In this document: piece by piece, positions 1 to 59,749 of the stretch
Layout: every line of letters starts with the position of its first letter
Numbering within the stretch: position 1 is the first letter of the stretch
Assembly: GCA_964428965.1 (NCBI GenBank)
Contig: CAYSAF010000004.1
Location: 1 to 59,749, forward strand
From: Candidatus Woesearchaeota archaeon
GTDB lineage: Archaea; Nanobdellota; Nanobdellia; SCGC-AAA011-G17; VGLX01
Direction: 5' to 3'
DNA length: 59,749 nucleotides
Translations under genes and position numbers: made by a program
The notes under the pieces: generated by a model
What the model saw: the letters and a program-made list of their open reading frames with translations, nothing else
Told to the model about the DNA's origin: nothing
The model's database searches: none

Positions 1-58
1 GTTTTGCAGCCTAGGCCTTAATGCCACCGTTCTATGAACGGTGGTTCTTTACAAATTT

Positions 59-2255
59 TTATTCGTTCTCGCCGAGTCCTTTTCTGTTCCTTATCTGTTT
101 TATTATCTTTTCTTGCAGCGTTTCCGGCAGCTTCTCGAAAACCTGGTCTACAACAAAGTAATTGCCCCTGCCGCCTGTTGTCGACCTTAAGTCAGAAGCC
201 AACCCAAACATCTCTGCTACCGGGAGTTTTGCCTTTACGGTTAGCCTTGATCCCTCCTGGTCCATGCTTAGTGGCTGTCCCCTCTTGTTCTGTACGAGTT
301 TAGAAATATCTCCTAAGTATTCTGTTGGCGCTTCTATCTGCAATACCTGTAGCGGTTCCATTATTACTGCCCCTACTGTTTGCATCGCTCCCCTTATGGC
401 CTCTCTCACTGCCGGGTACACCTGTGCTGGTCCCCTGTGGATTGCGTCTTCGTGCAACTTTATGTCTGTTAAAGTGACTCTTAGTTTCATGCACGGCTCT
501 CTTGCTAGTGATCCTCCGTCCATTACCTGTTCGAATCCGTCCATGACTAGTTCTATGACCTCTCCTATGTGCACCTCTCCCTTGACACCGTTTACGAGTA
601 TGTTTCCCCTGTACACCTCTATGAGTTTTTTTGCTTCCTTCATGGGTATGCCCATCTCAACCAGCTTGTCATATACGCTTGTGTCTTTTTTCTTCATCCT
701 TCCTTCTGGTATCTCCCCTGCTTTTATCGCCTGGTATATCTGATCTTCAAGCGGCTCTACGGTGATGTAGAATTTGTTGTGTTTGTTTGGGCTTTTTCCC
801 TCCACTTCAGGAGATTTTTTCATTACTGTTTCCCTGTACACCACTATCGGCTTGCTCGTTATAACATCAAATTTCTTTTCTGATTTTATTCTGTTTTCTA
901 TGATTTCCAGGTGAAGTTCTCCCATTCCTGACATCAGGTTTTCTCCTGTTTCTTCGTTGATTGTTATGAATATGCTAGGGTCTTCCTTGTTTACCTGTTT
1001 TAGTACCTCTACCAGTTTTGGTAGTTCTGCTGGTGATTTTGGTTCTATCGATTTTGTTACAACAGGTTCGAATATGTGTTTTATCGCTTCGAACGGTTCC
1101 ATAGGATTTGTAGAAACAGTTTCTCCAGCAAAGGCATCCTTCAACCCAACAATTCCGCAGATGTTTCCCGCTGGTATCTCGTCAACCGCTACTCTGGACG
1201 CTCCCTTGTATACCGACACTTGTTGCAGCCTTATCTGCCTCTTTGCTCCGTTCATCCATACCTCTTCTCCCTGTCTTACCGTTCCCGAGAAAAGTCTTCC
1301 TGCTGATACCTCCCCCGCATGTTTGTCTACCACTATTTTTGTTACCACGAATGCTATTGGCCCTTTCGGGTCGCAGTTTATGAGCGATTTTCCTTCCTCG
1401 CTTTCTTGGTCGCCGTGCCATATTTTGGGCACCCTGTATTTTTGTGCTTGTAAAGGATTGGGATGGTGATGTGTTATCATGTCAAGAATTACTTTGTGCA
1501 GCGGAGCTTTTTTTGCGAGCTCTTTGTAATTATCGTTGTTGTATGCTTCTATTATCTCCTTGAATGATATCTTGTGTTTCTGCATGTATGGGAAGCTTAC
1601 CCCCCACTTGTGGAATGCGCTTCCGAAACCAACGCTTCCGTCTTGGATGCTTACCTGCCATTTTGTTTTGAATTCTTCTGGTGCTATGTCTCTTATGAAG
1701 TTATTTACCGCGTTGATTATTTTGACGAATCTTTCTTGCATCTGTTCTGGAGTTAATTTAACCTCTTTGATTAGCCTGTCAACCTTGTTTATGAATAGGA
1801 TTGGTTTTACCCTTTCTCTTAGTGCCTGTCTCAGAACTGTTTCTGTTTGCGGCATTATTCCCTCGACAGCGCAGCATAGTACTATTGCTCCGTCTACCGC
1901 TCTCATGGCTCTTGTTACATCGCCGCCAAAGTCTACGTGTCCCGGGGTATCGATTAGGTTTACCAGGTATTCTTCTCCTTCAACTTCGTGCACCATCGAT
2001 ACGTTTGCAGCGTCAATTGTTATCCCCCTTGTTTGTTCGTCTTCGTGGAAGTCCAGTGCCAGCTGTTTTCCTGCCAGCTCTTCAGACATCATTCCTGCGC
2101 CTGCTAGTAAATTATCGCTGAACGTCGTCTTTCCATGTAATCGGAATGTAAGTTAAAACTTAGATTCTATCGATATGGGCACATACTCCGACGTTTCTGA
2201 TTTTCTGCGGCTCTTTCATCAGCCTTACCACTTTGTCAATCATTTTGTCTGCCAT
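59..2255 (-). CDS. fusA: Elongation factor EF-2, spliced: join(complement 2169..2255, complement 59..2137), 721 aa
   Basis: The ORF track (59..2092) lacks the N-terminus. ATG at 2253-2255 reads MADKMIDKVVRLMKEPQKIRNVGVCAHID. After removing 31 nt it continues HGKTTFSDNLLAGAG into MMSEELAGKQ. Motifs RGITI, DTPGHVDF, NKVD and the diphthamide loop LHEDAIHRGPAQ are present. Confidence 0.96.
2138..2168 (-). other. 31-nt BHB intron in the EF-2 mRNA
   Basis: Pre-mRNA CCAU-AUCG-AU|A-GAAU-C-UAAGU-UUUA-ACUUA-C-AUUC-CGAU-UA|C-AUGG: 4-bp exon stem, perfect 4-bp central helix, two 3-nt bulges and an intron hairpin. Canonical cleavage restores GAU-CAU (D-H). Confidence 0.93.
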
Positions 2256-2346
2256 GTTTAGAATTACCTTTCACATGGTTTTTAAATTTTTTGCTTTGTT
2301 TTTTAATTACAAAAAGTTTATATACTATAATACTCTATAGCGCACT

Positions 2347-2565
2347 ATGGCAACTACAATCCAGATTAGTGAAAGTTTGAAGAAGGAGCTTACTAAAAGG
2401 AAAATGTACAAGAGGGAAACCTATGAGGATGTTATATGGGGTATAATTGAGAGTACGATGGAGTTGAGCGAAGAGACTAAGAAGGCCATAAAGCAATCAC
2501 TTAAAGAGATTAAGCAAGGTAAAACTTATACTCTTGAAGAGGTAAAAAGACAAGCAGGTTTGTAA
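2347..2565 (+). CDS. Putative antitoxin (RHH-like N-terminus, RelB-type C-terminus)
   Basis: 72 aa, MATTIQISESLKKEL...IKQGKTYTLEEVK; abuts a RelE-like gene. Confidence 0.75.
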   Translation: MATTIQISESLKKELTKRKMYKRETYEDVIWGIIESTMELSEETKKAIKQSLKEIKQGKTYTLEEVKRQAGL

Positions 2566-2820
2566 ATGTATTCTATTGAATTTTCTGAACTTGCTTTGAA
2601 GCAGTTTAACAAACTGGAGAAAGTTGTTCAAGATAGGATATCATCTTCTTTGGAAAGGATAAGGATTAAGCCTGAGGCCCATGTTAAGAGTGTTGTAGGT
2701 ACACCTTTTTTTAGTTTCAGGGTTGGTGATTATAGGCTTGTAATAAAGATAGATAAAGGTAAGTTGTTAATTTTAATTATTAGCGTAGGTCACCGTTCAC
2801 ATATTTATTCTAAATTTTGA
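2566..2820 (+). CDS. relE: RelE/ParE-family toxin
   Basis: MYSIEFSELALKQFNKL...FRVGDYRLV...VGHRSHIY pattern. Confidence 0.85.
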   Translation: MYSIEFSELALKQFNKLEKVVQDRISSSLERIRIKPEAHVKSVVGTPFFSFRVGDYRLVIKIDKGKLLILIISVGHRSHIYSKF

Positions 2821-2846
2821 TTTATTTTAAGAACTTGATGAAGGTT

Positions 2847-3440
2847 TTACCCAAATATCACCATTCTCCTGTCCCTTTTTCCCTTTGTTGTTACTGTTTC
2901 CAGCGCTTCCCTCATGTCCTCTTCTCGTATTATCATCTTTCCATTCCTTGCGTCCATTATAAGGAATTTGTTGTTGCTGTAACCGTAAACGACTACGTAG
3001 TTGCACGTAACCTTCTTGTTTCTTAACTTGCCCACGTTTATCCTGAGCATCAGTATTTTGCCCTCTTTTATGTGTTGCTTTACCTCTTCAAGGTCAAAGT
3101 CCCTTGTTTTTATGGGTATTCTTTTCTCTTTTGCCTTTTTGAGGAATATGCTTGAGGTGAACCTTGCCTGCTCTATGTCCTTTAGCCTGTATCTCTTGAA
3201 CCTGTAGTTGGGGTACTCGAATTTTGTGTTTCCAACAACTATGCTTGTTTTTATGCCGAGGTTTTCTGCTATTACCGCAAGGGCAAATATCGATGACACC
3301 CTCGTTGGCAGCTGTGCAGAGTTCTGCCATATCTTGTACTCATTTTCTTTTGTCAGATCCAGCTTTCCGTAGTGGTTTAGTATCATTAGTAGGGAAGAAG
3401 CAGCGCTTGTGTATTTTGTGGTTTGTTTGTATGCCTCCAT
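2847..3440 (-). CDS. Peptidase C39-like protein (catalytic Cys apparently absent)
   Basis: YKQTTKYTSAASSLLMIL and YVVVYGY...LIMD resemble the C39 fold; S occupies the usual C position; start trimmed to MEAYKQ. Confidence 0.6.
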   Translation of the reverse strand: MEAYKQTTKYTSAASSLLMILNHYGKLDLTKENEYKIWQNSAQLPTRVSSIFALAVIAENLGIKTSIVVGNTKFEYPNYRFKRYRLKDIEQARFTSSIFLKKAKEKRIPIKTRDFDLEEVKQHIKEGKILMLRINVGKLRNKKVTCNYVVVYGYSNNKFLIMDARNGKMIIREEDMREALETVTTKGKRDRRMVIFG

Positions 3441-3479
3441 GCCTTTATTGGTAAAGTCCCTTGTTTTTAACTTTTTAGG

Positions 3480-3640
3480 TGGATAAGCTTTGCACATAAT
3501 TGGGTTTCTTAGTAGTGCATATTACAAATTTGCATTTTTTGGGAGTTATGTGCTTGTCCATTCATAATGATGGGCTTTTGGGCATAAGCTTGTGCCCCTG
3601 ATCTAAGCATGTAGCTTAGACCCCGTTTTGCTATGTTGAA
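3480..3640 (-). ncRNA. Candidate omega-RNA scaffold overlapping the tnpB 3' end (boundaries approximate)
   Basis: Hairpins TCTAAGC-TACAT-GCTTAGA and GGGCA...TGCCC in the last ~120 nt of tnpB, where omega-RNAs are normally encoded. Confidence 0.4.
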
Positions 3641-4573
3641 TGCTGCATTTCTGTCTGCATTATCTTTGTGTCCGCATTTACATGTGAACCAGTTTTTTGT
3701 TCTTTTTCCGGTGCTGCCACAGGCAGAGCATGTTTTTGAGGTGTTCCATTCAGATATTTTTATTAGTGGGACTCCTTTTTCTTTTGTTTTGTATTCTAAA
3801 AATTGGGTTAGTTTGTAATAAGAGAAATTTGAGAGTTTTCTATTGAGTAGTCTGCCTTTAGTTTTGTTGATACCTTTTAACCTGCCTATTACAATGGCTG
3901 CTTTCTTTTTGTTTGCTTCGGTAATTATGTCTTTGGATATCTTATGTAGTAGTGTGTTTATTTTCCTTTTTTCTTTGTTTTTCATCTTTTGTATTTGTTT
4001 TAGTTTTTTATTTTTTCCGAGTTTTTTCCTTAGGTAGTAGTATTTTCCTCTTATTTGATTTAGTTCTTTTCCTATGAATTTTGTTTTTCTTGTTGAGAGT
4101 TCTATTGATGTTATGGGGTTTTTTAGGCCTGTATCTATGCCTATGATTTCTTTTGGTTTGTAGGGTTTAGGTTCGGGTATTTCTATGCAGAGGTATAGGT
4201 AGTATTTTGAATTTTTTCTTAGTAGGTATGAGTCTTTTATTGTGAATTTTTCTGGTAGGGGCTGATGGAATTTTAGTGGTAGCCACATTCCTCTTCCTTT
4301 TCTTTGGCTGTTTGGTATTTTGAGCCAGTGTTTTGTTATTTTTGTTTCTCTTTCCCTGAACCAGTCTTTTATTAGAACAGCCCAAAGTGGTAGGGAATAT
4401 TCCTTATATTTTATCTTCTTTTGTTTGAACTTCTTACTAGCTTTAAAACAGCTTAACAAGCCATGATCTATGCCAAAAATCATCCACCATTGATAATTAT
4501 TGTAGTCTGTATCAATCAGTCTCTTTTTAGATTTTGTCAGATTAATGATTGAAACTTTTACAGTCTTAATCAT
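3509..4573 (-). CDS. tnpB: TnpB RNA-guided endonuclease (IS200/IS605 family), no tnpA nearby
   Basis: RuvC-I GIDTG, IVIGRL region, ISEWNTSKTCSACG...CKCG zinc finger, NADRNAAFNI RuvC-III. Confidence 0.88.
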   Translation of the reverse strand: MIKTVKVSIINLTKSKKRLIDTDYNNYQWWMIFGIDHGLLSCFKASKKFKQKKIKYKEYSLPLWAVLIKDWFRERETKITKHWLKIPNSQRKGRGMWLPLKFHQPLPEKFTIKDSYLLRKNSKYYLYLCIEIPEPKPYKPKEIIGIDTGLKNPITSIELSTRKTKFIGKELNQIRGKYYYLRKKLGKNKKLKQIQKMKNKEKRKINTLLHKISKDIITEANKKKAAIVIGRLKGINKTKGRLLNRKLSNFSYYKLTQFLEYKTKEKGVPLIKISEWNTSKTCSACGSTGKRTKNWFTCKCGHKDNADRNAAFNIAKRGLSYMLRSGAQAYAQKPIIMNGQAHNSQKMQICNMHY

Positions 4574-4748
4574 AAGTTCTTTATGTTTTTATTATATTTA
4601 ATACTTCGTCGTTCATACGGAAATATTACAGATTTTCTGAAAAACTTTTGGTGATACTTGACTACAACTTGATTTATATGCAAAGCCAGGTGGATAGAAA
4701 CCTTTATAAATAAATGAACTACTGACAAGTGGTAATATTGGGGGGTTC

Positions 4749-5240
4749 ATGAGGTTTAAGCTTTTGTTTTTAGCATTGGTTTTGACCTTTGTTTTGGGTT
4801 GGTTTTCTAGTTACGTTTATAGCAACATCAACTTTTCTTCTGGTGATGAGCTTCCCTCTTTTGGTACCAAGCCTAGGCCCTCGCCGTATGACCGTGTTAA
4901 GGAGTCCCAGATAGATATTTTGGATGATAAGGTGATAATCAACGTTCCAAACGTTCAGTGGTCTTCTTATGCTGACACCCATTCTATGGAACCTGTTCTC
5001 AGGGCCGGTGCCAACGGTTTGGAATTGATTCCCAGGTCTGAATATGATATTCATGTTGGTGACATAGTCGCTTACGAATCGAATTTGTCTGATGGTTTGA
5101 TTGTCCATAGAATAATTGAATCTGGCAGGGATGAGCAAGGCATTTATTACCTGCTTAAGGGCGATAATAACAGCTCTGTTGATCCAGGCCGTGTTAGGTT
5201 TTTTGATATTAAGTATGTTTTAATAGGAGTGATTTATTGA
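4749..5240 (+). CDS. Signal peptidase I-like (S26/SEC11) protein
   Basis: N-terminal TM helix, THSMEP catalytic Ser, GDIV, VHRII, KGDNN motifs. Confidence 0.8.
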   Translation: MRFKLLFLALVLTFVLGWFSSYVYSNINFSSGDELPSFGTKPRPSPYDRVKESQIDILDDKVIINVPNVQWSSYADTHSMEPVLRAGANGLELIPRSEYDIHVGDIVAYESNLSDGLIVHRIIESGRDEQGIYYLLKGDNNSSVDPGRVRFFDIKYVLIGVIY

Positions 5241-5251
5241 GGAGGTTAAAA

Positions 5252-5371
5252 ATGATGGCTGTATGTGAGGATTGTGATGCATTCTATGAGTTTGAGGGCA
5301 GTCTTCCTTCTAATCTTGAATGCGTCTGTGAATGTAAGAAGTTCAAGGTGGTAGACGACTCAAATTGCTAA
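5252..5371 (+). CDS. Small Cys-rich (zinc-ribbon-like) protein, 39 aa, not in the ORF track
   Basis: MMAVCEDCDAFYEFEGSLPSNLECVCECKKFKVVDDSNC*, preceded by a strong RBS GAGGAGGT. Confidence 0.6.
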   Translation: MMAVCEDCDAFYEFEGSLPSNLECVCECKKFKVVDDSNC

Positions 5372-6157
5372 ACTAAGGTAAGCTATCAAATATCCTATGA
5401 AGCATCCTGCTGTCAGCACGGGCATGGCAGGGTAGAACTTCTTTTTTTCTGAGTTTAGGAATAGTATTGTCAGCGCTGCTGCTGCAAAGAACGGTATTAT
5501 GATCGCTTTCATCCCTAGCGTATTCATTGCTACCCCTGTAAATATTAGGGGGAATCCTATATCACCGCCACCGAGTATTGCTTCTTTGTTCTTCCCGTAA
5601 GGTATGACCAATCCGGCAAATATCTTTATTTTTGTCTGGAATTTTGCCAGGGTTATCATGTGTTTTGTTTTCCTCACAGCTATGTAGTCATATACCGATA
5701 TTATTATCAGGAGTATGGATATTGAGGATATGCTTAGTATTGGTACGAATATGGCTGCTAGCCCCCCATAGATGAATAGCTCTGTTATGTTGTGCACTAT
5801 CACGTTTCTAAAGTACACCTTGAATACGGCTAGCACTACTGCTATTACAAGTGCTATTATTTGGTGTATGAATGAGCTTAATGCTATCGATAGCGTGAAT
5901 ATCACGCTTAGGAAGAACCATGTCTTCCAGAGGGTTGTTGCTTCGAGCTTTGCTAGGAACAGTCCTAGTACTGTTGCGAGTATTATTATCAGGAATATCC
6001 ACATGAATGATGTTTTTTCTTCAAACTGCGGTCTTTCTATGTTGTATGGAAGAGGTTTTTCCTCAACCATGTAAGGCTTTAGTATCAGCAGGCCGAGAAA
6101 TTGTGCGGCTAAGAACAGTGCTATTAGGAGTACTGTCACCTTTGCTGTGTGTTTCAT
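5360..6157 (-). CDS. Presenilin/SPP-family intramembrane aspartyl protease
   Basis: YD motif (SVYDY), GxGD motif (LGGGDI), PAL-like YPAMP, multiple TM helices. Confidence 0.88.
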   Translation of the reverse strand: MKHTAKVTVLLIALFLAAQFLGLLILKPYMVEEKPLPYNIERPQFEEKTSFMWIFLIIILATVLGLFLAKLEATTLWKTWFFLSVIFTLSIALSSFIHQIIALVIAVVLAVFKVYFRNVIVHNITELFIYGGLAAIFVPILSISSISILLIIISVYDYIAVRKTKHMITLAKFQTKIKIFAGLVIPYGKNKEAILGGGDIGFPLIFTGVAMNTLGMKAIIIPFFAAAALTILFLNSEKKKFYPAMPVLTAGCFIGYLIAYLSLAI

Positions 6158-6269
6158 CTCTTGTGAAAAATCACTTTTGTTTATTAATTCTTTGTATTTA
6201 CTGCAGTATAAAAATGATTATATACTACGCCTCTATAACAGCTTCTTATTACATAAAAGGGGATACACT

Positions 6270-7208
6270 ATGAATGGGGGGGTTTTGGTTTATTTTCAGT
6301 CTTTCCTATCTGCTTTCCTATTTCTTTTGGCGTTGGTTGTCTGGCTTTTTGTAATGAAGAAGCCTTTTTATGAGGGCTTCAGGTCCAGGGCTTTGTTCGG
6401 CCTGGTTTTGTTTTTTGGCTTTACCTTTTTGATCCTGCCCTTTTCTTTTCTTCACACCCTTGTTGGTTTTGCCAGGTACGTGTTCCAGGTTTTGCTCCTG
6501 CTGGTGATAGTGATTGCTTGTTTCTTTTTTTATTCCAGGCTTAAGAAGTTAGAGACTCCTGTTGCTGAAATTGTTGAGGTTCCTGAGCAGGATGCTAGGC
6601 AGAAGCTTCTTGCTGTGAAGAGGGAGCTTGATTTGAGGGCGAGGGATTTGGAGAAGAGTAACAAGGGGTTGTTGAAGAAGGAATCTTCCCTTGTTAAGTG
6701 GGATTCTAAGTTGAAAGACAAGCAGTCCAAGCTTGATTCTCTTGAGAATGATATCGATGATGACATCAGGAAGATTAAGGGATTGAAGCGTGAGCTTGCT
6801 AGGAAGCAGGCCCTTCTTGAGGATGACATGTATAAGGTTGAGCGTGAGAAGGCTAAAGCTGTCAACGTTGACAAGATGCGCGAGGAGCTCGAGCGAGAGA
6901 TGAACTCTTTTGATGGTAGGGAGGCTGCTTTAGAGCAGGAGTTGGTTGCTTACAGGTCTAAGCTTCAGGATTTGGAGGAGGGCAGAGAAGACATGGCTGT
7001 TGAGCGTGAGAAGCTTGCTAAGCTTAAGGCTCAACTTGAGGAAGAGTCTGCCCTGCTTAGGGAGAAGAAGAAAAGGCTTCTTGATGCTTACGAGCAGCTT
7101 GATAAAGAAAAGGATGTTTTTGTCAGGGAGCAGAAGAGTTTTGAGAGGGTTAAGAATCTTGCAGTAAGCAATAAGGGTAAGAAGGATTTGAGGGGTGGTC
7201 GTAGATGA
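6270..7208 (+). CDS. Membrane protein with long C-terminal coiled coil
   Basis: Three hydrophobic segments followed by ~200 aa of E/K/L-rich heptads; start trimmed to MNGGVL. Confidence 0.7.
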   Translation: MNGGVLVYFQSFLSAFLFLLALVVWLFVMKKPFYEGFRSRALFGLVLFFGFTFLILPFSFLHTLVGFARYVFQVLLLLVIVIACFFFYSRLKKLETPVAEIVEVPEQDARQKLLAVKRELDLRARDLEKSNKGLLKKESSLVKWDSKLKDKQSKLDSLENDIDDDIRKIKGLKRELARKQALLEDDMYKVEREKAKAVNVDKMREELEREMNSFDGREAALEQELVAYRSKLQDLEEGREDMAVEREKLAKLKAQLEEESALLREKKKRLLDAYEQLDKEKDVFVREQKSFERVKNLAVSNKGKKDLRGGRR

Positions 7209-7492
7209 ACATTTTTTTCTGGGCTGATGTTTTAAGCTTGGTATTCCTCATGGTTGTCACAGTTTTCTTTGTTAGTTTCAAGAGTTTTGAGGAGAACAAG
7301 TTTCACCCGATAATCAATTCCTTGTTGTTCGGTTTGTTTTTCTTGATGGTCTACTTTCTTCTCGGTGTGGTTGCTTCTTTGATGTCTGCCTACGGTTTGG
7401 GTGTTTCTGCTGTTAATTATTCAGCTTACTTGGTTGTTTTGCCCCTTGCAGCGATATTCTTCCTAGTTTCTACCATCCTTCGTCCAGAGTGA
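7205..7492 (+). CDS. Small membrane protein
   Basis: 95 aa, 3 TM-like segments, start overlaps the upstream stop. Confidence 0.65.
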   Translation: MNIFFWADVLSLVFLMVVTVFFVSFKSFEENKFHPIINSLLFGLFFLMVYFLLGVVASLMSAYGLGVSAVNYSAYLVVLPLAAIFFLVSTILRPE

Positions 7493-7493
7493 G

Positions 7494-8027
7494 TTATATC
7501 TCTTTTTCGCAGAACTTGCAAACTAGTTTTCCTTCCACTTCCCTAAGAGGTTGCATGCAACCGCATATCTCGCATCTGCCTACCGTCCTTTTCTCGTCTT
7601 CCTCTGTTTCCTCGTTTATGTGTGCTTTTTCTATGAAGACGTCGAACAGCTGTGGCTGTACCGTTAGCACGTCTTTCCACGTTAGAATTCCTACCAGCTT
7701 TCCGTCTTCTGTTACAGGGAGCTGTTTTATTCCTTCGTCTGCCATCATCTTTATGACATCGTAAATGTCTTTGTCAGGTTCTATCGTTACCACTTTTTTT
7801 ATCATTACCTTTTCTACCGGTGTTTTTGGGTCTATGTTTCCGGCTACAACTTTTCTCACGAAGTCGTCTTCTGTTATTATGCCCACAACCATTTTTCCCT
7901 CTTTCACCAGAAGGCTTCCTATCTCGTGTTCCCTCATTTTTTTTGCGCATTCCAATATGCTTGTCTTTTGGTTTACAGTTACCGGTTTGCTTGTCATGAC
8001 CTCATAGACCTTTACGCCTGTTTTCAT
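7494..8027 (-). CDS. CBS-domain pair protein with C-terminal zinc ribbon
   Basis: Two CBS repeats (VGIITEDD, VGILTWKD) and CEICG...CKFC. Confidence 0.88.
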   Translation of the reverse strand: MKTGVKVYEVMTSKPVTVNQKTSILECAKKMREHEIGSLLVKEGKMVVGIITEDDFVRKVVAGNIDPKTPVEKVMIKKVVTIEPDKDIYDVIKMMADEGIKQLPVTEDGKLVGILTWKDVLTVQPQLFDVFIEKAHINEETEEDEKRTVGRCEICGCMQPLREVEGKLVCKFCEKEI

Positions 8028-8079
8028 GTACCCCCCACTCTTTTTAGGCTTCAAGAATTTAAATACTTTGTCTTTTATA

Positions 8080-8173
8080 GGGCTCTGTAGAAAGTCTTTT
8101 TGACCTCCTCGGGAGGTCTAATAGTTCGCATAACTCTTATCGTCGAACTACTTTGACATTTTCTACAGAGCCC
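8080..8173. mobile_element. 94-bp MITE-like element
   Basis: Perfect 14-bp terminal inverted repeat GGGCTCTGTAGAAA (8080-8093 / 8160-8173), flanked by the direct repeat TTTTATA (8073-8079, 8174-8180). Confidence 0.72.
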
Positions 8174-8209
8174 TTTTATAGTTCGCTGTCGTTGCTGGGC
8201 AGGGTTTTT

Positions 8210-9034
8210 TTAGCCTCTAGGCCGGTAGTAGAATTTTTCCAGGACATAAGGCAGTGCAAAGTTTGGTATGAAATGTGATGGTGGCACAGTCTTGCAGTTG
8301 TTTTCATACCTGCCTGAGAATATGTTTTGTTTTAATGAATTTATGATAGCTCTTCCTGATGTTAAGTTCACTTCTGATTTTATCCTTCCAGTCCCTATTG
8401 CTTTCAATGAGGTTGTATTCCTTGCATGTAAGTCTGTGTCTGTGACGACTGGAACGTTATGTCCTTCGCTCGCTAATTTTTTTGATAGGTTTATCGCATT
8501 CTCATTTACGTCTCTCCCGCATATTATTTTTCTCAGCCAGGGTATGCAGTAGCTGTTCCATTCCAATGCTATGCTTCCGCTGTATTCTTTGCATATTTTT
8601 CCGAGCTCTTTTTCTTGTTGTTCTGTGATTTCTTTGCCCACATAATTGATGTTAACAAAAGGGTGGTCGAGTATTACTAATGAGTCTTGTTTTAGGGCTG
8701 ATTCGATTATCTTCCTTGTTGATTGGGATTCTATGTTGTCGTAGCCGATTGTTAGCAGGTGGAAATTATCTTTGGTTGAGTGCTCTGCAGCCTTGAGTAA
8801 GTAGAATTCTTTGCCTTCTCTTTCTATTTTTACTGCTAGACTGTCTGCTCTGACATCATAACCATGTTTTGCAAGGTCAGCTGCGTTCCACTGTACATCA
8901 AGAAATGCCTGTTTATTGAGATATTCTAACCCGATTATGTTTATTTCATTCTTCCCCATTGCTTTGATTATCTCTTCTATGCCATAAGCATTGAAGTACG
9001 GGTGTGTGTGCAGTTCTATTTGTGATGTTTTCAT
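8210..9034 (-). CDS. PHP-like metal-dependent phosphoesterase
   Basis: IELHTHPY (HxH), ILDHPF and TDTDLH (DxH) motifs. Start trimmed because the longer ORF runs through tRNA-Pro. Confidence 0.65.
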   Translation of the reverse strand: MKTSQIELHTHPYFNAYGIEEIIKAMGKNEINIIGLEYLNKQAFLDVQWNAADLAKHGYDVRADSLAVKIEREGKEFYLLKAAEHSTKDNFHLLTIGYDNIESQSTRKIIESALKQDSLVILDHPFVNINYVGKEITEQQEKELGKICKEYSGSIALEWNSYCIPWLRKIICGRDVNENAINLSKKLASEGHNVPVVTDTDLHARNTTSLKAIGTGRIKSEVNLTSGRAIINSLKQNIFSGRYENNCKTVPPSHFIPNFALPYVLEKFYYRPRG

Positions 9035-9043
9035 TTTATTAGA

Positions 9044-9119
9044 TGGGGCTGGCAGGATTTGAACCTGCGACCACGTGCACCCCAAGCACGTATCATGTTC
9101 CAAGCTAGACTACAGCCCC
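9044..9119 (-). tRNA. tRNA-Pro(GGG), no intron, CCA not encoded
   Basis: GGGGCTG/CAGCCCC acceptor stem, CGTGC-TTGGGGT-GCACG anticodon arm, GCAGG-TTCAAAT-CCTGC T arm. Confidence 0.95.
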
Positions 9120-9173
9120 TTTGTTATTTTTGTTTAAGATAAACCTTTTATATTTTGCTATTAATTCATCATT

Positions 9174-9698
9174 ATGATTTCAAAGCTTCTTGCTGCCCAG
9201 AAGAACGGTCTTAAGATTCCTGTTAAGAAGAAGGATGTTGTTATCTACCTTGGCGCTTCTCATGGCGTTACCGCTAAGCTCCTTGCCGATATGGTTGGTC
9301 GTCAGGGTTTCGTTTTCTGTCTTGGCGTCTCTCCAGGGACCATGATGCATCTTGTTCATGTTTGTGAGGAAGAGGAGAACATGGCCCCCCTTCTTTTTGA
9401 TCCGAACAAGCCTGAATTATACAAGAAACACGTTCCTAAGGTCGATGTTATCTACCAGGATGTAGCTGAGAAAAATCAGGTTGAGATTTTGAAAAAGAAT
9501 GCTGACGTGTTCCTTAAGGATTATGGTTATGCAATTCTTGTTTTGAAAACAAAAAGCGTTGATGTCATCCAGGATAAGGAGATTATTTTGAATCTTGTTC
9601 TTGATGAGTTGAAGAAGTTCCTTGAGGTTGTTGATTACGTTGATTTAAGCCCTTATCACAGGGAGCATTTTTTTATTGTTTGTCGTAAGAACGAATGA
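9174..9698 (+). CDS. flpA: Fibrillarin-like rRNA/tRNA 2'-O-methyltransferase (short form)
   Basis: SKLLAA, YLGASHGVT, IYQDVAEKNQ, LVLK...VD and PYHREH match the fibrillarin catalytic domain. Confidence 0.8.
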   Translation: MISKLLAAQKNGLKIPVKKKDVVIYLGASHGVTAKLLADMVGRQGFVFCLGVSPGTMMHLVHVCEEEENMAPLLFDPNKPELYKKHVPKVDVIYQDVAEKNQVEILKKNADVFLKDYGYAILVLKTKSVDVIQDKEIILNLVLDELKKFLEVVDYVDLSPYHREHFFIVCRKNE

Positions 9699-9733
9699 GA
9701 AGTTTTATAAGATTTCTTATCTTATTTTTCTCT

Positions 9734-10357
9734 ATGATTAAATTGTCTCCTTCAAAGCTTAATCTTTTTGTTGATTGTCCTAGGTGTTTCTGGCTTAAGA
9801 TGAACAAGGATGTTGAGAGGCCTGGCGGTCCCATGGCCGGTGTTTTGACTAAGATGGATTCTGTGATCAAGCATTATTTTGACAAGTACCGTGACGGCGA
9901 TTCCTTGCCCCCAATAATAAGGGGTAAGGTTGATGGAAGGTTGGCGAAGAACATGCCTAAGACTTTGTATTTTAATGATGGTGATGTTACTGTTTCAGGT
10001 GTTCCTGATGACTACATTGAAATTGATGGTGCCGTAGTTCCTCTTGATCATAAGGTTTCTAGGGGTAAGTCTGCTGAGGAGACGCATAGGGCTTACATCC
10101 TTCAGCTTGATTTTTACTGTTTCCTTATTAAGGTGAACGGTTATAAGATCAGGAACGAGGGTTACCTTGCCTACTACTATCCTGATGACTGCGACCTTCA
10201 TGACGGCGTTGACATATGCTGCAATGTCGTTAAATTAAGAACAGACCCTGCCCGTGCCAAGAGGATATTGGATAAGGCTGTTAAGCTTTTAGAGGGTGAC
10301 ATGCCCAAGCCCAGTGCCGAGTGTGAGTTCTGCAAGTACAGGAAGTTGAAGTTTTAG
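9734..10357 (+). CDS. PD-(D/E)XK nuclease family protein (Cas4/AddB-like Fe-S type)
   Basis: LSPSKLNLFVDCPRCFW, GVPDD...LDHK, QLDFY and C-terminal CEFCKY. Confidence 0.8.
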   Translation: MIKLSPSKLNLFVDCPRCFWLKMNKDVERPGGPMAGVLTKMDSVIKHYFDKYRDGDSLPPIIRGKVDGRLAKNMPKTLYFNDGDVTVSGVPDDYIEIDGAVVPLDHKVSRGKSAEETHRAYILQLDFYCFLIKVNGYKIRNEGYLAYYYPDDCDLHDGVDICCNVVKLRTDPARAKRILDKAVKLLEGDMPKPSAECEFCKYRKLKF

Positions 10358-10379
10358 AATTTTATTTTTTAGCTGGTTA

Positions 10380-10991
10380 TTATGGTGGGTATACTCCACG
10401 TATTTTCTTTAACCTGCTCGGATACCCCATTCTGTGTAGCGCTCTTTTTTTTATAAAATTTATATACGACCTAGTTACCCCGAAATGCTCTGCAATCTGT
10501 TTTACTGTGAGTTCTTCACCGTCTATTCCGAACCTCATCCTTAAAATCTGTTCTTCCCTAGGGCTTAGGCTTTTTAGTATTTCGTCTACAACCTCTATGG
10601 TGGCTTTTTTCATGATTTCTTCCTCGGGTGAGGGATAGTATGGTATTTCTTCTCTTGGTGCTGGCTGTGAGAGGTAAATGAGATCTTCTAATGGCACTTG
10701 TCTTTCCTTGTAGTATCTTACTCTTGGTTTTATTATCTTAAGTTCTATCGGGAAAACTTCTTTCTTTTTTATTGGTACTCCATGGTCCTTGTAGAATTTG
10801 CAGATTTTTCTCTGGTCTCTTAGTTTTGGGTATAATTTCATGCCTTCGTACTTTATGTATTTCCAGTATCTTATTTCTGTGTCCTCTGCTACTTTCTTCG
10901 CGGTTAATTCTAATTGTTCCCTTGCTCCGACTAGCTTGGCGTTCTTCACCTTCATTTCCAGTCTTAGCGAAAATTTTCTTTCTTTTTCCAT
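10380..10991 (-). CDS. Protein with C-terminal sigma-70 region 4-like HTH
   Basis: LKSLSPREEQILRMRFGIDGEELTVKQIAEHFGVTRSYINFIKKRALHRM. Confidence 0.75.
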   Translation of the reverse strand: MEKERKFSLRLEMKVKNAKLVGAREQLELTAKKVAEDTEIRYWKYIKYEGMKLYPKLRDQRKICKFYKDHGVPIKKKEVFPIELKIIKPRVRYYKERQVPLEDLIYLSQPAPREEIPYYPSPEEEIMKKATIEVVDEILKSLSPREEQILRMRFGIDGEELTVKQIAEHFGVTRSYINFIKKRALHRMGYPSRLKKIRGVYPP

Positions 10992-11065
10992 TTTGATGAA
11001 GTGCCGTCCTTATAGCTGTGGCTGTGCCCTTTTTCTGTTTATAACTCTTTTGGTTAGAATGGCTT

Positions 11066-11589
11066 TGCCCGAATAGTCCCCGAAAAGTCTGACTTATCAG
11101 GCAGATGTAATACTTCTCAGGCAGAAAGTAGTTAGTGGAATTGTTGTTTTGTTTTACAGAAATAATTATCGTATCTTAGGGCTTCTTCTTCATTATCAAA
11201 ATGTTTTCTGCATACCCCACAAATCCAGCAAGTTTTACAATCCACACAATCTAAATTTCTTAAAGCAAACATAACCAACCCTCAAAAACTATCTTCTTAA
11301 AATGTGTTTTGTCCTGAAATCCGTAAGAAGCTATACTCAGACCGAAAATCGGTGGTTTTATAAAAAAACAATGGATATTCGTAAGGGTATGAATAGGAAA
11401 TTTGATATTAAAACTGACTTGGGAGACAAGGAATTAGTTAGAGCTAAGTGTATTATCTGTAATGGCAGTTATTTCGAAGTTTTAATCAAAGGCAAAAAGA
11501 AAGCACCTTACACCTTTGTCTGTGAAGAATGTAAACCCAAACTAACCCCTTAATCCTACTTTTCGGGCATCTTCCTTACTATTCGGGCA
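11066..11589. repeat. Paired inverted motifs TGCCCGAAWAGT bracketing ~520 bp
   Basis: TGCCCGAATAGT 11066-11077 vs ACTATTCGGGCA 11578-11589; CCCGAAAAGT 11079-11088 vs ACTTTTCGGG 11558-11567. Confidence 0.6.
11371..11553 (+). CDS. Small zinc-ribbon protein
   Basis: CIIC...CEEC; start uncertain. Confidence 0.55.
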   Translation: MDIRKGMNRKFDIKTDLGDKELVRAKCIICNGSYFEVLIKGKKKAPYTFVCEECKPKLTP

Positions 11590-11761
11590 GGGGTCACTAA
11601 TCAGGCAAAGCTGGTTAGAATTAATTCTCACACCTGATTTCACTGATTTTTTCTGTAAGCTTTCCGCTTTTTCCTTGTTAACCCCTATTAAGTGCTTAGA
11701 TTTTGGTATGCTTAATAGAAAGTTTTAAATATATGACTTGTCAAGTCATAGGTAGGCATGG

Positions 11762-12091
11762 ATGAAGATACTGATACAGGGCCTTAATGAGTTTTATGGT
11801 GAGAACGTAAGGCTTGTTAAAACATTGATGAAGAGGGAATCGCCTGAAGAGTATCCTGACCTAATGAAATGGAAGCTCCAGATGCTTTATTTTGACGGTG
11901 ATAACTGGATGGAAATTTGCAGGATTGATAACTACCTTAATGAAAACCAGAAGGGAAGCCACATCCATGTTTATGGCAGAAGAGGGGTAAATTGGGTTGG
12001 GATTACTTTTGAAGATGCAAAAGATGTCATCAAGGAGATTAGTGCAAGAATACTCAAGCAAGAATTTAAGGAGGATATAAAATTTATATGA
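11762..12091 (+). CDS. Putative toxin (DUF6516/TumE-like)
   Basis: RIDNY...GSHIHV motif; coupled to a downstream HTH gene. Confidence 0.55.
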   Translation: MKILIQGLNEFYGENVRLVKTLMKRESPEEYPDLMKWKLQMLYFDGDNWMEICRIDNYLNENQKGSHIHVYGRRGVNWVGITFEDAKDVIKEISARILKQEFKEDIKFI

Positions 12092-12438
12092 AAACAAATT
12101 GTAAAATTATAATTGTTGAATCTGTAAGTCAATACAGCAGAGAGATTGATAATAAAATAAAGAATAATACCCTCCGCAAGCCTGTAAAGGGTATGGTTAT
12201 GACTCCTGAGACTTTCAACAAGGTGTTCAGCCCTGAGAGAATAAAGCTTTTGCAGAGGATTTACAGGAACGATGTGAAGAACATCTACCAGCTGGCTAAG
12301 GAATTGGGTAAGCCGTATGAGGTTGTTTTCAGGAACATAAAATATCTCCATGGTTTGGGTTTGATCGAGATTGAGGAAAAAGACAACAAAAGTATTCCTC
12401 GTATGCGTTGCAAGCCTTCTATAGAACTGGTAGTTTGA
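12088..12438 (+). CDS. Putative HTH antitoxin/regulator (HVO_A0114-like)
   Basis: FSPERIKLL...NIYQLAKELGKPYEVVFRNIKYL wHTH. Confidence 0.65.
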   Translation: MKTNCKIIIVESVSQYSREIDNKIKNNTLRKPVKGMVMTPETFNKVFSPERIKLLQRIYRNDVKNIYQLAKELGKPYEVVFRNIKYLHGLGLIEIEEKDNKSIPRMRCKPSIELVV

Positions 12439-12474
12439 GTTATTTCCCTTCAGGCCTCACGGATAATCCTATTT

Positions 12475-12807
12475 TCATCTCGTGAATATCTCGCAAAGCT
12501 TGTTCTCAACTTCCTTTATTTTTATTTCTTGCAACTCCCCTATTTTGCTTATTATGATTGTTGTGTCTGCTGTGAATATTTTTGTCGGCCTTGCATAGCT
12601 TGTTATGTTTAGTTTTCCTTTTTGGAAGTCTTTTTCTGTTATAGCAATCGCATCTTTGTCTTCTCTTGCTTGGCTTGTTATCTGGCACAGTATGATATCT
12701 TCTCCTTTTAATGTGGCTACAACCAGGCATGGCCTATTTTTTATAGAACTTAGATCAGAGAATGGGAATGGTATTAGTACTATGTCCCCTTTTGCAAGTC
12801 CTTCCAT
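12475..12807 (-). CDS. mazF: PemK/MazF-family toxin
   Basis: KGDIVLIPFPFSD...KNRPCLVV...CQITS. Confidence 0.88.
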   Translation of the reverse strand: MEGLAKGDIVLIPFPFSDLSSIKNRPCLVVATLKGEDIILCQITSQAREDKDAIAITEKDFQKGKLNITSYARPTKIFTADTTIIISKIGELQEIKIKEVENKLCEIFTR

Positions 12808-13043
12808 GCTTCGTCTTCCTCTTTGGTGTTCCACTCTTTTGCCAGGCTTTTTTCGCTTAGCAGCATTGTTGTCATTTTTTTTATCTGATCCATGGGCCTT
12901 AACTCTATCCTGTCATCGTATACAAGAATTGCTATCTTTGTCCCTTTTTTGAATCCCTTTATGTCTCTTGCTGTGTTGGGTATGCATATCTGTCCTTTTC
13001 CTGTTATTGTGGCTGTTTTTATTTCTTTAAGTTCTGTTTTCAT
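12780..13043 (-). CDS. AbrB/MazE-family antitoxin
   Basis: TATITGKGQICIP swapped-hairpin motif; directly upstream of mazF. Confidence 0.85.
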   Translation of the reverse strand: MKTELKEIKTATITGKGQICIPNTARDIKGFKKGTKIAILVYDDRIELRPMDQIKKMTTMLLSEKSLAKEWNTKEEDEAWKDLQKGT

Positions 13044-13169
13044 GTTATTACAAGTAAGAAATGTAAGATTATAAAGCTTTTGTTTTTCAAAAAGTTCTTG
13101 TTCCATGCATTAAGTTTGGATTTATCTTTTTATATGTGTTTTTTACGTTTTTCCGTAAATCTTTCAGAA

Positions 13170-14657
13170 TTACTTCCCTTCAGGCCTCATCATAGGGAAG
13201 AAAACCACATCCCTTATCGATTCTTGATTTGTTAGTATCGTGAACAGCCTGTCTATCCCAAGTCCCAGCCCTGCTGTTGGCGGAAATCCCACCTCTACCG
13301 CTTCCAGGAAGTTCTCGTCCATCATCTGCGCCTCCCTGTCTCCCTGTTCTCTCATCTTTGCCTGCTCCTCAAACCTTTTTCTCTGGTCCACCGGGTCGTT
13401 TAGTTCTGAGAATCCGTTTGTTATTTCTACTCCTGCTATTATCACCTGGTATCTTTCTGTCTTGTTTGGGTTGTCTCTTTTTCTTTTTGCCAGTGGTGAG
13501 ACTTCTACTGGGTGGTTGATTAAGAACACCGGTCCTGTTATTTTTGGCCTTACGTGTTTCTTGTATAGCTGGTCTATTACCCTTCCCTTGCCTACGTTGT
13601 AGTCTATTCCCCCTCCCAGGTTCCTCTTGTCTATCTCTTTTATCAGCTCTTCTTTTGTTTTTGTCTTGTCCAGGTCTATTCCTGTCTCTTTCTTTACTGT
13701 TTCTGTGTAGTCTATTCTTCCCCAGGGTGTCTTGAAGTTTATCTTCTTTCCTTCATAGTTGAATTCGAGCTTGTTGAACGTCTTCTTTATTGTTTCTGTG
13801 TAGAGTTTTTCCGTGAATTTCATTAATTCTTCGTAGTCTGCGTATGCTTGGTAGAGCTCTAGCATCGTGAATTCTTGTAAGTGTTGAGTGCTTATGCCTT
13901 CGTTACGGAAAACTTTGCCTAGTTCGTATATCTTTTCGTATCCTCCTACTAATAATCTCTTTAGGTGCAGTTCCAGCGCTATTCTCAAGTATAAGTCTGT
14001 GTTTAGGGCATCGTGGTGTGTTGTGAATGGTGTTGCGTCCGCTCCCCCCGGTATTTCTTCCAGTACAGGAGTTTCTACCTCCATGAATCCTTCCTGGTTT
14101 AGGAAGTTTCTTATGTTTTTTATGAATTCTGTTCTTTTTTTGAAGAGTTCTTTGGTTTCCGGGTTTACTATGAGGTCCAGGAATCTTTTCCTGTATATGG
14201 TTTCCTTGTCTTTGAGGCCGTGCCATTTTTCCGGTAACGGTCTTAGTGATTTTGCCAGGATTGTGAGTTTTTTTGCGTCTATTGTTATCTCTCCCATCTT
14301 TGTACGGAAAATATTTCCTTCTACCCCCACTATGTCGCCTATGTCTGCTGCCTTTTGGAATAGCTCGTACTGTTCCTTTCCTATTTCGTCTTCCCTTATG
14401 TAGAACTGTACTTTTCCGGTTTGGTCTTGGATTGTTGCGAAGGAAGCCTTTCCCATGCCTCTTATTGCTGTGATTCTTCCTGCTGCTGTTGCTGTTTTTT
14501 TGGTTTTTTCTTCTTTCTTCAGTTTCTTGTATGTTTCTTGGATGTCTGCTGCGTTGTCCTTCTTTTGGAAGGAGTAAGGGTAGGGGTTTATTCCCTTGTC
14601 TAGTAGGAATTTTAGTTTTTGTTTTCTTTGCTGGATTAGTTGGTCTTCTGGTTGCAT
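13170..14657 (-). CDS. lysS: Lysine--tRNA ligase, class II
   Basis: OB-fold N-terminus (AGRITAIRGMGKASF), GGADATPF, FRNEG, GLGLGIDRL, FFPMMRP. Confidence 0.96.
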   Translation of the reverse strand: MQPEDQLIQQRKQKLKFLLDKGINPYPYSFQKKDNAADIQETYKKLKKEEKTKKTATAAGRITAIRGMGKASFATIQDQTGKVQFYIREDEIGKEQYELFQKAADIGDIVGVEGNIFRTKMGEITIDAKKLTILAKSLRPLPEKWHGLKDKETIYRKRFLDLIVNPETKELFKKRTEFIKNIRNFLNQEGFMEVETPVLEEIPGGADATPFTTHHDALNTDLYLRIALELHLKRLLVGGYEKIYELGKVFRNEGISTQHLQEFTMLELYQAYADYEELMKFTEKLYTETIKKTFNKLEFNYEGKKINFKTPWGRIDYTETVKKETGIDLDKTKTKEELIKEIDKRNLGGGIDYNVGKGRVIDQLYKKHVRPKITGPVFLINHPVEVSPLAKRKRDNPNKTERYQVIIAGVEITNGFSELNDPVDQRKRFEEQAKMREQGDREAQMMDENFLEAVEVGFPPTAGLGLGIDRLFTILTNQESIRDVVFFPMMRPEGK

Positions 14658-14791
14658 GCTTTAAAATAATGGTTGGTTGTTTTTAAAGGTTTTCATGAGA
14701 AATGGAGTTCGTAAAATTTACATTTTTAAAACAGAAACTTTATATATATAAAAACCTAAAAAGAGAAAAGGATAAAGGGGGTTAATTTTCT

Positions 14792-15553
14792 TTGAAAACC
14801 GAACATAAAATAATATGTGGAGATTGTGCCAAAGAATTTAAAAAAATAAAAGATAATTCTGTAGATTTAATAATTACAGACCCACCATTTAACATAGGTA
14901 AGAAATATGGTAGGCATTACAAAGATAACATGAAAAAAGGAGAATACATAGAATGGTGTAAACAGTGGCTAAGAGAATGTATAAGGGTTCTAAAAGAAGG
15001 GGGGGCTTTATACTTATTCAATTATCCTGAAAATAATGCTTACATTATGCCCTTCTTAGATCAGCACTTAACATTCAAGAGGTGGATGACATGGCACTAC
15101 CCAGTCAATACAGGAATGTCCCCTACGAATTTTACAAGAAGCCAACATTCAATATTGTTTTACACCAAAGGAAAAAATCCGAAGGTGTTCAACAAAAAGG
15201 ATATCGCAGAACCTTACAGGAATCCAACAGACAAAAGAATAAGAGAATTGATTAAGAATGGAAGTAATGGAAAAACACCTTATGATGTCTTTCATTTTAA
15301 CATAGTAAAGAATGTGAGTAAAGACAAAACAGAGCACCCTTGTCAAATACCTGTTCCGTTAATTGAAATATTTGTCAAGGCTTCAAGTAACAAAGGAGAC
15401 ACTATTCTTGATCCATTTGGGGGCAGTTTTAGTACCGCAGCAGCCTCTAAAAAACTAGGCCGTAACTCAATTAGCATAGAATTAAACCCTGAATTTTGTA
15501 AGATAGGTAAAGAACGACTAGCAAAAATAACTACACTAAATGAATTCTTATGA
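14792..15553 (+). CDS. Site-specific DNA methyltransferase (N4-C/N6-A, beta-type motif order), TTG start
   Basis: TDPPF (motif IV) N-terminal, HPCQIP, DPFGGSFST (motif I) C-terminal. Confidence 0.92.
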   Translation: MKTEHKIICGDCAKEFKKIKDNSVDLIITDPPFNIGKKYGRHYKDNMKKGEYIEWCKQWLRECIRVLKEGGALYLFNYPENNAYIMPFLDQHLTFKRWMTWHYPVNTGMSPTNFTRSQHSILFYTKGKNPKVFNKKDIAEPYRNPTDKRIRELIKNGSNGKTPYDVFHFNIVKNVSKDKTEHPCQIPVPLIEIFVKASSNKGDTILDPFGGSFSTAAASKKLGRNSISIELNPEFCKIGKERLAKITTLNEFL

Positions 15554-16399
15554 AAGTACCGGTAGATCTTTTTCTCGCCAATCAGGTGAAAAAAGTGGGA
15601 AATATTCTTCTATTTTAGTTTTTGGGATAGGGGCCATTCCTGAGGGGGGTCTTGCAAAAGAACCAGCAAATTTTGCTATAGAATTACGGTTAAGTAATAC
15701 AGCTATTAAATTAACAAATGTAAGTAAAGTGTTCACTCTACCATAATCTTTTCTAAAATCATTATAACCTAAGGTATAAACTTTAATATCTTCATTTAAA
15801 GAAATAACTTCTAAAAAATGAAGAAAAACCCTCGTTGGAATCTCAGAAACTTTAGGAATTCTACTCTCTAAAAGTTCTACTACCTCTTCAGGCGGACAAT
15901 AACGCCAATGCCCATCTTTATCTTTTTTGTGGTCCAGCATAAATGCTGCTCTGAAAAGTAACATACCCATTAGTTCCAATCCAAGCAAATCTGAATGCAT
16001 CAATTTTTCTATTCTTTCAAACATATCCATAAATGTTAAATCTTTCCCGATTTTTTCTTCAAGCTTTAATATTTGAGGATTCATATCATTAGGATTATTA
16101 GTTTTTTCACCAGTAATATAATGTGTAATGCTTTTATAATCTGGAGCTGCTTCTTTACCAGGTTTACCAACTGCTATAACATAATCACCTATAAAATAAA
16201 GTTTAGTTATCTTACGCTTTTCTTGATTATCACCCTTTTCCCATTCAAGTGCTTCATTTACAGCTTCTATCCTATGTTGTTTAGCTAGAGGTGTTAATCT
16301 TTCATTTGGTAACTTTAATTTCTGATTTATTAAATCTAAAGTTTTTGGTGATACTCCCCTCTCTTGCATATACTTTTGGAAAGTTTTAGTTTTTTCCAT
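15548..16399 (-). CDS. Probable type II restriction endonuclease
   Basis: Convergent with and overlapping the MTase, same AT-rich composition; no recognisable family motif. Confidence 0.5.
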   Translation of the reverse strand: MEKTKTFQKYMQERGVSPKTLDLINQKLKLPNERLTPLAKQHRIEAVNEALEWEKGDNQEKRKITKLYFIGDYVIAVGKPGKEAAPDYKSITHYITGEKTNNPNDMNPQILKLEEKIGKDLTFMDMFERIEKLMHSDLLGLELMGMLLFRAAFMLDHKKDKDGHWRYCPPEEVVELLESRIPKVSEIPTRVFLHFLEVISLNEDIKVYTLGYNDFRKDYGRVNTLLTFVNLIAVLLNRNSIAKFAGSFARPPSGMAPIPKTKIEEYFPLFSPDWREKDLPVLS

Positions 16400-16508
16400 A
16401 GTAACCCCCAGTAGGTATTAGTTTTTAATTATTTGTATTTAAAAAATAAAATCGCAACCTTTATAAACCACCTCCCTTCTTTTTGATAAATTCTAGGGGG
16501 TACAAATC

Positions 16509-18119
16509 ATGGCGCAACCGCAACCTATTTTCATTTTGCCGGAAGGTTATCAGAGAACCGTGGGAAGAGACGCTCAAAGGAACAACATCATGGCAGCTAA
16601 GATAGTTGCCGAAACAGTTAGAACAACGTTAGGTCCAAAAGGCATGGACAAGATGATAGTGGATAGTTTAGGCGACATAACCATAACTAACGACGGCGTT
16701 ACAATTCTAGAGGAAATGCAGATAGAGCACCCAGCAGCAAAGATGCTAGTCGAAGTAGCCAAAACCCAGGAAGAACAGGTAGGTGATGGAACAACTACTG
16801 CAGTGGTCTTCGCAGGTGAACTCTTAAAGAACGCAGAACGATTGCTAGACCAGGAAATTCATTCAACAGTCATTGCAAAGGGTTACAGGATGGCTTCTGA
16901 AAAATCTCAAATTATTCTCAACAAGATGGCTGAACCAATCTCAATAAAGGATGAAGATTTACTAAAAAAGATAGCAATAACAGCGATGACTGGCAAGGGA
17001 GCAGAGGCTTCAAAAGAAAAACTGGCAGAGATAACAGTAAAAGCAGTTAAACAAGTTATGGAAAACAACGTCTTCAACATGGATGATATCAAGTTAGAAA
17101 AAAAGGTTGGTGATGGAACTGAGGATTCAGAGTTAATTCAAGGTATACTCCTAGACAAGGAGCGTGTCCATCCCGGAATGCCAAAAGCAGTCAAGAACGC
17201 AAAGATAGCATTGCTAGATGCAGCCTTGGAAATAAAGAACACAGAAATAGAAGCAAAAATACAAGTCACAGATCCATCTCAACTCCAAGCCTTCATGGAC
17301 CAGGAAGAATCCATGTTAAGGAAGATGGTTGACACAGTAATAAAGTCAGGTGCCAATGTGGTTGTCTGCCAGAAGGGTATTGATGACATGGCCCAGCATT
17401 TCCTTGCAAAGGCAGGTATTTATGCTGTTAGGCGTGTCAAGAGGTCAGACTTGGAAAGTTTAGCACGCGCAACTGGCGGTAAGATTGTAACAAGTTTAAA
17501 AGACTTAAGCAAAGAAGATTTAGGTGCTGCTGGCATTGTTGAAGAGCAAACCATCGGTGATGAGCAGATGACTTACGTTAAAGAGTGCAAGAATCCCAAG
17601 GCAGTTACTTTGTTAGTCAGAGGTGGAACCCAGCATGTTGTTGATGAGGTAGAGAGAGCTGTCAAGGATGCTGTTGGTGACATTGCTGCTTCTTTGAAGG
17701 TTGGCAAGGTTGTTGCAGGTGCAGGTGCAGTGGAGATTGCATTAGCTAGGGAATTAAGGAGGTTTGCCAACTCCTTGAGCGGCAGGGAACAGCTTGCTGT
17801 TAACTCTTTTGCTGATTCCATTGAGATAATCCCAAGGACTTTAGCAGAAAACGCAGGCCTAGACCCTATTGATATGCTTACTGATATGAAGTCTAAGCAT
17901 GATAAGGGCATGAAGTGGGCTGGGATTGATGTTTTTTCTGGAAAGGTTGTTGATGCCTGGAAGACAGGTGTTATTGAGCCTTTGAAGATTAAGACCCAGG
18001 CAATAAAGTCAGCTTCAGAAGTCTCAGAGATGATTTTGAGGATAGACGATGTTATCGCCGGTTCTGGCAGTAAGGAAAAGGCTCCTGCAATGCCTCCTGG
18101 TGGTTATGGTGAAATGTAA
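16509..18119 (+). CDS. ths: Thermosome (group II chaperonin) subunit
   Basis: [38 protein letters not shown]. Confidence 0.97.
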
Positions 18120-18135
18120 TTTTTGGGAAAAGGCT

Positions 18136-18732
18136 GTGTACTATAAGTTAGATAAAGAACTGCATCCTGAAAGGTTGGAAGAGGTTGATGCTTACAGGGT
18201 TTTTGGTCCTAATTCTCGTCCTAATTCTCACAGGCAGGGAAGAAGGCTTGATGTTCTCGGGCGTAATTCGAAAGGTCGTCTCTATCACATAATTCACGAC
18301 GCTGATACCGGTAAGGTTTGGGAGGAGAACCCAATTAAGGGAAAAACCAATAATGGTTTGTATCGGAGCATTATATGTTCTGCTGTTGGTGTGGGTCTCC
18401 CTTGGCTTGTCTACGAGTTGATGCCTGGGCAGCGTAAGAGGAGATCTATTACAGGGGATTACAACCAGCTTGTTGAGATTATCAGGGGAGAAAACATGAA
18501 GGATTTGACAAAGGCTGTTAAGGATATAAAGGTTTATCAGCTTCCCATGGATGACGTTTCCAAACTCCTTAATAAGGAATTAGAACTTGTTGATACGAAA
18601 AATCCTGAGACTTTCATAAAGGCTGAGGACACTTTCTGGTTAAGGGTTAGAGCTCATGAGTTGGATGCTGACGCTGTTGTTACTTACAACCCAGGCTCTT
18701 CTATCGGCACTCCTGTTAGGTTTAAGAAATAG
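18136..18732 (+). CDS. Hypothetical protein, C-terminus YbjQ-like (probable GTG start)
   Basis: Open frame after the ths stop; LRVRAHELDADAVV...GTPVR. Confidence 0.55.
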   Translation: MYYKLDKELHPERLEEVDAYRVFGPNSRPNSHRQGRRLDVLGRNSKGRLYHIIHDADTGKVWEENPIKGKTNNGLYRSIICSAVGVGLPWLVYELMPGQRKRRSITGDYNQLVEIIRGENMKDLTKAVKDIKVYQLPMDDVSKLLNKELELVDTKNPETFIKAEDTFWLRVRAHELDADAVVTYNPGSSIGTPVRFKK

Positions 18733-18861
18733 TTATTTAAGGCCTAGCTCTTTTTCAACTTCTTCCAGTGTTTTTCCTTTTCCCTTCTTGTAATCCCTAA
18801 GGGCCTCTTTTATTTCCCTCATTGTTTCCGGGTCTTCTAGCACCTCTCTTGTTTCTTTCAT
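18733..18861 (-). CDS. Small antitoxin-like protein, 42 aa, not in the ORF track
   Basis: MKETREVLEDPETMREIKEALRDYKKGKGKTLEEVEKELGLK*, resembling RelB-type C-termini (compare 2347..2565). Confidence 0.55.
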   Translation of the reverse strand: MKETREVLEDPETMREIKEALRDYKKGKGKTLEEVEKELGLK

Positions 18862-19063
18862 TCTTTTTGAGATACTGGTTCCAGACTTCGTCCTCTTCAT
18901 TGTCCCACACCTCCTTTAGGCTTTGTTCGCCTAATTTAATGATGTCATCAAAATTATCATCATCCCAGTCCAGGTCTGCTGGTTCCCATTCTTTATTGAC
19001 TCTAATGCTTTCTTCTGCCATCTCTTCATAGCCTTTTTTCAGTAATTTTTTATTTACTTTCAT
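18797..19063 (-). CDS. Antitoxin-like chimeric ORF
   Basis: KKGYEEMAEES...EW and GEQSLKEVWDNEEDEVW segments resemble antitoxin C-terminal tails. Confidence 0.45.
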   Translation of the reverse strand: MKVNKKLLKKGYEEMAEESIRVNKEWEPADLDWDDDNFDDIIKLGEQSLKEVWDNEEDEVWNQYLKKNERNKRGARRPGNNEGNKRGP

Positions 19064-19389
19064 TGATATCCGAACCTCCTTTCATATTCCTTGTGGTCAA
19101 ACCATTCTAGTATTATTGTTATTAACCTTAATTCATTCTCTTCTGTTATTGTATAGATAAGTCTCCATCTCTTTGTGAGGTTATATTTCCATAGGTTTTT
19201 AACGTTATATTTTTGTATGTATTCTTTGGGAAAAAGCCTTTTTGGTATTTGTATTCCTGAGAATGCGTTAATTTTTAATTCTTTTATTGCCTTTTTCATG
19301 GCCTTCTTTACAGGATCCTCTTCACTAAGTTCATTGAAGCTTTTTTCAAGTTTTTCAGATGTAAAAACTACATTTGAAGGTTTTATCAC
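19060..19389 (-). CDS. RelE-like toxin
   Basis: NLWKYNLTKRWRLIYTI...FDHKEYERRFGY. Confidence 0.75.
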   Translation of the reverse strand: MIKPSNVVFTSEKLEKSFNELSEEDPVKKAMKKAIKELKINAFSGIQIPKRLFPKEYIQKYNVKNLWKYNLTKRWRLIYTITEENELRLITIILEWFDHKEYERRFGYQ

Positions 19390-19697
19390 AGCTTGATCTC
19401 CTTTCTCTTTCTTATCATCCTAAGAAGCTTTGGATTCCAGAGATAGGCTATCTTTCCGTATCTGTCTATCCCTATCTTGTTCACGCTTTCCAGGTAGTTT
19501 ATTACAACCCTGTAAGTCTGCCACATCACTTTTTTTGGTAGCTTTTTCCATATCTCTGTCTTGTTGCACTCTCCAGAATACTTCTCTATGGTTTTTTCTA
19601 CCATCATCACAGTTTCAAGCGTTGGCGACCTTGAGAAAGGATTTTTCTTCATGAGATTATCGTATATCAATTGATATATAAATCTATCCTTTATCAT
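19386..19697 (-). CDS. Winged-helix protein (probable antitoxin/regulator); start may be MKKNP at 19652
   Basis: SPTLETVMMVEKTI...LPKKVMWQTYRVVINYLE; coupled to the RelE-like gene. Confidence 0.6.
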   Translation of the reverse strand: MIKDRFIYQLIYDNLMKKNPFSRSPTLETVMMVEKTIEKYSGECNKTEIWKKLPKKVMWQTYRVVINYLESVNKIGIDRYGKIAYLWNPKLLRMIRKRKEIKL

Positions 19698-19805
19698 TTT
19701 GATAACCTATATTTTTACCCAATATAAACTCTTCCCAGACATTTCCGTATTTTTTCCGCTTTTTTCTCATCAACTCATATAAAACAATAAAACATCTCTG
19801 CCTTC

Positions 19806-20213
19806 ATGGCTAGATATTATCTTGATACTTGTATATGGCGTGATTATTTTGAGAATAGGAGTGATAGGTTCAGGCCTCTTGGCGAGTGGGCATTCCAGTT
19901 TTTGAGGAAAATTATTGATGATGAAGATTTGATTTTTTATTCTAATGTAGTTGAAAATGAGTTGGCAGAGTTTTATTCTGCGGAGAAGATTAGTGAAATA
20001 TTTTCTATCGTTCCCAAAGAATTGTTGATTAGGGTTAATGCCTCTTCAGAGCAGTTGCTTAGGTCGCATATTCTCTCAAAGAAATTAGGCATACCTCGTA
20101 ATGATGTCACACATTTCATCCTAGCCAGGGATAATCACGCTGTTCTTGTTTCTAGGGATGCTCATTTGGCTGTTTTGGGTAATTTAGTTAAGAAGCCTGA
20201 GGAGTTGTTATAA
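19806..20213 (+). CDS. PIN-domain (VapC-like) protein
   Basis: YYLDTCIW, ENE, DVTH and LVSRDAH acidic PIN motifs. Confidence 0.85.
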   Translation: MARYYLDTCIWRDYFENRSDRFRPLGEWAFQFLRKIIDDEDLIFYSNVVENELAEFYSAEKISEIFSIVPKELLIRVNASSEQLLRSHILSKKLGIPRNDVTHFILARDNHAVLVSRDAHLAVLGNLVKKPEELL

Positions 20214-20540
20214 ATTATTTGGTGGATACCTGGAAAGGTCTTTTCTAGATTCTCTAATCATTTCATTTTTTCTTTTTTTGCTTAAGTTGCTTTTCATAAT
20301 CGTCTTTTCAAAAGCTATTTGTCTAATTTCTTCATCGCTTAGGTTGGTTTTTCTGTGGTTTTTTCCTGCACCGAAGTATTTTTCGAGGTTTTTTAGTGCT
20401 ATCTCCTTCTGCTTTTCCAGAATTTTGCTTCTTATAGCCTCCCTGACGAATTCCGTCCTTGTGCTGTAGCCGCTGTTTTTGATTGCATTGTCAATCTCTT
20501 TCAGCAGTTTCTCATCCATCTTCAAGCAGATAGTCTCCAT
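20208..20540 (-). CDS. CopG/RHH-family regulator (VapB-like)
   Basis: METICLKMDEKLLKEID...YSTRTEFVREAIR. Confidence 0.8.
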   Translation of the reverse strand: METICLKMDEKLLKEIDNAIKNSGYSTRTEFVREAIRSKILEKQKEIALKNLEKYFGAGKNHRKTNLSDEEIRQIAFEKTIMKSNLSKKRKNEMIRESRKDLSRYPPNNL

Positions 20541-20680
20541 GGTATTACTTAGTATATACAAAGTATATATAAGCATTTTGGTGCTTTGATTCAAGGTTTT
20601 ATGTTTCTTCTGTAACTGCTTTTTCAGAAAAGTTTTTATAGGAGTAATTTAACTTTTATTGTCTAAAGAGAGGTGTTTTT

Positions 20681-21091
20681 ATGCCTACAAAGACTGTTGA
20701 GAAAACCAAAGTCATAATCAAAGAGAAGGTGCCGCAACAAAAGGCTCCTAAAAGGAAGTCTGTTAGTACGTCTTCTAGTAAGGAAGAGATCATCAATCAG
20801 CTCATGCAGAGCAACCTGGCTTTGCAGGATAAGACAGTTGACCTGCTGCACGGTATGAAGGAGCTGACAAAGAGGATTGATAACATGGTTAAGCTTTTCG
20901 AGGAGGCTGCTTCTCAGATTAAGTCAGGTACTGACGAGCCTCTCATGAAGAAGCTTGAGGAACTTCTTGATCAGAATAAGACTATTGCTAAGGGCCTCAT
21001 CTTGTTGGAGAAGTATGTTAGGGAGCGTGCTTCAGCTTCTATTCCTGGTTTTTCTCCGAGAAGCGGAGTTCTGCCTCCTGAGCTGTTTTGA
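20681..21091 (+). CDS. Hypothetical coiled-coil protein
   Basis: 136-aa ORF with RBS GAGGTG. Confidence 0.7.
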   Translation: MPTKTVEKTKVIIKEKVPQQKAPKRKSVSTSSSKEEIINQLMQSNLALQDKTVDLLHGMKELTKRIDNMVKLFEEAASQIKSGTDEPLMKKLEELLDQNKTIAKGLILLEKYVRERASASIPGFSPRSGVLPPELF

Positions 21092-22131
21092 AAATGGACA
21101 TCAAGTTCATCAGGGATGATACAGAGGAGAGGGCTATTAAAGAGCTTAACGAGATTCTCGAGGTGCTTTCCTCTGAGACGCAGTCTAGGAAAGTTTACGC
21201 TGCTAAGAGGTTTCTTCTTGCTATGTTCGCGGCTAGCAGGCCCCCTGCTGAGCAACCTACCCTTGTTCAGGAGGCTCCTTACATGAAATCTGCTATTTCA
21301 AGGGGTCTCTCAATCCCTATAAGGATTAAGGAGAGGCCTGCTGTTAAGGTTCCTACCCCTCCAATGTCTCAGTTGAGAGCCCAGCAACTTGCTCGTCAGA
21401 AGAAGATCCCTGTTGCTAAGCCGGAGGCTCCTCTGCCTACCCCAAGGCCTTCTGAGGTTAGGAGGGTTGAGAAAAAGTTTGGGATAATTCCCTCACCCTC
21501 AAAGGAAGAGTTCCTGGAATTTGAGGACCCCTTCCCCGAGTTGGAGAGGAGCTACCCTTTGACCATCTTGAAAGATACCAACGGTGTTGCCATAGTTAGG
21601 AATTCCCTTGGTATGTCAGGCGAAGGTGTGGTTTACAACATTTCTGAGCCGAGCGTTGATGCTAACGCTTTGGGTTTTGCTAAGGATTTGATTGCTAAGG
21701 ATGTAAGGAAGAAGCCCCAGTATCTTGATGATGATAGGTACATGAAAAAGAACATTGAAAAGGCTTTGAAGAAGGCCAAGCTTAACTACTCTGACGATTA
21801 TGCTGACAGGTTGAAGTACTTTTTGAGAAGGGACCTTGTTGGTTTTGGCAAGGTTGATGCCTTCTTGCAGGACCCTAACGTCAGGTCTGTTGTTTGTGGC
21901 GGTGTTGATAAGCCCGTTCGTGTTTTGTTCAACAACGGCTTGGAAGTCAAGAGCGACGTTGTTTTTTCTAATGCTGCTGAGCTGGATTCTTTTGTTAAGT
22001 ATCTCTCTACCAAGTTTCCCTGCAATCCTGTTTCAGGCCCTAATTTCGAGGGCATTTTTAATAACTGGAAGATAGAAGGTATTTTGGGTTTTGGCAACAT
22101 AAGCTCCAAGTTTGTGATAAGACGACCATAA
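21088..22131 (+). CDS. Protein resembling the N-terminal domain of type II/IV secretion ATPases, lacking the ATPase domain
   Basis: YFLRRDLVGFGKVDAFLQDPNV...KPVRV...FVIRR, then stop; no Walker A; Pro-rich linker. Confidence 0.65.
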   Translation: MKMDIKFIRDDTEERAIKELNEILEVLSSETQSRKVYAAKRFLLAMFAASRPPAEQPTLVQEAPYMKSAISRGLSIPIRIKERPAVKVPTPPMSQLRAQQLARQKKIPVAKPEAPLPTPRPSEVRRVEKKFGIIPSPSKEEFLEFEDPFPELERSYPLTILKDTNGVAIVRNSLGMSGEGVVYNISEPSVDANALGFAKDLIAKDVRKKPQYLDDDRYMKKNIEKALKKAKLNYSDDYADRLKYFLRRDLVGFGKVDAFLQDPNVRSVVCGGVDKPVRVLFNNGLEVKSDVVFSNAAELDSFVKYLSTKFPCNPVSGPNFEGIFNNWKIEGILGFGNISSKFVIRRP

Positions 22132-22166
22132 TGTTTATATAGCATATTTTTTTAATTCTGCCTTAT

Positions 22167-22238
22167 GCGCTGATAGTTCAGTGGCTAGAATCCAGCCTTG
22201 CCAAGGCTGTGACCGGGGTTCAAATCCCCGTCAGCGCA
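22167..22238 (+). tRNA. tRNA-Gly(GCC), no intron
   Basis: GCGCTGA/TCAGCGC acceptor stem, CAGCC-TTGCCAA-GGCTG, CGGGG-TTCAAAT-CCCCG. Confidence 0.95.
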
Positions 22239-23055
22239 GCGCATTTATTATTCTCTAGTTTTATTTTTGAGATGCTGTTATTCTTGATACACTTTTTACA
22301 TCTGATTTTAACAATTCATCTAATACCATCTTTGTTTTCTTTTCTTCCATGTTTGCTTTAACAGCCTCTTCTATTCTTGGCAAAATTTCTCTAAACCTAG
22401 TAATCATTGAATATGTTTTATCTTGGTTGCTTAAGTCATACCAATCCAAAGTTCTAATGGAAATCCTAAACCATCTCTGTTGCTCTGGTGTAAACTTCTC
22501 GTAAACTTCAGCTGTTGCACAAAAGAAATCTTGGCATTTTTTTGCAGACTTATAGAATCCATAATCTCTTAAATCTATTCCTTTGTTCATTTCAGGGTGA
22601 GCTAAACAACCCACTTTAGTCTCTTCATTGTCTAAAAAACCTAAATAATGACATTTCTTTTCCAGAGTTTGCTCCAGTGTATCAACTGATAACAGTTCTT
22701 CTTTTGTTGCTATTTGTGTCTCATAATCTTTGATTTTAGATTTACCCGCTAAATGTGTGTTATACACTTCTCTTCGGAAATGGAATAATTGTACCAAATC
22801 TTCTTTTTTATCATCAGGGATTTCAATACAGCAACATCCCCCACAGGATTTGTCTTCCATAAAACATAAGCTTTCCATTTTATTCACTTTTCCTTAGCGT
22901 GTTTTTTAGAACACTTCTATTTTTTTGGGGTAGTTGGGTGGTTTATAAGTATTTCTGTGTTAATTAGTTAGTTCATATACCCCGCAGCTTGCTGCGATTG
23001 GGAGCTTCACAACCACAGAATTGAACATTTATGTGCATTTCCCCGTCAGCGCAGC
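22225..23055 (+). repeat. 16-bp perfect direct repeat of the tRNA-Gly 3' end (att-like), bounding an ~815-bp islet
   Basis: TCCCCGTCAGCGCAGC at 22225-22240 and 23040-23055. Confidence 0.8.
22261..22887 (-). CDS. Hypothetical Cys-cluster protein (islet cargo)
   Basis: SCGGCCC and CHYLG...GCLAHP...CQDFFC; AT-rich. Confidence 0.65.
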   Translation of the reverse strand: MNKMESLCFMEDKSCGGCCCIEIPDDKKEDLVQLFHFRREVYNTHLAGKSKIKDYETQIATKEELLSVDTLEQTLEKKCHYLGFLDNEETKVGCLAHPEMNKGIDLRDYGFYKSAKKCQDFFCATAEVYEKFTPEQQRWFRISIRTLDWYDLSNQDKTYSMITRFREILPRIEEAVKANMEEKKTKMVLDELLKSDVKSVSRITASQK

Positions 23056-23109
23056 TTTTTAATCTAATATAGAAATCCAATGATACTGCTTATACCAAAT
23101 ATTTCTTGT

Positions 23110-23301
23110 TTATGCTTTTTTCACATGAACTGCTTTTGGGCCTTTGTCCCCTTGTTCTACATCGAATTCGACTGCGTCGTTTTCATTTAGGATTATGCCT
23201 TCGACTATTCCTGACTTATGCACAAAATATTCTTTTCCGTCTTCTCCGGCAATAAATCCGAATCCTTTCATTTGATTGAAAAATTTTACTGTTCCTTTCA
23301 T
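23110..23301 (-). CDS. cspA: Cold-shock protein
   Basis: GTVKFFNQMKGFGFI (RNP1) and YFVHKS (RNP2). Confidence 0.95.
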   Translation of the reverse strand: MKGTVKFFNQMKGFGFIAGEDGKEYFVHKSGIVEGIILNENDAVEFDVEQGDKGPKAVHVKKA

Positions 23302-23408
23302 TTTTTACCTCGTGTTATAAAACTTTGTTGTTTAGAACACATATTACTAATTTATGTTATCAAACCAATTTATAAAACTTACTAAAAGGGGTTTTTACTC
23401 TTTTCTTT

Positions 23409-23774
23409 CTAAATCTTTTTTTTAAAATAGTTTACAGTGGATTCAAGGAGGGCCGGTCTGAGTATTGAAGGGCTTTTGAATTTTAGTTTTCCTCCGGTAA
23501 TATAGGCAATGTAATCACACATTTCTTTTTTGTAAGAGTACAGTGATGTGTTCCCAATCGAAGATTTTTCAAGGGTTATAGGTGGGCAGCGAGGTCTTTT
23601 CTTTCCTTTTTTAATCATTAACGAGTTAGTTAAGAGGTAGTAGAATCCCCTAAGTTCTTCGATGCGTAAACCTTCCAGTATTTGTGAAGAAAAGGGGAGT
23701 TCTGGCCTTGTATATGGTTCTAAAATTTTCAATACCTTATCTTCCAGTTCTTGTCTTTCCATGTGTTTTTTCAA
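23409..23774 (-). CDS. Hypothetical protein
   Basis: 121-aa ORF on the strand of flanking genes. Confidence 0.5.
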   Translation of the reverse strand: MKKHMERQELEDKVLKILEPYTRPELPFSSQILEGLRIEELRGFYYLLTNSLMIKKGKKRPRCPPITLEKSSIGNTSLYSYKKEMCDYIAYITGGKLKFKSPSILRPALLESTVNYFKKKI

Positions 23775-23809
23775 TAATCATGATTTTAAAATGTTTTTGG
23801 TATTTACAG

Positions 23810-24898
23810 CTATTCCAGATCGCTTCTCCTCGGCATCTTCAGCTCTTTGCCGTCAATTGTTATGATGGGATTCTTGAATACCTGGTCTAAATGTAATGAA
23901 GAGAATATATGTCCTCCGAACCAGTAATTCCCCCCTATCCCTATGTGTGCTGTGCCGTAAGCCTTCTCATCCACAATTGTTGCCCCTATTATTCTTGCTT
24001 TTGGGTTTATTCCTATCCCCAGCTCTCCTATCATGCTTGCGCTGCTTGGCTGTTTTACCTTGTTTTTTATCCAGTCGATAGAATTTTGTAATGTTTTTGC
24101 TTCTTCTCCTCCTTCTATCTTTGTTATCATCCCCCTGTTTATTGTTATCTTTACAGGTCTCTGTATTATCGTTGTTCCTTGTTTGTGTCTGGAACTTCCA
24201 TCAATAACCAGCTGTCCGTCAACTCCGTTTCTGGTCGGTGCTATGTACACCTCCCCTGCCGGTATGTTACCTCCGCTTCCTTTTTCTTTTACGTAACCCG
24301 TATTTGATAGTGCTCGGTGCCCCTGAACGTCTATCCTTAGGTTTGTTCCGCTCAACGTTATTATCCTTATTTCCCTGGCCCAGTCCAGTTCTTGTTTTAT
24401 TTTTTCTCCTAGCCTTGCTATTTTTTTGTAGTTTATGTTTATCGATTCTGCTAGTGAGTATGTTTGTTCTGTTCTCAGCCCTATCATTCCCGTTGTTGCC
24501 ACATATTTGTGTTTCCTCTTTTTTATGAACTCCCTCATGTTGCCCAAATCTCCTAACTTTCCAAGCCTGTTTGACAGCGCTATTATTATCGCATTTTCCT
24601 TTTTCAGTTTTTCAAGCAGGTATTTTACTGTGTTGTCCGCATTCATGCTTCTGTCCTTTACCCCTTGCATCACGACTGCGGAATTTAGGCCGAGGCTTTG
24701 CGTTGCCGTCAGATAACCCTGAGTTAGTATCGGAGCGCAAAGGTTGCCTGGCTGTCCGTAGTCTCCTATTATCAGTATGCCCTCTTTTCTTATGTTGAGT
24801 GAATTTGTTATGACGTTTTTGAGGTGGGTCACCTGTGTCCTTGCTATGCTTGTCAGGTTCTTCTCCCTCATCCACCTCGTCAGTTCGTCAGAATGCAT
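23810..24898 (-). CDS. Aminopeptidase, M29/thermophilic metalloprotease family
   Basis: NIPAGEVYIAP, IGELGIG, DEKAYGTAHIGIG, HLD. Confidence 0.88.
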   Translation of the reverse strand: MHSDELTRWMREKNLTSIARTQVTHLKNVITNSLNIRKEGILIIGDYGQPGNLCAPILTQGYLTATQSLGLNSAVVMQGVKDRSMNADNTVKYLLEKLKKENAIIIALSNRLGKLGDLGNMREFIKKRKHKYVATTGMIGLRTEQTYSLAESININYKKIARLGEKIKQELDWAREIRIITLSGTNLRIDVQGHRALSNTGYVKEKGSGGNIPAGEVYIAPTRNGVDGQLVIDGSSRHKQGTTIIQRPVKITINRGMITKIEGGEEAKTLQNSIDWIKNKVKQPSSASMIGELGIGINPKARIIGATIVDEKAYGTAHIGIGGNYWFGGHIFSSLHLDQVFKNPIITIDGKELKMPRRSDLE

Positions 24899-24951
24899 TG
24901 ATTAATTCTTTGATGTAAACATATTTAAATATTGTTTTGCACCCTTTTTTC

Positions 24952-25836
24952 ATGGAGTGGAAGAAGAATTTTCTCGAGAGGTACGGAAAGCTCACAGATA
25001 TGGACAAGTTCATTGAGTTTAGCGAGAAGCCCTTGAGGAAATCGATACGTGTTAACACAATCAAGACCTCTGTTAGGGAAATGAGGAAGTGTTTTGATTT
25101 AAAACCAGTTCCTTGGTGCAGGGAGGGTTTTTTTGTTGAGGGCAGGGCTATTGGCAACACTCTTGAGCATTTTCTTGGTTACGTTTATTTGCAGGAGGCT
25201 GCTTCTATGATCCCTCCTGTTGTTCTTAATCCTTCTTCCGAAGATTTGGTTCTTGACATGTGTGCCTCTCCGGGTTCTAAGACAACTCAGCTTGCTGCTA
25301 TGATGAAGAACAAGGGTTTGATCGTCGCTAACGATAATGAGGTTTCTAGGTTGAAGCCCTTGAGTATGAACCTGCAGCGTTGCGGTGTTGCTAACGCTGT
25401 GATAACCTTGATGGAAGGCAGGTGGTTTAAGACCGAGTTTGATAATATCCTTGTTGACGCTCCCTGCTCAGGTACCGGAGCTATTAGGAAATCGCCGAAA
25501 ACTGTTGGCTGGTGGAATCCTAATTTTGTTAGGCAGATGGCCGGAATCCAGAAACAGCTCCTAGACACAGCTTTCAAAATACTTAAGCCTGGCGGCATAG
25601 TTGTTTATTCTACCTGCACCCTGGAGCCCGAGGAGGATGAGGGTGTTGTTGATGCTTTGTTGGGTAGGCATGATGATGCTAAGTTGCAGAAAATAAGCCT
25701 TGACATAAAGTCAAGCCCGCCTATTTTGGAGTTCGGGGGCAAGGTTTACAATCCTGAGATTAAAAAGTGTTTAAGACTCTGGCCTCAGGATAACGATACT
25801 GAAGGATTCTTTGTTGCCAAGATTAAGAAGTTGTGA
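24952..25836 (+). CDS. RsmB/NOP2-family RNA m5C methyltransferase
   Basis: YLQEAASM, DMCASPGSKT, DAPCSGTG, YSTCTL, GFFVAK. Confidence 0.95.
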   Translation: MEWKKNFLERYGKLTDMDKFIEFSEKPLRKSIRVNTIKTSVREMRKCFDLKPVPWCREGFFVEGRAIGNTLEHFLGYVYLQEAASMIPPVVLNPSSEDLVLDMCASPGSKTTQLAAMMKNKGLIVANDNEVSRLKPLSMNLQRCGVANAVITLMEGRWFKTEFDNILVDAPCSGTGAIRKSPKTVGWWNPNFVRQMAGIQKQLLDTAFKILKPGGIVVYSTCTLEPEEDEGVVDALLGRHDDAKLQKISLDIKSSPPILEFGGKVYNPEIKKCLRLWPQDNDTEGFFVAKIKKL

Positions 25837-25878
25837 TTTACCAAAAACTTTATATTGTGCTGTAATTTTTTATTTTTC

Positions 25879-27096
25879 ATGGATAGGGTTTTGGGTAAAG
25901 TTCTTGAAAAAATAAAGCCGACTAAGGAAGAGGAGTTGTTCGTCAAGAAGCTTGCTGATGATATAATCGGCAAGATTAGGGTTAAGAATGCTAAGGTCGT
26001 TCTAGGCGGCTCTGGTGCCAAGGGTACCTGGATGAAGGGAACTCATGACATCGATATTTATGTTAAGTTTGACTTTAAGAAGTACAGAGATAAAGACATC
26101 TCTAAGATCCTGGCCAAGGAGTTGTGGAAGAAGTTCTCAAGGGTTGTTTCTCTTCACGGTTCCCGTGATTATTTCAGGGTTTTCAAGGAGGAGTTTACTT
26201 TTGAGATCGTTCCGATTCTTGATATTAAGAAGGCTTCTGAGGCTGTTAACATTACAGACATAAGCCCTTTGCATACTTTGTGGCTCAGGAAGTATGCTAA
26301 GCTTACCGATGATATAAGGCTTGCTAAGGCTTTTTGTCGTGCGCAGTCTTGTTACGGTGCTGAGTCCTACATTCGAGGTTTTTCTGGTTATGTTTTGGAG
26401 ATTCTGGTTGTTAGGTACGGCTCTTTTGAGAGATTCGTAAAGGCTGTTGCTAACTGGAAGGATAAAGAATACATAGATGTTATGAAGCATGGTGTTGAGC
26501 TTAACAGGGCAAAAACCCAGTCCCCTCTTATTTTGATAGATCCTGTTCAGCCTGATAGGAATGCTGCAGCAGCCTTGAGCAGGGAGCAGTACGTTAAGCT
26601 TATTGCTGCTGCTAAGAAATTCTTGAAGAATCCTTCTGAGGAGTTTTTTGTCAGGAGAGAGTTGACCGTAGACGATTTGAGGGAGAAGGCTAAGGGCAAG
26701 ACACTGGTTCTTTTTGAGGTTGTCCCTCTTGCTGGTAAGGAAGACGTGGTCGGTGCTAAATTGCTTAAGGCTTTCACCTATATCAGGAGCTCATTCTTGA
26801 AGGAAGGTTTCACTGTTTACGATGCTTCATGGTCTTGGAATAAGAAGGCCTTGTTTTATTTCATAGTCAATTCTGGTTTGTTGCCTGAGTTTAAGGTTCA
26901 TATCGGACCTAAAGCCTCTCAGCAGAGGCACGCTTCTAGGTTTAGGGAGAAGAACAGGAGGTATGCTGTTTTTGAAGATAGGGGCAGGTTGTGTGCTAAG
27001 ATTCCCCGCAAGTTTCGTGACGCTTCTTCTTTTTCTGGGAATCTGGTTAAGGATAGTAATCTTAAGCAGTGGGTTAAGTCGTTGAGTTTATTTTAG
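25879..27096 (+). CDS. cca: Archaeal CCA-adding enzyme
   Basis: GSGAKGT...DIDIYV, GAESYIRGFSGY, LIDPVQPDRNAAAA. Confidence 0.93.
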   Translation: MDRVLGKVLEKIKPTKEEELFVKKLADDIIGKIRVKNAKVVLGGSGAKGTWMKGTHDIDIYVKFDFKKYRDKDISKILAKELWKKFSRVVSLHGSRDYFRVFKEEFTFEIVPILDIKKASEAVNITDISPLHTLWLRKYAKLTDDIRLAKAFCRAQSCYGAESYIRGFSGYVLEILVVRYGSFERFVKAVANWKDKEYIDVMKHGVELNRAKTQSPLILIDPVQPDRNAAAALSREQYVKLIAAAKKFLKNPSEEFFVRRELTVDDLREKAKGKTLVLFEVVPLAGKEDVVGAKLLKAFTYIRSSFLKEGFTVYDASWSWNKKALFYFIVNSGLLPEFKVHIGPKASQQRHASRFREKNRRYAVFEDRGRLCAKIPRKFRDASSFSGNLVKDSNLKQWVKSLSLF

Positions 27097-27633
27097 CGTT
27101 ATTACCTTGTCGCAGAACTGCCCTAACTTGTGTAGTAATTTTTCATCCGATTTCTCGTCTATTGCTAAGAGCACGCAGCTCATGTCGTGCATCCTTAGTT
27201 TTCCTGTTAGGAAGTGTGTGAATTTTATTACTGATTCTTGGTTGTTGTAGACAGTTAGCGTGTCCAAAGAGTCAAGTATCAGGAACTGGTGTACCTCATC
27301 TTTTATTATTGGTTCTAGTGCTATCCCTATTTCTGTGAGGTCTGCTGGGGAATCGACAAAGTAGCAGTTTTTTGCTATAACCTCTTTTTCTCTCAGGTAG
27401 TCTGTTATGCAGTCTACGAAGAAGAGGTTTCTGTCGTTTATGTTTTTTGATTTTAGTATTTTTGCCATGCTCTGGTATGGCCTGTTCACCGTTATGTAGC
27501 CACCTCCCTTGTACTTGTCTGTTAGTATGCTGAGAATTTCGATGCTTGTTTCCTGCATTTTTTCTGCTGGCACGATGACCAGTGCTATGAATTTTTCCGA
27601 CAAGCCTTTTAATTCTTCTTCAAGGTCTTTCAT
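27088..27633 (-). CDS. Inactive RecA/KaiC-like domain protein
   Basis: YITVNRP, FFVDC, LILDSL, FTHFL; no Walker A; paralog of 29038..29610. Confidence 0.65.
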   Translation of the reverse strand: MKDLEEELKGLSEKFIALVIVPAEKMQETSIEILSILTDKYKGGGYITVNRPYQSMAKILKSKNINDRNLFFVDCITDYLREKEVIAKNCYFVDSPADLTEIGIALEPIIKDEVHQFLILDSLDTLTVYNNQESVIKFTHFLTGKLRMHDMSCVLLAIDEKSDEKLLHKLGQFCDKVITLK

Positions 27634-28613
27634 GTGTTTTCAGGGCATTCCTGAGGATTTAAATCTTGCTTTTTGTCTTTCTTTTTGAAGAGGTGTTGGC
27701 TCATCAATGCAAGTGTTAGAATTGTTAGTACGGCCACTAATACCCCCATGTAAATTCCCTTTTTTGATTCCTTTCCGCATAGGTTTTTTGTGCAGATATT
27801 TTCCTTGCACTCATAGTCGTTGTTGCAGCTAACCTTATCTGCTTTTTGTTGTTTCATTCCCCCTTCTGTGCAGTAAACCTCTTCTGTTCTTTCTGTTATG
27901 TTGTAGCATTTTCCTTTGTAATCACAGCCGGCAGTTGCTTGATGGGTGCAGTTTCCTTCCTCGCACTTGTCTGTTGTGCAGGCATTTTTGTCGTCGCAGT
28001 CTGAGTTGTTTTGGCATTCCCCTTCGGGTTTTTCTGTTTCTGCAATTTTGCAGTCTTTGTCATTTTCATTTTTACAACCCTCTGGGCAGCAACCGTCATC
28101 ATTCTTGCATTCCGTAACATTTGTAGTTTCGCATTTCTTTTCTGAGCTGCACTTGTTTATGGTGCAGTTGTCATCATCCTCGCACTCTTTGTCTTCCTGG
28201 CACTCTGCTGTCCTGCATACGTTGCTTATGCACGTGCCTGTTGTACAGCCGCAGTCTGTGCAGCAGCTTTCGTTGCTTTCTGAAACGTTTGCGTTGCAAA
28301 TGTCGTCTCCGCATTTGATGTCTACGGTTATTTCCATGCTGATCTCTACAAACGTTTCGTCTATGTATGTGTAATTAGCTATTCTTAACTTCATCCCGTT
28401 GACTTCTTTTACATAATCTCCTAATCCTATCACGTCTTTTTTTCCGTCGACTTCTACCTTTACTGTTCCGTCATATGTTGCGTCCAGGATCGTTACCGTT
28501 TTTCCGTTTACTGTTTCTTTTGACCCTATGTTTAGTTTTTCTGCTGTTTTCGTCTCTGCGTATATGTATGAAGAAAGTAGAATGATAAGTACTGCTATGA
28601 GATATTTCCTCAT
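27630..28613 (-). CDS. Secreted Cys-rich surface protein with C-terminal membrane anchor
   Basis: Signal peptide, repeated C-x-D-x-C-D-D-x-x-x-C-T modules, C-terminal TM followed by a basic tail. Confidence 0.8.
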   Translation of the reverse strand: MRKYLIAVLIILLSSYIYAETKTAEKLNIGSKETVNGKTVTILDATYDGTVKVEVDGKKDVIGLGDYVKEVNGMKLRIANYTYIDETFVEISMEITVDIKCGDDICNANVSESNESCCTDCGCTTGTCISNVCRTAECQEDKECEDDDNCTINKCSSEKKCETTNVTECKNDDGCCPEGCKNENDKDCKIAETEKPEGECQNNSDCDDKNACTTDKCEEGNCTHQATAGCDYKGKCYNITERTEEVYCTEGGMKQQKADKVSCNNDYECKENICTKNLCGKESKKGIYMGVLVAVLTILTLALMSQHLFKKKDKKQDLNPQECPENT

Positions 28614-29041
28614 TTTTTCTTCTTTTTCATGGCTTTTTTTATTTCTGCTGATTCCTTTTCAAATCCGAATTCCTGTCCTATGCTCCATATCTTGTATGCT
28701 GCTGCTACGAAAGTTAGGTATGCTAACGTGAGTAGCGTGTATTCCAGGTAGATGAGTATTGTTCCAGTACTTATCCTAATGAAGAATCTTTCTGCTGTCA
28801 GAGCTATAGAGAAGGCCACTACAAATATGAGGCATATTATGAAGTATGTGGGATATTCCCTCAAGGACGATCCAGGTGATAGCGATTTTCTTGCCCTGTA
28901 TGACCATATTATGGCCATTATGCCAAATGTTAGTGACAGTATTCCTGCTATGAGGTCTGCTTGTTTGACTATCCACATTATAGTTATCAAACCCAGAGAT
29001 ATTGCTGTTAGGCCTATTAGGTATTTTATTCCCTGATTCAT
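28610..29041 (-). CDS. Membrane protein (4 TM)
   Basis: Hydrophobic segments; start trimmed to MNQGIK, overlapping the upstream stop. Confidence 0.7.
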   Translation of the reverse strand: MNQGIKYLIGLTAISLGLITIMWIVKQADLIAGILSLTFGIMAIIWSYRARKSLSPGSSLREYPTYFIICLIFVVAFSIALTAERFFIRISTGTILIYLEYTLLTLAYLTFVAAAYKIWSIGQEFGFEKESAEIKKAMKKKKK

Positions 29042-29610
29042 TTTTTCCCACCTGCCAAGTCTATTATCACGTCGCAGAACTGGCTTAGTTCTTCTATCAG
29101 CTCTTTGTCTGTTTTTTTCAAAGATACTATTATTCCTTTTACTTTCCACACTCTCATCTTTCCTGCTAAGAAGTGTATGAATCTCGCTACTGTTTCCACC
29201 CTGTTGTACATCAGTAGGGTGCTTAACGAGTCAAAGAATAGGAATCTTTCTTTTCCTGGAAGTGCTCTTACTGCTTGGTCCATGGCGATCGATATGTCAC
29301 TCAGATTCTCTGGGTTTCCTATGAACAGGCAGTTTTTTGTTTTTTCTGTTTTGCCACCCGCCGTTTTTGTTACCGCATCTATGAAGATTATGAGCTTTGT
29401 ATCTATCTTTGTTTTTTCAAATTCTTTTTTCATAAACTCGAAGGGCTTGTTCAGAGTTACGTAGACTCCCGGTATATTCTCATCTTTTGTTAAATGTTTT
29501 ACGAGAACGAGGTTTGTTTTTTGGTAGTTGCCGGCATCCACCGTTGCCAGTGCTATGTAATCTTTTAAGTCTTTCACCCCTTTGTCAAATTCTTCCTCTA
29601 TTTTTCCCAT
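29038..29610 (-). CDS. Inactive RecA/KaiC-like domain protein
   Basis: YVTLNKP, IFIDA, FFDSLSTL, FIHFL; no Walker A. Confidence 0.65.
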   Translation of the reverse strand: MGKIEEEFDKGVKDLKDYIALATVDAGNYQKTNLVLVKHLTKDENIPGVYVTLNKPFEFMKKEFEKTKIDTKLIIFIDAVTKTAGGKTEKTKNCLFIGNPENLSDISIAMDQAVRALPGKERFLFFDSLSTLLMYNRVETVARFIHFLAGKMRVWKVKGIIVSLKKTDKELIEELSQFCDVIIDLAGGKK

Positions 29611-29699
29611 AAACCTAAAATATGTTTTAAACTATATAAGTTTTTTGGTAAAGTTTTTATAGTAGTACTTTTTATTTAATACATTAGAGGTGGTTTTTG

Positions 29700-30416
29700 A
29701 TGGAAAGGATTAATCTCGGCATTCCCGGTATGGAAGAAGTACTTAAGACTAACATTCTTGCTGATACTTCTGTTCTCGTTACTGGCTGTCCTGGTGCGGG
29801 TAAGAGTATTTTTGCTTTGCAGTTCATTTATGAAGGTGCGAGGAATAACATTCCTGGTTTGTTAATAACCTCTGAGCGGAGCGCTCCCTCCCTGAGGATG
29901 AGTGCTTCCAGTTTGGGTTTTGATCTTGATGGTTTTGAGAAGAAGGGTCTTATTACCATTGTTGAGCAGTCTATCACTAATGGTAAGATGATTTCTTTAG
30001 AAGCCCCTCTAACTTTATTAAGAAAGAAAAAAATTAAGAGGGTTGCCCTTGATTCGCTCACCTTGTTCAAGTTTGTTTATCAGCACGGTATGGAGTTCAG
30101 GAAGGGGGTTATTAGCTTCTTGAGGCAGATGAAGGAGGCCGGTGTTACCCTCCTCGTTACCTCTGAGAGGGATATTACAGATATAGACACCTTTTTATAC
30201 ACGTCCGAGGATTACTTGTTTGACGGCATGATCATACTGACGAAGATTAGGAAGGGCTCTTCGTTTGAAAGAGTTGTTCACGTTGCTAAGATGCGCGGTC
30301 AGGATCACTCTATAGATATCTACCCATTTGTGATTGCTAAGGGCGGCATTAAGGTTATGACCAAGGAGCTTCCGTTCTCCTTGATAGAGCAAGACGTGAT
30401 GAAAGGCAAAAAATGA
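29700..30416 (+). CDS. KaiC/RAD55-like ATPase
   Basis: GCPGAGKS Walker A, ALDSL Walker B, KMRG. Confidence 0.88.
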   Translation: MERINLGIPGMEEVLKTNILADTSVLVTGCPGAGKSIFALQFIYEGARNNIPGLLITSERSAPSLRMSASSLGFDLDGFEKKGLITIVEQSITNGKMISLEAPLTLLRKKKIKRVALDSLTLFKFVYQHGMEFRKGVISFLRQMKEAGVTLLVTSERDITDIDTFLYTSEDYLFDGMIILTKIRKGSSFERVVHVAKMRGQDHSIDIYPFVIAKGGIKVMTKELPFSLIEQDVMKGKK

Positions 30417-31111
30417 CTCCGCCTGTTAAGAGAATAACTACTGGTATCGTTGGATTTGATGATTTGGTTCAGGGAGGTTTTAAGCAGGGCAGCATCAACC
30501 TTGTTTCCGGAGGCCCTGGTTCTGGTAAGACGATTTTTGGTATTCAGTTCCTTGTTGAGGGTTTGAAGAACGGCGAGCCTGGAATTTATGTCACTTTTGA
30601 GGAGAAGAAGGATAAGCTTTACGAGGATATGCTTGGCTTTGGCTGGGACCTGGAGAAGTATGAGAAGGAGGGCAAATTTGCTTTTCTTGAATACACCCCT
30701 GAGCAGGTTAAGAAGGTCCTGATTGAGGGTGGGGGCACAATAGACACGCTTGTTTCTGATATGAAGGCTAAGCGTATGGTTATTGACTCGATAACCTCTT
30801 TCACCCTGTTGTATAAGGACGAGCTCGTCCAGAAAGAGTCATCCCTTGCTTTGTTTGAGTTGATTAACAAGTGGGGTTGCACCGCTGTTCTCACATCTCA
30901 GGAGGAGACTCCTGATGGCTCCACAATTACCGCTGCTCTCGAGTTCGAGGTTGACAGCATAATTCTTCTTTATCATCTTAGGAGGAAGGGTTCAAGGGTT
31001 AGGGCTATCGAGATTCTTAAGATGAGGGGTACAAAGCATCCTGAGAAGACTTTTGGTTTGGAGATTACGAATAAGGGTGTCAGGGTTCTGGATAAGGTTT
31101 GTGAGATATAA
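30413..31111 (+). CDS. KaiC/RAD55-like ATPase
   Basis: GGPGSGKT, VIDSIT, LKMRGT. Confidence 0.9.
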   Translation: MTPPVKRITTGIVGFDDLVQGGFKQGSINLVSGGPGSGKTIFGIQFLVEGLKNGEPGIYVTFEEKKDKLYEDMLGFGWDLEKYEKEGKFAFLEYTPEQVKKVLIEGGGTIDTLVSDMKAKRMVIDSITSFTLLYKDELVQKESSLALFELINKWGCTAVLTSQEETPDGSTITAALEFEVDSIILLYHLRRKGSRVRAIEILKMRGTKHPEKTFGLEITNKGVRVLDKVCEI

Positions 31112-31136
31112 AATAAAAAAAGAAGAAGTAAAAGGT

Positions 31137-31577
31137 TTATTCTACTTTCGTCACCAACGATCCAGTTACGTTGTGACCTAACGTGCTGCCACTTAGAGTG
31201 TAATCTAAGTCTATGTCAGCCTTCACTCTGGTTCCGCTTGATGGGAATGTGGAACAAGGTATCGTAAATGTTGCTGTTGCACCATCTACTATGCTGCCTG
31301 ACTGTGCTGTGCAACCACTTACTCCCGTACCAGTTAATGTTATGGTGTCGATGGCTACGTTGCTTCCCATACCGTTTCTTATTATTAGTGTTGCTCCAGC
31401 GCTTGTGGCTTTGTGTTCGTCACAACTTAGACCTGGAATGAGTGTACAGCTGCTTGGCAAGAACCTACTTGGGTTCAGCACTCCAAAGTAAGCTAGTGCT
31501 CCAATTGCAACTAGAACTACGAGAATAGCCCAACCATAGGTCATCAAAAATTCCATGGCTGCTTGTGCTTTCTTCAC
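31137..31577 (-). CDS. Type IV pilin (probable major pilin), class III signal peptide
   Basis: MKKAQ/AAMEFLMTYGWAILVVLV. Confidence 0.88.
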   Translation of the reverse strand: MKKAQAAMEFLMTYGWAILVVLVAIGALAYFGVLNPSRFLPSSCTLIPGLSCDEHKATSAGATLIIRNGMGSNVAIDTITLTGTGVSGCTAQSGSIVDGATATFTIPCSTFPSSGTRVKADIDLDYTLSGSTLGHNVTGSLVTKVE

Positions 31578-31676
31578 TTTCTATCGCCTCCTTTTTTTTA
31601 GTGTATGATTATCGATAAAATCTATGATTATTTCATTTATAAATTTAACTGTAAACTTTTAGCCACTTCGAAGTTG

Positions 31677-32630
31677 TTATAAGTCAAAGTATGGGTCATC
31701 TACTTGGTATTTTGTTCTATGGCCTGAATCTATCCTGAACCAGCTCTGCATCCCCTTTATGGGCACTCCCGATGTTGAGGACCAGTATTCATGGTCCACA
31801 ACGCTGTAATCGTAGACTGGTATTCCTTGTGAGCTGAGCTTTTCAAGGTTAACCATGCTTTCTATGCCGTTTTGCGATCCTGTCATTTTTCCTTCGAACC
31901 TCATCAGGAAGTCAGGTGCATCTGTGTTTTCTGTGTAGTACATCTTGGTTACATGATCCCTTAAGTTGTTCACATCCCAAACGCCTGGGCTCACTTGGTA
32001 TGTGTAGTTGCCTTCATACAGAGTTCTGTTTATCACGTTTGTGTATCTTCCGTAGGTGTTTACTATGTACAGCGGATCTTCAAATCCTTCTACGCTTATG
32101 ATTGATATTATCGTCGGTCTCCTGTTCCACGATGCCAGCCCTCTTATGTCTTCTGCTATCACTGTTGCATTCAGCTCTAGTTTTATGTGCCAGGGGTCTG
32201 TTTGGTAGACTGCTAGTTCAGGGTCTCTCACCTCCAGGTTTATGTTTAGGTTGTTTCCCTTCTCTCTTACGTTGGCCACCCATTCGTAGATGGTTGATCC
32301 GCTGACAAGCGCGTCTTGTGTTCCGTTTACTGTGCCGTTGAAAATTGCTTCTTGGAACGCTTCTTGTGTGCTGTTGATGTATGTGCCGTTGGATTTTAGC
32401 AGGTATTGGTTTAGTGCAAGCACACTTCTGAATCCTGTTATGTAGAGTGCTCTTTGTATGTCCTCTTCCACACCGTCTATGTATTGGTCCATGGTGTCTA
32501 TTCTTGTCCTGGTTAGGTCTATTTTTTCTTCTAGTTTTGTTTCTGTTTTTGTTTTCACGAAGAACAGAAATATGAGTATGAACATTATTGCCAACAGTGT
32601 GTAAAAAACCCCTTTTTTTCCTATTGCCAA
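31677..32630 (-). CDS. Minor pilin-like protein
   Basis: KKG/VFYTLLA class III-like signal followed by a hydrophobic helix. Confidence 0.75.
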   Translation of the reverse strand: MAIGKKGVFYTLLAIMFILIFLFFVKTKTETKLEEKIDLTRTRIDTMDQYIDGVEEDIQRALYITGFRSVLALNQYLLKSNGTYINSTQEAFQEAIFNGTVNGTQDALVSGSTIYEWVANVREKGNNLNINLEVRDPELAVYQTDPWHIKLELNATVIAEDIRGLASWNRRPTIISIISVEGFEDPLYIVNTYGRYTNVINRTLYEGNYTYQVSPGVWDVNNLRDHVTKMYYTENTDAPDFLMRFEGKMTGSQNGIESMVNLEKLSSQGIPVYDYSVVDHEYWSSTSGVPIKGMQSWFRIDSGHRTKYQVDDPYFDL

Positions 32631-35600
32631 GTTCTCACCTCTGCTATGGTTGGGCCCCAGAGGTATGGCACCCCTGGTATGGCTATTATTTCTAGTTGCA
32701 GGTCGTTCTTGTCTATGTTAACGTCGAGTAAGCTGTCTTGGTCGAAGTCCAACTGCCTGATTAGTTGTTCTACTGCGCTGTTTATAGAGTCTTGTTGTGC
32801 GCTTCCAGGGGTATAGACAGTTCCGTTGTGGTAGTACACACATAAGTTGCTGCCTGTGTAATTGCTTGGTATCTGTATACTTTCATTAGTTCCGTCTTCG
32901 AACTCAACATACCACGTGCACCCTTCTGCTTTTCCGTATATGTCTGAGTAGTTTATTGCTAAGTCCACCCCTACCTTGTAAATTACTTTGTTGTCTGGCG
33001 ATCCTCCTGTGTAGTTTTGGGGGCTTATCCCTGTGCTTATCCTTGCTGTGTTGTTTCCCTGTTGCACGTTTTGTACAGGCACTTGTATGAAGTAAGGGTC
33101 TCCTAGTATTGTGTAATCTTGGCCGTAGTCTGCAAGTTTGTATATTTCAGTTAAGTTGTTTAAGAGCAGGTAGTCAGTCCACATGTCTGATGAGTACGAC
33201 GTTACTTTTACGTCTAGCACGTTTACGTTTGGAGGTATTTCGAAAATTCCTTCGCTGATGTTGTTTCCGAACGGTGTGCTTTCTAGTGGCACTGGTATGT
33301 TTCCGAACTGGAGGGTGGTTGTTGGGTTATAACTTAGTTTTATGTATGAATCAGGGTATAGTATGCTTTCGGTAACGTTTCCAGTTATGTTCAGCCCTTG
33401 TTGTGCGAAGCTTATCACTACCATCTCCTGTGCTATCCTCTCGTATATATAAACGAGTTCTTCTGCGCTGTTGCTAGTGTAGAAGTGTGAGCAGTCGTCG
33501 CAGCATGCTGATTGGTTCAGCGTGTTTATTGCACTAGAACCTGCATTGCCGAATGCTACTGCATAGATGCTTATGTTGTAGAGGTTGTGTGCTTCGCATG
33601 CTTTTCTTATTGTTTCCTGTGAGGGTGTTTCCCAACCTGATACAGTTGTGCACGTTGATGATCCATAGTTGTGGCAGTCTGCTATCTTCGTGTTTGCTTC
33701 TCCGTCGCTCATTATCATCATGGATTTGAACCTATCGTAATATTCGTAATCATTCGCTGATATGGTGCTTATGTTAATATTCCTTACTATCCATGTTTTC
33801 TGGTTTCCTGTTCTGTTGCATCCGGCTGAAGTTCCCCCTGTCATCATCAGATCGTTTTCCCCGTTTTTTAGCCATATTACAGGTATGTCTATGGTAACGT
33901 TTTGCCATTGGTTCGTTCCTGACCATCTCTGGTAGTCGACTCTTCCTAGATAATAGTTGTTTACAAATATGCAGTTGTACAAGTTTGGTTCTACGTCCAT
34001 GGTTTCGAAATCCAATCTTGCAGACTTAACCTTGTTGTCTATTGCTAGGTTGAATTTGGGTATGCTTTCGTTGTAGAACCTTACTGCTATGTTGTCAAAC
34101 CTGAAGTACCCCCATTCGTCGGTTTTGTCTGATGTTGATTTTCCTCCTATGTCCAGGTAGTACCATCCTGCCCCTTCTATCCATGGTGTTATGTCTTGTA
34201 AGTATGTTCTGTTCATCTCTGTGTCTGGGTTGTCTACTGCGTCTATTTCATAATCCTGGTCTGATGTTGAGTGTCCTGTGTCGCTTTGGTTTCCGAACCA
34301 GTGGTAGCTTGAGTATGGGCTGTACCATCTGCCTTTTATCCAAACCTCGTCTCCTGTCTCGAATGGGTTGGTTGGGTTGGAGTACCATTCATAGTCAAAT
34401 GATACTTCTGCTCTTTTTCCGCTTGTTATGTTTTGGTATGCCTCATTCGATATGTAAATCTGTATTCCGTAAGCCCCTGATCGCTGAGCGTTTCCAGCAG
34501 CATAGATTTCTAGTTTTCCGTTTACAACGCCGTTGAAAGTCATGCTGCCTGTGTAATTGTATATCCCTGACTGCCAGTCCCACCCGTCGTCCCCTGCTCC
34601 AGGTCCGAATGTGTTTGCTGTGCTCTGCATTCCATTTGTGAAGTCTACGGGGTTGGGTTTATCTTGTTCTACTTCTGAGATGTTAATCGCGTTGTTGTCG
34701 TTAACGTATCTCAGATAAAAGCCTGCTTGTAAATAACCTTGGGCGTATGACGATTTTGATTCTATTGATGTGTTTGAGTGCCATAGTTCGATGGTTACGT
34801 CTTTGAAGTCCCAGTCATCCTGGCTTCCTGAGGTATCTTCACATCCATTTACGTTGCCGCCAGTTATTTTTACCGTATTTGTTCCGTTGCTTATCCTGTT
34901 TTGTTCTATGTCATATATGCATGTGTGCCATCCGTAAACCCCTACTTCGTTTGAGTCGCAGATTTGTCCTAAGTATTGATTGTTGAGGTAGACGCAGTCC
35001 TTGTAGCCGTAACTTACATCTACGTCTTTTCCGAATATCGTTATTCTTGATTTTACGAGTTTTTCTTTGTCTACTTCTAAGTTGAAGGTTTCTGTTACTG
35101 ATACAGATCCATCGTCCCCTAGGTGGTATTGAGTCGTGTTTACGGTTTCTGTTCTGCTAAGTCCATACGTTGTTTCTTTTTCCATCAGTAGGGTTGTTGC
35201 GTGATCAACACCGCAAGATATGCATGTCCACCCGCAGTCCTGCCATTGGTTGTTGTAGTTGTAATCATTTATCCTGTTCTGGATTGATGTGTTGTCTTCG
35301 CTGAAGAATTTCATGTCGCATACAGGGCTTGCTCTTTCCCCATAACCTATCAATCCTACCGTATTTCCTTTTGTTGACAGTATTGTGTTTACGAAGCTTT
35401 TGTCTGCGTCTACTGCCACGTCTTTCCTCGTGTTTTGGCATCCTGAGGACCACCAGTTGCAGTCTGGTCTTGTGCAGTTTGTCGATTGCACGTCACAGTC
35501 GCTCATGCTGCCTGTTCTGTCTGTTATTAGTGTTACGTCTGCTTTCCCCCCCTCCCCTGGCAGCAGCGTTAGGTTTCTTGTTCCTATCCTCAGCGGCACT

Positions 35601-36679
35601 GTTTTTTCGCTTAGTGCTGAGTAGTTTAAGCTTAGGTTTTCTATTAGTACGTTTACATCACCTAAATATCCGTCGCTTTCGTATACTGTTGTGTTGCCTA
35701 TGTTCACATACATAGTGTAGTTGTTGATGTAGTGAAGGTACAGCTTTATGTCTGTTAAATTCCCAGGAGTGTAAAATGATGTGTACAGGTTTATTATTCC
35801 CTGTATGCCGGGTAGCCATTCTTTTTGTATCATCTCTTGTTGTGTGAACGTCAGGTTTAGTTCTGAGGTTTCGTATGCTACTTTTATGTAGCCTCCTCCT
35901 ATGTAGTTTGAGAGGTTGTCTGTGAAGTTTATTTTTATGAGGTTTTCTCCTGTGACCAGGGAGGTTAAGCATGACGAGTTTAGGTACCAGCTTTCAGCTC
36001 TCATGGTTCCGTTTTGTTGTATGTTTAATCTGTCGCAGTATATGTCATTTATGTAGAGGTCGAAGTTGTTTCCAGCATCCAGCTCCATATAGGCATAGTG
36101 TATCGTTGTTGTTTCCGGCAACTCGATCTTTTGTGTTATTATTCCGTCTCCGACATAGCCCCCGAAGAATGAGTAGGTTGCGCTTGACTGGGCATTTAGC
36201 CCTGTTAAAAAAACTCTGGAAGCATAACCCGTAACGTCTTCTCCTTCTACTATGCCTGATATCATCCTTCTGTAGCTGGCCAGGTTTGTTGCTTCGCTCT
36301 GGTTAAGGTTGGATAGCAAGTCTCCTCCCATCGCTATCCCTATGTTGTATGTTTCTGGTATCAGCTCTTTTGTTATGTTTTCTGCTATGTTTTTTGCTAT
36401 GTCTGTGTTTCCTGTTGCCCAGAATTCTCCTATAAGCTCTAGTATTGTTGAGTTGTCATTTCTTACGCTTCCGTTGTTAATCAACTCTGTTATGTAATCG
36501 TTGTCTATTTCGTTCACTTTGATTGTTGAGAGTATCTTTGCAAGGTCTTCTGAGTAGGTGTTGAGCTGCTCTTTTTCTGGTTTTCCGACGTAAAGCAAAG
36601 GCATGACTACTAGCAGGGTTATTATTAGGCCCACTGCTATTAGTGCGTCGAATGTGAAGTAATATCCCTTCAATCCCAT
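32621..36679 (-). CDS. Large pilus-associated vWA-domain protein (adhesin-like), 1352 aa
   Basis: KG/YYFTFDAL class III-like signal; MIDAS-like DRTGSM; ...SDGEAN; IYAVAFG. Confidence 0.78.
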   Translation of the reverse strand: MGLKGYYFTFDALIAVGLIITLLVVMPLLYVGKPEKEQLNTYSEDLAKILSTIKVNEIDNDYITELINNGSVRNDNSTILELIGEFWATGNTDIAKNIAENITKELIPETYNIGIAMGGDLLSNLNQSEATNLASYRRMISGIVEGEDVTGYASRVFLTGLNAQSSATYSFFGGYVGDGIITQKIELPETTTIHYAYMELDAGNNFDLYINDIYCDRLNIQQNGTMRAESWYLNSSCLTSLVTGENLIKINFTDNLSNYIGGGYIKVAYETSELNLTFTQQEMIQKEWLPGIQGIINLYTSFYTPGNLTDIKLYLHYINNYTMYVNIGNTTVYESDGYLGDVNVLIENLSLNYSALSEKTVPLRIGTRNLTLLPGEGGKADVTLITDRTGSMSDCDVQSTNCTRPDCNWWSSGCQNTRKDVAVDADKSFVNTILSTKGNTVGLIGYGERASPVCDMKFFSEDNTSIQNRINDYNYNNQWQDCGWTCISCGVDHATTLLMEKETTYGLSRTETVNTTQYHLGDDGSVSVTETFNLEVDKEKLVKSRITIFGKDVDVSYGYKDCVYLNNQYLGQICDSNEVGVYGWHTCIYDIEQNRISNGTNTVKITGGNVNGCEDTSGSQDDWDFKDVTIELWHSNTSIESKSSYAQGYLQAGFYLRYVNDNNAINISEVEQDKPNPVDFTNGMQSTANTFGPGAGDDGWDWQSGIYNYTGSMTFNGVVNGKLEIYAAGNAQRSGAYGIQIYISNEAYQNITSGKRAEVSFDYEWYSNPTNPFETGDEVWIKGRWYSPYSSYHWFGNQSDTGHSTSDQDYEIDAVDNPDTEMNRTYLQDITPWIEGAGWYYLDIGGKSTSDKTDEWGYFRFDNIAVRFYNESIPKFNLAIDNKVKSARLDFETMDVEPNLYNCIFVNNYYLGRVDYQRWSGTNQWQNVTIDIPVIWLKNGENDLMMTGGTSAGCNRTGNQKTWIVRNINISTISANDYEYYDRFKSMMIMSDGEANTKIADCHNYGSSTCTTVSGWETPSQETIRKACEAHNLYNISIYAVAFGNAGSSAINTLNQSACCDDCSHFYTSNSAEELVYIYERIAQEMVVISFAQQGLNITGNVTESILYPDSYIKLSYNPTTTLQFGNIPVPLESTPFGNNISEGIFEIPPNVNVLDVKVTSYSSDMWTDYLLLNNLTEIYKLADYGQDYTILGDPYFIQVPVQNVQQGNNTARISTGISPQNYTGGSPDNKVIYKVGVDLAINYSDIYGKAEGCTWYVEFEDGTNESIQIPSNYTGSNLCVYYHNGTVYTPGSAQQDSINSAVEQLIRQLDFDQDSLLDVNIDKNDLQLEIIAIPGVPYLWGPTIAEVRTWQ

Positions 36680-37173
36680 ACGTAGAGCACCATCCTGTAT
36701 ATTTTTCTTTCAAAGAAGATGAATCTTGAAATGGTAACTATTTTGTTCGGGTCTTCTATCTCTTCTACGTTTGTCATGTTTATTCCGGGTTTGCCGTAGG
36801 TGCTCATGTTTGCTACTTGTTTGTTTTTGTCCAGGAAATAGAAGTAGTAGTTGTATTTTGTGTTGAACAGCCTTCTTGTTGTGTCATAATCCAGGGTTGT
36901 TAGTGTCTGTAGTTTCGAATTGTTGAGTCTGAAGTTTTCCTCTACTACCCCTATATGCTCTACGCTTGTCGAGTTCCAGTCAGCTGGATAGCCTTCTGAC
37001 ATGAGGAAGTTTGATATCATGTAAGCATCTCTTCTTACGCTTTCCACCTCTCCAAGGTCTATGGCTACTGTGTTTGAGTAGTATTGGTAGAATATTACCA
37101 GTGTTATTATGAACATCACAGTTCCGATTAAGAAGTCTACAGTCCAGGTTTGTGCTTTCTTATTGGTTGATAT
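36670..37173 (-). CDS. Minor pilin-like protein; probable non-canonical ATA start at 37173
   Basis: The frame extends upstream of the track's GTG to ISTNKKAQ/TWTVDFL (class III signal); in-frame TAA at 37174-37176. Confidence 0.65.
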   Translation of the reverse strand: MSTNKKAQTWTVDFLIGTVMFIITLVIFYQYYSNTVAIDLGEVESVRRDAYMISNFLMSEGYPADWNSTSVEHIGVVEENFRLNNSKLQTLTTLDYDTTRRLFNTKYNYYFYFLDKNKQVANMSTYGKPGINMTNVEEIEDPNKIVTISRFIFFERKIYRMVLYVWD

Positions 37174-37564
37174 TTAGCACACCCCCTGTTTTGTTTATCG
37201 TGTTAACCCCTTTTTCAAGCTCCCCCTCATAATCTGGTACTATCACGTTTGCTTCGTACTTCGTTGTTTTGAAGTAGAGCCTGTTGTTTTCCCTTGTTAT
37301 TTTGTACTCTTTTCCGTCGAGTTGTTCTGGTATTACAAATTCTCTGTAGTAGCCGTCTTTTACCACGCTCGCAGAATTCAGTTCGTTCTGCACCATTAAT
37401 GATATTCCTACCACTAGTTCTGTTTCTTTTTGGTTCCTGAGTTGTTCTGTGTGGTAGAGCATTATTATGAGCAGGCTTAGGAATGTGAAGAAAGCTATAC
37501 CTACAAGTATTATGAATTCCATAGCGACTTGGCCTTTTTTCAGCCTGTTATTTGGACGTAGCAT
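37160..37564 (-). CDS. Minor pilin-like protein
   Basis: LKKGQ/VAMEFIIL. Confidence 0.82.
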   Translation of the reverse strand: MLRPNNRLKKGQVAMEFIILVGIAFFTFLSLLIIMLYHTEQLRNQKETELVVGISLMVQNELNSASVVKDGYYREFVIPEQLDGKEYKITRENNRLYFKTTKYEANVIVPDYEGELEKGVNTINKTGGVLNINQ

Positions 37565-37965
37565 CCGGTGAAGTCTCCGCACTTGGCTTCCACAATTATT
37601 TTTTTGAGTCCTGGTGCTGGTGATATGCTTCCTGTTAGGTTTACTTTTGAACTATAGCTTATGTCTGTTGTTTTTCCGCCTGCCACCTTTACCTTGAAGT
37701 CTATTTCGTTGTTGTTTATGTTTATTGATTCGACGTGGTTGGGCATGTTTGCTTTTATCGTTGTTTTTGAAGGCTCTCCCAGGTAGTACACAGATTCTGA
37801 AGCTTCGATTATTTTTCTTGTTAAGTGGTCAATCTGGTTCGTTTCTACTTGGGTGGCCACCTGTCTCTGGTAGAATTGTGATATTATCAGCATGGTTAGT
37901 GCTATGAAAGTTACGAAACCTATTATCGCCATGAATTCTATAGAAACTTGCCCTCTTTTTTTCAT
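37540..37965 (-). CDS. Minor pilin-like protein
   Basis: MKKRGQ/VSIEFMAI. Confidence 0.82.
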   Translation of the reverse strand: MKKRGQVSIEFMAIIGFVTFIALTMLIISQFYQRQVATQVETNQIDHLTRKIIEASESVYYLGEPSKTTIKANMPNHVESININNNEIDFKVKVAGGKTTDISYSSKVNLTGSISPAPGLKKIIVEAKCGDFTGCYVQITG

Positions 37966-38087
37966 TGATTTCACCTAATCAAGCTTATTATTTAAAGCTA
38001 CTTAAAACATCCCTAAGTGGATTTGGATTTTTATCATTACTTAAGGAATACAATAATTAATATACGCTTAGTATTTTAATTTTTCTG

Positions 38088-38867
38088 ATGAAAAAGGGGT
38101 TGCTTTTTTTGGCTTTGGTGGTGTTGTCTTTTGAGGTTTGTGCTGATTGTACAATGCCCCACTCTTTTCTTCCTCCTGAGATTGCTTCCGGTTCTAGCAT
38201 AGTCATGGATGGTTATGAGTGGGTTGTTACAGAAAGCAGGGGGGACAACATACTCCATCGCGATATTAAAAGGAAGTATTTTGAGCATCATGACTCTGGT
38301 GCCTACCTTACCAATGATCAGGCTTTGAGGATTTCTGGTAATTTTTTTGAGCGTAACAGCCGTGTTCTGGGTACGCCCTACTCTATGCAGGTTACTGTTG
38401 CCGGTACCAGGTTACCTGCTGTCGTCACTTTTGTTGGAAATGAGCGTCAGTATTGTGATGGCATACCAGTGATTGGCACTGTTTCCGGCAGCCTTCAGAT
38501 CGGTGAGGGTGACGAGATCCAGATTTCTTCTCTCAGCATAGACTGGTATGTTGAGGCGAATACAGATCTCGTTCCGAGGTTATCTCTGGAGCAGATTATA
38601 GAACAGAACCCGGGTACTAATCCCAATTTGGCCTTGCTTCCTGACGGGGACGGTGATATGCGGCTTGTTTGGGAGCTCAACGATTCGAAAGGCACTCTGA
38701 TAGATGCTGATACTGGTAAGGAAGTTAAGCCTCCCTCTCCCTATGATAAGTATTACAGGTGGTTGTTTTTTTTAATTCCAGCATTGGTGGTGGGTGTTAC
38801 CGGTTATTTCATCCTGACTAGGGGTGATAAGAAGCAAATTGTTAAGAAGAAAATAAAAAAAGATTAA
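38088..38867 (+). CDS. Secreted, membrane-anchored hypothetical protein
   Basis: N-terminal signal peptide; C-terminal TM plus basic tail. Confidence 0.72.
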   Translation: MKKGLLFLALVVLSFEVCADCTMPHSFLPPEIASGSSIVMDGYEWVVTESRGDNILHRDIKRKYFEHHDSGAYLTNDQALRISGNFFERNSRVLGTPYSMQVTVAGTRLPAVVTFVGNERQYCDGIPVIGTVSGSLQIGEGDEIQISSLSIDWYVEANTDLVPRLSLEQIIEQNPGTNPNLALLPDGDGDMRLVWELNDSKGTLIDADTGKEVKPPSPYDKYYRWLFFLIPALVVGVTGYFILTRGDKKQIVKKKIKKD

Positions 38868-38898
38868 TAAAGGGGGATTAATACTAATATATGGTAAG

Positions 38899-39750
38899 AT
38901 GATTGATAAAAAAAAGAGGGTGACAGTAGCTCCTAATCCTGTTAGAGCGTTCTCAAATAAGCCTGATAAGAAGGACTTCAAACCCTCCCATAAAGTGGGT
39001 GGTAAGCTTAAGAAGTTGTCTAAGTACTTTACTTTCTTTGCTTTGTTGTTGTTCCTTGTTTTCCTGATTTACCTTTTGGTTGTTAAGAGCGAGATGATTT
39101 CTTCCACCTGGGTTTACAGCGCTCTTGGCTTGATTGCCGGTCTGCTCTTCCTGGTTAATCTTTATTTTGTGAAGAAGCACTCTGATAAGGTTAAGGATTT
39201 CTTCTCTAAGTTTAAGCGTGTCAAGGTGGTTGAGGAGAAGAAGGTTGTCGGTGTTGTTGTTGATGAAACTAAGAAGGTTGGGAAAGAGAAGGTTAAGAGT
39301 AAGGTTAAGCCCAAGGTCGTGTTGTTCGTTACGTTTTTTGTTCTTGGTGTTGTTGCTCTTCTTATACTTAATTCTAGGGGGGTAATCTCTTTTTCCAGTC
39401 CTTATTTCCTGCTTAGCGTAGGTGCTCTGTTTCTCATCTCCCTGGTTGTTGTGTCTTTAAGGTTTTACAGGTATCACAAGTCTAAGATGGAGATCCAGAA
39501 GAGTGTTTCTAAGGAGAATATAAGCGTGATTAAGAAGAGCATAGTTGCTAAGGCAAGCAAGTATAAAACTGATTTGGATCGTTTGTATGAGCTAGTTAAT
39601 GAGAAGGGTAAGCTTACTTTGTCTGATGTTGCTAAAGGCTTTAACATTTCTATCGAGATGGCTGAGGAGTGGGCTAGGATTCTGGAAAGTCATGACCTGA
39701 TTACCCTTAACTATCCTCCTTTCGGTGAGGTGGAACTTTGCAAGAAGTGA
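38899..39750 (+). CDS. Membrane protein with C-terminal winged helix
   Basis: 4 TM segments; TDLDRLYELVNEKGKLTLSDVAKGF...EEWARILE. Confidence 0.72.
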   Translation: MIDKKKRVTVAPNPVRAFSNKPDKKDFKPSHKVGGKLKKLSKYFTFFALLLFLVFLIYLLVVKSEMISSTWVYSALGLIAGLLFLVNLYFVKKHSDKVKDFFSKFKRVKVVEEKKVVGVVVDETKKVGKEKVKSKVKPKVVLFVTFFVLGVVALLILNSRGVISFSSPYFLLSVGALFLISLVVVSLRFYRYHKSKMEIQKSVSKENISVIKKSIVAKASKYKTDLDRLYELVNEKGKLTLSDVAKGFNISIEMAEEWARILESHDLITLNYPPFGEVELCKK

Positions 39751-41243
39751 TTGAGGCTTATGAGGTTCAGTCTGAGTTGATTCAGACTAAGGTTAACATA
39801 GTTAGGAGTTCAAGCGGTAATTTGAGATACGAGTTGGTAATTCCGGAGTTGCTTCCCGCTACTAAGATTTTGCTCGAAGACGTAAGGGATAAATTAATCA
39901 CTGAGACTACTATTACAACTTCTGAGATTCTTGATCCTAAGGTTATTGATTCTTTGAAGCAGAGGTTCAGCATTAAGGCTGAGTCCTTGATTAAGAGTGT
40001 TGTTCCCAGGGTCGATGAGGAGGTTAAGTCTTACTTGATCAGTACTTTGCTTCACGAGATGCTTGGTCTTGGCTATGTTGAGTTTCTGTTGAACGATTTC
40101 AATCTTGAGGAGATCGTTTTAATCTCTTCTAAGGAGCCTGTTCGCGTTTATCATAAGAAGTACGGCTGGCTTGAAACCAACATCACTATTAAGTCTGAAG
40201 AACAGATTCAGAATTACTCTAGCATTATTGCTCGTCGTGTCGGTAGGCAGGTAACAACTCTCAATCCATTGCTTGACGCTCATCTGATTACTGGTGATCG
40301 TGCTAACGCTGTCCTATATCCTATATCGACGAAGGGTAACACGATTACGATTAGGAAGTTCGCTCGTGATCCTTGGACTGTTACCGATTTTATTAAGGAG
40401 AAGACTTGTCCTCCCAACGTTTTCGCATTAATCTGGCTTGCTATACAGTACGAGATGAACATCCTTATCAGCGGCGGCACTGCTTCTGGTAAGACTTCTA
40501 TGCTTAACGTTCTCATGCCCTTTATCCCTCCAAACCAGCGTATCCTGAGTATTGAGGACACTCGTGAGATTCAGCTTGCTGAGCATCTCTATTGGTGTCC
40601 TCTGATCACTAGGCAGCCGAACCCTGAGGGCAAGGGGGAGGTTACTATGCTTGACCTGCTCGTTAACGCTTTGAGGATGAGGCCTGACAGGATTATTCTC
40701 GGTGAGATGAGGAGGAGGGATCAGGCAGAGGTTTTGTTTGAGGCCATGCACACAGGTCACTCTGTCTATGCTACCGTGCACGCAGATACCATTAACGATA
40801 CTATTAAGAGGCTTACCAACCCTCCTATCGAGGTTCCTCCTAATCTCTTAAGTGCTGTTAACCTTAACGTGGTTATGTTTAGGGATAGGCGTCGCGGTAT
40901 TAGGCGTACCTTCCAGATTGGTGAGTATTTGCCGGTTGAGGAGGAGGGTGGAACCTCAGTCAAGCCTAACGTTCTTTACAGGTGGAAGCCTGAGAAGGAC
41001 GAGGTTGTTGCTCACGCTGATCCTGTTCGTGTGTTTGAGGACTTGAGTAGGCATACTGGTATGACGATGAGAGAGATAAATCAAGACATAGCTTCTAAGA
41101 AGGGGATTCTTGAGTGGATGGTTAAGCATAACCACAGGAGCATTTTTGAGGTTGGTCATATCATGAATGCTTATTACAAGAATAATGAGGTTTTGATGAA
41201 GATAGTTGATAAGGATGGTAAAGCTGATGATCTGCTTAAGTAA
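39738..41243 (+). CDS. Type II/IV secretion (TadA/ArlI-like) assembly ATPase, TTG start
   Basis: GGTASGKT, SIEDTRE, LRMRPDRIILGE, TGH...TVHA. Confidence 0.95.
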   Translation: MQEVIEAYEVQSELIQTKVNIVRSSSGNLRYELVIPELLPATKILLEDVRDKLITETTITTSEILDPKVIDSLKQRFSIKAESLIKSVVPRVDEEVKSYLISTLLHEMLGLGYVEFLLNDFNLEEIVLISSKEPVRVYHKKYGWLETNITIKSEEQIQNYSSIIARRVGRQVTTLNPLLDAHLITGDRANAVLYPISTKGNTITIRKFARDPWTVTDFIKEKTCPPNVFALIWLAIQYEMNILISGGTASGKTSMLNVLMPFIPPNQRILSIEDTREIQLAEHLYWCPLITRQPNPEGKGEVTMLDLLVNALRMRPDRIILGEMRRRDQAEVLFEAMHTGHSVYATVHADTINDTIKRLTNPPIEVPPNLLSAVNLNVVMFRDRRRGIRRTFQIGEYLPVEEEGGTSVKPNVLYRWKPEKDEVVAHADPVRVFEDLSRHTGMTMREINQDIASKKGILEWMVKHNHRSIFEVGHIMNAYYKNNEVLMKIVDKDGKADDLLK

Positions 41244-41248
41244 TTGCA

Positions 41249-42136
41249 ATGTTAAAACTGCCCTATAACCTTTTGCCGGAAAAAATCATCTTGAGGGTTT
41301 CAAGATTGTTCTTGGGTTTTTCTTACTCGCTTAAGCCCTTTTTTCCTTTTACGGGTTTGAGTTTGCGTCAGGCCGGCTTGAGGATTGACGTTAGGGAGTA
41401 TCTTTCCATGTGCCTAGCTTCTTCTCTTATTTTTTTTGTTTTTTCCTCAGCCTTTATTTCCACATTGGTTTTTTTGGCAGGTCTTGAGACACCCATAATT
41501 TTTGGTATTGTTTCTGGCACGATTTTTTCTTTTTTTGTTTTCGTTCAGCAGATTTCCTACCCGAAAATTCTTTCTCGTAAGAAGATCAGGAGTTTGGAGC
41601 AGAATCTCCTTCCTGCTTTGCAGAACCTGCTTATCCAGCTGAACTCCGGCGTCCCTACTTTCAACATTCTCGTTAACATATCTTCTGGTGATTATGGTGA
41701 GGTTTCCAAGGAATTCGCTAAGGCTGTGAAGGAGATTAACGCTGGCAGACCTCAAGTTGAGGTTCTAGAGGAGCTCGCTTCTAACAACCCCTCAAATCTT
41801 TTCAGGAGGACAATCTGGCAGGTTGTTAACGGTATGAAGGCAGGCAGTGACATGGCTGCTGTTATCAGCGATATTATTAACAGGTTGGCTGAACAGCAGC
41901 TTATTCAGATTCAGAATTACGGCGGCCAGTTAAGTCCGCTTGCTATGTTTTACATGCTTGTTGCTGTTATCGTACCATCTCTCAGTGTTACTTTTATAAT
42001 CATTTTGTCTTCTTTCATCTCTCTCGGTGAGTACGTGACTAAGCTTATGTTTTGGGGGCTTTTCGTTTTAGTGGTTTTCTTGCAAATTATGTTTATGGGT
42101 GTGATAAAGTCGAGGAGGCCTAATTTGATAACATGA
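41249..42136 (+). CDS. T2SS F-domain membrane platform protein (TadB/C, ArlJ-like)
   Basis: LPALQNLLIQLNSG, YGEVSKEF; directly follows the ATPase. Confidence 0.85.
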   Translation: MLKLPYNLLPEKIILRVSRLFLGFSYSLKPFFPFTGLSLRQAGLRIDVREYLSMCLASSLIFFVFSSAFISTLVFLAGLETPIIFGIVSGTIFSFFVFVQQISYPKILSRKKIRSLEQNLLPALQNLLIQLNSGVPTFNILVNISSGDYGEVSKEFAKAVKEINAGRPQVEVLEELASNNPSNLFRRTIWQVVNGMKAGSDMAAVISDIINRLAEQQLIQIQNYGGQLSPLAMFYMLVAVIVPSLSVTFIIILSSFISLGEYVTKLMFWGLFVLVVFLQIMFMGVIKSRRPNLIT

Positions 42137-43119
42137 CTCTGTACAGGATTATTTCGATGTTGTACCCTAAGAAGGTTATGTCTAATTATATGGAGCTTCT
42201 GGATTACGCTAACCTCAGCATAGATCCTTATCGGTTTACTGGTTTTGTTCTTTCTTTCGGTTTCGTTTTCGGTTGGATGGCTGCTTTTGCTCTCGGTGCT
42301 ATGTTTAAGTTTAACCTGTGGATTACTTTTGCAATAGCTTTCATCTCTTTTGAGGTGACTTTTTACATCTGGCTTCTTCTGAGTGTGGATGCTAAGGCTA
42401 GGGTTGTAGAGTCTGCTTTGCCTGACGCTTTGCAGCTTATGTCCAGTAATCTCAGGGCAGGTTTGACTCCTGAGAAGGCTCTTCTCTTGTCCGCTCGCCC
42501 AGAGTTCGGCCCTCTTACCGATGAGATTACTCGAGTGGGCAAGGATGTGATGATCGGTAAGGAAATTTCTGTTGCTATGATGGACATGACTAAAAGGGTG
42601 AGGTCTGATAAGCTTAGGAAGACTATGGAGTTGATAGTTTCTGGTTTGAGGGCTGGCGGTGAGTTGGCTGCTTTGATCGAGCAAACTGCTAGAAATCTCC
42701 GCGATCAGGAGTTTGTTGATCAGAAGATTAGGTCTAACGTGCGTATGTATGTTATTTTTATTTTTTCTGCTGTTACCTTTGGCGCCCCCCTTCTTTACGG
42801 TTTGAGTTCTTTCCTCGTTGACGTTATGAAGGAGGTTATTTCCAAGGTTGAGATTCCCCGTGAGAGCATAAGCACCATGAGCATGCCCCTGACCATTTCT
42901 AAGGTTTCGATTAGTTCAGAGTTCATTATGACCTATGTCATAACCTCTCTGGTTATGACTTCTGTTATGGGCTCACTGATATTGGGGCTTATCTCCAAGG
43001 GTGAGGAGAAGCAGGGATTCAAGCTGATTCCCATACTGATTGCCGTCAGCGTTTTGATATTCTTTGCTGTCCGTTTCATAGTGTCTACTCTTCTCGGTGG
43101 CCTGCTTACTAATTTATGA
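42133..43119 (+). CDS. T2SS F-domain membrane platform protein (TadB/C, ArlJ-like)
   Basis: LPDALQLMSSNLRAG, FGPLTDEI. Confidence 0.87.
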   Translation: MTLYRIISMLYPKKVMSNYMELLDYANLSIDPYRFTGFVLSFGFVFGWMAAFALGAMFKFNLWITFAIAFISFEVTFYIWLLLSVDAKARVVESALPDALQLMSSNLRAGLTPEKALLLSARPEFGPLTDEITRVGKDVMIGKEISVAMMDMTKRVRSDKLRKTMELIVSGLRAGGELAALIEQTARNLRDQEFVDQKIRSNVRMYVIFIFSAVTFGAPLLYGLSSFLVDVMKEVISKVEIPRESISTMSMPLTISKVSISSEFIMTYVITSLVMTSVMGSLILGLISKGEEKQGFKLIPILIAVSVLIFFAVRFIVSTLLGGLLTNL

Positions 43120-43160
43120 TTCAACAAAGTTTATAAACAACTTTTTGTTAAAGAAAGATT

Positions 43161-43988
43161 ATGCAGGTTTCGAAAAAAGGTGGTTTTGTCAGGATTGTGG
43201 ATTCTTCTAAGACAGATTCTCATAACGTTTCTCTGAAAGACGGTAAGTTTCAGATTAAGAGGGCCAGGGATTCTTCTGATAAGCCGCTTAATTTTAGTGA
43301 TGATAGGGTTAAGACCGGTATCGAGGGCTTGGACGAGGTTATGGGAGGCGGTTTTGAGCAAAGCTCTGTGAACATCGTTTGTGGCGGCCCAGGCACTGGT
43401 AAGAGTATCTTTGCTTTGCAGTTCTTGCGTAACGGCGCCCTCGACTTTAACGAGCCTGGCATTTACATAACTTTTGAGGAGTCTAAGGGGAAGATTTACA
43501 AGCACACGAAGGAGTTCGGTTGGAATTTGAAGGCGTTGGAAGATGAGGACAAGTTGGCTGTTATTGAGTACACACCTGAGCACGTTAAGAAGCTTCTTAC
43601 CGAGGGCGGTGGCGAGGTTGATTTGGCTGTTGAGAAGATAGGGGCTAAGCGGATAGTTATAGATTCTTTGACTGCTTTTTCTTTACTCTTCAAGGATCAG
43701 TTGGCTCGCATGGAGGCTTTCCTTGATTTGTTCAAGCTGATTCAGCGTTGGGGTTGCACTGCTTTGCTGGTTTCCGAGGACGAGCAGGACGTTGAGAGTC
43801 ATCATCCCTCAGGCGTTGAGTTTGAGGTTGACGGTATAGTCCTTCTCTATAACATAAGGAAGGGTGATATTAGGGAGCGTGCCCTTGAGGTTTTGAAATT
43901 GCGTGGCACAGAGCATTCCAACAAGATTTTCCCGATGAAAATCACCGATAACGGGGTTGTTGTTTTCCCTGAGGAGACTGTTTTCTGA
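43161..43988 (+). CDS. KaiC/RAD55-like (ArlH-like) ATPase
   Basis: GGPGTGKS, VIDSLT, LKLRGT. Confidence 0.9.
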   Translation: MQVSKKGGFVRIVDSSKTDSHNVSLKDGKFQIKRARDSSDKPLNFSDDRVKTGIEGLDEVMGGGFEQSSVNIVCGGPGTGKSIFALQFLRNGALDFNEPGIYITFEESKGKIYKHTKEFGWNLKALEDEDKLAVIEYTPEHVKKLLTEGGGEVDLAVEKIGAKRIVIDSLTAFSLLFKDQLARMEAFLDLFKLIQRWGCTALLVSEDEQDVESHHPSGVEFEVDGIVLLYNIRKGDIRERALEVLKLRGTEHSNKIFPMKITDNGVVVFPEETVF

Positions 43989-44073
43989 TTTAAAACCGAA
44001 ACATTTATAAATCATTATTTACCCCTATTTACTGACGGATTCTGATGAGATTAAAACGAAAATCAAGAGGGGA

Positions 44074-44718
44074 ATGAAAATGAATAAAGAATTGCTAAAG
44101 ACTGGAACTACTGCAATTGGTATAGTTTGTAAGGACGGTCTCGTTCTTGCAGCTGATAGGCGTGCTAGCGCTGGCTACATGATTGCTGATAAGAAGAGTA
44201 GGAAGATTATACTAGTTAATGAGGATATTGCGATAACTACTGCTGGCTTGGTTTCTGACATTCAGCTTCTTACTAAGGTTATTAAGGCTCAGCTTAAGTT
44301 GATTGAGATTAGGAGGGCTAAGAAGAGTACTGTTAAGCAGGCTGCTAATCTTCTTGCTGGCATGGTTTATGCTAACATCAGGCGTATGTCCATGGTTCCA
44401 GGTATAGTTGGCTTCATACTCGGGGGCAAGGATCTTTCTGGTTTCCGTCTCTACAACCTCGGCGTTGACGGCTCAATTACAGACGTTGATGACTATGCTG
44501 CTGACGGTTCTGGTATGCAGTTTGCTCTTGGTGTTTTGGAGTCTAATTACAGGAAGGACATGACCTTGAATGACGGTATTAAGCTTGCTGTTAGCGCTAT
44601 TAACACAGCTATACAGCGTGACATCGCTACCGGTAACGGTATAGATGTTGTTACGATAACTAAGGATGGTGTTAAGTTTGTCTTGGAAAAGGAAGTTAAC
44701 GCAAGAATTACTATGTAA
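44074..44718 (+). CDS. psmB: Proteasome beta subunit
   Basis: Propeptide then G/TTAIG, ADRRAS, GSG, RDIATG. Confidence 0.95.
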   Translation: MKMNKELLKTGTTAIGIVCKDGLVLAADRRASAGYMIADKKSRKIILVNEDIAITTAGLVSDIQLLTKVIKAQLKLIEIRRAKKSTVKQAANLLAGMVYANIRRMSMVPGIVGFILGGKDLSGFRLYNLGVDGSITDVDDYAADGSGMQFALGVLESNYRKDMTLNDGIKLAVSAINTAIQRDIATGNGIDVVTITKDGVKFVLEKEVNARITM

Positions 44719-44762
44719 TTCTTTTCATTTCAACCAATTAATTTTGAAAGGAGAAATCTAAA

Positions 44763-46664
44763 ATGCCAGATATTTTGAGTGAAGTGCTTAAGATGCTTCC
44801 CAACCCTGATAAGATTTCAGACTCTTGTTTTGAGGGAGCAAACATCGTCTTGTATACCAAGGATAAGAATTTTTTCTTGAATAATAACGGTGTTATTGTT
44901 AAGATTGTTGATGCCATAAAGAAAAGGGTTGAACTAAGGCCAGACCCTGCTATTACTATGGATCAGGAGGATGCTAAGGAGATTATTGAGAAGCTTATTC
45001 CTGCAGATGCAGGCCTTTCCAACATCATTTTTGATCCGCAGAGGTCTAGGGTTATTATTGAGGCTGATAAGCCTGGCCTTGCCATAGGTAAGCAGGGTGA
45101 GCTACTAAAGGAGATTAAACAGAGGACCTTTTGGGTTCCCTTCATAATGAGGACTCCTGCTATTCGCTCTAAGCTTATCGAGAATATAAGGTACGTTCTT
45201 TATGAGAATAACGATTTCAGGAGGAAGTTTTTGAATAAGGTTGGTAAGCGTATCTATGGTGGTTGGACTAAGGAAAGGAGGAACGAGTGGATTCGTGTTA
45301 CTTTCCTCGGTGCTGGCCGTGAGGTGGGAAGAAGTTGTTTGCTCTTGCAGACTCCTGAATCAAGGGTTTTGCTCGATTGCGGTATTAACGTCGCAGCCCC
45401 TAACGACTCTTCTGCTTTCCCGATGTTTGATGCTCCGGAGTTCAAGCTGGAAGATATTGATGCTGTGATTATTACCCACGCTCACCTTGATCATTGCGGT
45501 GTTGTTCCTTACCTTTACAAGATGGGTTATGATGGCCCTACTTACTGTACAGTTCCTACTCGTGACATCGCTGCTTTGCTGCAGCTTGACCTTATTGGTA
45601 TTGCTCAGAAAGAAGGTGGGAAGCCTCTTTACACGAGTACAGATGTTAAGGAGATGGTTAAGCATACCATCTGCCTCAACTATGATGAGGTTACTGATGT
45701 TACGCCAGATTTTCGTCTTACTTTTGTTAATTCCGGTCACGCTCTGGGCGCTGCCATGGCACACCTGCACATCGGTAACGGTTTGCATAACCTGTTGTAT
45801 ACCGCTGACATGAACTATGAGACCTCTAACTTGTTGGCTGCTGCTGTAACGAAGTACCCAAGATTGGAGACGGTCATACTGGAGTCCACTTACGGCGGCA
45901 AGGATGACGATCTTGCTTCTAGAAAAGAGTGTGAGAAATATCTTTTGGATGTTGTTAAGGATACGGTTTCTAAGGGCGGTAAGGTTTTGATGCCTGTTCT
46001 GGGTGTTGGTCGTTCTCAGGAGGTTATGATTATTCTTGAGCGTGCTATGCGTGAGGGCTTGCTTGATAAAATCCCTATTTACGTTCAGGGTATGGTTTGG
46101 GATGTTACCGCTATCCACACAACTTATCCTGACTTCTTTAACAACAAGGTTAGACGCACGATATTTCACAAGGATCTCAATCCTTTCTTGTCCGATGTAT
46201 TCAAGCAGGTTGCTGGTTACAATGAGATGATGCAGGTTATTGAGTATGGGGGTCCTTGCATAATTGTGGCTACTTCTGGTATGATGCAGGGCGGCCCATC
46301 AGTTGAGTACTTTAAGCGTCTTGCTGATAACCATAACAACTCCTTGATCCTTACCTGTTATCAGGGTGAGGGCTCGCTCGGTAGGAGGATTCAGAGTGGT
46401 GAGAAGGTTATTAGTTTCCCTAAGGGTGAGAAGTCAGAGGATGTTTCTGTTAAGATGTCTGTCCACACTATTTCAGGCTTCTCTGGTCACTCTTCTAGGA
46501 AGCAGCTTATGCAGTTCGTCTACAATCTTGATCCTAAGCCTAAGCGTATCATAATTAATCACGGAGAAAGTTCCAAGTGTTTGGACTTGGCCAGTTCCTT
46601 GCATAAGATTCATAAGGTTGAGACTTCTGCACCAAAGAATTTGGAGTCTTTACGTCTTAAGTAG
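44763..46664 (+). CDS. aCPSF1 (KH-domain beta-CASP ribonuclease)
   Basis: KH domains, THAHLDHCG metallo-beta-lactamase motif, FSGHS, NHGE. Confidence 0.95.
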   Translation: MPDILSEVLKMLPNPDKISDSCFEGANIVLYTKDKNFFLNNNGVIVKIVDAIKKRVELRPDPAITMDQEDAKEIIEKLIPADAGLSNIIFDPQRSRVIIEADKPGLAIGKQGELLKEIKQRTFWVPFIMRTPAIRSKLIENIRYVLYENNDFRRKFLNKVGKRIYGGWTKERRNEWIRVTFLGAGREVGRSCLLLQTPESRVLLDCGINVAAPNDSSAFPMFDAPEFKLEDIDAVIITHAHLDHCGVVPYLYKMGYDGPTYCTVPTRDIAALLQLDLIGIAQKEGGKPLYTSTDVKEMVKHTICLNYDEVTDVTPDFRLTFVNSGHALGAAMAHLHIGNGLHNLLYTADMNYETSNLLAAAVTKYPRLETVILESTYGGKDDDLASRKECEKYLLDVVKDTVSKGGKVLMPVLGVGRSQEVMIILERAMREGLLDKIPIYVQGMVWDVTAIHTTYPDFFNNKVRRTIFHKDLNPFLSDVFKQVAGYNEMMQVIEYGGPCIIVATSGMMQGGPSVEYFKRLADNHNNSLILTCYQGEGSLGRRIQSGEKVISFPKGEKSEDVSVKMSVHTISGFSGHSSRKQLMQFVYNLDPKPKRIIINHGESSKCLDLASSLHKIHKVETSAPKNLESLRLK

Positions 46665-46944
46665 TTTTTTCTCTTTTTATTGTGTATTTGCTTTTTTCTC
46701 CCTGTCTTATTGTCACGGTTTCCCCTTTTTTGAGTGGGCTGTACTGGATGTGGTAGTGTTTGTGTGGTTCTTCAGGTCCCATGCATATGCAGCTTACCGC
46801 TCTTACCTTTGCCGGAGTTTCTTTTTTTCCTTCTATGAGGTAGAATTTTCTGTCTATTTCCGGGAACATCTTCAAGGCTTCTTTTGTTATGAATACGTAT
46901 CCTTCTTCTGCTTCTTCTTTGCTTATTTTTCTCCTGTATTCCAC
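46657..46944 (-). CDS. Hypothetical protein
   Basis: 95 aa, CICMG...HKH motif; co-oriented with htpX and lemA. Confidence 0.6.
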   Translation of the reverse strand: MEYRRKISKEEAEEGYVFITKEALKMFPEIDRKFYLIEGKKETPAKVRAVSCICMGPEEPHKHYHIQYSPLKKGETVTIRQGEKSKYTIKREKTT

Positions 46945-47835
46945 TTACATCGCCTCTAATCTTTTTATCCTTTCGTCTATGGGTGGGTGTGTGCTGAACA
47001 GGTTGTTGAAAGTCCCTTTTATGTTCCTTAAAGGGTTAGCTATGTACAGGTGTGCTGTTGCTTTGTTAGCCGAATCTACCAGCGGGTCTTTGTCGTTTTT
47101 TATTTTTTTAAGGGCATCTGCCAGCCCTTGCGGGTACCTTGTCAGTAAAGCCCCGTCGGCATCTGATAGGTATTCCCTCTTCCTGCTTATCGCTAGTTGT
47201 ATCAGTTTTGCTATCACTGGTGCAAGTATTGCTAATACTAATCCTACCAGTATGAATATCACTGTTATGTTGCCTCCTTGTCTGTCATTGTCTCTTCTTC
47301 CGTATATGAAGCTTCTCAGTATCACATCACTTAGCAGCACTGTTATTCCTATGAGCACTGCTGTTAGCATCATCATTCTTATGTCAAAGTTTTTTATGTG
47401 GCTCATCTCATGGCCGATAACTCCTTCTAGTTCCTGTCTGTTTAGTTTTTGTATCGCTCCTTTCGTTACCGTTACTGACGCATGCTTGGGGTCCCTCCCT
47501 GTTGCGAAAGCGTTTATGGCCGTGTCGTCTATCACATACACCTTCGGCATAGGTATTCCCGCAGCTATAGACAGTCCTTCAACGGTGTTATACAGGTGTG
47601 GGTAATCTTTTTTCTCAACTGGCTTTGCCCTGCTTACTGCCAGTATCATCTTGTCGCCTGAGTAATAGCTTATTAGCATGTAGCCTACCGACACTACCGT
47701 TGCCAGTATCACCCCAAAGTACACGTTGTTGAAGTAAAGTCCTAGAACATAGCCTAGTGCTGCTATTATTATAATGAATAGGAAGAGAAGCAGGTAGCTC
47801 TTCCTCTTGTTGCTGCTTATCTCCTCATATATCAT
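46945..47835 (-). CDS. htpX: HtpX-like M48 zinc metalloprotease
   Basis: NAFATG, HEMSH (HExxH), REYLSD, FSTHPP. Confidence 0.93.
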   Translation of the reverse strand: MIYEEISSNKRKSYLLLFLFIIIIAALGYVLGLYFNNVYFGVILATVVSVGYMLISYYSGDKMILAVSRAKPVEKKDYPHLYNTVEGLSIAAGIPMPKVYVIDDTAINAFATGRDPKHASVTVTKGAIQKLNRQELEGVIGHEMSHIKNFDIRMMMLTAVLIGITVLLSDVILRSFIYGRRDNDRQGGNITVIFILVGLVLAILAPVIAKLIQLAISRKREYLSDADGALLTRYPQGLADALKKIKNDKDPLVDSANKATAHLYIANPLRNIKGTFNNLFSTHPPIDERIKRLEAM

Positions 47836-47836
47836 C

Positions 47837-48391
47837 TTAAAATTCTACCTTGACAGGCTCCCTTTCCTTGCCTTCTGTTTTGAAGAATTCTCTTACTTTG
47901 AAGTTCAGCATGTTGGCAAAGATGTTGTTCGGGAAAACTTTTATCTTCTCGTTGAATACCATTACGCTGTCGTTGTAGAACTGTCTTGAATAAGAGATCT
48001 TGTTTTCTGTCCCGCTTAGTTCTTCTTGCAGCATCATGAAGTTTTCATTTGCTTTCAACGTGGGATAGTTCTCTGCTACCGCAAACAACGTTTTCAGTGC
48101 ATTTGTTATCATGTCTGATTGTTTTGCCTTTTCTGGCAGGGTTTTAGCGCTCATCAAAGCGCTTCTCGCTTTTGTTATGTTTTCGAGAACCTCCCTTTCG
48201 TGCTTCATGTAGCCCTTTACCGTGTTTACCAGGTTTGGTATGAGGTCGTACCTTCTCTTTAGCTGAACATCGATTTGTGACCAAGCATTGTCGATCCTTA
48301 CGTTAAGTCTTACAAGACTGTTGTACACTATTATAAGGTACAGCAGTATTATTCCTACAACTGCTAGTAGGACTATCAACCATGTTTCCAT
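47837..48391 (-). CDS. lemA: LemA family protein
   Basis: YNSLV...QLKRRYDLIPNLV, AENYPTLKAN, FPNNIFA. Confidence 0.95.
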   Translation of the reverse strand: METWLIVLLAVVGIILLYLIIVYNSLVRLNVRIDNAWSQIDVQLKRRYDLIPNLVNTVKGYMKHEREVLENITKARSALMSAKTLPEKAKQSDMITNALKTLFAVAENYPTLKANENFMMLQEELSGTENKISYSRQFYNDSVMVFNEKIKVFPNNIFANMLNFKVREFFKTEGKEREPVKVEF

Positions 48392-48457
48392 TTTGTAACC
48401 CCCCGTGTTTTATAGTGCTTTTCTATCATCTTTGGTATTTAAAAGTTTTGTGAAATC

Positions 48458-50254
48458 TTACTTTATGTAGCCTCCCCTTTGCAATCCCCAAAGGTGTTTG
48501 TATTCTCCTGGTTGCCTTATGAGTTGCTGGTGTGTCCCTTGCTGGACTATCTTGCCCTTTTTCATGACAACTATTTTGTCTGCTCTCATTATCGTTGAGA
48601 GTCTGTGTGCTATTATTATTGATGTCCTTCCTTTCATGAGTTCTTCTAGGGCTTGTTTTATCTCAAATTCTGTTTGAGAGTCTAGTGATGATGTTGCCTC
48701 GTCCAGTACCAGCACTTTTTTGTTTGCAAGTATTGCTCTTGCTATTGACACCCTCTGTTTTTCTCCTCCTGATAGCTTTATTCCCCTCTCTCCCACTATT
48801 GTGTTTTCTCTGTTTGGGAAGCTCTTTACTATCCTGTCAAGCTGGGCAAACTTCATTGCCTTCATGATTTCTTCTTTTGTTGCTCCTGGTTTTGAGAACC
48901 CGACATTGTTGGCTACTGTGTCGTCGAAGAGCATGCATTCCTGTGGCACTATGCTCATCTCGCTTCTCAGTGATTCTTGCTTCACGTCTTTTATGTTCTT
49001 TCCGTCTATGAGTATTGCTCCCGAGTCGATGTCATAGAGCCTGTACAGGAGTTTTACGAGTGTTGTTTTTCCGCTTCCTGAGTGTCCCACGAGTGCAACT
49101 TTCTTGTTTTTTGGTATTACAAGGTTAAAGTTGTGAAATATTTTTCTTTTTCCGTAGTTGAAGCTTAGGTTGTTGAATATTATCCCCCCTTCCTTTATCT
49201 TTAGTTCTTCCGCATTTTTCCTGTCTCTTATCTTGTTTTTTAGTTTTGCAAACTGGAACAGCACCTCAAAATCTGCCATTGATCTGTAATAATTTCTTAT
49301 TCCGTGCACGAAGCTGAAAAGTTGTCCTACCAGTAGTAGGAATAGTGTGTATATGAACACCAGGCTTCCAAGTGTATATCGTCCTACTAAAAATCCATTT
49401 ATTGTTATGTACACAATAAGGAATGTTCCTGCTGATAGTATGAGTGATTGTATTACGTCCATCCATTTGAAGTGGTTCCAGAGTGCTATTGTTTTGTTTT
49501 TGGTTATTTCTGTTAGTGCCTTGAATCTGCTTTTGATGAGGTTTTCCTTTGCGAAGTATTTTATGGATTCAACGTTTACGAACATGTCTGCTATGTTGCC
49601 CCTTTCTGTGTCTTCTGCTGTGTTGTATTCTATGCTTGATTTTTCTTGTATTCTTAGTGCTGTGAAGCTGTATACCCCAAATACCAGTATTACTGCTAAT
49701 ATTACCAGCAATGGTGTTATTCCTATGTAAACGAATGATATTCCAGCTGCTATAAGCTCAAATATTAGTGGTGCGAAGTTGAATACGAATACGTCTGATA
49801 ATCTCTCTACAGCGCTCCCTATCCTTGCCAGCTTTGATATCGTGCTGCCTGTTCTGTGTTTTGTGTGGAAGCTGTAGTCGAGTGATATTATGTGATCGAA
49901 GAACCTCCTTTTCAGGTCTGCTATTAGGTTTGCTTCTACGAGGTTTACGCAGTTCTGGTAGGCCCATTTCATGCCCGCTCTTAGTAATGATGCCCCTGCA
50001 TAGACAAGCCCTACAATTATGAGCACATTGATAAATTGCTGTGCCATGAGGGTTTTTGCTTCAAATGCGGTTGCCCTGTCCACTATTATCTTGAATAGAA
50101 ACCTATCAAGTATGATTGTTGCCTCTACTATGAACACTAGGAAGAACAGTAGTATGATCCAGTACTTGTATTTCTTCGCGTGTCTGAGGAAGAGGTTCAG
50201 GTTGTATTTGAAGTCAATGCTCCCTTTTTGGTTCTTTTTGTTCATTATATACAT
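48458..50254 (-). CDS. ABC exporter, fused TMD-NBD
   Basis: GHSGSGKT, LSGGEKQR, LDEAT, IAHRL. Confidence 0.95.
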   Translation of the reverse strand: MYIMNKKNQKGSIDFKYNLNLFLRHAKKYKYWIILLFFLVFIVEATIILDRFLFKIIVDRATAFEAKTLMAQQFINVLIIVGLVYAGASLLRAGMKWAYQNCVNLVEANLIADLKRRFFDHIISLDYSFHTKHRTGSTISKLARIGSAVERLSDVFVFNFAPLIFELIAAGISFVYIGITPLLVILAVILVFGVYSFTALRIQEKSSIEYNTAEDTERGNIADMFVNVESIKYFAKENLIKSRFKALTEITKNKTIALWNHFKWMDVIQSLILSAGTFLIVYITINGFLVGRYTLGSLVFIYTLFLLLVGQLFSFVHGIRNYYRSMADFEVLFQFAKLKNKIRDRKNAEELKIKEGGIIFNNLSFNYGKRKIFHNFNLVIPKNKKVALVGHSGSGKTTLVKLLYRLYDIDSGAILIDGKNIKDVKQESLRSEMSIVPQECMLFDDTVANNVGFSKPGATKEEIMKAMKFAQLDRIVKSFPNRENTIVGERGIKLSGGEKQRVSIARAILANKKVLVLDEATSSLDSQTEFEIKQALEELMKGRTSIIIAHRLSTIMRADKIVVMKKGKIVQQGTHQQLIRQPGEYKHLWGLQRGGYIK

Positions 50255-50328
50255 TCAAGGAAATAATGGGTTTTTATGGTTTTCTGAATTTGGCATAATT
50301 TTAAATAGTATAATTGCCTCAGATTATT

Positions 50329-50703
50329 ATGGTGAAAAAGAGGGGAAGAAGGTTCTTGTATTGGGCTCCTAGGGTGCTTGCTATATTGGCTATAGTTTTC
50401 TTGACTATGTTCTCTCTGGACGTGTTTGAGGCTGGTTTCAGTCTTTTGGCGTTAGGAGGTTTTTTCATCCATTCAATTCCTTCATTTTTTTTATTGGTTG
50501 CTTTGCTTGTTGCTTGGAGAAGGGAGAAGGTTGGTGGTATTATGTTCTTGGTTCTTTGGTTTTTGTTTATGGTTTTTTTAACCATCCCTCGCAGCTTTTT
50601 TGTTGGTCGGTTGACTGTTGAGTCTGTTGTTTTTATCCTGCCCAGCCCTCTTTTGGTTGTTGGCATTCTTTTTCTTCTGAGTTGGTATTATAGGAAGAAA
50701 TAA
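50329..50703 (+). CDS. Small membrane protein
   Basis: WAPRVLAI...FFIHSIP...AWRREKVGG, 4 TM. Confidence 0.7.
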   Translation: MVKKRGRRFLYWAPRVLAILAIVFLTMFSLDVFEAGFSLLALGGFFIHSIPSFFLLVALLVAWRREKVGGIMFLVLWFLFMVFLTIPRSFFVGRLTVESVVFILPSPLLVVGILFLLSWYYRKK

Positions 50704-50706
50704 TTT

Positions 50707-51681
50707 TTATTCTCTTTTCATGGTTTTTTTGTAAGGTAACCATTCACAGTTGCACAGGTTAGGTTCAACTGATTTTTCTGGGTAGTGTGACTCCGCAAGC
50801 ATATCATTGAGTGCTGCTTTGAATTTTTCGTCTAAGTAAGGCAATGGGCACTCTAATTTTTGGTCAACGTAGTTGTTAACCCCCCAATGTATGAAGTATG
50901 TTCCTTCTGGCAGCTGGCATGGATCCCCCAAGAATTGTCCCTGAGTTACGTTGTCTCCTAGCTTGACCTGTATGTTTATGAGGCATACGTACTCTATCGC
51001 GAATTTTCCGCTTGTTACGTACACCCCATAGCCTTTAGGGTCTTCTATGAGCCCTCCAGGCCCTTCTATATACTCTACTGTCCCATCTGCTGATGCGTAT
51101 ATTTTTGCATCACTGCTTAACTCAAAATCTATCCCACCATGTCCTTCTGGGTGGTCTCCGCCGTGAACACAGAAAGGCCAAAGCCCCCAGTCTGCGTATT
51201 CATAATATTTTATTTCAAATGGTATGTACAGCGTTGGTATCTGTAAGTTTGGATCGTATAACCTGCCGAATCCACATTCAGATTCGTTTGGATTCTGTTT
51301 GCAGTACTCCCTACATTCATCCTGTGTTGAGCACTTCCCGGGAATTGTGTTCTGCTGGTTGTGCTTCAGAAGACATAACTCGTTTTGTGGGTTCTTTAAG
51401 CAGAAGTCCATGCATAGGTTTGTTGTCGTGCAGACCTTCCTGCATTCCTCTATCGTTGAGCATACATCTGGCAAGCCTGTAAATTCTTTTTCCTGGTACT
51501 CTTCCTTCACCCTTTCGTAGAATTCCTGTTGTTGCTCTTTTTGTTCTTCAACTGATGGTTGTTCTGTAAGGGTTTCATCATAGCCTTCTTCAGTGTTTGT
51601 TTCTTCTGAGGTTTTTTCAAGATTACAACCAGCGATTAGTATTAGTGCTAGGAACAACACTACCCTTTTTTTCATAATCAT
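50707..51681 (-). CDS. Lipoprotein-like secreted protein with M23 peptidase-like domain
   Basis: LIAG/C signal, Cys-rich repeats, HGGIDF (HxxxD), IYASADGTV, IHWG. Confidence 0.7.
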   Translation of the reverse strand: MIMKKRVVLFLALILIAGCNLEKTSEETNTEEGYDETLTEQPSVEEQKEQQQEFYERVKEEYQEKEFTGLPDVCSTIEECRKVCTTTNLCMDFCLKNPQNELCLLKHNQQNTIPGKCSTQDECREYCKQNPNESECGFGRLYDPNLQIPTLYIPFEIKYYEYADWGLWPFCVHGGDHPEGHGGIDFELSSDAKIYASADGTVEYIEGPGGLIEDPKGYGVYVTSGKFAIEYVCLINIQVKLGDNVTQGQFLGDPCQLPEGTYFIHWGVNNYVDQKLECPLPYLDEKFKAALNDMLAESHYPEKSVEPNLCNCEWLPYKKTMKRE

Positions 51682-51813
51682 AATTCATGTAAGGGTATAT
51701 AAAAAGGTTTCGCAATTTGGAAAAAAATTCGTACGCCGAGGCGGGACGTTAGATGCTCTTGGCATACGCCGAATACCCTCCACTGGCTCTGCTCTGCTAT
51801 AGTCTGTTAAGTG

Positions 51814-51850
51814 TTCATTACTAATGAACAGAAGTATGCATTACTAATGC
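51814..51850. promoter_or_regulatory. Two palindromic operator-like sites upstream of the AAA ATPase gene
   Basis: CATTACTAATG at 51816-51826 (within TGTTCATTA-C-TAATGAACA) and at 51839-51849, followed by an AT-rich TATA-like tract. Confidence 0.5.
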
Positions 51851-51885
51851 AAAGATTTATAAATAAGGTATTATAACATAATAGT

Positions 51886-53097
51886 ATGATGCTTAAGGAA
51901 ACTTTGAGGAGTGTTGTTAAGTCACAAAAGAGTGAACTTTCTTTGTTTGAAGATGGTATAGAAAGGGAAGAACTTGATAAGGTAAAAATAGACCTTCCAT
52001 TTGTACTAGTTGTGTCTGGAATAAGGAGATGCGGAAAAAGTACTTTGATGCGTCAGCTCATGAAAAAAACAAAGAACTTTTATTACTTTAATTTTGAAGA
52101 TCCACGAGTGGTAGATTTTACAATTGATGATTTTCAAAAGCTGGATGAAGTTTTTTTGGAAGAGTATGGTAAAGAGGGTTATTATTTTTTTGATGAAATT
52201 CAAAACGTTCCAAAATGGGAGCTGTTTGTTAGGGCGCTGTTAGATAAGAAGAAGCATGTTATGATTACTGGCTCTAATGCCTCGTTACTTAGCAAAGAGC
52301 TTGGGACAAGACTTACTGGAAGGCATTTGCGAAATGAGCTATTCCCTTTCTCATTTAATGAATTTCTTAAATTAGTTAATAAACAGCCAAGTATAAAGTC
52401 TTTTGAAGAGTATTTTCTTAAAGGAGGTTTCCCAGAATACCTTAAGGTTGGCAGGGCAGAGGTGTTGCAAGAGTTGTTAAATGATATAATTATGAGAGAT
52501 ATTGCTGTAAGATATAAACTAAGGAACTTAAAAACGATAAAGGAAATGGCTTTATATCTGCTAACGAACGTTGGTAAAGAATTTTCTTACAACAGTCTCA
52601 AAAGGATTTTCAGCTTGGGCTCTACTAATAGTGCAATATCTTTTGTTTCATATTTTGAAGATAGTTATTTGCTGTTCACAGTTCCTAAATTTGATTACTC
52701 CCTGAAGAAACAGTTAGTTAATCCTAAAAAGATTTACTCTATTGATAGCGGCTTATCAGCTGTAACTTCTGCTTCCTTTTCAGAAGATAAAGGAAAAATG
52801 CTTGAAAATGTGGTATTTATAAATTTAAGAAAAAAACACAGGGACATTTTCTACTTTAAAGAAAAAAACGAATGTGACTTTGTCATTAAAAATGGGGCAA
52901 AAATTAGTCAAGCAGCCCAAGTATGTTATATCCTGAATGAGGACAATAAAGAAAGGGAACTAAATGGATTAGTTGAAGCAATGGAGAAGTTTAATTTAAG
53001 GGAAGGACTGATTTTAACCTACAATCAAGAAGATGAAATAAAACTTAAGGACAGAAAAATAAAAGTCCTCCCAGTTTTCAGGTGGTTATTATCTTAA
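51886..53097 (+). CDS. AAA+ ATPase with DUF4143-type C-terminus
   Basis: GIRRCGKS, FFDEIQ, ITGSNA, GGFPE, KKIYSIDSG, ECDFV. Confidence 0.9.
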   Translation: MMLKETLRSVVKSQKSELSLFEDGIEREELDKVKIDLPFVLVVSGIRRCGKSTLMRQLMKKTKNFYYFNFEDPRVVDFTIDDFQKLDEVFLEEYGKEGYYFFDEIQNVPKWELFVRALLDKKKHVMITGSNASLLSKELGTRLTGRHLRNELFPFSFNEFLKLVNKQPSIKSFEEYFLKGGFPEYLKVGRAEVLQELLNDIIMRDIAVRYKLRNLKTIKEMALYLLTNVGKEFSYNSLKRIFSLGSTNSAISFVSYFEDSYLLFTVPKFDYSLKKQLVNPKKIYSIDSGLSAVTSASFSEDKGKMLENVVFINLRKKHRDIFYFKEKNECDFVIKNGAKISQAAQVCYILNEDNKERELNGLVEAMEKFNLREGLILTYNQEDEIKLKDRKIKVLPVFRWLLS

Positions 53098-53222
53098 CCA
53101 CTATTTATCAAATTCAGAATTGCTATTCCCCTCAAGCTAATTTGATGAAAGAATGATCCAAGACTATTATGCTCTGGGTATACGCCCTTAAAAGGGAGAC
53201 TTATCTTTAACTTGAAATGGAT

Positions 53223-53453
53223 TTATTTGAGCTGTTTCATAAACTCTTCTCTGGAAATGCATAAGTCTTTTTTGATTATTTTATTGAGAAGTCCCCTGTC
53301 CAGTTTTTCTCCGGGATGGTTTGGTACAACAGTGGTCCTGCCGTCAGGGTGTCTGAAGAAAACGTGACTTCCCTCTTGTCTTATCTTTTCAAAACCAAGT
53401 TTAGTTAGAACCTTGAACAACTCCTTAGCAGGAAGTAAAGGCAGTTTTGGCAT
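53223..53453 (-). CDS. hicA: HicA-family toxin
   Basis: LGFEKIRQEGSHVFFRHPDGRTTVVPNH. Confidence 0.9.
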   Translation of the reverse strand: MPKLPLLPAKELFKVLTKLGFEKIRQEGSHVFFRHPDGRTTVVPNHPGEKLDRGLLNKIIKKDLCISREEFMKQLK

Positions 53454-53454
53454 T

Positions 53455-53661
53455 TTATACTGCTATTTTCTGTAAGCCGATAAACTTTTCAGAAATCTTT
53501 AAGGGTTCTTTTTGTGATTTTAGGTATAGGGAAATTGCTTCCTTGGTCCTTTTGATCAGCTCGTCCATTGTTTTTGCTTGGGTGTGGCATCCTGGAAGCT
53601 CAACTACGTCTGATATTAAGTAGCCATCTTCTCCTTCTTCTATAATCATATTAAATTGCAT
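53455..53661 (-). CDS. hicB: HicB-family antitoxin
   Basis: EDGY...VELPGCHTQAKTMDEL. Confidence 0.9.
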   Translation of the reverse strand: MQFNMIIEEGEDGYLISDVVELPGCHTQAKTMDELIKRTKEAISLYLKSQKEPLKISEKFIGLQKIAV

Positions 53662-53844
53662 ATTGTTTTAATATTTTTTTTATATATAAACCTTGTGTTT
53701 ATGTAAAGCAAAGTTCTTAAGTTAACAGTGTGGTGCTCTGGGCATATGCCAAAGCTTTAAATCATAGATTGGGTTATTGAGAATGAGTTTTTGCAAAACA
53801 AAAGAATGAATAGAGAAAGATAAAGCTGGAAAAAACTTGAAAAA

Positions 53845-54396
53845 TTATCTTTTTCTATGTTTTCTAGTAAGGGAAATGATCCACATAGCACTTAAAATTA
53901 ATATGTACACCAAAAAGAATATTAAAACTCCTAAAACCGCATGAAGTGTAATAATATAGTTTAGTGGAGGTGTTTTACTGCGTGTGTCAAAAAACATCTC
54001 TGTTGCCACACCTAAAGGGGTACTTGTCATAATATTAGACTTACGTTCCCTAAGTTCTTGGGCTCTATCGTCATTACCAACTTGGTCATATAAAATAGAT
54101 AATATGACTAATGACTGAGCTATTTGTCGATTGTTATCGTCTCTCTCAGCCATGTCCAGTGCTATTTTATTAACTTCAATTGCCTCATAATATTTCCTGT
54201 CTTTAAATAGTGAATAACCTTTATTAGTTAAGTCGTCCCAAGTTGTGTTTCTTGTAATTTCTAAATTTTGGATGTATTCTTTCCCGGACTTTTCTGAAGA
54301 ATGTGGCAGTAAAAAATAACGGTATTCATAACCTAAAAAAATTAAAATTATGGCTAGAGCCGCCAATGCAGATATTTTTATTTTTTTATCTACCAT
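53845..54396 (-). CDS. TPR-like membrane protein
   Basis: N- and C-terminal TM segments flanking a TPR-like helix pair; AT-rich. Confidence 0.55.
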   Translation of the reverse strand: MVDKKIKISALAALAIILIFLGYEYRYFLLPHSSEKSGKEYIQNLEITRNTTWDDLTNKGYSLFKDRKYYEAIEVNKIALDMAERDDNNRQIAQSLVILSILYDQVGNDDRAQELRERKSNIMTSTPLGVATEMFFDTRSKTPPLNYIITLHAVLGVLIFFLVYILILSAMWIISLTRKHRKR

Positions 54397-54500
54397 TTCT
54401 TTATAGTTATTTTAAGGGATGGTATTATTTAAACTTTCTTGTATCGAATTGAGCAAGTAAATCAAAAGTGTTTGAGCTTTGCTATACACAAATCTAAATC

Positions 54501-54584
54501 CGCCGAGACGGGGATTTGAACCCCGATATCCCGAAGGAAACAGGTTTAGCAAACCTGCGCACTACCAGGTTATGCGATCTCGGC
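54501..54584 (-). tRNA. tRNA-Ser(GCT), long variable arm, no intron
   Basis: GCCGAGA/TCTCGGC acceptor stem, CAGGT-TTGCTAA-ACCTG, G73. Confidence 0.95.
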
Positions 54585-54612
54585 ATCAAGTTTTTTTTGT
54601 TCTTGTATTCTT

Positions 54613-54852
54613 TTAAACCTTTCTTTTTCTTGCTATCAGGTTTTCTGCCCTTTTCAGCATCTCTTTTTTCAGGCCTATAAAAACTCCACCTGGCTTTCCT
54701 GCTGTGTATGTTGCCTCTCCGTATTTTATTACCTTTGCCAGCTCTTCTGATTCTATGTCTATGTGTGTTATTCTCGCGTTTGACTTGCCTTTCTCATGCA
54801 AATAAACCTTCACATTTTTTATAGAATATTTTCCTTCTCCAGCTCCTGACAT
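54613..54852 (-). CDS. Small hypothetical protein
   Basis: 79-aa ORF with RBS-like GGAAAA. Confidence 0.6.
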   Translation of the reverse strand: MSGAGEGKYSIKNVKVYLHEKGKSNARITHIDIESEELAKVIKYGEATYTAGKPGGVFIGLKKEMLKRAENLIARKRKV

Positions 54853-54911
54853 GTTTTCCTTAATTATTTTTATTCTTATAAACCTTTACAATAAGCTTTA
54901 TAAACAAAGTC

Positions 54912-55994
54912 ATGTGCTACTGCACTATGTTTCCTGCCTCTATTTTCCCATCAGTAGAGGATGTGTTGATGAGAAATTATGCTCACTTATTAGGCGCATC
55001 TTCGTTCAGGGGGTTAAAGCGGATAGTTAGGGATAACATGGAAAGTTTGACAGATATGGAAAAACGCATTTTAAGCATGAGGTTTTCTAAGTTGAGAGCT
55101 AAGGAAATAAACTCTAAGCTTAACATCAGTCTGCAGAGGGTGTATTATAGGGAGAGGCGTGCTATTTCCAAAGTTCTTGCTGATTTAAAAAGTAAGCAAC
55201 TTCAACATATGGATAAAGAGCGGATACTTAACATGTTTCTTTCAGAATTCGCTAAATATCTTCCATCATCGCCTAATGTTAATTATTACACTCGCGTGAG
55301 GCATTCTTTCTCCAGGATTAAAGATATGAAAATAGGTGGGCTAATAGAGATGGGCCCTTCAATTATGAACAAAGTTGGAATAGGTGCTCGTTCCTATGAT
55401 CGTCTAAGAAAGTTTTTATTGAATTATGATATCAAATTAGAAAAGATTCCATCTTTGTACGATACCAATATTAAGAAGTACATCAATGTCTTATCCACTT
55501 CCTCTTTGGATGATACAAAAATTACCATTTCTAGGTATGGAGATTTCCTTGAACCTTTAGAGCTTAAGGTCTTGAAGATGAGGCTTTTTGGTAACTCGCT
55601 TAGAAGTATTGGTATGAAAGTTGATCTAACTCGTGAACGCATTAGAAAGATAGAGTCTTATGCCCTTGAAAAGCTGAGGTTTTATTCTGATCGTAGTTTA
55701 GAAAATTACACAAAAGATGATGTTTTGAGTATGAAAGTTTCAGAATTTGTTAATCTGATCCCTCCTGCTCGTGATTATAAGGCTGTTAGGATAAAGAATG
55801 CCCTTTTGACCTGTTTCAGCGAGCATAACCTTGCATATCTTGTTGAAAATCCAGATGAACTTGCTAAGTGCCCTGCTTTTCATGCAAAGTGTTATATGTC
55901 TTTCAGGAATATACTAAGAAATTATGGTATATCGCTTGCTAATACTGATTATTTTAAACCCCATAAAATTCTTTTACCTAATAATAAGGTTTAA
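54912..55994 (+). CDS. Protein with duplicated sigma-70 region 4-like and RNAP alpha-CTD-like modules
   Basis: LTDMEKRILSMR...; LEPLELKVLKMR...LTRERIRKIESYALEKL; GIGARSYDRL...; VRIKNAL. Confidence 0.6.
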   Translation: MCYCTMFPASIFPSVEDVLMRNYAHLLGASSFRGLKRIVRDNMESLTDMEKRILSMRFSKLRAKEINSKLNISLQRVYYRERRAISKVLADLKSKQLQHMDKERILNMFLSEFAKYLPSSPNVNYYTRVRHSFSRIKDMKIGGLIEMGPSIMNKVGIGARSYDRLRKFLLNYDIKLEKIPSLYDTNIKKYINVLSTSSLDDTKITISRYGDFLEPLELKVLKMRLFGNSLRSIGMKVDLTRERIRKIESYALEKLRFYSDRSLENYTKDDVLSMKVSEFVNLIPPARDYKAVRIKNALLTCFSEHNLAYLVENPDELAKCPAFHAKCYMSFRNILRNYGISLANTDYFKPHKILLPNNKV

Positions 55995-56020
55995 AAATAC
56001 TGCATTCATTAATTATTGTC

Positions 56021-57034
56021 ATGATAGTTATCGACGGTAGCACAGGTGAAGGGGGAGGTCAGATGTTGAGGACCGCCCTAGGTCTTTCTGCTCTGACAGG
56101 TAAACCTTTCAGCATGATTAACATTAGGAAAGGAAGGGATAATCCTGGCATTAAGGAGCAGCACCTTCAGGCTGTTAATGCTGTTGCCAAGCTTTGTGAT
56201 GCCAAGGTTGAGGGTGCTGAGATTAACTCCATGAACTTGGAGTTCATTCCGAATGCGATTCGTTCTGGTAACATTAATGTTGCTATCTCTACAGCTGGTT
56301 CAGTTGGCCTTGTTCTTCAATCATTGCTTATACCTGCTGTTAAGACTGATTTGAGGATTAGGATTAAAGGGGGTGCTACCTGTGGCAAGTGGGCCATGCC
56401 CATTGACCATTTCAAGTTTGTTCTCTCTCCCCTCCTAAAAAGGCTCGGTTACGAGACCGGTGTTGTTGTTAAAAAGGAAGGTTTTTATCCGAAAGGCGGT
56501 GCTCTTGTTGAGGTTTTTTCTGGCAAGGTTAAGCAAATCCTCCCTATCGATGTTATGGAGAAGGGAAAAATTATTTCCATCAATGGAAAAAGTATTGCTT
56601 CTGAGCAGTTAAGGAATGCCAGGGTTGCAGAAAGGCAAGCAAATTCTGCTAAGAAACTTCTCTTTGATCATTTCAAGACTGATGCTAACATAAAGGTTGA
56701 GTATGTTAATACATTAAATGCTGGTTCTGGGATTCAGCTTTGGATTGAGACAGAGAACTCCGTCATCGGTGGCAATTCTCTAGGTGAGGTGGGTAAGAAG
56801 GCTGAGATTGTTGGTGAGGAGGCAGCAAATAATCTTGTGGAGGATTTTGAGCATGGTTGTGTTGATCGTTTTACTTCTGATCAGCTTCTTCCTTACATGG
56901 CCCTTGCTGGTTCAGGTCGTTTCCTTGCTTCTAAGATTACTGACCATGTTAGGACGAATGCCTTGGTTATTGAGCAGTTTCTCGATGTGAAATTCAATTT
57001 AAAGGATAAGTTGATTGAATGTAAAAGCGTTTAA
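56021..57034 (+). CDS. rtcA: RNA 3'-terminal phosphate cyclase
   Basis: IDGSTGEGGGQMLRTA, GFYPKGG, DQLLPY, TDHVRTN. Confidence 0.95.
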   Translation: MIVIDGSTGEGGGQMLRTALGLSALTGKPFSMINIRKGRDNPGIKEQHLQAVNAVAKLCDAKVEGAEINSMNLEFIPNAIRSGNINVAISTAGSVGLVLQSLLIPAVKTDLRIRIKGGATCGKWAMPIDHFKFVLSPLLKRLGYETGVVVKKEGFYPKGGALVEVFSGKVKQILPIDVMEKGKIISINGKSIASEQLRNARVAERQANSAKKLLFDHFKTDANIKVEYVNTLNAGSGIQLWIETENSVIGGNSLGEVGKKAEIVGEEAANNLVEDFEHGCVDRFTSDQLLPYMALAGSGRFLASKITDHVRTNALVIEQFLDVKFNLKDKLIECKSV

Positions 57035-57073
57035 CAAAAGCTTTAAAAACATGCCTTTTTCTATTAGTTACAT

Positions 57074-57272
57074 AGCGGGGTGGAGCAGCTAGGAGTGCTC
57101 GTCGAATCAAGTCTTTTAGATTGATGCGAAAGGCCCATATAGCCTAGCAAATTGGCTCTGGACACCCGGAATTAGGAAACTAATGGGCAAAGGTCGATGG
57201 AGGGGGTTCAGAAATCAAAGAATTCCCGTCGAATTCAAAAGGGAAAACCTGAATGTCCATCCCCCGCTACCA
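57074..57272 (+). tRNA. Initiator tRNA-Met(CAT) with five introns: exons 57074-57104, 57132-57139, 57164-57169, 57191-57200, 57234-57239, 57256-57272
   Basis: Joined exons give 78 nt: AGCGGGG-TG-GAGC-AGCTAGGAGT-GCTC-G-TCGGG-CCCATAA-CCCGG-AGGTC-GATGG-TTCAAAT-CCATC-CCCCGCT-A-CCA. It has A1-U72 and three G-C pairs 29-31/39-41. Each removed segment forms a BHB-type fold. Confidence 0.9.
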
Positions 57273-57379
57273 CTTTATAATAGTAGCATTATTACTACTT
57301 TAAACATATATTTTTTAGCGAATAGACATCCGTCATGTCCACGGGCAGTATATATAAATAATAGAGAAATCTTCAAGTA

Positions 57380-58549
57380 GTGCCACATACAAAATTTTCA
57401 GATGGTTATATTTACCTCAATAAAGAGGAGGTAACTAATTATTTTACAATAGAAGGTAATCGACTATCACTAAAAGATTCGATAGCTAAACCCATTAAAA
57501 TAAACTTACCATTCAAAATTGATGAGAATGTCGCAAAAATTTCTGCAATGCTTTTAGATGGTTCATTAAACAAAAATCTTAGTGGTGTTATGTTTTCTCA
57601 AAAGAAAGACAAAAATAAGGTAACAGAATTTAGTAAAATAGTAAAAGAATACTTTGGTTTAGTGGGAAGATTTTCAATTCGTAGCGATACCGGTACTTCT
57701 ATTGTTACAATAAGTAGTAAAACATTGAGTACTTTTCTTCACAAATCTCTTGGTTTATCAAAATCAGACGAGCCAACACGAATTCCCTTGTGGGTTTGGA
57801 ACTCACCTAAATCTGTAGTAATAGAATACTTGAGGTATGCTTATGCTATGGAAGGTTCAATTAACCATCCTTCAAAGGCAGCTGAAATAAGATTTCATAG
57901 TGTTTCCTTGCCTTATATAAAAGATTTAAAGAAACTCCTATTCGAAAAATTCAAAATAGATTCTAAAATCCAGAGGTATTACATCAAGGATTATGGATGG
58001 AAATATTTTTTATATTTTTGTAGTAGAAAAAATATTATCAAGTTCAAAGATATAGGCTTTGCGTTGAAGTCTCACCAAGACAGATTAGAAAAAGTTAGCT
58101 CTTCGTTTAAAAATAAATCTTGGGAGATTATGTTGGTTAATATTTTAGGTTTGTATAAAAATATATTTACTTTAAATGATATGAACAAAAAATTTTCATA
58201 CCTTTGTAAAAGGGCAGTTCATTGGAGGTTAACGAATCTAGTAAATATGGGTTATTTGAGAAAAGAAAAGGATGGGTATTCCATCACAGGAGCAGGATAC
58301 TTACTGGCTTTATGCTTACTAAACAGAGTAAGGACAACTAGATTAAGAACAAATCCAAGAAAGAATGAAGATGCAGTTCTAAACTTCTTAAATTCTAATG
58401 GTAAGGGCTATAGAAATGAGATAGCAAGAAAAGTAGGTGTACACCCTGCAACCGTCCGTGATACTCTTTTAAGACTGGTTAAACAGCAGAAAATACAGTT
58501 AATTGTCTCTGACAAATTCCAAAGAAAGTTCTATTCTATCAAATCATAA
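57380..58549 (+). CDS. Free-standing double-motif LAGLIDADG-type protein with C-terminal winged-helix domains (GTG start)
   Basis: ISAMLLDGSL and LRYAYAMEGSI motifs; C-terminal YRNEIARKVGVHPATVRDTLLRLVKQ HTH; AT-rich. Confidence 0.75.
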   Translation: MPHTKFSDGYIYLNKEEVTNYFTIEGNRLSLKDSIAKPIKINLPFKIDENVAKISAMLLDGSLNKNLSGVMFSQKKDKNKVTEFSKIVKEYFGLVGRFSIRSDTGTSIVTISSKTLSTFLHKSLGLSKSDEPTRIPLWVWNSPKSVVIEYLRYAYAMEGSINHPSKAAEIRFHSVSLPYIKDLKKLLFEKFKIDSKIQRYYIKDYGWKYFLYFCSRKNIIKFKDIGFALKSHQDRLEKVSSSFKNKSWEIMLVNILGLYKNIFTLNDMNKKFSYLCKRAVHWRLTNLVNMGYLRKEKDGYSITGAGYLLALCLLNRVRTTRLRTNPRKNEDAVLNFLNSNGKGYRNEIARKVGVHPATVRDTLLRLVKQQKIQLIVSDKFQRKFYSIKS

Positions 58550-58581
58550 CTTTTTTATACACCAAAAATTTTAGCTTTGTT

Positions 58582-59250
58582 ATGGTATTGACTCTTGGGA
58601 TTGACGAAAGCGGGCGTGGACCAGTAATCGGTAGCATGTTCATAGTTGGAGCTATGTTTGAAGAAGAAAAATTGAAAGAATTAACAAGGATTGGGGTTAA
58701 GGATTCTAAACTTTTATTACATCATAAAAGGGTGGAATTAGCAGAGAAAATTAAGGCGTTGGCAAAGAGGATTAAAGTGGTTAAAGTTGAGCCTGCAGAA
58801 ATAGACCTGGCTGTTGATGGCAAAGACGGGCTTAATCTTAACTGGCTCGAGGCTGTGAAACAGGCTGAAATCATAAATGATCTAAGGCCGGATAGAGTTG
58901 TTATAGACTGTCCAAGTCCTAATATTAAAGCATATACTGAATTTTTGATGGGTTACATAAAAGATGAAATAAGGGATAATATTGAGTTGATTGTTGATCA
59001 CAAAGCTGATAAGAATTATGTGGAATGTAGTAGCGCCTCTATTATTGCTAAGGTGGAACGTAATAAAGAAATAGAAGAGTTGGAGAAAAAGTACGGAGAG
59101 ATTGGTCCCGGCTACCAGTCAAATCCCATAACCCAAGAATTTATCAAGGAGAATTGGGAGAAGCACCCTGAAATTTTCCGTAAGTCTTGGATTACCTGGC
59201 AGAATCACAGGAAGGCTAAGGGCCAGAAAAAGATTGATGATTTTGATTAA
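58582..59250 (+). CDS. rnhB: Ribonuclease HII
   Basis: GIDESGRGPVIG, GVKDSK, VVIDC, HKAD...SASIIAK. Confidence 0.95.
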   Translation: MVLTLGIDESGRGPVIGSMFIVGAMFEEEKLKELTRIGVKDSKLLLHHKRVELAEKIKALAKRIKVVKVEPAEIDLAVDGKDGLNLNWLEAVKQAEIINDLRPDRVVIDCPSPNIKAYTEFLMGYIKDEIRDNIELIVDHKADKNYVECSSASIIAKVERNKEIEELEKKYGEIGPGYQSNPITQEFIKENWEKHPEIFRKSWITWQNHRKAKGQKKIDDFD

Positions 59251-59609
59251 CTGTACAAGATTATTTTGTTGCCATACCTATCTATTCTACCTTCTCTTCT
59301 AAGTTTTTGTATCTCACCTTCTGCAGTTTTTTCTTTTGAGTATATTATTGAGAATGTCAGTTCTGAAAGTGTTTTCGGGTTGTTATGGGGGCATACGTCT
59401 CTATCTATTATTTTATCCGCTAAGCATTCTAAAGATATAATATCTAGGGAATCTTCTTTTTGGTTATATTCCAACACAATTTTGCAACTTCCATGTCTTT
59501 TATGTTCTACCAAAAACAATTCAACCTCTTCTAAAATTAAATCGGACTCTGGTAACTCATATTGTTTTGCTATCCCTTTTATTCTTTCAATTAAATCCAT
59601 AGCCCACAA
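59247..59609 (-). CDS. Hypothetical protein
   Basis: 120-aa ORF convergent on rnhB. Confidence 0.5.
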   Translation of the reverse strand: MWAMDLIERIKGIAKQYELPESDLILEEVELFLVEHKRHGSCKIVLEYNQKEDSLDIISLECLADKIIDRDVCPHNNPKTLSELTFSIIYSKEKTAEGEIQKLRREGRIDRYGNKIILYS

Positions 59610-59749
59610 ATAAGCCTTATCCTTATAAATATTTATTTACTTGATTACATGGCTGATTCAGGAGTAGCAAAACATCTGTAAACAATATTTCTAGTTTTTA
59701 ATTCCGTAATTCCTTACCAGTCTTTGACTGGTGGTGTTATGCATAAGCT

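Follow-up and report, generated by a model that had tools for sequence, protein, structure and literature searches.

Known BHB introns in archaeal mRNAs

Protein-coding introns are extremely rare in Archaea. A BHB intron in the cbf5 pre-mRNA was reportedly the subject of work by Watanabe et al. in 2002 and Yoshinari et al. in 2006. The cbf5 BHB introns of Crenarchaeota are often relaxed in structure and are distributed patchily among related lineages, which points to gains and losses, and BHB cleavage follows the rule that the cut falls between the second and third residue of each bulge (Yokobori et al. 2009, PMC2738675). In the HVO_1309 mRNA of Haloferax volcanii, a BHB intron lies in the 5' UTR, and the excised 46-nt intron is circular (Schwarz et al. 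2020, PMC7714728). In the open-access literature, cbf5 of Crenarchaeota is the sole coding-sequence BHB intron named, alongside this Haloferax 5'-UTR case, and a 2023 review considers that more archaeal coding introns probably await discovery. The splicing endonuclease EndA is of the alpha4 type with an L3 loop in several DPANN lineages, in contrast to the (alpha-beta)2 type of Crenarchaeota, and EndA with broadened specificity is found across DPANN lineages in a survey that included a Woesearchaeota genome (PMC5829648).

The locus described here lies in a 59.7-kb stretch of DNA (59,749 nucleotides, analysed as a whole and referred to below as the window) from a tiny uncultivated Woesearchaeota/Nanoarchaeia-type DPANN archaeon, in which the gene for elongation factor 2 (EF-2) is interrupted by 31 nt within its P-loop codons. 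A preliminary description of this DNA had proposed that the insert is an obligatory BHB intron; the recurrence of inserts at the same site, compensatory changes, synonymous constraint on the exons and purifying selection all uphold that proposal, and on comparative sequence data the insert is very probably an obligatory BHB intron that is removed by RNA splicing. No report of a BHB intron in EF-2 or in a DPANN mRNA was found in the open-access literature, subscription journals being outside the scope of the search, and by the literature so covered the EF-2 intron would make a second protein-coding BHB intron family in Archaea.

The EF-2 gene and its 31-nt insert

Exon 1 (2169..2255, minus strand) runs from an ATG at 2255-2253 through 29 codons to ...GCC CAT ATC GAT (..AHID), and residues 1-29 of the spliced protein map to 2255..2169 at 100% by tblastn. 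Exon 2 (59..2137, minus strand) starts with CAT GGA AAG ACG ACG (HGKTTFSDN...), comprises 692 codons plus a stop at 61-59, and includes the diphthamide-site motif HEDAIHRG. Between the two lies the candidate intron (2138..2168, minus strand; 31 nt, AGAAUCUAAGUUUUAACUUACAUUCCGAUUA), which splits GCC CAT ATC GAT / CAT GGA AAG (AHID/HGK), the P-loop codons of aEF-2. Translated without splicing, the frame reads ...CAHID-R-I-stop, just as had been claimed, with a UAA stop in the exon-1 frame at the third codon of the intron (2160..2162, minus strand). Excision of exactly 31 nt gives a 721-aa EF-2 with the start codon, the exon 1 frame and exon 2 intact; this spliced protein matches TIGR00490 (aEF-2) end to end with 1083 bits (positions 4-717 of 720) and aligns with Pyrococcus EF-2 (5h7j) with no gap across AHIDHGKTT. 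The predicted mature exon-exon junction is ...GTATGTGCCCATATCGAT/CATGGAAAGACGACG, and the predicted junction of the circularised intron is ...TTCCGATTA/AGAATCTAAG. No second EF-2 copy is present in the 59.7-kb window, the one contig of the genome that was searched.

Standard gene callers had been expected to annotate an EF-2 without its P-loop, and they do: gene calling yields a 677-aa P-loop-less EF-2 as the window's product (P0002), and P0028, likewise P-loop-less, carries the JGI name 'elongation factor 2'. Phylogenies and completeness estimates routinely use EF-2 as a marker, and in these genomes it is mis-called, either as the 677-aa P-loop-less form or split. None of 120 listed EF-2 homologues is a full-length, identical match to the spliced product of an intron allele; the closest of those listed, P0074, which agrees at 99% over 200 aa, derives from a genomic allele that has no intron and 91% DNA identity.

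Predicted fold of the candidate intron

The region 2186..2125 (minus strand) is folded by RNAfold, with identical MFE and centroid structures, as a canonical hBHBh', and the structure string of the intron region is ((((((((...((((.(((((....))))).))))))))...)))). In the MFE fold, the outer, exon-exon helix is formed by the 5' strand CCAU (2175..2178, minus strand) and the 3' strand AUGG (2133..2136, minus strand; from CAU GGA), with the pairs C2178-G2133, C2177-G2134, A2176-U2135 and U2175-A2136. The central 4-bp helix joins the 5' exon strand AUCG (2171..2174, minus strand) to the 3' intron strand CGAU (2140..2143, minus strand) through A2174-U2140, U2173-A2141, C2172-G2142 and G2171-C2143. 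The 5' three-nt bulge, AU/A (A2170 U2169 / A2168; 2168..2170, minus strand), has its predicted cut between 2169 and 2168, and the 3' three-nt bulge, UA/C (U2139 A2138 / C2137; 2137..2139, minus strand), has its predicted cut between 2138 and 2137. An intron-internal hairpin (2144..2167, minus strand) completes the structure, with an inner helix of GAAU (2167-2164) and AUUC (2147-2144), running from G2167-C2144 to U2164-A2147, followed by UAAGU (2162-2158) paired with ACUUA (2153-2149) around the loop UUUA. The window's intron has the two 3-nt bulges on opposite strands and the 4-bp helix between them that characterize a BHB, as well as the helices flanking it on either side (hBHBh'). When the cleavage rule is applied in silico, the cuts coincide exactly with the ends of the insert, leaving GAU-CAU and an intact AHIDHGKTT. 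The helices, bulges and cleavage sites given in the preliminary description agree in every case with the RNAfold MFE and centroid structure.

The folding energy of this region is unremarkable when taken alone (z = -1.5), and a BHB motif is uninformative by itself because a loose version (4+4+4 bp, G-U allowed) has 158 + 23 matches in the window. In the sole register that restores the frame, every one of the 12 pairs of the flanking and central helices is Watson-Crick, which has a probability of about (1/4)^12 with the register fixed, and this conjunction of pairing and frame-restoring register goes beyond chance. The decisive evidence for the predicted EF-2 BHB intron is comparative.

A combined BHB and ORF-joining scan of the window returned EF-2 as the sole match that rebuilds a real protein. 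The other 33 matches, which link antisense frames or adjacent genes, were rejected; in the one that looks most like a gene, 12503..12381, a spurious ORF is attached to a MazF/PemK-type ORF that is already complete. The covariance model R1, which was built from the intron family with the window's sequence among its members, scores 59.8 bits at 2130-2180 (minus strand) and no more than 12 bits in the rest of the window, and with filters off it finds no second copy in the 59.7 kb. Applied to 80 related loci, R1 recovers already-known instances only, plus a weak match at L035. The suggestion that more than one housekeeping mRNA is spliced in this organism finds no backing in the 59.7-kb window, where no second BHB-split coding sequence was found.

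Same-site inserts in related EF-2 genes

Presence or absence of the intron in related EF-2 genes, which had been put forward as a check, was surveyed in independent genomes and metagenomes, and 37 distinct EF-2 genes proved to carry an insert of 28-39 nt at this codon junction. An initial genome scan and look-up showed the junction to be interrupted at 12 further loci, and a metagenome pattern scan that left the intron content unconstrained showed it to be interrupted in 42 of its 44 matches. Two pattern matches from metagenomes (L091 and L096) were discarded as not EF-2, and an apparent 17-codon gap at L078 is a run of N. The intron is present in about 12 of 73 related species representatives (~16%), and its distribution is patchy: sister genomes 91-94% identical differ in its presence, and the nearest relatives without an insert are L003 (94% aa) and L062 (88%). 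In one relative the intron position is displaced by 4 nt.

The fold is conserved across this family. Paired cells amount to 89.8%, versus 71.7% in shuffles, the covariation score is 0.501 versus 0.137, with 0 of 500 shuffles reaching the observed value in either measure, and cells with both sides changed number 95 versus 27.5, the significance derived from shuffles being inflated because the family sequences are related to each other. Slid registers are just 29-39% paired. The outer helix is kept in 97.9% of cells, with its positions paired in 33-35 of 35 members, and the inner helix is paired in 88.1% of family cells; each of its first five pairs holds in 31-35 of 35 members and takes 4-5 standard pair types. 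Among the 35 aligned members, the third base of the exon Ile codon covaries with the intron (C-G 26, U-A 9, broken 0), and the first central-helix pair is A-U in 13, A.G in 19, A.C in 2 and A.A in 1. Two family introns have a 4-nt 3' bulge. Most family members are thus of the 'relaxed' BHB type, with A.G for A-U, and the window's intron is canonical; cleavage of the off-motif members (those with A.G and the like, or with a 4-nt bulge) would require a tolerant endonuclease. RNAalifold on the full-length alignment independently recovers the same architecture, and an intron-only alignment, in which MAFFT misaligned the 5' ends, gave no consensus structure.

The exons and the intron frame also bear marks of selection. 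In the species-representative set, GCC CAT ATY GAT/CAT is found in 9 of 11 intron alleles versus 3 of 61 intron-less alleles; the intron alleles fix the synonymous exon codons that are needed for the predicted pairing. A stop in the exon-1 frame occurs in all 37 distinct introns, within three codons in 30 of them, as compared with 21.7 +/- 2.9 (maximum 31) of shuffled introns. Relative to the intron-less, 94%-identical orthologue L003, the dN/dS of EF-2 is 0.036 with exon 1 included, and exon 1 taken separately has a dN of 0.049 and a dS of 1.44; these values indicate purifying selection on both EF-2 exons, with exon 1 under equal constraint.

Alternative explanations

Were the gene a pseudogene, or the insert an artefact of assembly or sequencing, EF-2 would simply be broken here, and it is true that a gene caller sees just the 677-aa P-loop-less ORF and that the nearest relatives (L003 with 94% aa identity, L062 with 88%) are without the insert. 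Random indels, however, would not repeatedly strike a single phase-0 position and share a conserved structure, whereas 37 distinct inserts from independent assemblies and samples share one junction and keep the BHB fold by compensatory changes; together with the dN/dS of 0.036, the constraint on exon 1 and the intact start codon and exons, this makes a broken gene very unlikely. An insert of another class, namely an intein, a group I/II intron or a miniature transposon, could be suspected from the real intein (HGK/C...HN/TT) that occupies the same P-loop codons in related genomes, and from a TnpB/IS605-type gene 1.3 kb away (3509-4573), but is scarcely conceivable. A length of 31 nt with in-frame stops (UAA at the third codon) makes an intein impossible, and falls far short of a group I/II intron, with its ribozyme core of hundreds of nucleotides; Rfam at the gathering threshold finds no such intron in the window, only three tRNAs. 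As for a transposon, there are no terminal inverted repeats and no target-site duplication, and the ends of the insert are set by RNA pairing with exon codons.

Two further explanations accept the element as functional at the RNA level. If ribosomes instead skipped the 31 nt by programmed bypassing, in the manner of phage T4 gene 60, or by frameshifting, this would account for a stop soon after the would-be take-off codon and for a hairpin in the gap, which give the locus a superficial likeness to gene 60. The take-off codon GAU, however, has no matched landing codon; the triplets before CAU vary across the family (UUA, GCA, GUG, CCG, UAU), being UUA in the window's intron; bypassing has no need of the covariation seen in the exon-intron central helix; and the conserved features are those of an endonuclease substrate. 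Simple frameshifting is ruled out by gap lengths that fall into all three mod 3 classes (16, 10 and 11 introns), and we regard the whole explanation as highly improbable. Alternatively, EndA might cut the BHB and leave the exons unjoined, so that the mRNA is inactivated or regulated, much as in tRNA-endonuclease-initiated decay, and functional EF-2 is supplied by a different locus or by pieces joined in trans. Some yeast mRNAs are cleaved but not spliced by enzymes of the EndA type (PMC10485636), and the analysis covers a single contig of this genome. Against this, exon 1 (29 codons) is equally constrained and in frame up to the predicted cleavage site in all lineages, the predicted cuts always restore Asp-His exactly, the window holds no second EF-2, and archaeal BHB products are normally ligated (tRNA, rRNA, cbf5, HVO_1309); cleavage without joining is therefore improbable.

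Proposed splicing route and machinery

Under the preferred reading of an obligatory, spliced BHB intron, the EF-2 gene and the intron would be transcribed as a single pre-mRNA, in which the exon codons GCC-CAU-AUC-GAU and CAU-GG would form helices among themselves and with the intron's 3' end, the intron hairpin completing hBHBh'. EndA would then cut each 3-nt bulge between nucleotides 2 and 3, after GAU and before CAU, and an RtcB-type 3'-phosphate ligase would join the exons into GAU-CAU (Asp-His), giving AHIDHGKTT and the 721-aa EF-2, with the 31-nt intron set free, probably as a circle. Unspliced mRNA, if translated, would end at the UAA three codons into the intron, so that no EF-2 with a disrupted P-loop would be made. 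We infer EndA and RtcB as the agents, and likewise efficient splicing, circularisation of the intron and any regulatory role. Among the 52 ORFs of the window, Pfam searches found neither an EndA domain nor RtcB. The window does encode RtcA (RNA 3'-phosphate cyclase) at 56021-57034, an enzyme of the RtcB-type RNA-end pathway, which lends slight support to splicing. Of the two ORFs that follow RtcA, one had no match in PDB searches and the other is RNase HII.

Evolution and significance

The EF-2 introns form an independently evolved family in a separate superphylum (DPANN), where they are widespread (37 distinct sequences), and their site is the catalytic P-loop of an essential single-copy translation GTPase. 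The patchy distribution and the 4-nt shift could mean that one site has gained the intron more than once, for instance through gene conversion or reverse splicing, with the near-palindromic CCAUAUCGAU-CAUGG as target. It is rather doubtful that the intron is more than a passenger, as a small RNA element, mobile or under selection, that targets P-loop-coding DNA. In related Woesearchaeota, the P-loop intein of EF-2 (~190-480 aa) is inserted at HGK/TT, 9 nt downstream of the intron site; an intron lying 9 nt upstream of this LAGLIDADG-intein site could break the homing-endonuclease target and shield the allele from the intein, and where intron and intein were seen together, in a few cases, the inteins were all mini-inteins lacking the endonuclease.

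Obligatory splicing, combined with a universal in-frame stop, could act as a checkpoint by which EF-2 synthesis depends on EndA/RtcB capacity; the coupling of EF-2 supply to splicing activity that the preliminary description envisaged is pure speculation. The universal in-frame stop also bears on how unspliced EF-2 mRNA is rendered harmless. The family is a natural dataset for the constraints that codons and an endonuclease substrate impose on one mRNA, and a set of substrates for probing the specificity of the DPANN splicing endonuclease.

Comparison with known systems

The closest resemblance is to the cbf5 intron. Both are short, lie in a housekeeping coding sequence and form a BHB or BHB-like structure from exon and intron nucleotides; in both, the cut falls, or is predicted to fall, between bulge residues 2 and 3, and both are often relaxed and patchily distributed. 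The EF-2 intron is nevertheless not a member of the cbf5 intron family of Desulfurococcales and Sulfolobales: its host gene is aEF-2, its lineage is Woesearchaeota-like DPANN, and its site falls within the codons of the GTPase G1/P-loop. Its hosts probably also have an endonuclease of a different type from that of Crenarchaeota. Splicing of cbf5 has been shown experimentally, whereas that of EF-2 is predicted. The HVO_1309 mRNA is, like the predicted EF-2 pre-mRNA, a substrate of the archaeal splicing endonuclease, but its intron lies in an untranslated leader and leaves the reading frame uninterrupted, whereas removal of the EF-2 intron would be obligatory for making the protein.

With the BHB introns of pre-tRNA and pre-rRNA, the EF-2 intron shares the hBHBh' geometry and the expected involvement of EndA and RtcB. 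Unlike pre-tRNA introns, it lies in an mRNA coding sequence with no tRNA body to aid recognition, and unlike those of both pre-tRNA and pre-rRNA, the exon halves of its helices are also constrained by codons. The P-loop intein interrupts the same nine codons by an unrelated mechanism, being read in frame and removed as protein. Finally, IRE1/RtcB splicing of XBP1/HAC1 mRNA is a eukaryotic, regulatory and stress-induced process that acts on twin stem-loops. The EF-2 intron resembles it in being small, in its predicted non-spliceosomal excision by a protein enzyme and RtcB-type ligation, and in the change of frame that would result, and differs from it in an endonuclease that is not IRE1 and in an RNA motif other than twin stem-loops.

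The interrupted EF-2 gene and its predicted BHB fold

The elongation factor EF-2 gene on the minus strand of the window is divided between two reading frames. The exon-1 ORF, which starts at the ATG at 2255 (-), reads MADKMIDKVVRLMKEPQKIRNVGVCAHID followed by R-I-stop, and the remainder of EF-2 was found by mechanical ORF listing in another frame, as 677 aa from 2092 (-). The interruption is a 31-nt insert, AGAATCTAAGTTTTAACTTACATTCCGATTA (2168..2138 (-)), flanked by GAT (2171-2169) and CAT (2137-2135). Its exact removal yields a 721-aa protein with a complete set of EF-2 domains, which scores 1083 bits against the NCBIfam aEF-2 equivalog (cut-off 738, model positions 4-717 of 720) and matches Pyrococcus horikoshii EF-2 (5h7j) with E = 2.5e-277, the AHIDHGKTT motif aligning gap-free. 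No further EF-2 copy was found within the window.

Folding of 2186..2125 (-) with RNAfold gave identical MFE and centroid structures, comprising a helix of 4 bp between the exons (CCAU/AUGG), another of 4 bp between exon and intron (AUCG/CGAU), 3-nt bulges on opposing strands (AU|A and UA|C), and, within the intron, the inner helix GAAU/AUUC plus a hairpin. This predicted fold corresponds to the bulge-helix-bulge (BHB) motif in its hBHBh' form. The BHB cleavage rule, which places cuts between bulge residues 2 and 3 (PMC2738675), predicts cuts coinciding exactly with both insert ends, and the preliminary description of the fold and cut sites was thus right in every detail. The folding energy of this segment is by itself not significant (z = -1.5), and a loose BHB pattern with G-U pairs allowed is frequent by chance in the G+T-skewed window sequence; the single-sequence case therefore rests on 12 Watson-Crick pairs in the sole register that restores the conserved protein. 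The spliced junction CCAUAUCGAU-CAUGG (2169-2178 plus 2133-2137 (-)) is almost palindromic, with AUCGAU between CCAU/AUGG arms, and the outer helix derives from both His codons of AHIDHG, features that may explain the capacity of this site to host a BHB intron.

It had also been anticipated that gene callers would report an EF-2 without its P-loop, and both the window's EF-2 (P0002) and the 80%-identical P0028 from the related locus L001, where 39 nt are inserted at the same codon boundary, are recorded as 677 aa. One of these P-loop-less proteins is labelled ‘elongation factor 2’ by JGI. Marker-gene pipelines using EF-2 would meet such truncated proteins in intron-bearing lineages.

Distribution among related EF-2 genes

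Protein searches grouped the host organism with Woesearchaeota/Nanoarchaeia-type DPANN archaea, and the closest EF-2 genes are uninterrupted (P0001 at locus L003, 94% identity; L062, 88%). A scan in which each species was represented by a single genome yielded 80 related loci, of which 11 contain a 30-39 nt insert precisely at the Asp-His codon boundary. A twelfth insert-bearing locus is L035, whose 32-nt insert (1579-1610) looks homologous and lies 4 nt further upstream, splitting the Ile codon (CAU AU|A...UU|U GAU CAC); cutting by the BHB rule restores AHIDHG here too, and the intron has a good central helix (GCAU/GUGC) and lacks a proper outer helix. This shifted insert could reflect intron sliding or an independent insertion. 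The insert frequency is about 12 in 73 loci with a readable N-terminus, and a covariance model of the family, run on the related loci, recovered the same insert-bearing loci and none besides. In a metagenome scan whose pattern fixed only exon bases, 42 of 44 loci were EF-2 genes with such an insert, bringing the total to 37 distinct inserts of 28-39 nt. The intron occurs in one large clade and is absent in the sampled basal clades; its patchy distribution and sister pairs discordant for it (for example the window and L003; L106 and L127, 91% identical) point to frequent loss or gain.

In some related EF-2 genes the P-loop is split between Lys and Thr by an intein (AHIDHGK|C...HN|TT), lying 9 nt further downstream than the intron. 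It occurs alone in L032, L046 and L053 and together with the BHB intron in L039, L049 and L050; L036, L060, L063 and L081 are probably also intein-bearing. The inteins of L039, L049 and L050 are mini-inteins of ~190 aa without a LAGLIDADG domain, and those of the intron-less L032 and L053 are ~480 aa with LAGLIDADG motifs, in a sample too small to test intron protection against intein homing.

Selection on structure and the rival readings

Pairing was evaluated in an alignment of the exon flanks with 7 bases from the 5' end of the intron and 12 from its 3' end (n = 35 sequences). Standard pairs occupy 89.8% of cells, against 71.7% in shuffles, and covariation scores 0.50, where shuffles score 0.14 (0/500 shuffles reaching the observed value in each case), while slid registers are only 29-39% paired. 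The five inner-helix pairs beside the central helix persist in 31-35 of the 35 sequences, each showing 4-5 standard pair types, and RNAalifold on the untrimmed alignment independently yields the same architecture. Most telling is the pair between the third-position base of the exon Ile codon (C in 26, U in 9) and an intron base that is G or A to match, with no exceptions. Intron-less relatives vary freely at synonymous positions over Ala-His-Ile-Asp-His, the pairing-competent GCC CAT ATY GAT CAT occurring in 3/61, against 9/11 intron alleles from the same unbiased genome set. On this comparative evidence, these patterns show the predicted RNA structure across the exon-intron borders to be under selection. 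The first central-helix A-U pair, canonical in the window, is replaced by A.G in most relatives, and two relatives have a 3' bulge of 4 nt, so that the family overall is of the relaxed BHB type.

A stop codon (UAA, UGA or UAG, at several positions) is present in the exon-1 frame of all 37 introns, within the first three codons in 30; base-shuffled introns give 21.7 +/- 2.9 (maximum 31), a difference whose significance is overstated by the relatedness of the sequences. The remaining two frames have stops in 18 and 5 introns. The 16 introns with a length divisible by three would be read through if they had no stop. This pattern suggests that translation of unspliced mRNA, which would give an EF-2 with a P-loop insertion, is selected against.

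A pseudogene or assembly artefact is excluded by the conserved structure, the exon-codon constraint and the strong purifying selection on the window's EF-2 (dN/dS 0.036 against L003; for exon 1, dN 0.049 and dS 1.44). Translation across the insert by ribosomal bypass finds no matched landing codon, and frameshifting is contradicted by insert lengths in all three classes modulo 3. The size and in-frame stops rule out an intein or a group I/II intron, and Rfam gave no match. Cleavage of the BHB without ligation fits poorly with an exon 1 that is in frame and under selection.

Proposed processing and the surrounding genes

By analogy with the established BHB pathway, cleavage and ligation of the EF-2 mRNA are inferred: the splicing endonuclease EndA would cut the pre-mRNA at both bulges, the ligase RtcB would join the exons to give GAU-CAU, and the 31-nt intron would be set free. 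EndA enzymes with specificity-broadening loops have been reported across DPANN lineages (PMC5829648). Neither EndA nor RtcB is encoded in the window; the RNA 3'-terminal phosphate cyclase RtcA is (56021-57034 (+)), with no RtcB beside it. Downstream of RtcA come a free-standing ORF of 389 aa (57380-58549 (+); weak LAGLIDADG_3 match, no PDB relative) and then RNase HII (58582-59250). The preliminary suggestion that several housekeeping mRNAs are spliced is unsupported within the window, where neither a BHB scan that demanded joined ORFs nor a covariance-model search turned up a second BHB-split case.

The match of the fibrillarin gene (9174-9698 (+)) to its 227-position Pfam profile begins at position 54, the N-terminal domain of ~50 aa being absent; since tRNA-Pro (9044-9119, opposite strand) lies just 54 nt upstream, there is no space for the absent part; possible explanations are truncation or a split gene. 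Directly upstream of EF-2 are two small adjoining ORFs of 72 and 84 aa (2347-2820 (+)), which from their translations look like a toxin-antitoxin pair, followed by a TnpB/IS605 OrfB-type gene with a Cas12f1-like TNB domain (3509-4573 (-)). Between EF-2 and a C39-like peptidase, the closest relative (L002) has called genes of other sizes, none of them matching Pfam. Next to several KaiC/RecA-like ATPase genes (27088-31111 and 43161-43988) are genes for a type IV pilus/archaellum-like ATPase accompanied by two membrane proteins of the T2SSF family (39738-43119), and for a 1352-aa protein (32621-36679) that matches VWA weakly.

Comparison with known archaeal mRNA introns

In the open-access literature searched, cbf5 of Crenarchaeota is the sole case of a BHB intron inside an archaeal coding sequence, Haloferax HVO_1309 carries one in its 5'-UTR, and a 2023 review anticipates more. 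The papers searched mention no EF-2 or DPANN mRNA intron; they include a 2026 preprint covering 208 complete Nanobdellota genomes and a paper on EF-2 evolution. The EF-2 element would function like the cbf5 intron, but differs from it in gene, lineage and site, and therefore stands outside the cbf5 family.

Follow-up and report, generated by a model that had tools for sequence, protein, structure and literature searches.

In the bulge-helix-bulge (BHB) introns of archaeal tRNA genes, the splice sites lie in 3-nt bulges that flank a 4-bp helix, and each strand is cut after the second bulge nucleotide. Split tRNAs are known from Nanoarchaeum equitans. Concerning the number of introns that one archaeal tRNA gene can carry, ‘up to three’ is the figure given in the tRNAscan-SE 2.0 paper, which also describes the ordered removal of closely spaced tRNA introns in Thermoproteales (PMC8450103); ordered removal of tRNA introns was also demonstrated by RT-PCR in Cyanidioschyzon merolae (PMC3728597). 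A 2024 paper on the Asgard archaea Atabeyarchaeia and Freyarchaeia lists, in its Supplementary Data 4, genes with up to four introns, and the same source reports three introns for the iMet gene of Atabeyarchaeia-2 (PMC11291895). Among DPANN archaea, ARMAN-2/Micrarchaeum combines multi-intron tRNAs with an epsilon2 splicing endonuclease (EndA; PMC3239211). Additionally, alpha4 EndA variants of DPANN that carry an inserted L3 loop have been linked to extensive disruption of tRNA genes, and the incompleteness of predicted DPANN tRNA sets has been attributed to undetected disrupted genes (PMC5829648).

The gene analyzed here is found in a stretch of 59,749 nt, referred to below as the window. In all likelihood it is the orthologous, and probably the sole, initiator tRNA-Met (tRNAi-Met) gene of an uncultivated archaeon from the Nanoarchaeota/Woesearchaeota group of DPANN, and it carries five BHB introns between six colinear exons. 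The genome is represented by this one 59.7-kb contig, and we infer that the gene is its only tRNAi.

Spliced product and initiator identity

The tRNAi-Met gene occupies 199 nt of the window, of which 121 (61%) belong to five inserts of 27, 24, 21, 33 and 16 nt, denoted I1 to I5; the colinear exons measure 31, 8, 6, 10, 6 and 14 (+3) nt (Table 1). Excision of the five inserts gives the 78-nt product AGCGGGGTGGAGCAGCTAGGAGTGCTCGTCGGGCCCATAACCCGGAGGTCGATGGTTCAAATCCATCCCCCGCTACCA, called by ARAGORN as a tRNA-Met(cat) in which all stems are perfect. An earlier sequence-only reading had proposed five inserts at these coordinates and a textbook 78-nt initiator tRNA after their removal; sequence, helices and stems are all as it described them, in exact BHB register, and the cloverleaf is the predicted one. 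Its identification of an initiator tRNA-Met gene with five BHB introns is moreover backed by an independent comparison with the loci of relatives (see below).

Table 1. Features of the tRNAi-Met locus and other genes mentioned in the text, in window coordinates
Feature	Coordinates	Strand	Description
TnpB/Cas12f1-like protein	3509..4573	-	Pfam Cas12f1-like_TNB, weak OrfB_IS605; IS200/IS605-type element
Sigma-70 region 4 domain protein	10380..10991	-	
CCA-adding enzyme gene	25855..27096	+	archaeal class-I
Two adjacent small ORFs	53223..53661	-	76 and 68 aa; resemble a HicA toxin/HicB antitoxin pair (by reading)
Sigma-70 region 4 domain protein	54912..55994	+	adjoins RtcA upstream
RtcA (RNA 3′-terminal phosphate cyclase)	56021..57034	+	Pfam RTC and RTC_insert precomputed matches; synteny anchor
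Putative BRE/TATA-like promoter	57036..57050	+	AAAAGCTTTAAAAAC; directly after RtcA stop codon, ends 24 nt before tRNA position 1
tRNAi-Met gene	57074..57272	+	199 nt
Exon 1	57074..57104	+	tRNA positions 1–29: 5′ acceptor strand, D arm, 5′ part of anticodon stem
Intron 1 (I1)	57105..57131	+	27 nt, 29/30; helix UCGU/GCGA 4/4, stem AUCAA/UUGAU (5 bp)
Exon 2	57132..57139	+	positions 30–37, GGCCCAUA, holds anticodon CAU
Intron 2 (I2)	57140..57163	+	24 nt, canonical 37/38; relaxed BHB, strict-register helix 2/4, stem AGCC/GGCU (4 bp)
Exon 3	57164..57169	+	positions 38–43, ACCCGG, 6-nt micro-exon
Intron 3 (I3)	57170..57190	+	21 nt, 43/44; helix (A)CCC/GGG(C) 3/4, stem AUUAG/CUAAU (5 bp)
Exon 4	57191..57200	+	positions 44–53: variable loop, 5′ T-stem strand
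Intron 4 (I4)	57201..57233	+	33 nt, 53/54; helix CGAU/GUCG 4/4, 8-bp stem
Exon 5	57234..57239	+	positions 54–59, UUCAAA, T loop, 6-nt micro-exon
Intron 5 (I5)	57240..57255	+	16 nt, 59/60; helix UUCA/UGAA 4/4, 2-bp stem
Exon 6	57256..57269	+	positions 60–73: 3′ T-stem strand, 3′ acceptor strand, discriminator A73
Genomically encoded CCA	57270..57272	+	window reads GCTACCA
LAGLIDADG_3-domain protein	57380..58549	+	389 aa, just 3′ of tRNAi

The identity marks of archaeal initiator tRNA-Met are the A1:U72 and A11:U24 pairs, three G:C pairs at 29–31:39–41 and the CAU anticodon. All of them are borne by the spliced product (CAU, A1:U72, A11:U24 and G29–G31:C39–C41) and are invariant across 14 orthologous alleles. 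When these 14 distinct alleles are spliced, 99.7% of the cloverleaf cells are paired, five pairs being changed on both sides, and their covariation score is reached by none of 500 shuffles. Exon bases 8–31 are identical across 13 DPANN genome contigs in an exact-pattern scan, and the tRNAi locus recurs, base-identical, in three further ENA metagenome assemblies (four independent assemblies in total).

At the 3′ end, the close relatives read GCTATAGG, GCTATTTT, GCTATTCT, GCTACTC or GCTATAT, without an encoded CCA, so that only the 75-nt body is conserved as gene product; one more distant locus (L021) ends in GCTACCA, like the window. A gene for a CCA-adding enzyme is present in the window (Table 1).

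No second tRNA-Met was found elsewhere in the window with ARAGORN, with Rfam at its gathering thresholds or with Rfam at E ≤ 5. In a 24-mer scan of the whole genome collection, each MAG represented gave a single match, including the relatives GCA_043810595.1 and GCA_038884815.1, which argues weakly against second tRNAi copies. These data bear on the possibility that the locus represents a tRNAi copy in decay or without function, in which insertions have accumulated, the working tRNAi being supplied by an intron-poor gene elsewhere. Such a reading would accord with a genome known from one contig, with the weak BHB of I2 and with the U55C change in the T loop of a four-intron allele (L024), but we consider it unlikely: all 75 exon bases form a flawless cloverleaf and exon changes among alleles are compensatory, the inserts are in BHB frame, with covariation between them and the exons, the promoter is conserved in what is the clade-wide syntenic tRNAi locus, and the genome-wide scan detected one match per MAG.

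BHB geometry and predicted splicing route

The same register is observed at all five junctions of the tRNAi-Met gene. The exon ends in four helix nucleotides and two bulge nucleotides, and the intron starts with one bulge nucleotide followed by its stem; on the 3′ side, the intron ends in four helix and two bulge nucleotides, and the following exon opens with one bulge nucleotide. The central helices are complete in I1, I4 and I5, with three of four pairs in I3 and two of four in I2 (Table 1). With boundaries fixed by intron-less orthologues and same-length positions within the window as background, helix and stem of equal quality occur at fractions of 3e-4, 1.5e-2, 2e-3, 3e-5 and 4e-3 of the positions for I1 to I5, respectively; multiplied as if independent, these fractions come to ~1e-15, which leaves no room for chance. 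A blind alignment between the 75-nt mature template and the 196-nt gene, in which the BHB frame was used only to pick among shifts yielding an identical product, places the inserts at 29/30, 37/38, 43/44, 53/54 and 59/60. The 1-nt ambiguity of I3 pointed out in the sequence-only reading is genuine in that 43/44 and 44/45 yield the same product; by inspection, only 43/44 is in the BHB frame.

Comparison among alleles indicates that pairing is maintained through sequence change. The I4 helix is CGAU/GUCG in the window and CGGU/GCCG in L004, L010 and L015, where the stem is kept with different sequences (L followed by a number designates the locus of a relative). The I5 helix is UUCA/UGAA in the window and UCCA/UGGA in L024, with a G:C to A:U change in the intron stem of L008. 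The intron stem of I1 is retained via A:U/G:U and U:A/U:G changes among relatives. The last base of I2, located in the 3′ bulge, varies between C, G and U.

In the minimum-free-energy fold of the precursor, the acceptor stem, the D arm and the T stem are retained. Forcing each BHB in the full precursor costs +3.0, +7.5, +2.4, +2.9 and +2.8 kcal/mol for I1 to I5, respectively. The BHB of I2 is therefore the hardest to form in the unspliced precursor, its cost declining to +3.9 kcal/mol after removal of I1, and that of I3 falls to 0–0.9 kcal/mol once I2 has been removed; I4 and I5 are largely independent in folding. The strict BHBs of all five introns cannot form simultaneously. Several BHB helices use nucleotides of the mature D, anticodon or T stems or of a neighbouring BHB, and U54 belongs to a bulge in the I4 motif and to the helix in that of I5. 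Due to these shared helix nucleotides, the overlap at U54 and the two 6-nt exons, stepwise cutting and ligation, one intron at a time, is the most likely mode of processing.

In a scheme that follows the known archaeal pathway, a single precursor of ~200 nt would be transcribed from the conserved TATA-like promoter. EndA would cut within both 3-nt bulges of each BHB (ten cuts), an RtcB-type ligase would join the exons (five ligations), and the ends would be trimmed and the CCA checked or added. Folding suggests an order in which I1 would leave first, followed by I2 and then I3, with I4 and I5 removed independently. Neither an EndA nor an RtcB gene was found within the 59.7-kb window.

Intron sets and genomic setting among relatives

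Loci of relatives were collected from contigs with an RtcA 79–88% identical to that of the window and by exact-pattern scans of genome and metagenome collections. The closest RtcA homologues belong to MAGs named Nanoarchaeota, Candidatus Nanoarchaeia or Woesearchaeota; together with the archaeal genes on the contig (see below), this places the host in DPANN. The gene order in relatives is RtcA, a variable interval, RNase HII and SMC, with exon 1 of the tRNAi gene recurring between RtcA and RNase HII. The linkage of RtcA and tRNAi is kept in close relatives with one to five introns and is thus not tied to intron number. The motif AAAAGCTTTAAAAAC is found at the same upstream distance in seven of these loci (L004, L005, L006, L008, L010, L024 and L029), with a spacer between motif and gene that diverges, and variants of it (CCTTTAAAAAC or CATTTAAAAAC) in L015, L016, L018 and L023; from its position and conservation, it probably acts as the tRNAi promoter.

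A comparison of the locus across relatives had been recommended in the sequence-only reading, and it bears the assignment out, every insert being present or missing exactly at the named junction. In addition to the window allele with all five introns, L029 has I1, I2, I4 and I5; L008/L009 and L024 have I1, I2, I3 and I5; L005 and L006/L007 have I1 and I2; L004, L010 and L015 have I4 only; and the more distant DPANN loci L011, L014, L016 and L018 have no introns. Each of the five introns is found in at least one other, non-identical genome, and the window allele is their union. Taken individually, the homologue of I1 is present at 29/30 in L005, L006, L008, L017, L024 and L029 and missing in L004, L010, L015 and the intron-less orthologues, and that of I2 is present in L005, L006, L008, L024 and L029. 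I3 is found as an identical 21-mer at 43/44 in L008/L009 and L024 and is missing in L005, L006, L029, L004 and L010. Homologues of I4 occur in L004, L010, L015 and L029, and those of I5 in L008, L024 and L029.

This distribution is relevant to a second alternative, in which a functional gene contains inserts that EndA does not all cut as separate substrates, one or more being removed by another route or I4, exon 5 and I5 being processed as a unit. I4 and I5 are indeed only 6 nt apart and have U54 in common, I2 is relaxed, and the strict BHBs are not all formable at once. However, I4 exists without I5 (L004, L010 and L015), I5 without I4 (L008 and L024), and I1 with I2 but without I3 (L005, L006 and L029), while exon 5 (UUCAAA) is required to rebuild the T loop. 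Since the inserts occur separately in relatives, each must be independently removable at exactly these junctions, and we regard joint or alternative processing as very unlikely.

Least probable, to the point of being hardly credible, is an assembly chimera of co-occurring strain alleles, for example one with I1, I2, I3 and I5 and another containing I4. The union of the relatives' intron sets in the window allele and the origin of the data in metagenomes with related strains would accord with such a chimera, but the identical sequence was independently assembled in three further samples, L029 independently combines I4 and I5 with I1 and I2, and the I4 helix has covaried with the window allele's own T stem (GAUGG), which a chimera would not give. 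Group I and group II self-splicing introns possess a catalytic RNA core whose size is a few hundred nucleotides, which does not fit inserts of 16–33 nt without any Rfam intron family at E ≤ 5. In split or permuted tRNA genes, the pieces lie at separate loci or out of order, to be joined in trans or through a circle, whereas here all six exons follow one another on the same strand within 199 nt, downstream of one promoter. Nor does a tRNA pseudogene, with broken stems, lost conserved nucleotides and neither locus nor promoter conserved, agree with the perfect spliced cloverleaf, the compensatory-only changes between alleles and the conserved synteny and promoter. The preferred reading remains a functional tRNAi-Met gene with five separately removed BHB introns.

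Further variation was observed in the tRNAi family. L020 (258–356; Candidatus Nanoarchaeia MAG, DATDWO010000030.1) contains a perfect 20-nt BHB intron (262–281) in the acceptor stem, at 4/5, a sixth intron position within this family; its helix, AUAG/CUAU, derives partly from the 5′ leader, and its excision yields a tRNA-Met(cat) recognized by ARAGORN. Inserts of 91 nt in the T loop are present in L012 (7415–7620; Aenigmatarchaeota MAG), together with a 37/38 intron, and in L017 (2549–2774, identical to L025; unclassified DPANN MAG), together with introns at 37/38 and 29/30. The outer junction helix of both 91-nt inserts is 4/4, without an adjoining stem. Each can be decomposed into three BHB steps in one way, but so can 9% and 22% of shuffled inserts, respectively, and a reading as nested introns is therefore not significant.

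U55 of the T loop is near-universal in tRNAs. In the four-intron allele L024 (1390–1563, minus strand), the T loop reads UCCAAAU, with C at position 55, and the I5 helix compensates for it (UCCA/UGGA); the change may be a genuine variant or else indicate an allele in decay.

Concerning intron evolution, I2 and I3 show 100% identity between genomes that differ by ~16% in their RtcA proteins (window 57105–57190 versus L006, L008 and L024). The I4-only alleles share a GGUGG T stem, and L004 carries one though its RtcA groups with those of the I1+I2 genomes. More generally, grouping the tRNA alleles by intron set and T-stem type gives classes that conflict with the RtcA tree. The identity of I2 and I3 and this conflict suggest either strong constraint on the intron sequences or exchange of tRNA alleles between strains. 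As the RtcA tree is star-like and at odds with the allele classes, it provides no reliable polarity for gain and loss. The mosaic is compatible with an ancestor that had several introns and lost them repeatedly and precisely, perhaps with allelic recombination in addition. The five introns are unlike one another, and no copies of them were found elsewhere in the window or in the relatives' loci compared, and nothing therefore points to recent transposition. A broader interpretation, for which we see the balance as even, is that no tRNA gene seen so far is denser in introns and that the genome has no other tRNAi, that all translation initiation would need ten cuts and five ligations in an obligatory order, and that the mosaic would reflect precise loss or gain of introns, or recombination between alleles, that is still under way. 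If this holds, the clade would be a natural system for studying tRNA intron turnover, with the sets {4}, {1,2}, {1,2,3,5}, {1,2,4,5} and {1,2,3,4,5}. The same orthologous gene with 0, 1, 2, 4 or 5 introns at precise junctions is unusually clean material on the gain and loss of archaeal tRNA introns, a question of long standing.

The surroundings of the gene deserve a few remarks. Two RNA-end-processing genes are in its vicinity, RtcA immediately upstream and the CCA-adding enzyme gene 30 kb away. The interval between RtcA and RNase HII is variable among relatives and often includes a LAGLIDADG ORF in either orientation. In the window, the LAGLIDADG_3-domain protein encoded beside the tRNAi gene has a C-terminus that, by reading, resembles a winged-helix domain; this protein is also encoded in L008 (7047–7790, minus strand) and L029 (3113–3859, minus strand), and its gene is possibly that of a homing endonuclease, mobile or domesticated. 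Matches to ‘CCCCGCTAAAA’ in L004 and L008, considered as a downstream att scar (a duplicated tRNA 3′ end), turned out to be conserved LAGLIDADG coding region, and no tRNA 3′-end repeat of the att type was found in the window. A 65-aa ORF (57183–57380, plus strand) that overlaps introns 3–5 and exons 4–6 is almost certainly spurious, with no gene called there in public assemblies. The two Sigma-70 region 4 domain proteins are presumably HTH regulators rather than sigma factors, and the one that adjoins RtcA is conserved in L005, L006 and L031. The contig, with a GC content of ~40%, also encodes aEF-2, a thermosome subunit, aCPSF1/FttA and fibrillarin, together with a TnpB/Cas12f1-like protein and a HicA/HicB-like ORF pair (Table 1).

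The locus among known multi-intron tRNA genes

The gene escapes standard detection, as had been anticipated from the sequence: ARAGORN and the Rfam tRNA covariance model are blank at the locus, even at E ≤ 5. Neither recognizes any of the orthologues that have a non-canonical intron; intron-less orthologues score 57–62 bits with Rfam RF00005. As a consequence, DPANN genomes can be credited with no initiator tRNA when they do have one, an error that distorts completeness estimates and claims of a ‘reduced translation machinery’ in DPANN. The other tRNA genes of the window (Pro, Gly and Ser) are intron-less, as read by finders that are blind to non-canonical introns. Regarding hidden intron-containing tRNAs, ~40,000 BHB-like candidate sites in the window are too many for combinatorial excision; a scan of the window for T-arm and promoter motifs returned only the three known tRNAs plus the tRNAi locus. 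GC-rich islands outside tRNAs, considered as hidden tRNAs, are all coding sequence, for example the Pro-rich ORF at 21088–22131, and no other RNA family of note was detected in the whole window with Rfam at E ≤ 5.

As for the number of introns, the maximum of three assumed in the sequence-only reading is outdated, since the Asgard Supplementary Data 4 tabulates four (PMC11291895). Its view that five would be exceptional stands insofar as full-text literature searches returned no report of a five-intron tRNA gene, and four-intron genes only in this Asgard supplementary table. The margin is smaller than had been supposed: five exceeds the tabulated maximum by one, not two, making it a record by one, in another superphylum and with unusually small exons. 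Five introns, 6-nt exons and overlapping BHBs represent an extreme load on the endonuclease/ligase pathway, and splicing order, micro-exon retention and the substrate range of EndA are all testable on one 199-nt substrate.

The closest parallels are found in Thermoproteales, exemplified by Pyrobaculum calidifontis and Thermofilum pendens (Sugahara et al. 2008, per PMC8450103), where canonical and non-canonical BHB introns occur, several per gene, and where, in the account given by PMC8450103, introns at positions of the 29/30, 43/44, 53/54 and 59/60 type are likewise present in tRNA genes. The two systems would also have in common the need for a broad-specificity EndA and the removal of close-set introns in sequence. 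Unlike the Thermoproteales genes, for which that source gives a maximum of three introns, the present gene has five introns and two 6-nt exons, in a DPANN host of ~40% GC rather than a crenarchaeote, and its intron set is polymorphic among near relatives. The Asgard genes, as presented in PMC11291895, resemble it in a very high tRNA intron load, in common non-canonical positions and in introns missed by tRNAscan-SE, and differ from it in their tabulated maximum of four, in superphylum and in that this source offers no presence/absence series among close relatives. In comparison with nuclear tRNA genes of Cyanidioschyzon merolae (PMC3728597), a red alga and thus a eukaryote, the latter have fewer introns per gene, and some are also permuted.

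Other disrupted tRNA genes of DPANN share the superphylum with the present gene, and the loop-inserted EndA variants described there recognize relaxed BHBs (PMC3239211, PMC5829648). The tRNAi locus fits the published suspicion that disrupted tRNA genes of DPANN have been overlooked (PMC5829648). In contrast with those genes, its exons are colinear in one transcript rather than split between loci, and its introns are more numerous. Within the limits of the sources compared, the tRNAi-Met gene is an extreme case of a known kind, the multi-intron archaeal tRNA gene, presumably relying on the ordinary endonuclease/ligase pathway rather than on a new mechanism.

Follow-up and report, generated by a model that had tools for sequence, protein, structure and literature searches.

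How can a tRNA be matured from a gene that consists mostly of introns, when the signals for removing those introns share nucleotides? The question is raised by the locus at positions 57074–57272 of the window, by which we mean the whole 59.7-kb (59,749-nt) stretch of DNA that was analysed. Judged by its sequence and by that of its relatives, the locus is almost certainly a gene for archaeal initiator tRNA-Met(CAU), read from the forward strand and interrupted by five bulge-helix-bulge (BHB) introns (I1 to I5); this confidence extends to both the gene structure and the splice sites. The host lineage is DPANN (Nanoarchaeota/Woesearchaeota-like) and the gene is chromosomal. The placement comes from homologues of the RtcA protein encoded upstream, which are annotated as Nanoarchaeota, Nanoarchaeia or Woesearchaeota. 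Taken as a whole, the locus is best explained, we think fairly probably, as a five-intron gene with competing splice motifs, at least two rounds of cutting and joining, and a partial order of intron removal.

The spliced product is an initiator tRNA

The gene was read within positions 56800–57600. It starts with AGCGGGGTGGAGCAG at 57074 and ends with CCCCGCTACCA at 57272. Introns account for 121 of its 199 nt (Table 1). A first-pass annotation of the same DNA had placed exons of only 6–10 nt between the introns; its partition was reproduced exactly, with internal exons of 8, 6, 10 and 6 nt. When joined, the six exons make a 78-nt RNA that folds into a perfect cloverleaf (−32 kcal/mol) and is called tRNA-Met(cat) by ARAGORN. 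All of the initiator marks are present in the spliced sequence and in the ARAGORN drawing. Hence, the pair A1:U72, the G29–G31:C39–C41 pairs and the anticodon CAU identify the product as an archaeal initiator tRNA.

The unspliced gene was missed by ARAGORN, also with its intron option, and by Rfam at the gathering threshold and at E≤1. Together, these searches found three other tRNA genes in the window (Pro, Gly and Ser), all without introns. No second initiator tRNA gene was found within the 59.7 kb. Because ARAGORN and Rfam miss the gene entirely, DPANN genomes of this group would appear to be without initiator tRNA; a concern about incomplete tRNA sets in DPANN has been raised explicitly (PMC5829648). 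The same 271 nt, including the locus, are identical in three independent metagenome assemblies, which rules out an assembly error.

The anticodon loop (57134–57140; CCCAUAA when spliced) has C33 in place of the near-universal U33. C33 is common to the whole close clade, including alleles that have no intron in the anticodon arm (L004, L011 and L016), and U33 is found in the more distant orthologues L012, L015, L017, L019 and L024. The 3′ CCA is encoded here and is not encoded in most orthologues. The window also encodes a CCA-adding enzyme of class I.

Table 1. Features of the initiator tRNA locus and of other genes in the window discussed in the text. H, central helix; h, outer helix, between exons; h′, helix within the intron.
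Feature	Position in window	Strand	tRNA position	Length	Structure or remark
Putative promoter block AACAAAAGCTTTAAAAAC	57033..57050	+			Same block 5′ of every close orthologue
TATA-like box TTTAAAAA	Centre ~28 nt upstream of tRNA position 1	+			Read from sequence; gene starts 24 nt downstream of box
Exon 1	57074..57104	+	1–29		Acceptor 5′ strand, D-arm, U27–G29; identical or nearly so in all orthologues
I1	57105..57131	+	29/30	27 nt	HBh′; H 4 pairs (U24–U27 with GCGA); h′ 5 bp (AUCAA:UUGAU)
Exon 2	57132..57139	+	G30–A37	8 nt	GGCCCAUA; holds anticodon CAU and C33
I2	57140..57163	+	37/38 (canonical)	24 nt	Relaxed hBH/BHL; H 2/4 pairs; h′ 4 bp (AGCC:GGCU); anticodon stem as h, 5 bp after I1 removal
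Exon 3	57164..57169	+	A38–G43	6 nt	ACCCGG
I3	57170..57190	+	43/44	21 nt	HBh′; H 3/4 pairs (C39–C41 with GGG, A38 opposite C); h′ 5 bp (AUUAG:CUAAU)
Exon 4	57191..57200	+	A44–G53	10 nt	Variable loop and T-stem 5′ strand
I4	57201..57233	+	53/54	33 nt	HBh′; H 4 pairs (C48–U51 with GUCG); h′ 8 bp
Exon 5	57234..57239	+	U54–A59	6 nt	UUCAAA, most of T-loop
I5	57240..57255	+	59/60	16 nt	H 4 pairs (U54–A57 with UGAA); h′ 2 bp (GG:CC); T-stem as h
Exon 6	57256..57272	+	U60–A73 and CCA		Encoded CCA at 57270–57272
RtcA (RNA 3′-phosphate cyclase)	56021–57034	+			Ends 40 nt before tRNA gene
LAGLIDADG_3 ORF	57380–58549	+		389 aa	C-terminal winged-helix match; directly 3′ of tRNA gene
RNase HII	58582–59250	+
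Class I CCA-adding enzyme	25855–27096
tRNA-Pro	9044–9119	−
Fibrillarin ORF	9174–9698	+			Adjoins tRNA-Pro

Orthologous loci confirm every junction

Orthologues were collected from contigs encoding RtcA homologues, where the same promoter block is found, and more were added by two scans with DNA patterns. The intron content of these loci differs. I4 alone is present in L004, L011 and L016; I1 and I2 in L005 and L006; I1, I2, I3 and I5 in L008 and L025; and I1, I2, I4 and I5 in L033. The more distant loci L012, L015, L017, L019 and L024 have no introns. Orthologues next to an RtcA gene whose product is 79–88% identical contain one, two, four or five of the introns described here. Alleles at the locus differ by the precise presence or absence of introns of 15–36 nt. 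Thus, I1 and I2 are both precisely absent in L004, L011 and L016; I3 in L005, L006, L033 and L004; I4 in L005, L006, L008 and L025; and I5 in L004, L005, L006 and L011. The intron-less junctions match the predicted sequence exactly, including the unusual C33 and G43. For all five introns, then, one or more orthologues that cleanly lack the intron confirm the junction. It is this comparison that establishes the gene structure and the splice sites.

Exons are perfectly conserved while the introns vary. The variation preserves pairing in three of the introns. In I1, the h′ helix still pairs in L008, L025 and L006 although its sequence has changed. In I4, H covaries with the T-stem (CGAU:GUCG here versus CGGU:GCCG where the T-stem has G50), and h′ occurs as three unrelated sequences, in the window, L004 and L016, that all pair in the same register. 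Compensatory changes are found in both helices of I5: H is UUCA:UGAA here and UCCA:UGGA in L025, and h′ is GG:CC here, GA:UC in L008 and GAG:CUC in L025. For I2 and I3 the orthologues offered no informative helix variation, and these introns are supported by register and by precise absence. The T-loop of L025 reads UCCAAAU, with C55 for the universal U55 and a matching change in H of I5; this may be genuine variation or a mistake in the 1.8-kb contig.

Introns occur at other places in further DPANN initiator tRNA genes. Loci L021/L026, L030 and L032 have a ~17–20-nt intron at 4/5, in the acceptor stem (AGCG|...|GGG), and L022 has two introns, at 37/38 and in the variable region. Initiator tRNA genes appear to be a hot spot for introns throughout DPANN. 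Long inserts in the T-loop of L013 and L018 were considered as nested introns, which would have taken the number beyond five. This was rejected; in a restricted search each insert is a single 91-nt intron at 59/60.

All five introns fit the archaeal BHB type

A BHB motif was defined as a 3-nt bulge, a 4-bp helix and a second 3-nt bulge, with each cut after the second bulge base; the relaxed forms HBh′ and hBH/BHL were accepted. The register was coded for an intron of n nucleotides following exon position p. In this code, H pairs exon p−5 to p−2 with intron n−5 to n−2, and the bulges are p−1, p and i1 on one side and i(n−1), i(n) and p+1 on the other. The h′ helix lies within the intron and the h helix between exons. 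All five introns fit the archaeal, EndA-spliced BHB type in standard or relaxed form, and cleavage at these sites, leaving a 2′,3′-cyclic phosphate and a 5′-OH for joining by RtcB, is predicted on that ground. Shuffled introns matched the observed values in 7 (I1), 97 (I2), 0 (I3), 0 (I4) and 22 (I5) of 20000 trials each, giving per-intron p values of 5e-5 to 5e-3.

Two junctions required closer inspection. A 1-nt ambiguity at I3 was settled at 43/44 by reasoning from the BHB register rule. Placing I3 at 42/43 gives a product that disagrees with the intron-less orthologues. Placing it at 44/45 gives the right product and, by the same rule, no central helix. For I2, a search for a better register found none. 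Because the orthologues fix this junction, I2 is a relaxed hBH/BHL motif. Self-splicing introns of group I or II were also considered. Such introns have a catalytic core of hundreds of nucleotides; the introns here are 16–33 nt long and match no Rfam intron family even at E≤1. No copies of the five intron sequences were found elsewhere in the window.

Splice motifs compete for the same nucleotides

The first-pass annotation had stated that U54 is shared by I4 and I5, and that all five motifs cannot form at once. Both statements are borne out. U54 has to be unpaired in I4, as the third base of its 3′ bulge, but paired in I5, where U54:A is the first pair of the central helix; the two motifs therefore collide. 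In a joint-constraint test, this was the only hard conflict between motif cores; the cores of I1 to I4 could formally coexist. A similar claim, that I2 and I3 share A38, holds only in part. The I2 3′-bulge base does occupy position 1 of the I3 helix. It faces C there, and the overlap is positional only.

Further conflicts, which had been missed, involve I2. With the anticodon stem as its outer helix, I2 collides with I1 at G30, which is the I1 3′-bulge base, and with I3 at C39–C41, which form the I3 central helix (C39 and C40 were flagged in the joint-constraint test). Since the I2 central helix has only two pairs, I2 probably needs the anticodon stem in this way.

The motifs also draw on the stems of the cloverleaf. 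The I1 central helix takes U24 and C25 from the D-stem. The central helix and 5′ bulge of I4 use G49–G53 of the T-stem, which is the outer helix of I5. Thus, the I5 outer helix goes from 0 to 5 bp once I4 has been removed. With I1, I3 and I4 all gone, the motifs of I2 and I5 can coexist, each with a full outer helix. The exon between I4 and I5 (exon 5) has no Watson–Crick partner in another exon of the cloverleaf.

Folding energies point to a partial order of removal

All 31 intron-containing states were folded with and without each motif enforced, using nearest-neighbour energies that ignore the enzyme, though it can stabilise bulges. Within the complete precursor, forming the core of I1, I3, I4 or I5 costs 2.4–3.8 kcal/mol, and forming that of I2 costs 7.7 kcal/mol. 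The cost of I2 is 7.7–10.9 kcal/mol with I1 present and 4.0–5.8 kcal/mol without it. I3 costs 2.4–4.3 kcal/mol with I2 present, and 0.5–1.7 kcal/mol without I2. On these costs, I3 would be accessible early as well. The cost of I1 rises from 3.8 to 6.9 kcal/mol as the other introns go. Since its motif becomes harder to form as they leave, I1 would best be cut early. Between I4 and I5 the energy differences are small (2.0–3.9 kcal/mol), so either could go first, although at any instant the model makes the two mutually exclusive.

In this thermodynamic model, three features indicate stepwise removal: the clash at U54, the greater cost of I2 while I1 is present, and an outer helix for I5 that appears only after I4 has gone. 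It had been proposed that the introns are removed sequentially with refolding between steps. The premise stands, in that motifs exclude one another. No single obligatory order follows from it.

The pathway that we infer would begin with a single precursor of ~200 nt, transcribed from a conserved TATA-type promoter and matured by the archaeal splicing endonuclease (EndA) and, presumably, an RtcB-type ligase. In each of the four non-canonical introns, a 4-nt segment that complements the exon immediately 5′ of the 5′ splice site would give the intron its own HBh′ motif. To form, these motifs would have to displace cloverleaf helices, with I1 competing with the D-stem, I3 with the anticodon stem and I4 with the T-stem. 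With just two central pairs, the canonical I2 would depend on an intact anticodon stem. I5 would attain a full hBHBh′ motif only after loss of I4, when the T-stem becomes contiguous. Because motifs compete for the same nucleotides, at least two rounds of cutting and joining would be needed, and the folding model makes such obligatory rounds likely. The first wave would comprise I1, I3 and I4, in any order, and the second I2 and I5. To this specific partial order, as distinct from one fixed line, we give an even chance. Ligation between rounds would keep the 6-nt T-loop exon from release. If both I4 and I5 were cut before ligation, exon 5 would probably be lost; the clash at U54 would prevent that.

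The same gene might instead be spliced in no meaningful order, with a broad-specificity EndA recognising each HBh′ or hBH core independently, one motif at a time. The similar, modest costs of the I1, I3, I4 and I5 cores in the full precursor are as such a scheme would have them, and U54 is the single hard conflict between cores. Some relatives have I4 and lack I5 and others the reverse, so that neither intron needs the other. The compatible cores of I1 to I4 might even allow a very permissive EndA to cut several at once. We nevertheless consider unordered splicing rather unlikely. It sits poorly with I2, where H has only two pairs and the motif is 4–5 kcal/mol harder to form with I1 present, and with I5, where h′ has only 2 bp and the outer helix has to await removal of I4. 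In addition, ordered removal has been shown by experiment even for motifs that are independent (PMC3728597).

Intron sets vary between close relatives

If removal in steps is the better reading, does it serve a purpose? The first-pass annotation had suggested a checkpoint on the supply of initiator tRNA. Such a device, selected to throttle supply through multi-step splicing, would exploit the general fact that initiator tRNA limits translation initiation, and the processing steps here are many. However, the intron sets of close relatives are {4}, {1,2}, {1,2,3,5}, {1,2,4,5} and {1–5}, and distant relatives have none; turnover this free is not what a conserved control device would show. The three other tRNA genes in the window, moreover, are intron-free. 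We regard a checkpoint as very improbable. Since the intron set varies freely between close relatives, even where RtcA is 79–88% identical, labile and probably neutral or selfish insertions fit better than a conserved regulator.

A decaying pseudogene, or an artefact of assembly, with junk insertions in place of introns is scarcely credible: standard tRNA finders do not call the locus, but it is identical in three independent assemblies, its exons are perfectly conserved while its introns vary, its promoter block is conserved, all ten splice sites are in exact BHB register with compensatory changes, and the window has no other initiator tRNA gene.

A bolder extension of the stepwise model is possible but doubtful. 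On that view, the BHB mini-introns of this DPANN lineage may be actively moving, with the initiator tRNA locus as a preferred sink; the five-intron allele would record gain still in progress, through reverse splicing or through recombination between strains. An obligatory cycle of cutting, ligation and refolding, imposed by the mutually exclusive motifs, would then protect the 6-nt exons. If so, the allelic series {none}, {4}, {1,2}, {1,2,3,5}, {1,2,4,5} and {1–5} would make both mobility and splicing order directly testable.

Splicing enzymes and neighbouring genes

The first-pass annotation had called for an EndA of relaxed specificity, as in heteromeric enzymes. A heteromeric enzyme is not required; epsilon2 EndA, and probably alpha4 EndA with an L3 loop, handle such introns in DPANN (PMC3239211, PMC5829648). 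The epsilon2 enzyme cuts relaxed motifs (PMC3239211). The L3-loop alpha4 form has been reported from several lineages of DPANN, alongside disrupted tRNA genes (PMC5829648). A Pfam scan of 45 ORFs of the 59.7-kb window, which is a fraction of the genome, gave no tRNA_int_endo match; the CCA-adding enzyme, RtcA and RNase HII were among the matches. A tblastn search with an approximate Methanocaldococcus jannaschii EndA query found no match in the window or in the orthologous loci. No RtcB gene was found in the 59.7-kb window.

The upstream position of RtcA suggested a functional link. This was set aside as a matter of gene order; adjacency of RtcA and the tRNA gene is confined to the close clade and holds for one-intron alleles too. 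Adjacency of the tRNA gene and RNase HII extends to distant DPANN loci. The LAGLIDADG_3 ORF is the only mobile-type gene nearby. It is absent in L006/L007, where RNase HII directly follows the tRNA gene, and in L008 and L033 a different LAGLIDADG_3 ORF is found on the opposite strand.

Other features of the window are recorded here for completeness. The fibrillarin ORF matches only positions 54–225 of the 227 in the profile; the ORF seems to lack its N-terminal quarter, or else that part is encoded elsewhere. Elsewhere (3509–4573 (−); 10380–10991 (−); 54912–55994 (+); 27088–31111; 38899–43988) are a TnpB/Cas12f-like ORF, two ORFs with Sigma-70 region 4 domains (unusual for an archaeon), several KaiC-like ATPases and a pilus-type T2SSE/T2SSF cluster.

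Comparison with known multi-intron tRNA genes

Multiple-intron tRNA genes of the Thermoproteales were reportedly the subject of work by Sugahara et al. in 2007/2008. In these genes (Pyrobaculum, Thermofilum and Caldivirga), as here, crowding forces one intron out before the next motif can form (PMC4033280, PMC8450103). More generally, closely spaced archaeal tRNA introns are removed iteratively, one leaving before the next BHB can form, and tRNAscan-SE 2.0 iterates for this reason (PMC8450103). Sequential splicing through crowded or overlapping tRNA introns is therefore a known principle (PMC8450103, PMC3728597).

What appears new is the intron count. The tRNAscan-SE 2.0 paper gives up to three introns for archaeal tRNA genes (PMC8450103), and a 2014 review states a maximum of three per gene (PMC4033280). 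There are five here and four in relatives. The literature searched yielded no report of tRNA genes with four or five introns, which is not proof that none exists. The Thermoproteales, moreover, are Crenarchaeota, whereas the present gene is from DPANN, encodes an initiator tRNA and shares its window with three intron-free tRNA genes.

The closest structural parallel comes from within DPANN. Pre-tRNA-Pro(GGG) of ARMAN-2 (Micrarchaeota) carries its introns at the two adjacent T-loop positions of I4 and I5, 53/54 and 59/60, with the same 6-nt micro-exon (54–59) between them (PMC3239211, Fig. 1C). The ARMAN-2 gene has only these two introns, described as strict hBHBh′ motifs, and its enzyme is the epsilon2 EndA (PMC3239211). 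An experimental parallel is the nuclear tRNA-Ile(UAU) of Cyanidioschyzon merolae, which has three BHB introns. Intermediates detected by RT-PCR show that these are removed in order, with the intron at 37/38 last (PMC3728597, PMC9602550); folding predicts the same for I2. C. merolae is a eukaryote, its motifs fold independently, and the order is kinetic or energetic. Conversely, some motifs here physically exclude one another. The C. merolae study also mentions nested archaeal introns (PMC3728597). Variation in intron number has a precedent in a Caldiarchaeum subterraneum population, where closely related genomes differ at the tRNA-Thr(GGU) locus and, as here, point to rapid gain or loss (PMC3293823). 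The change in C. subterraneum is tied to a 1.8-kb recombinase element and to gene splitting (PMC3293823), whereas here short introns are precisely present or absent.

Set beside these systems, the gene is an extreme case of a multi-intron pre-tRNA. Its natural allele series, at one syntenic locus, is material for asking how EndA selects between motifs that compete, whether ends have to be joined after one cleavage before the next can follow, and how fast tRNA introns are gained and lost.
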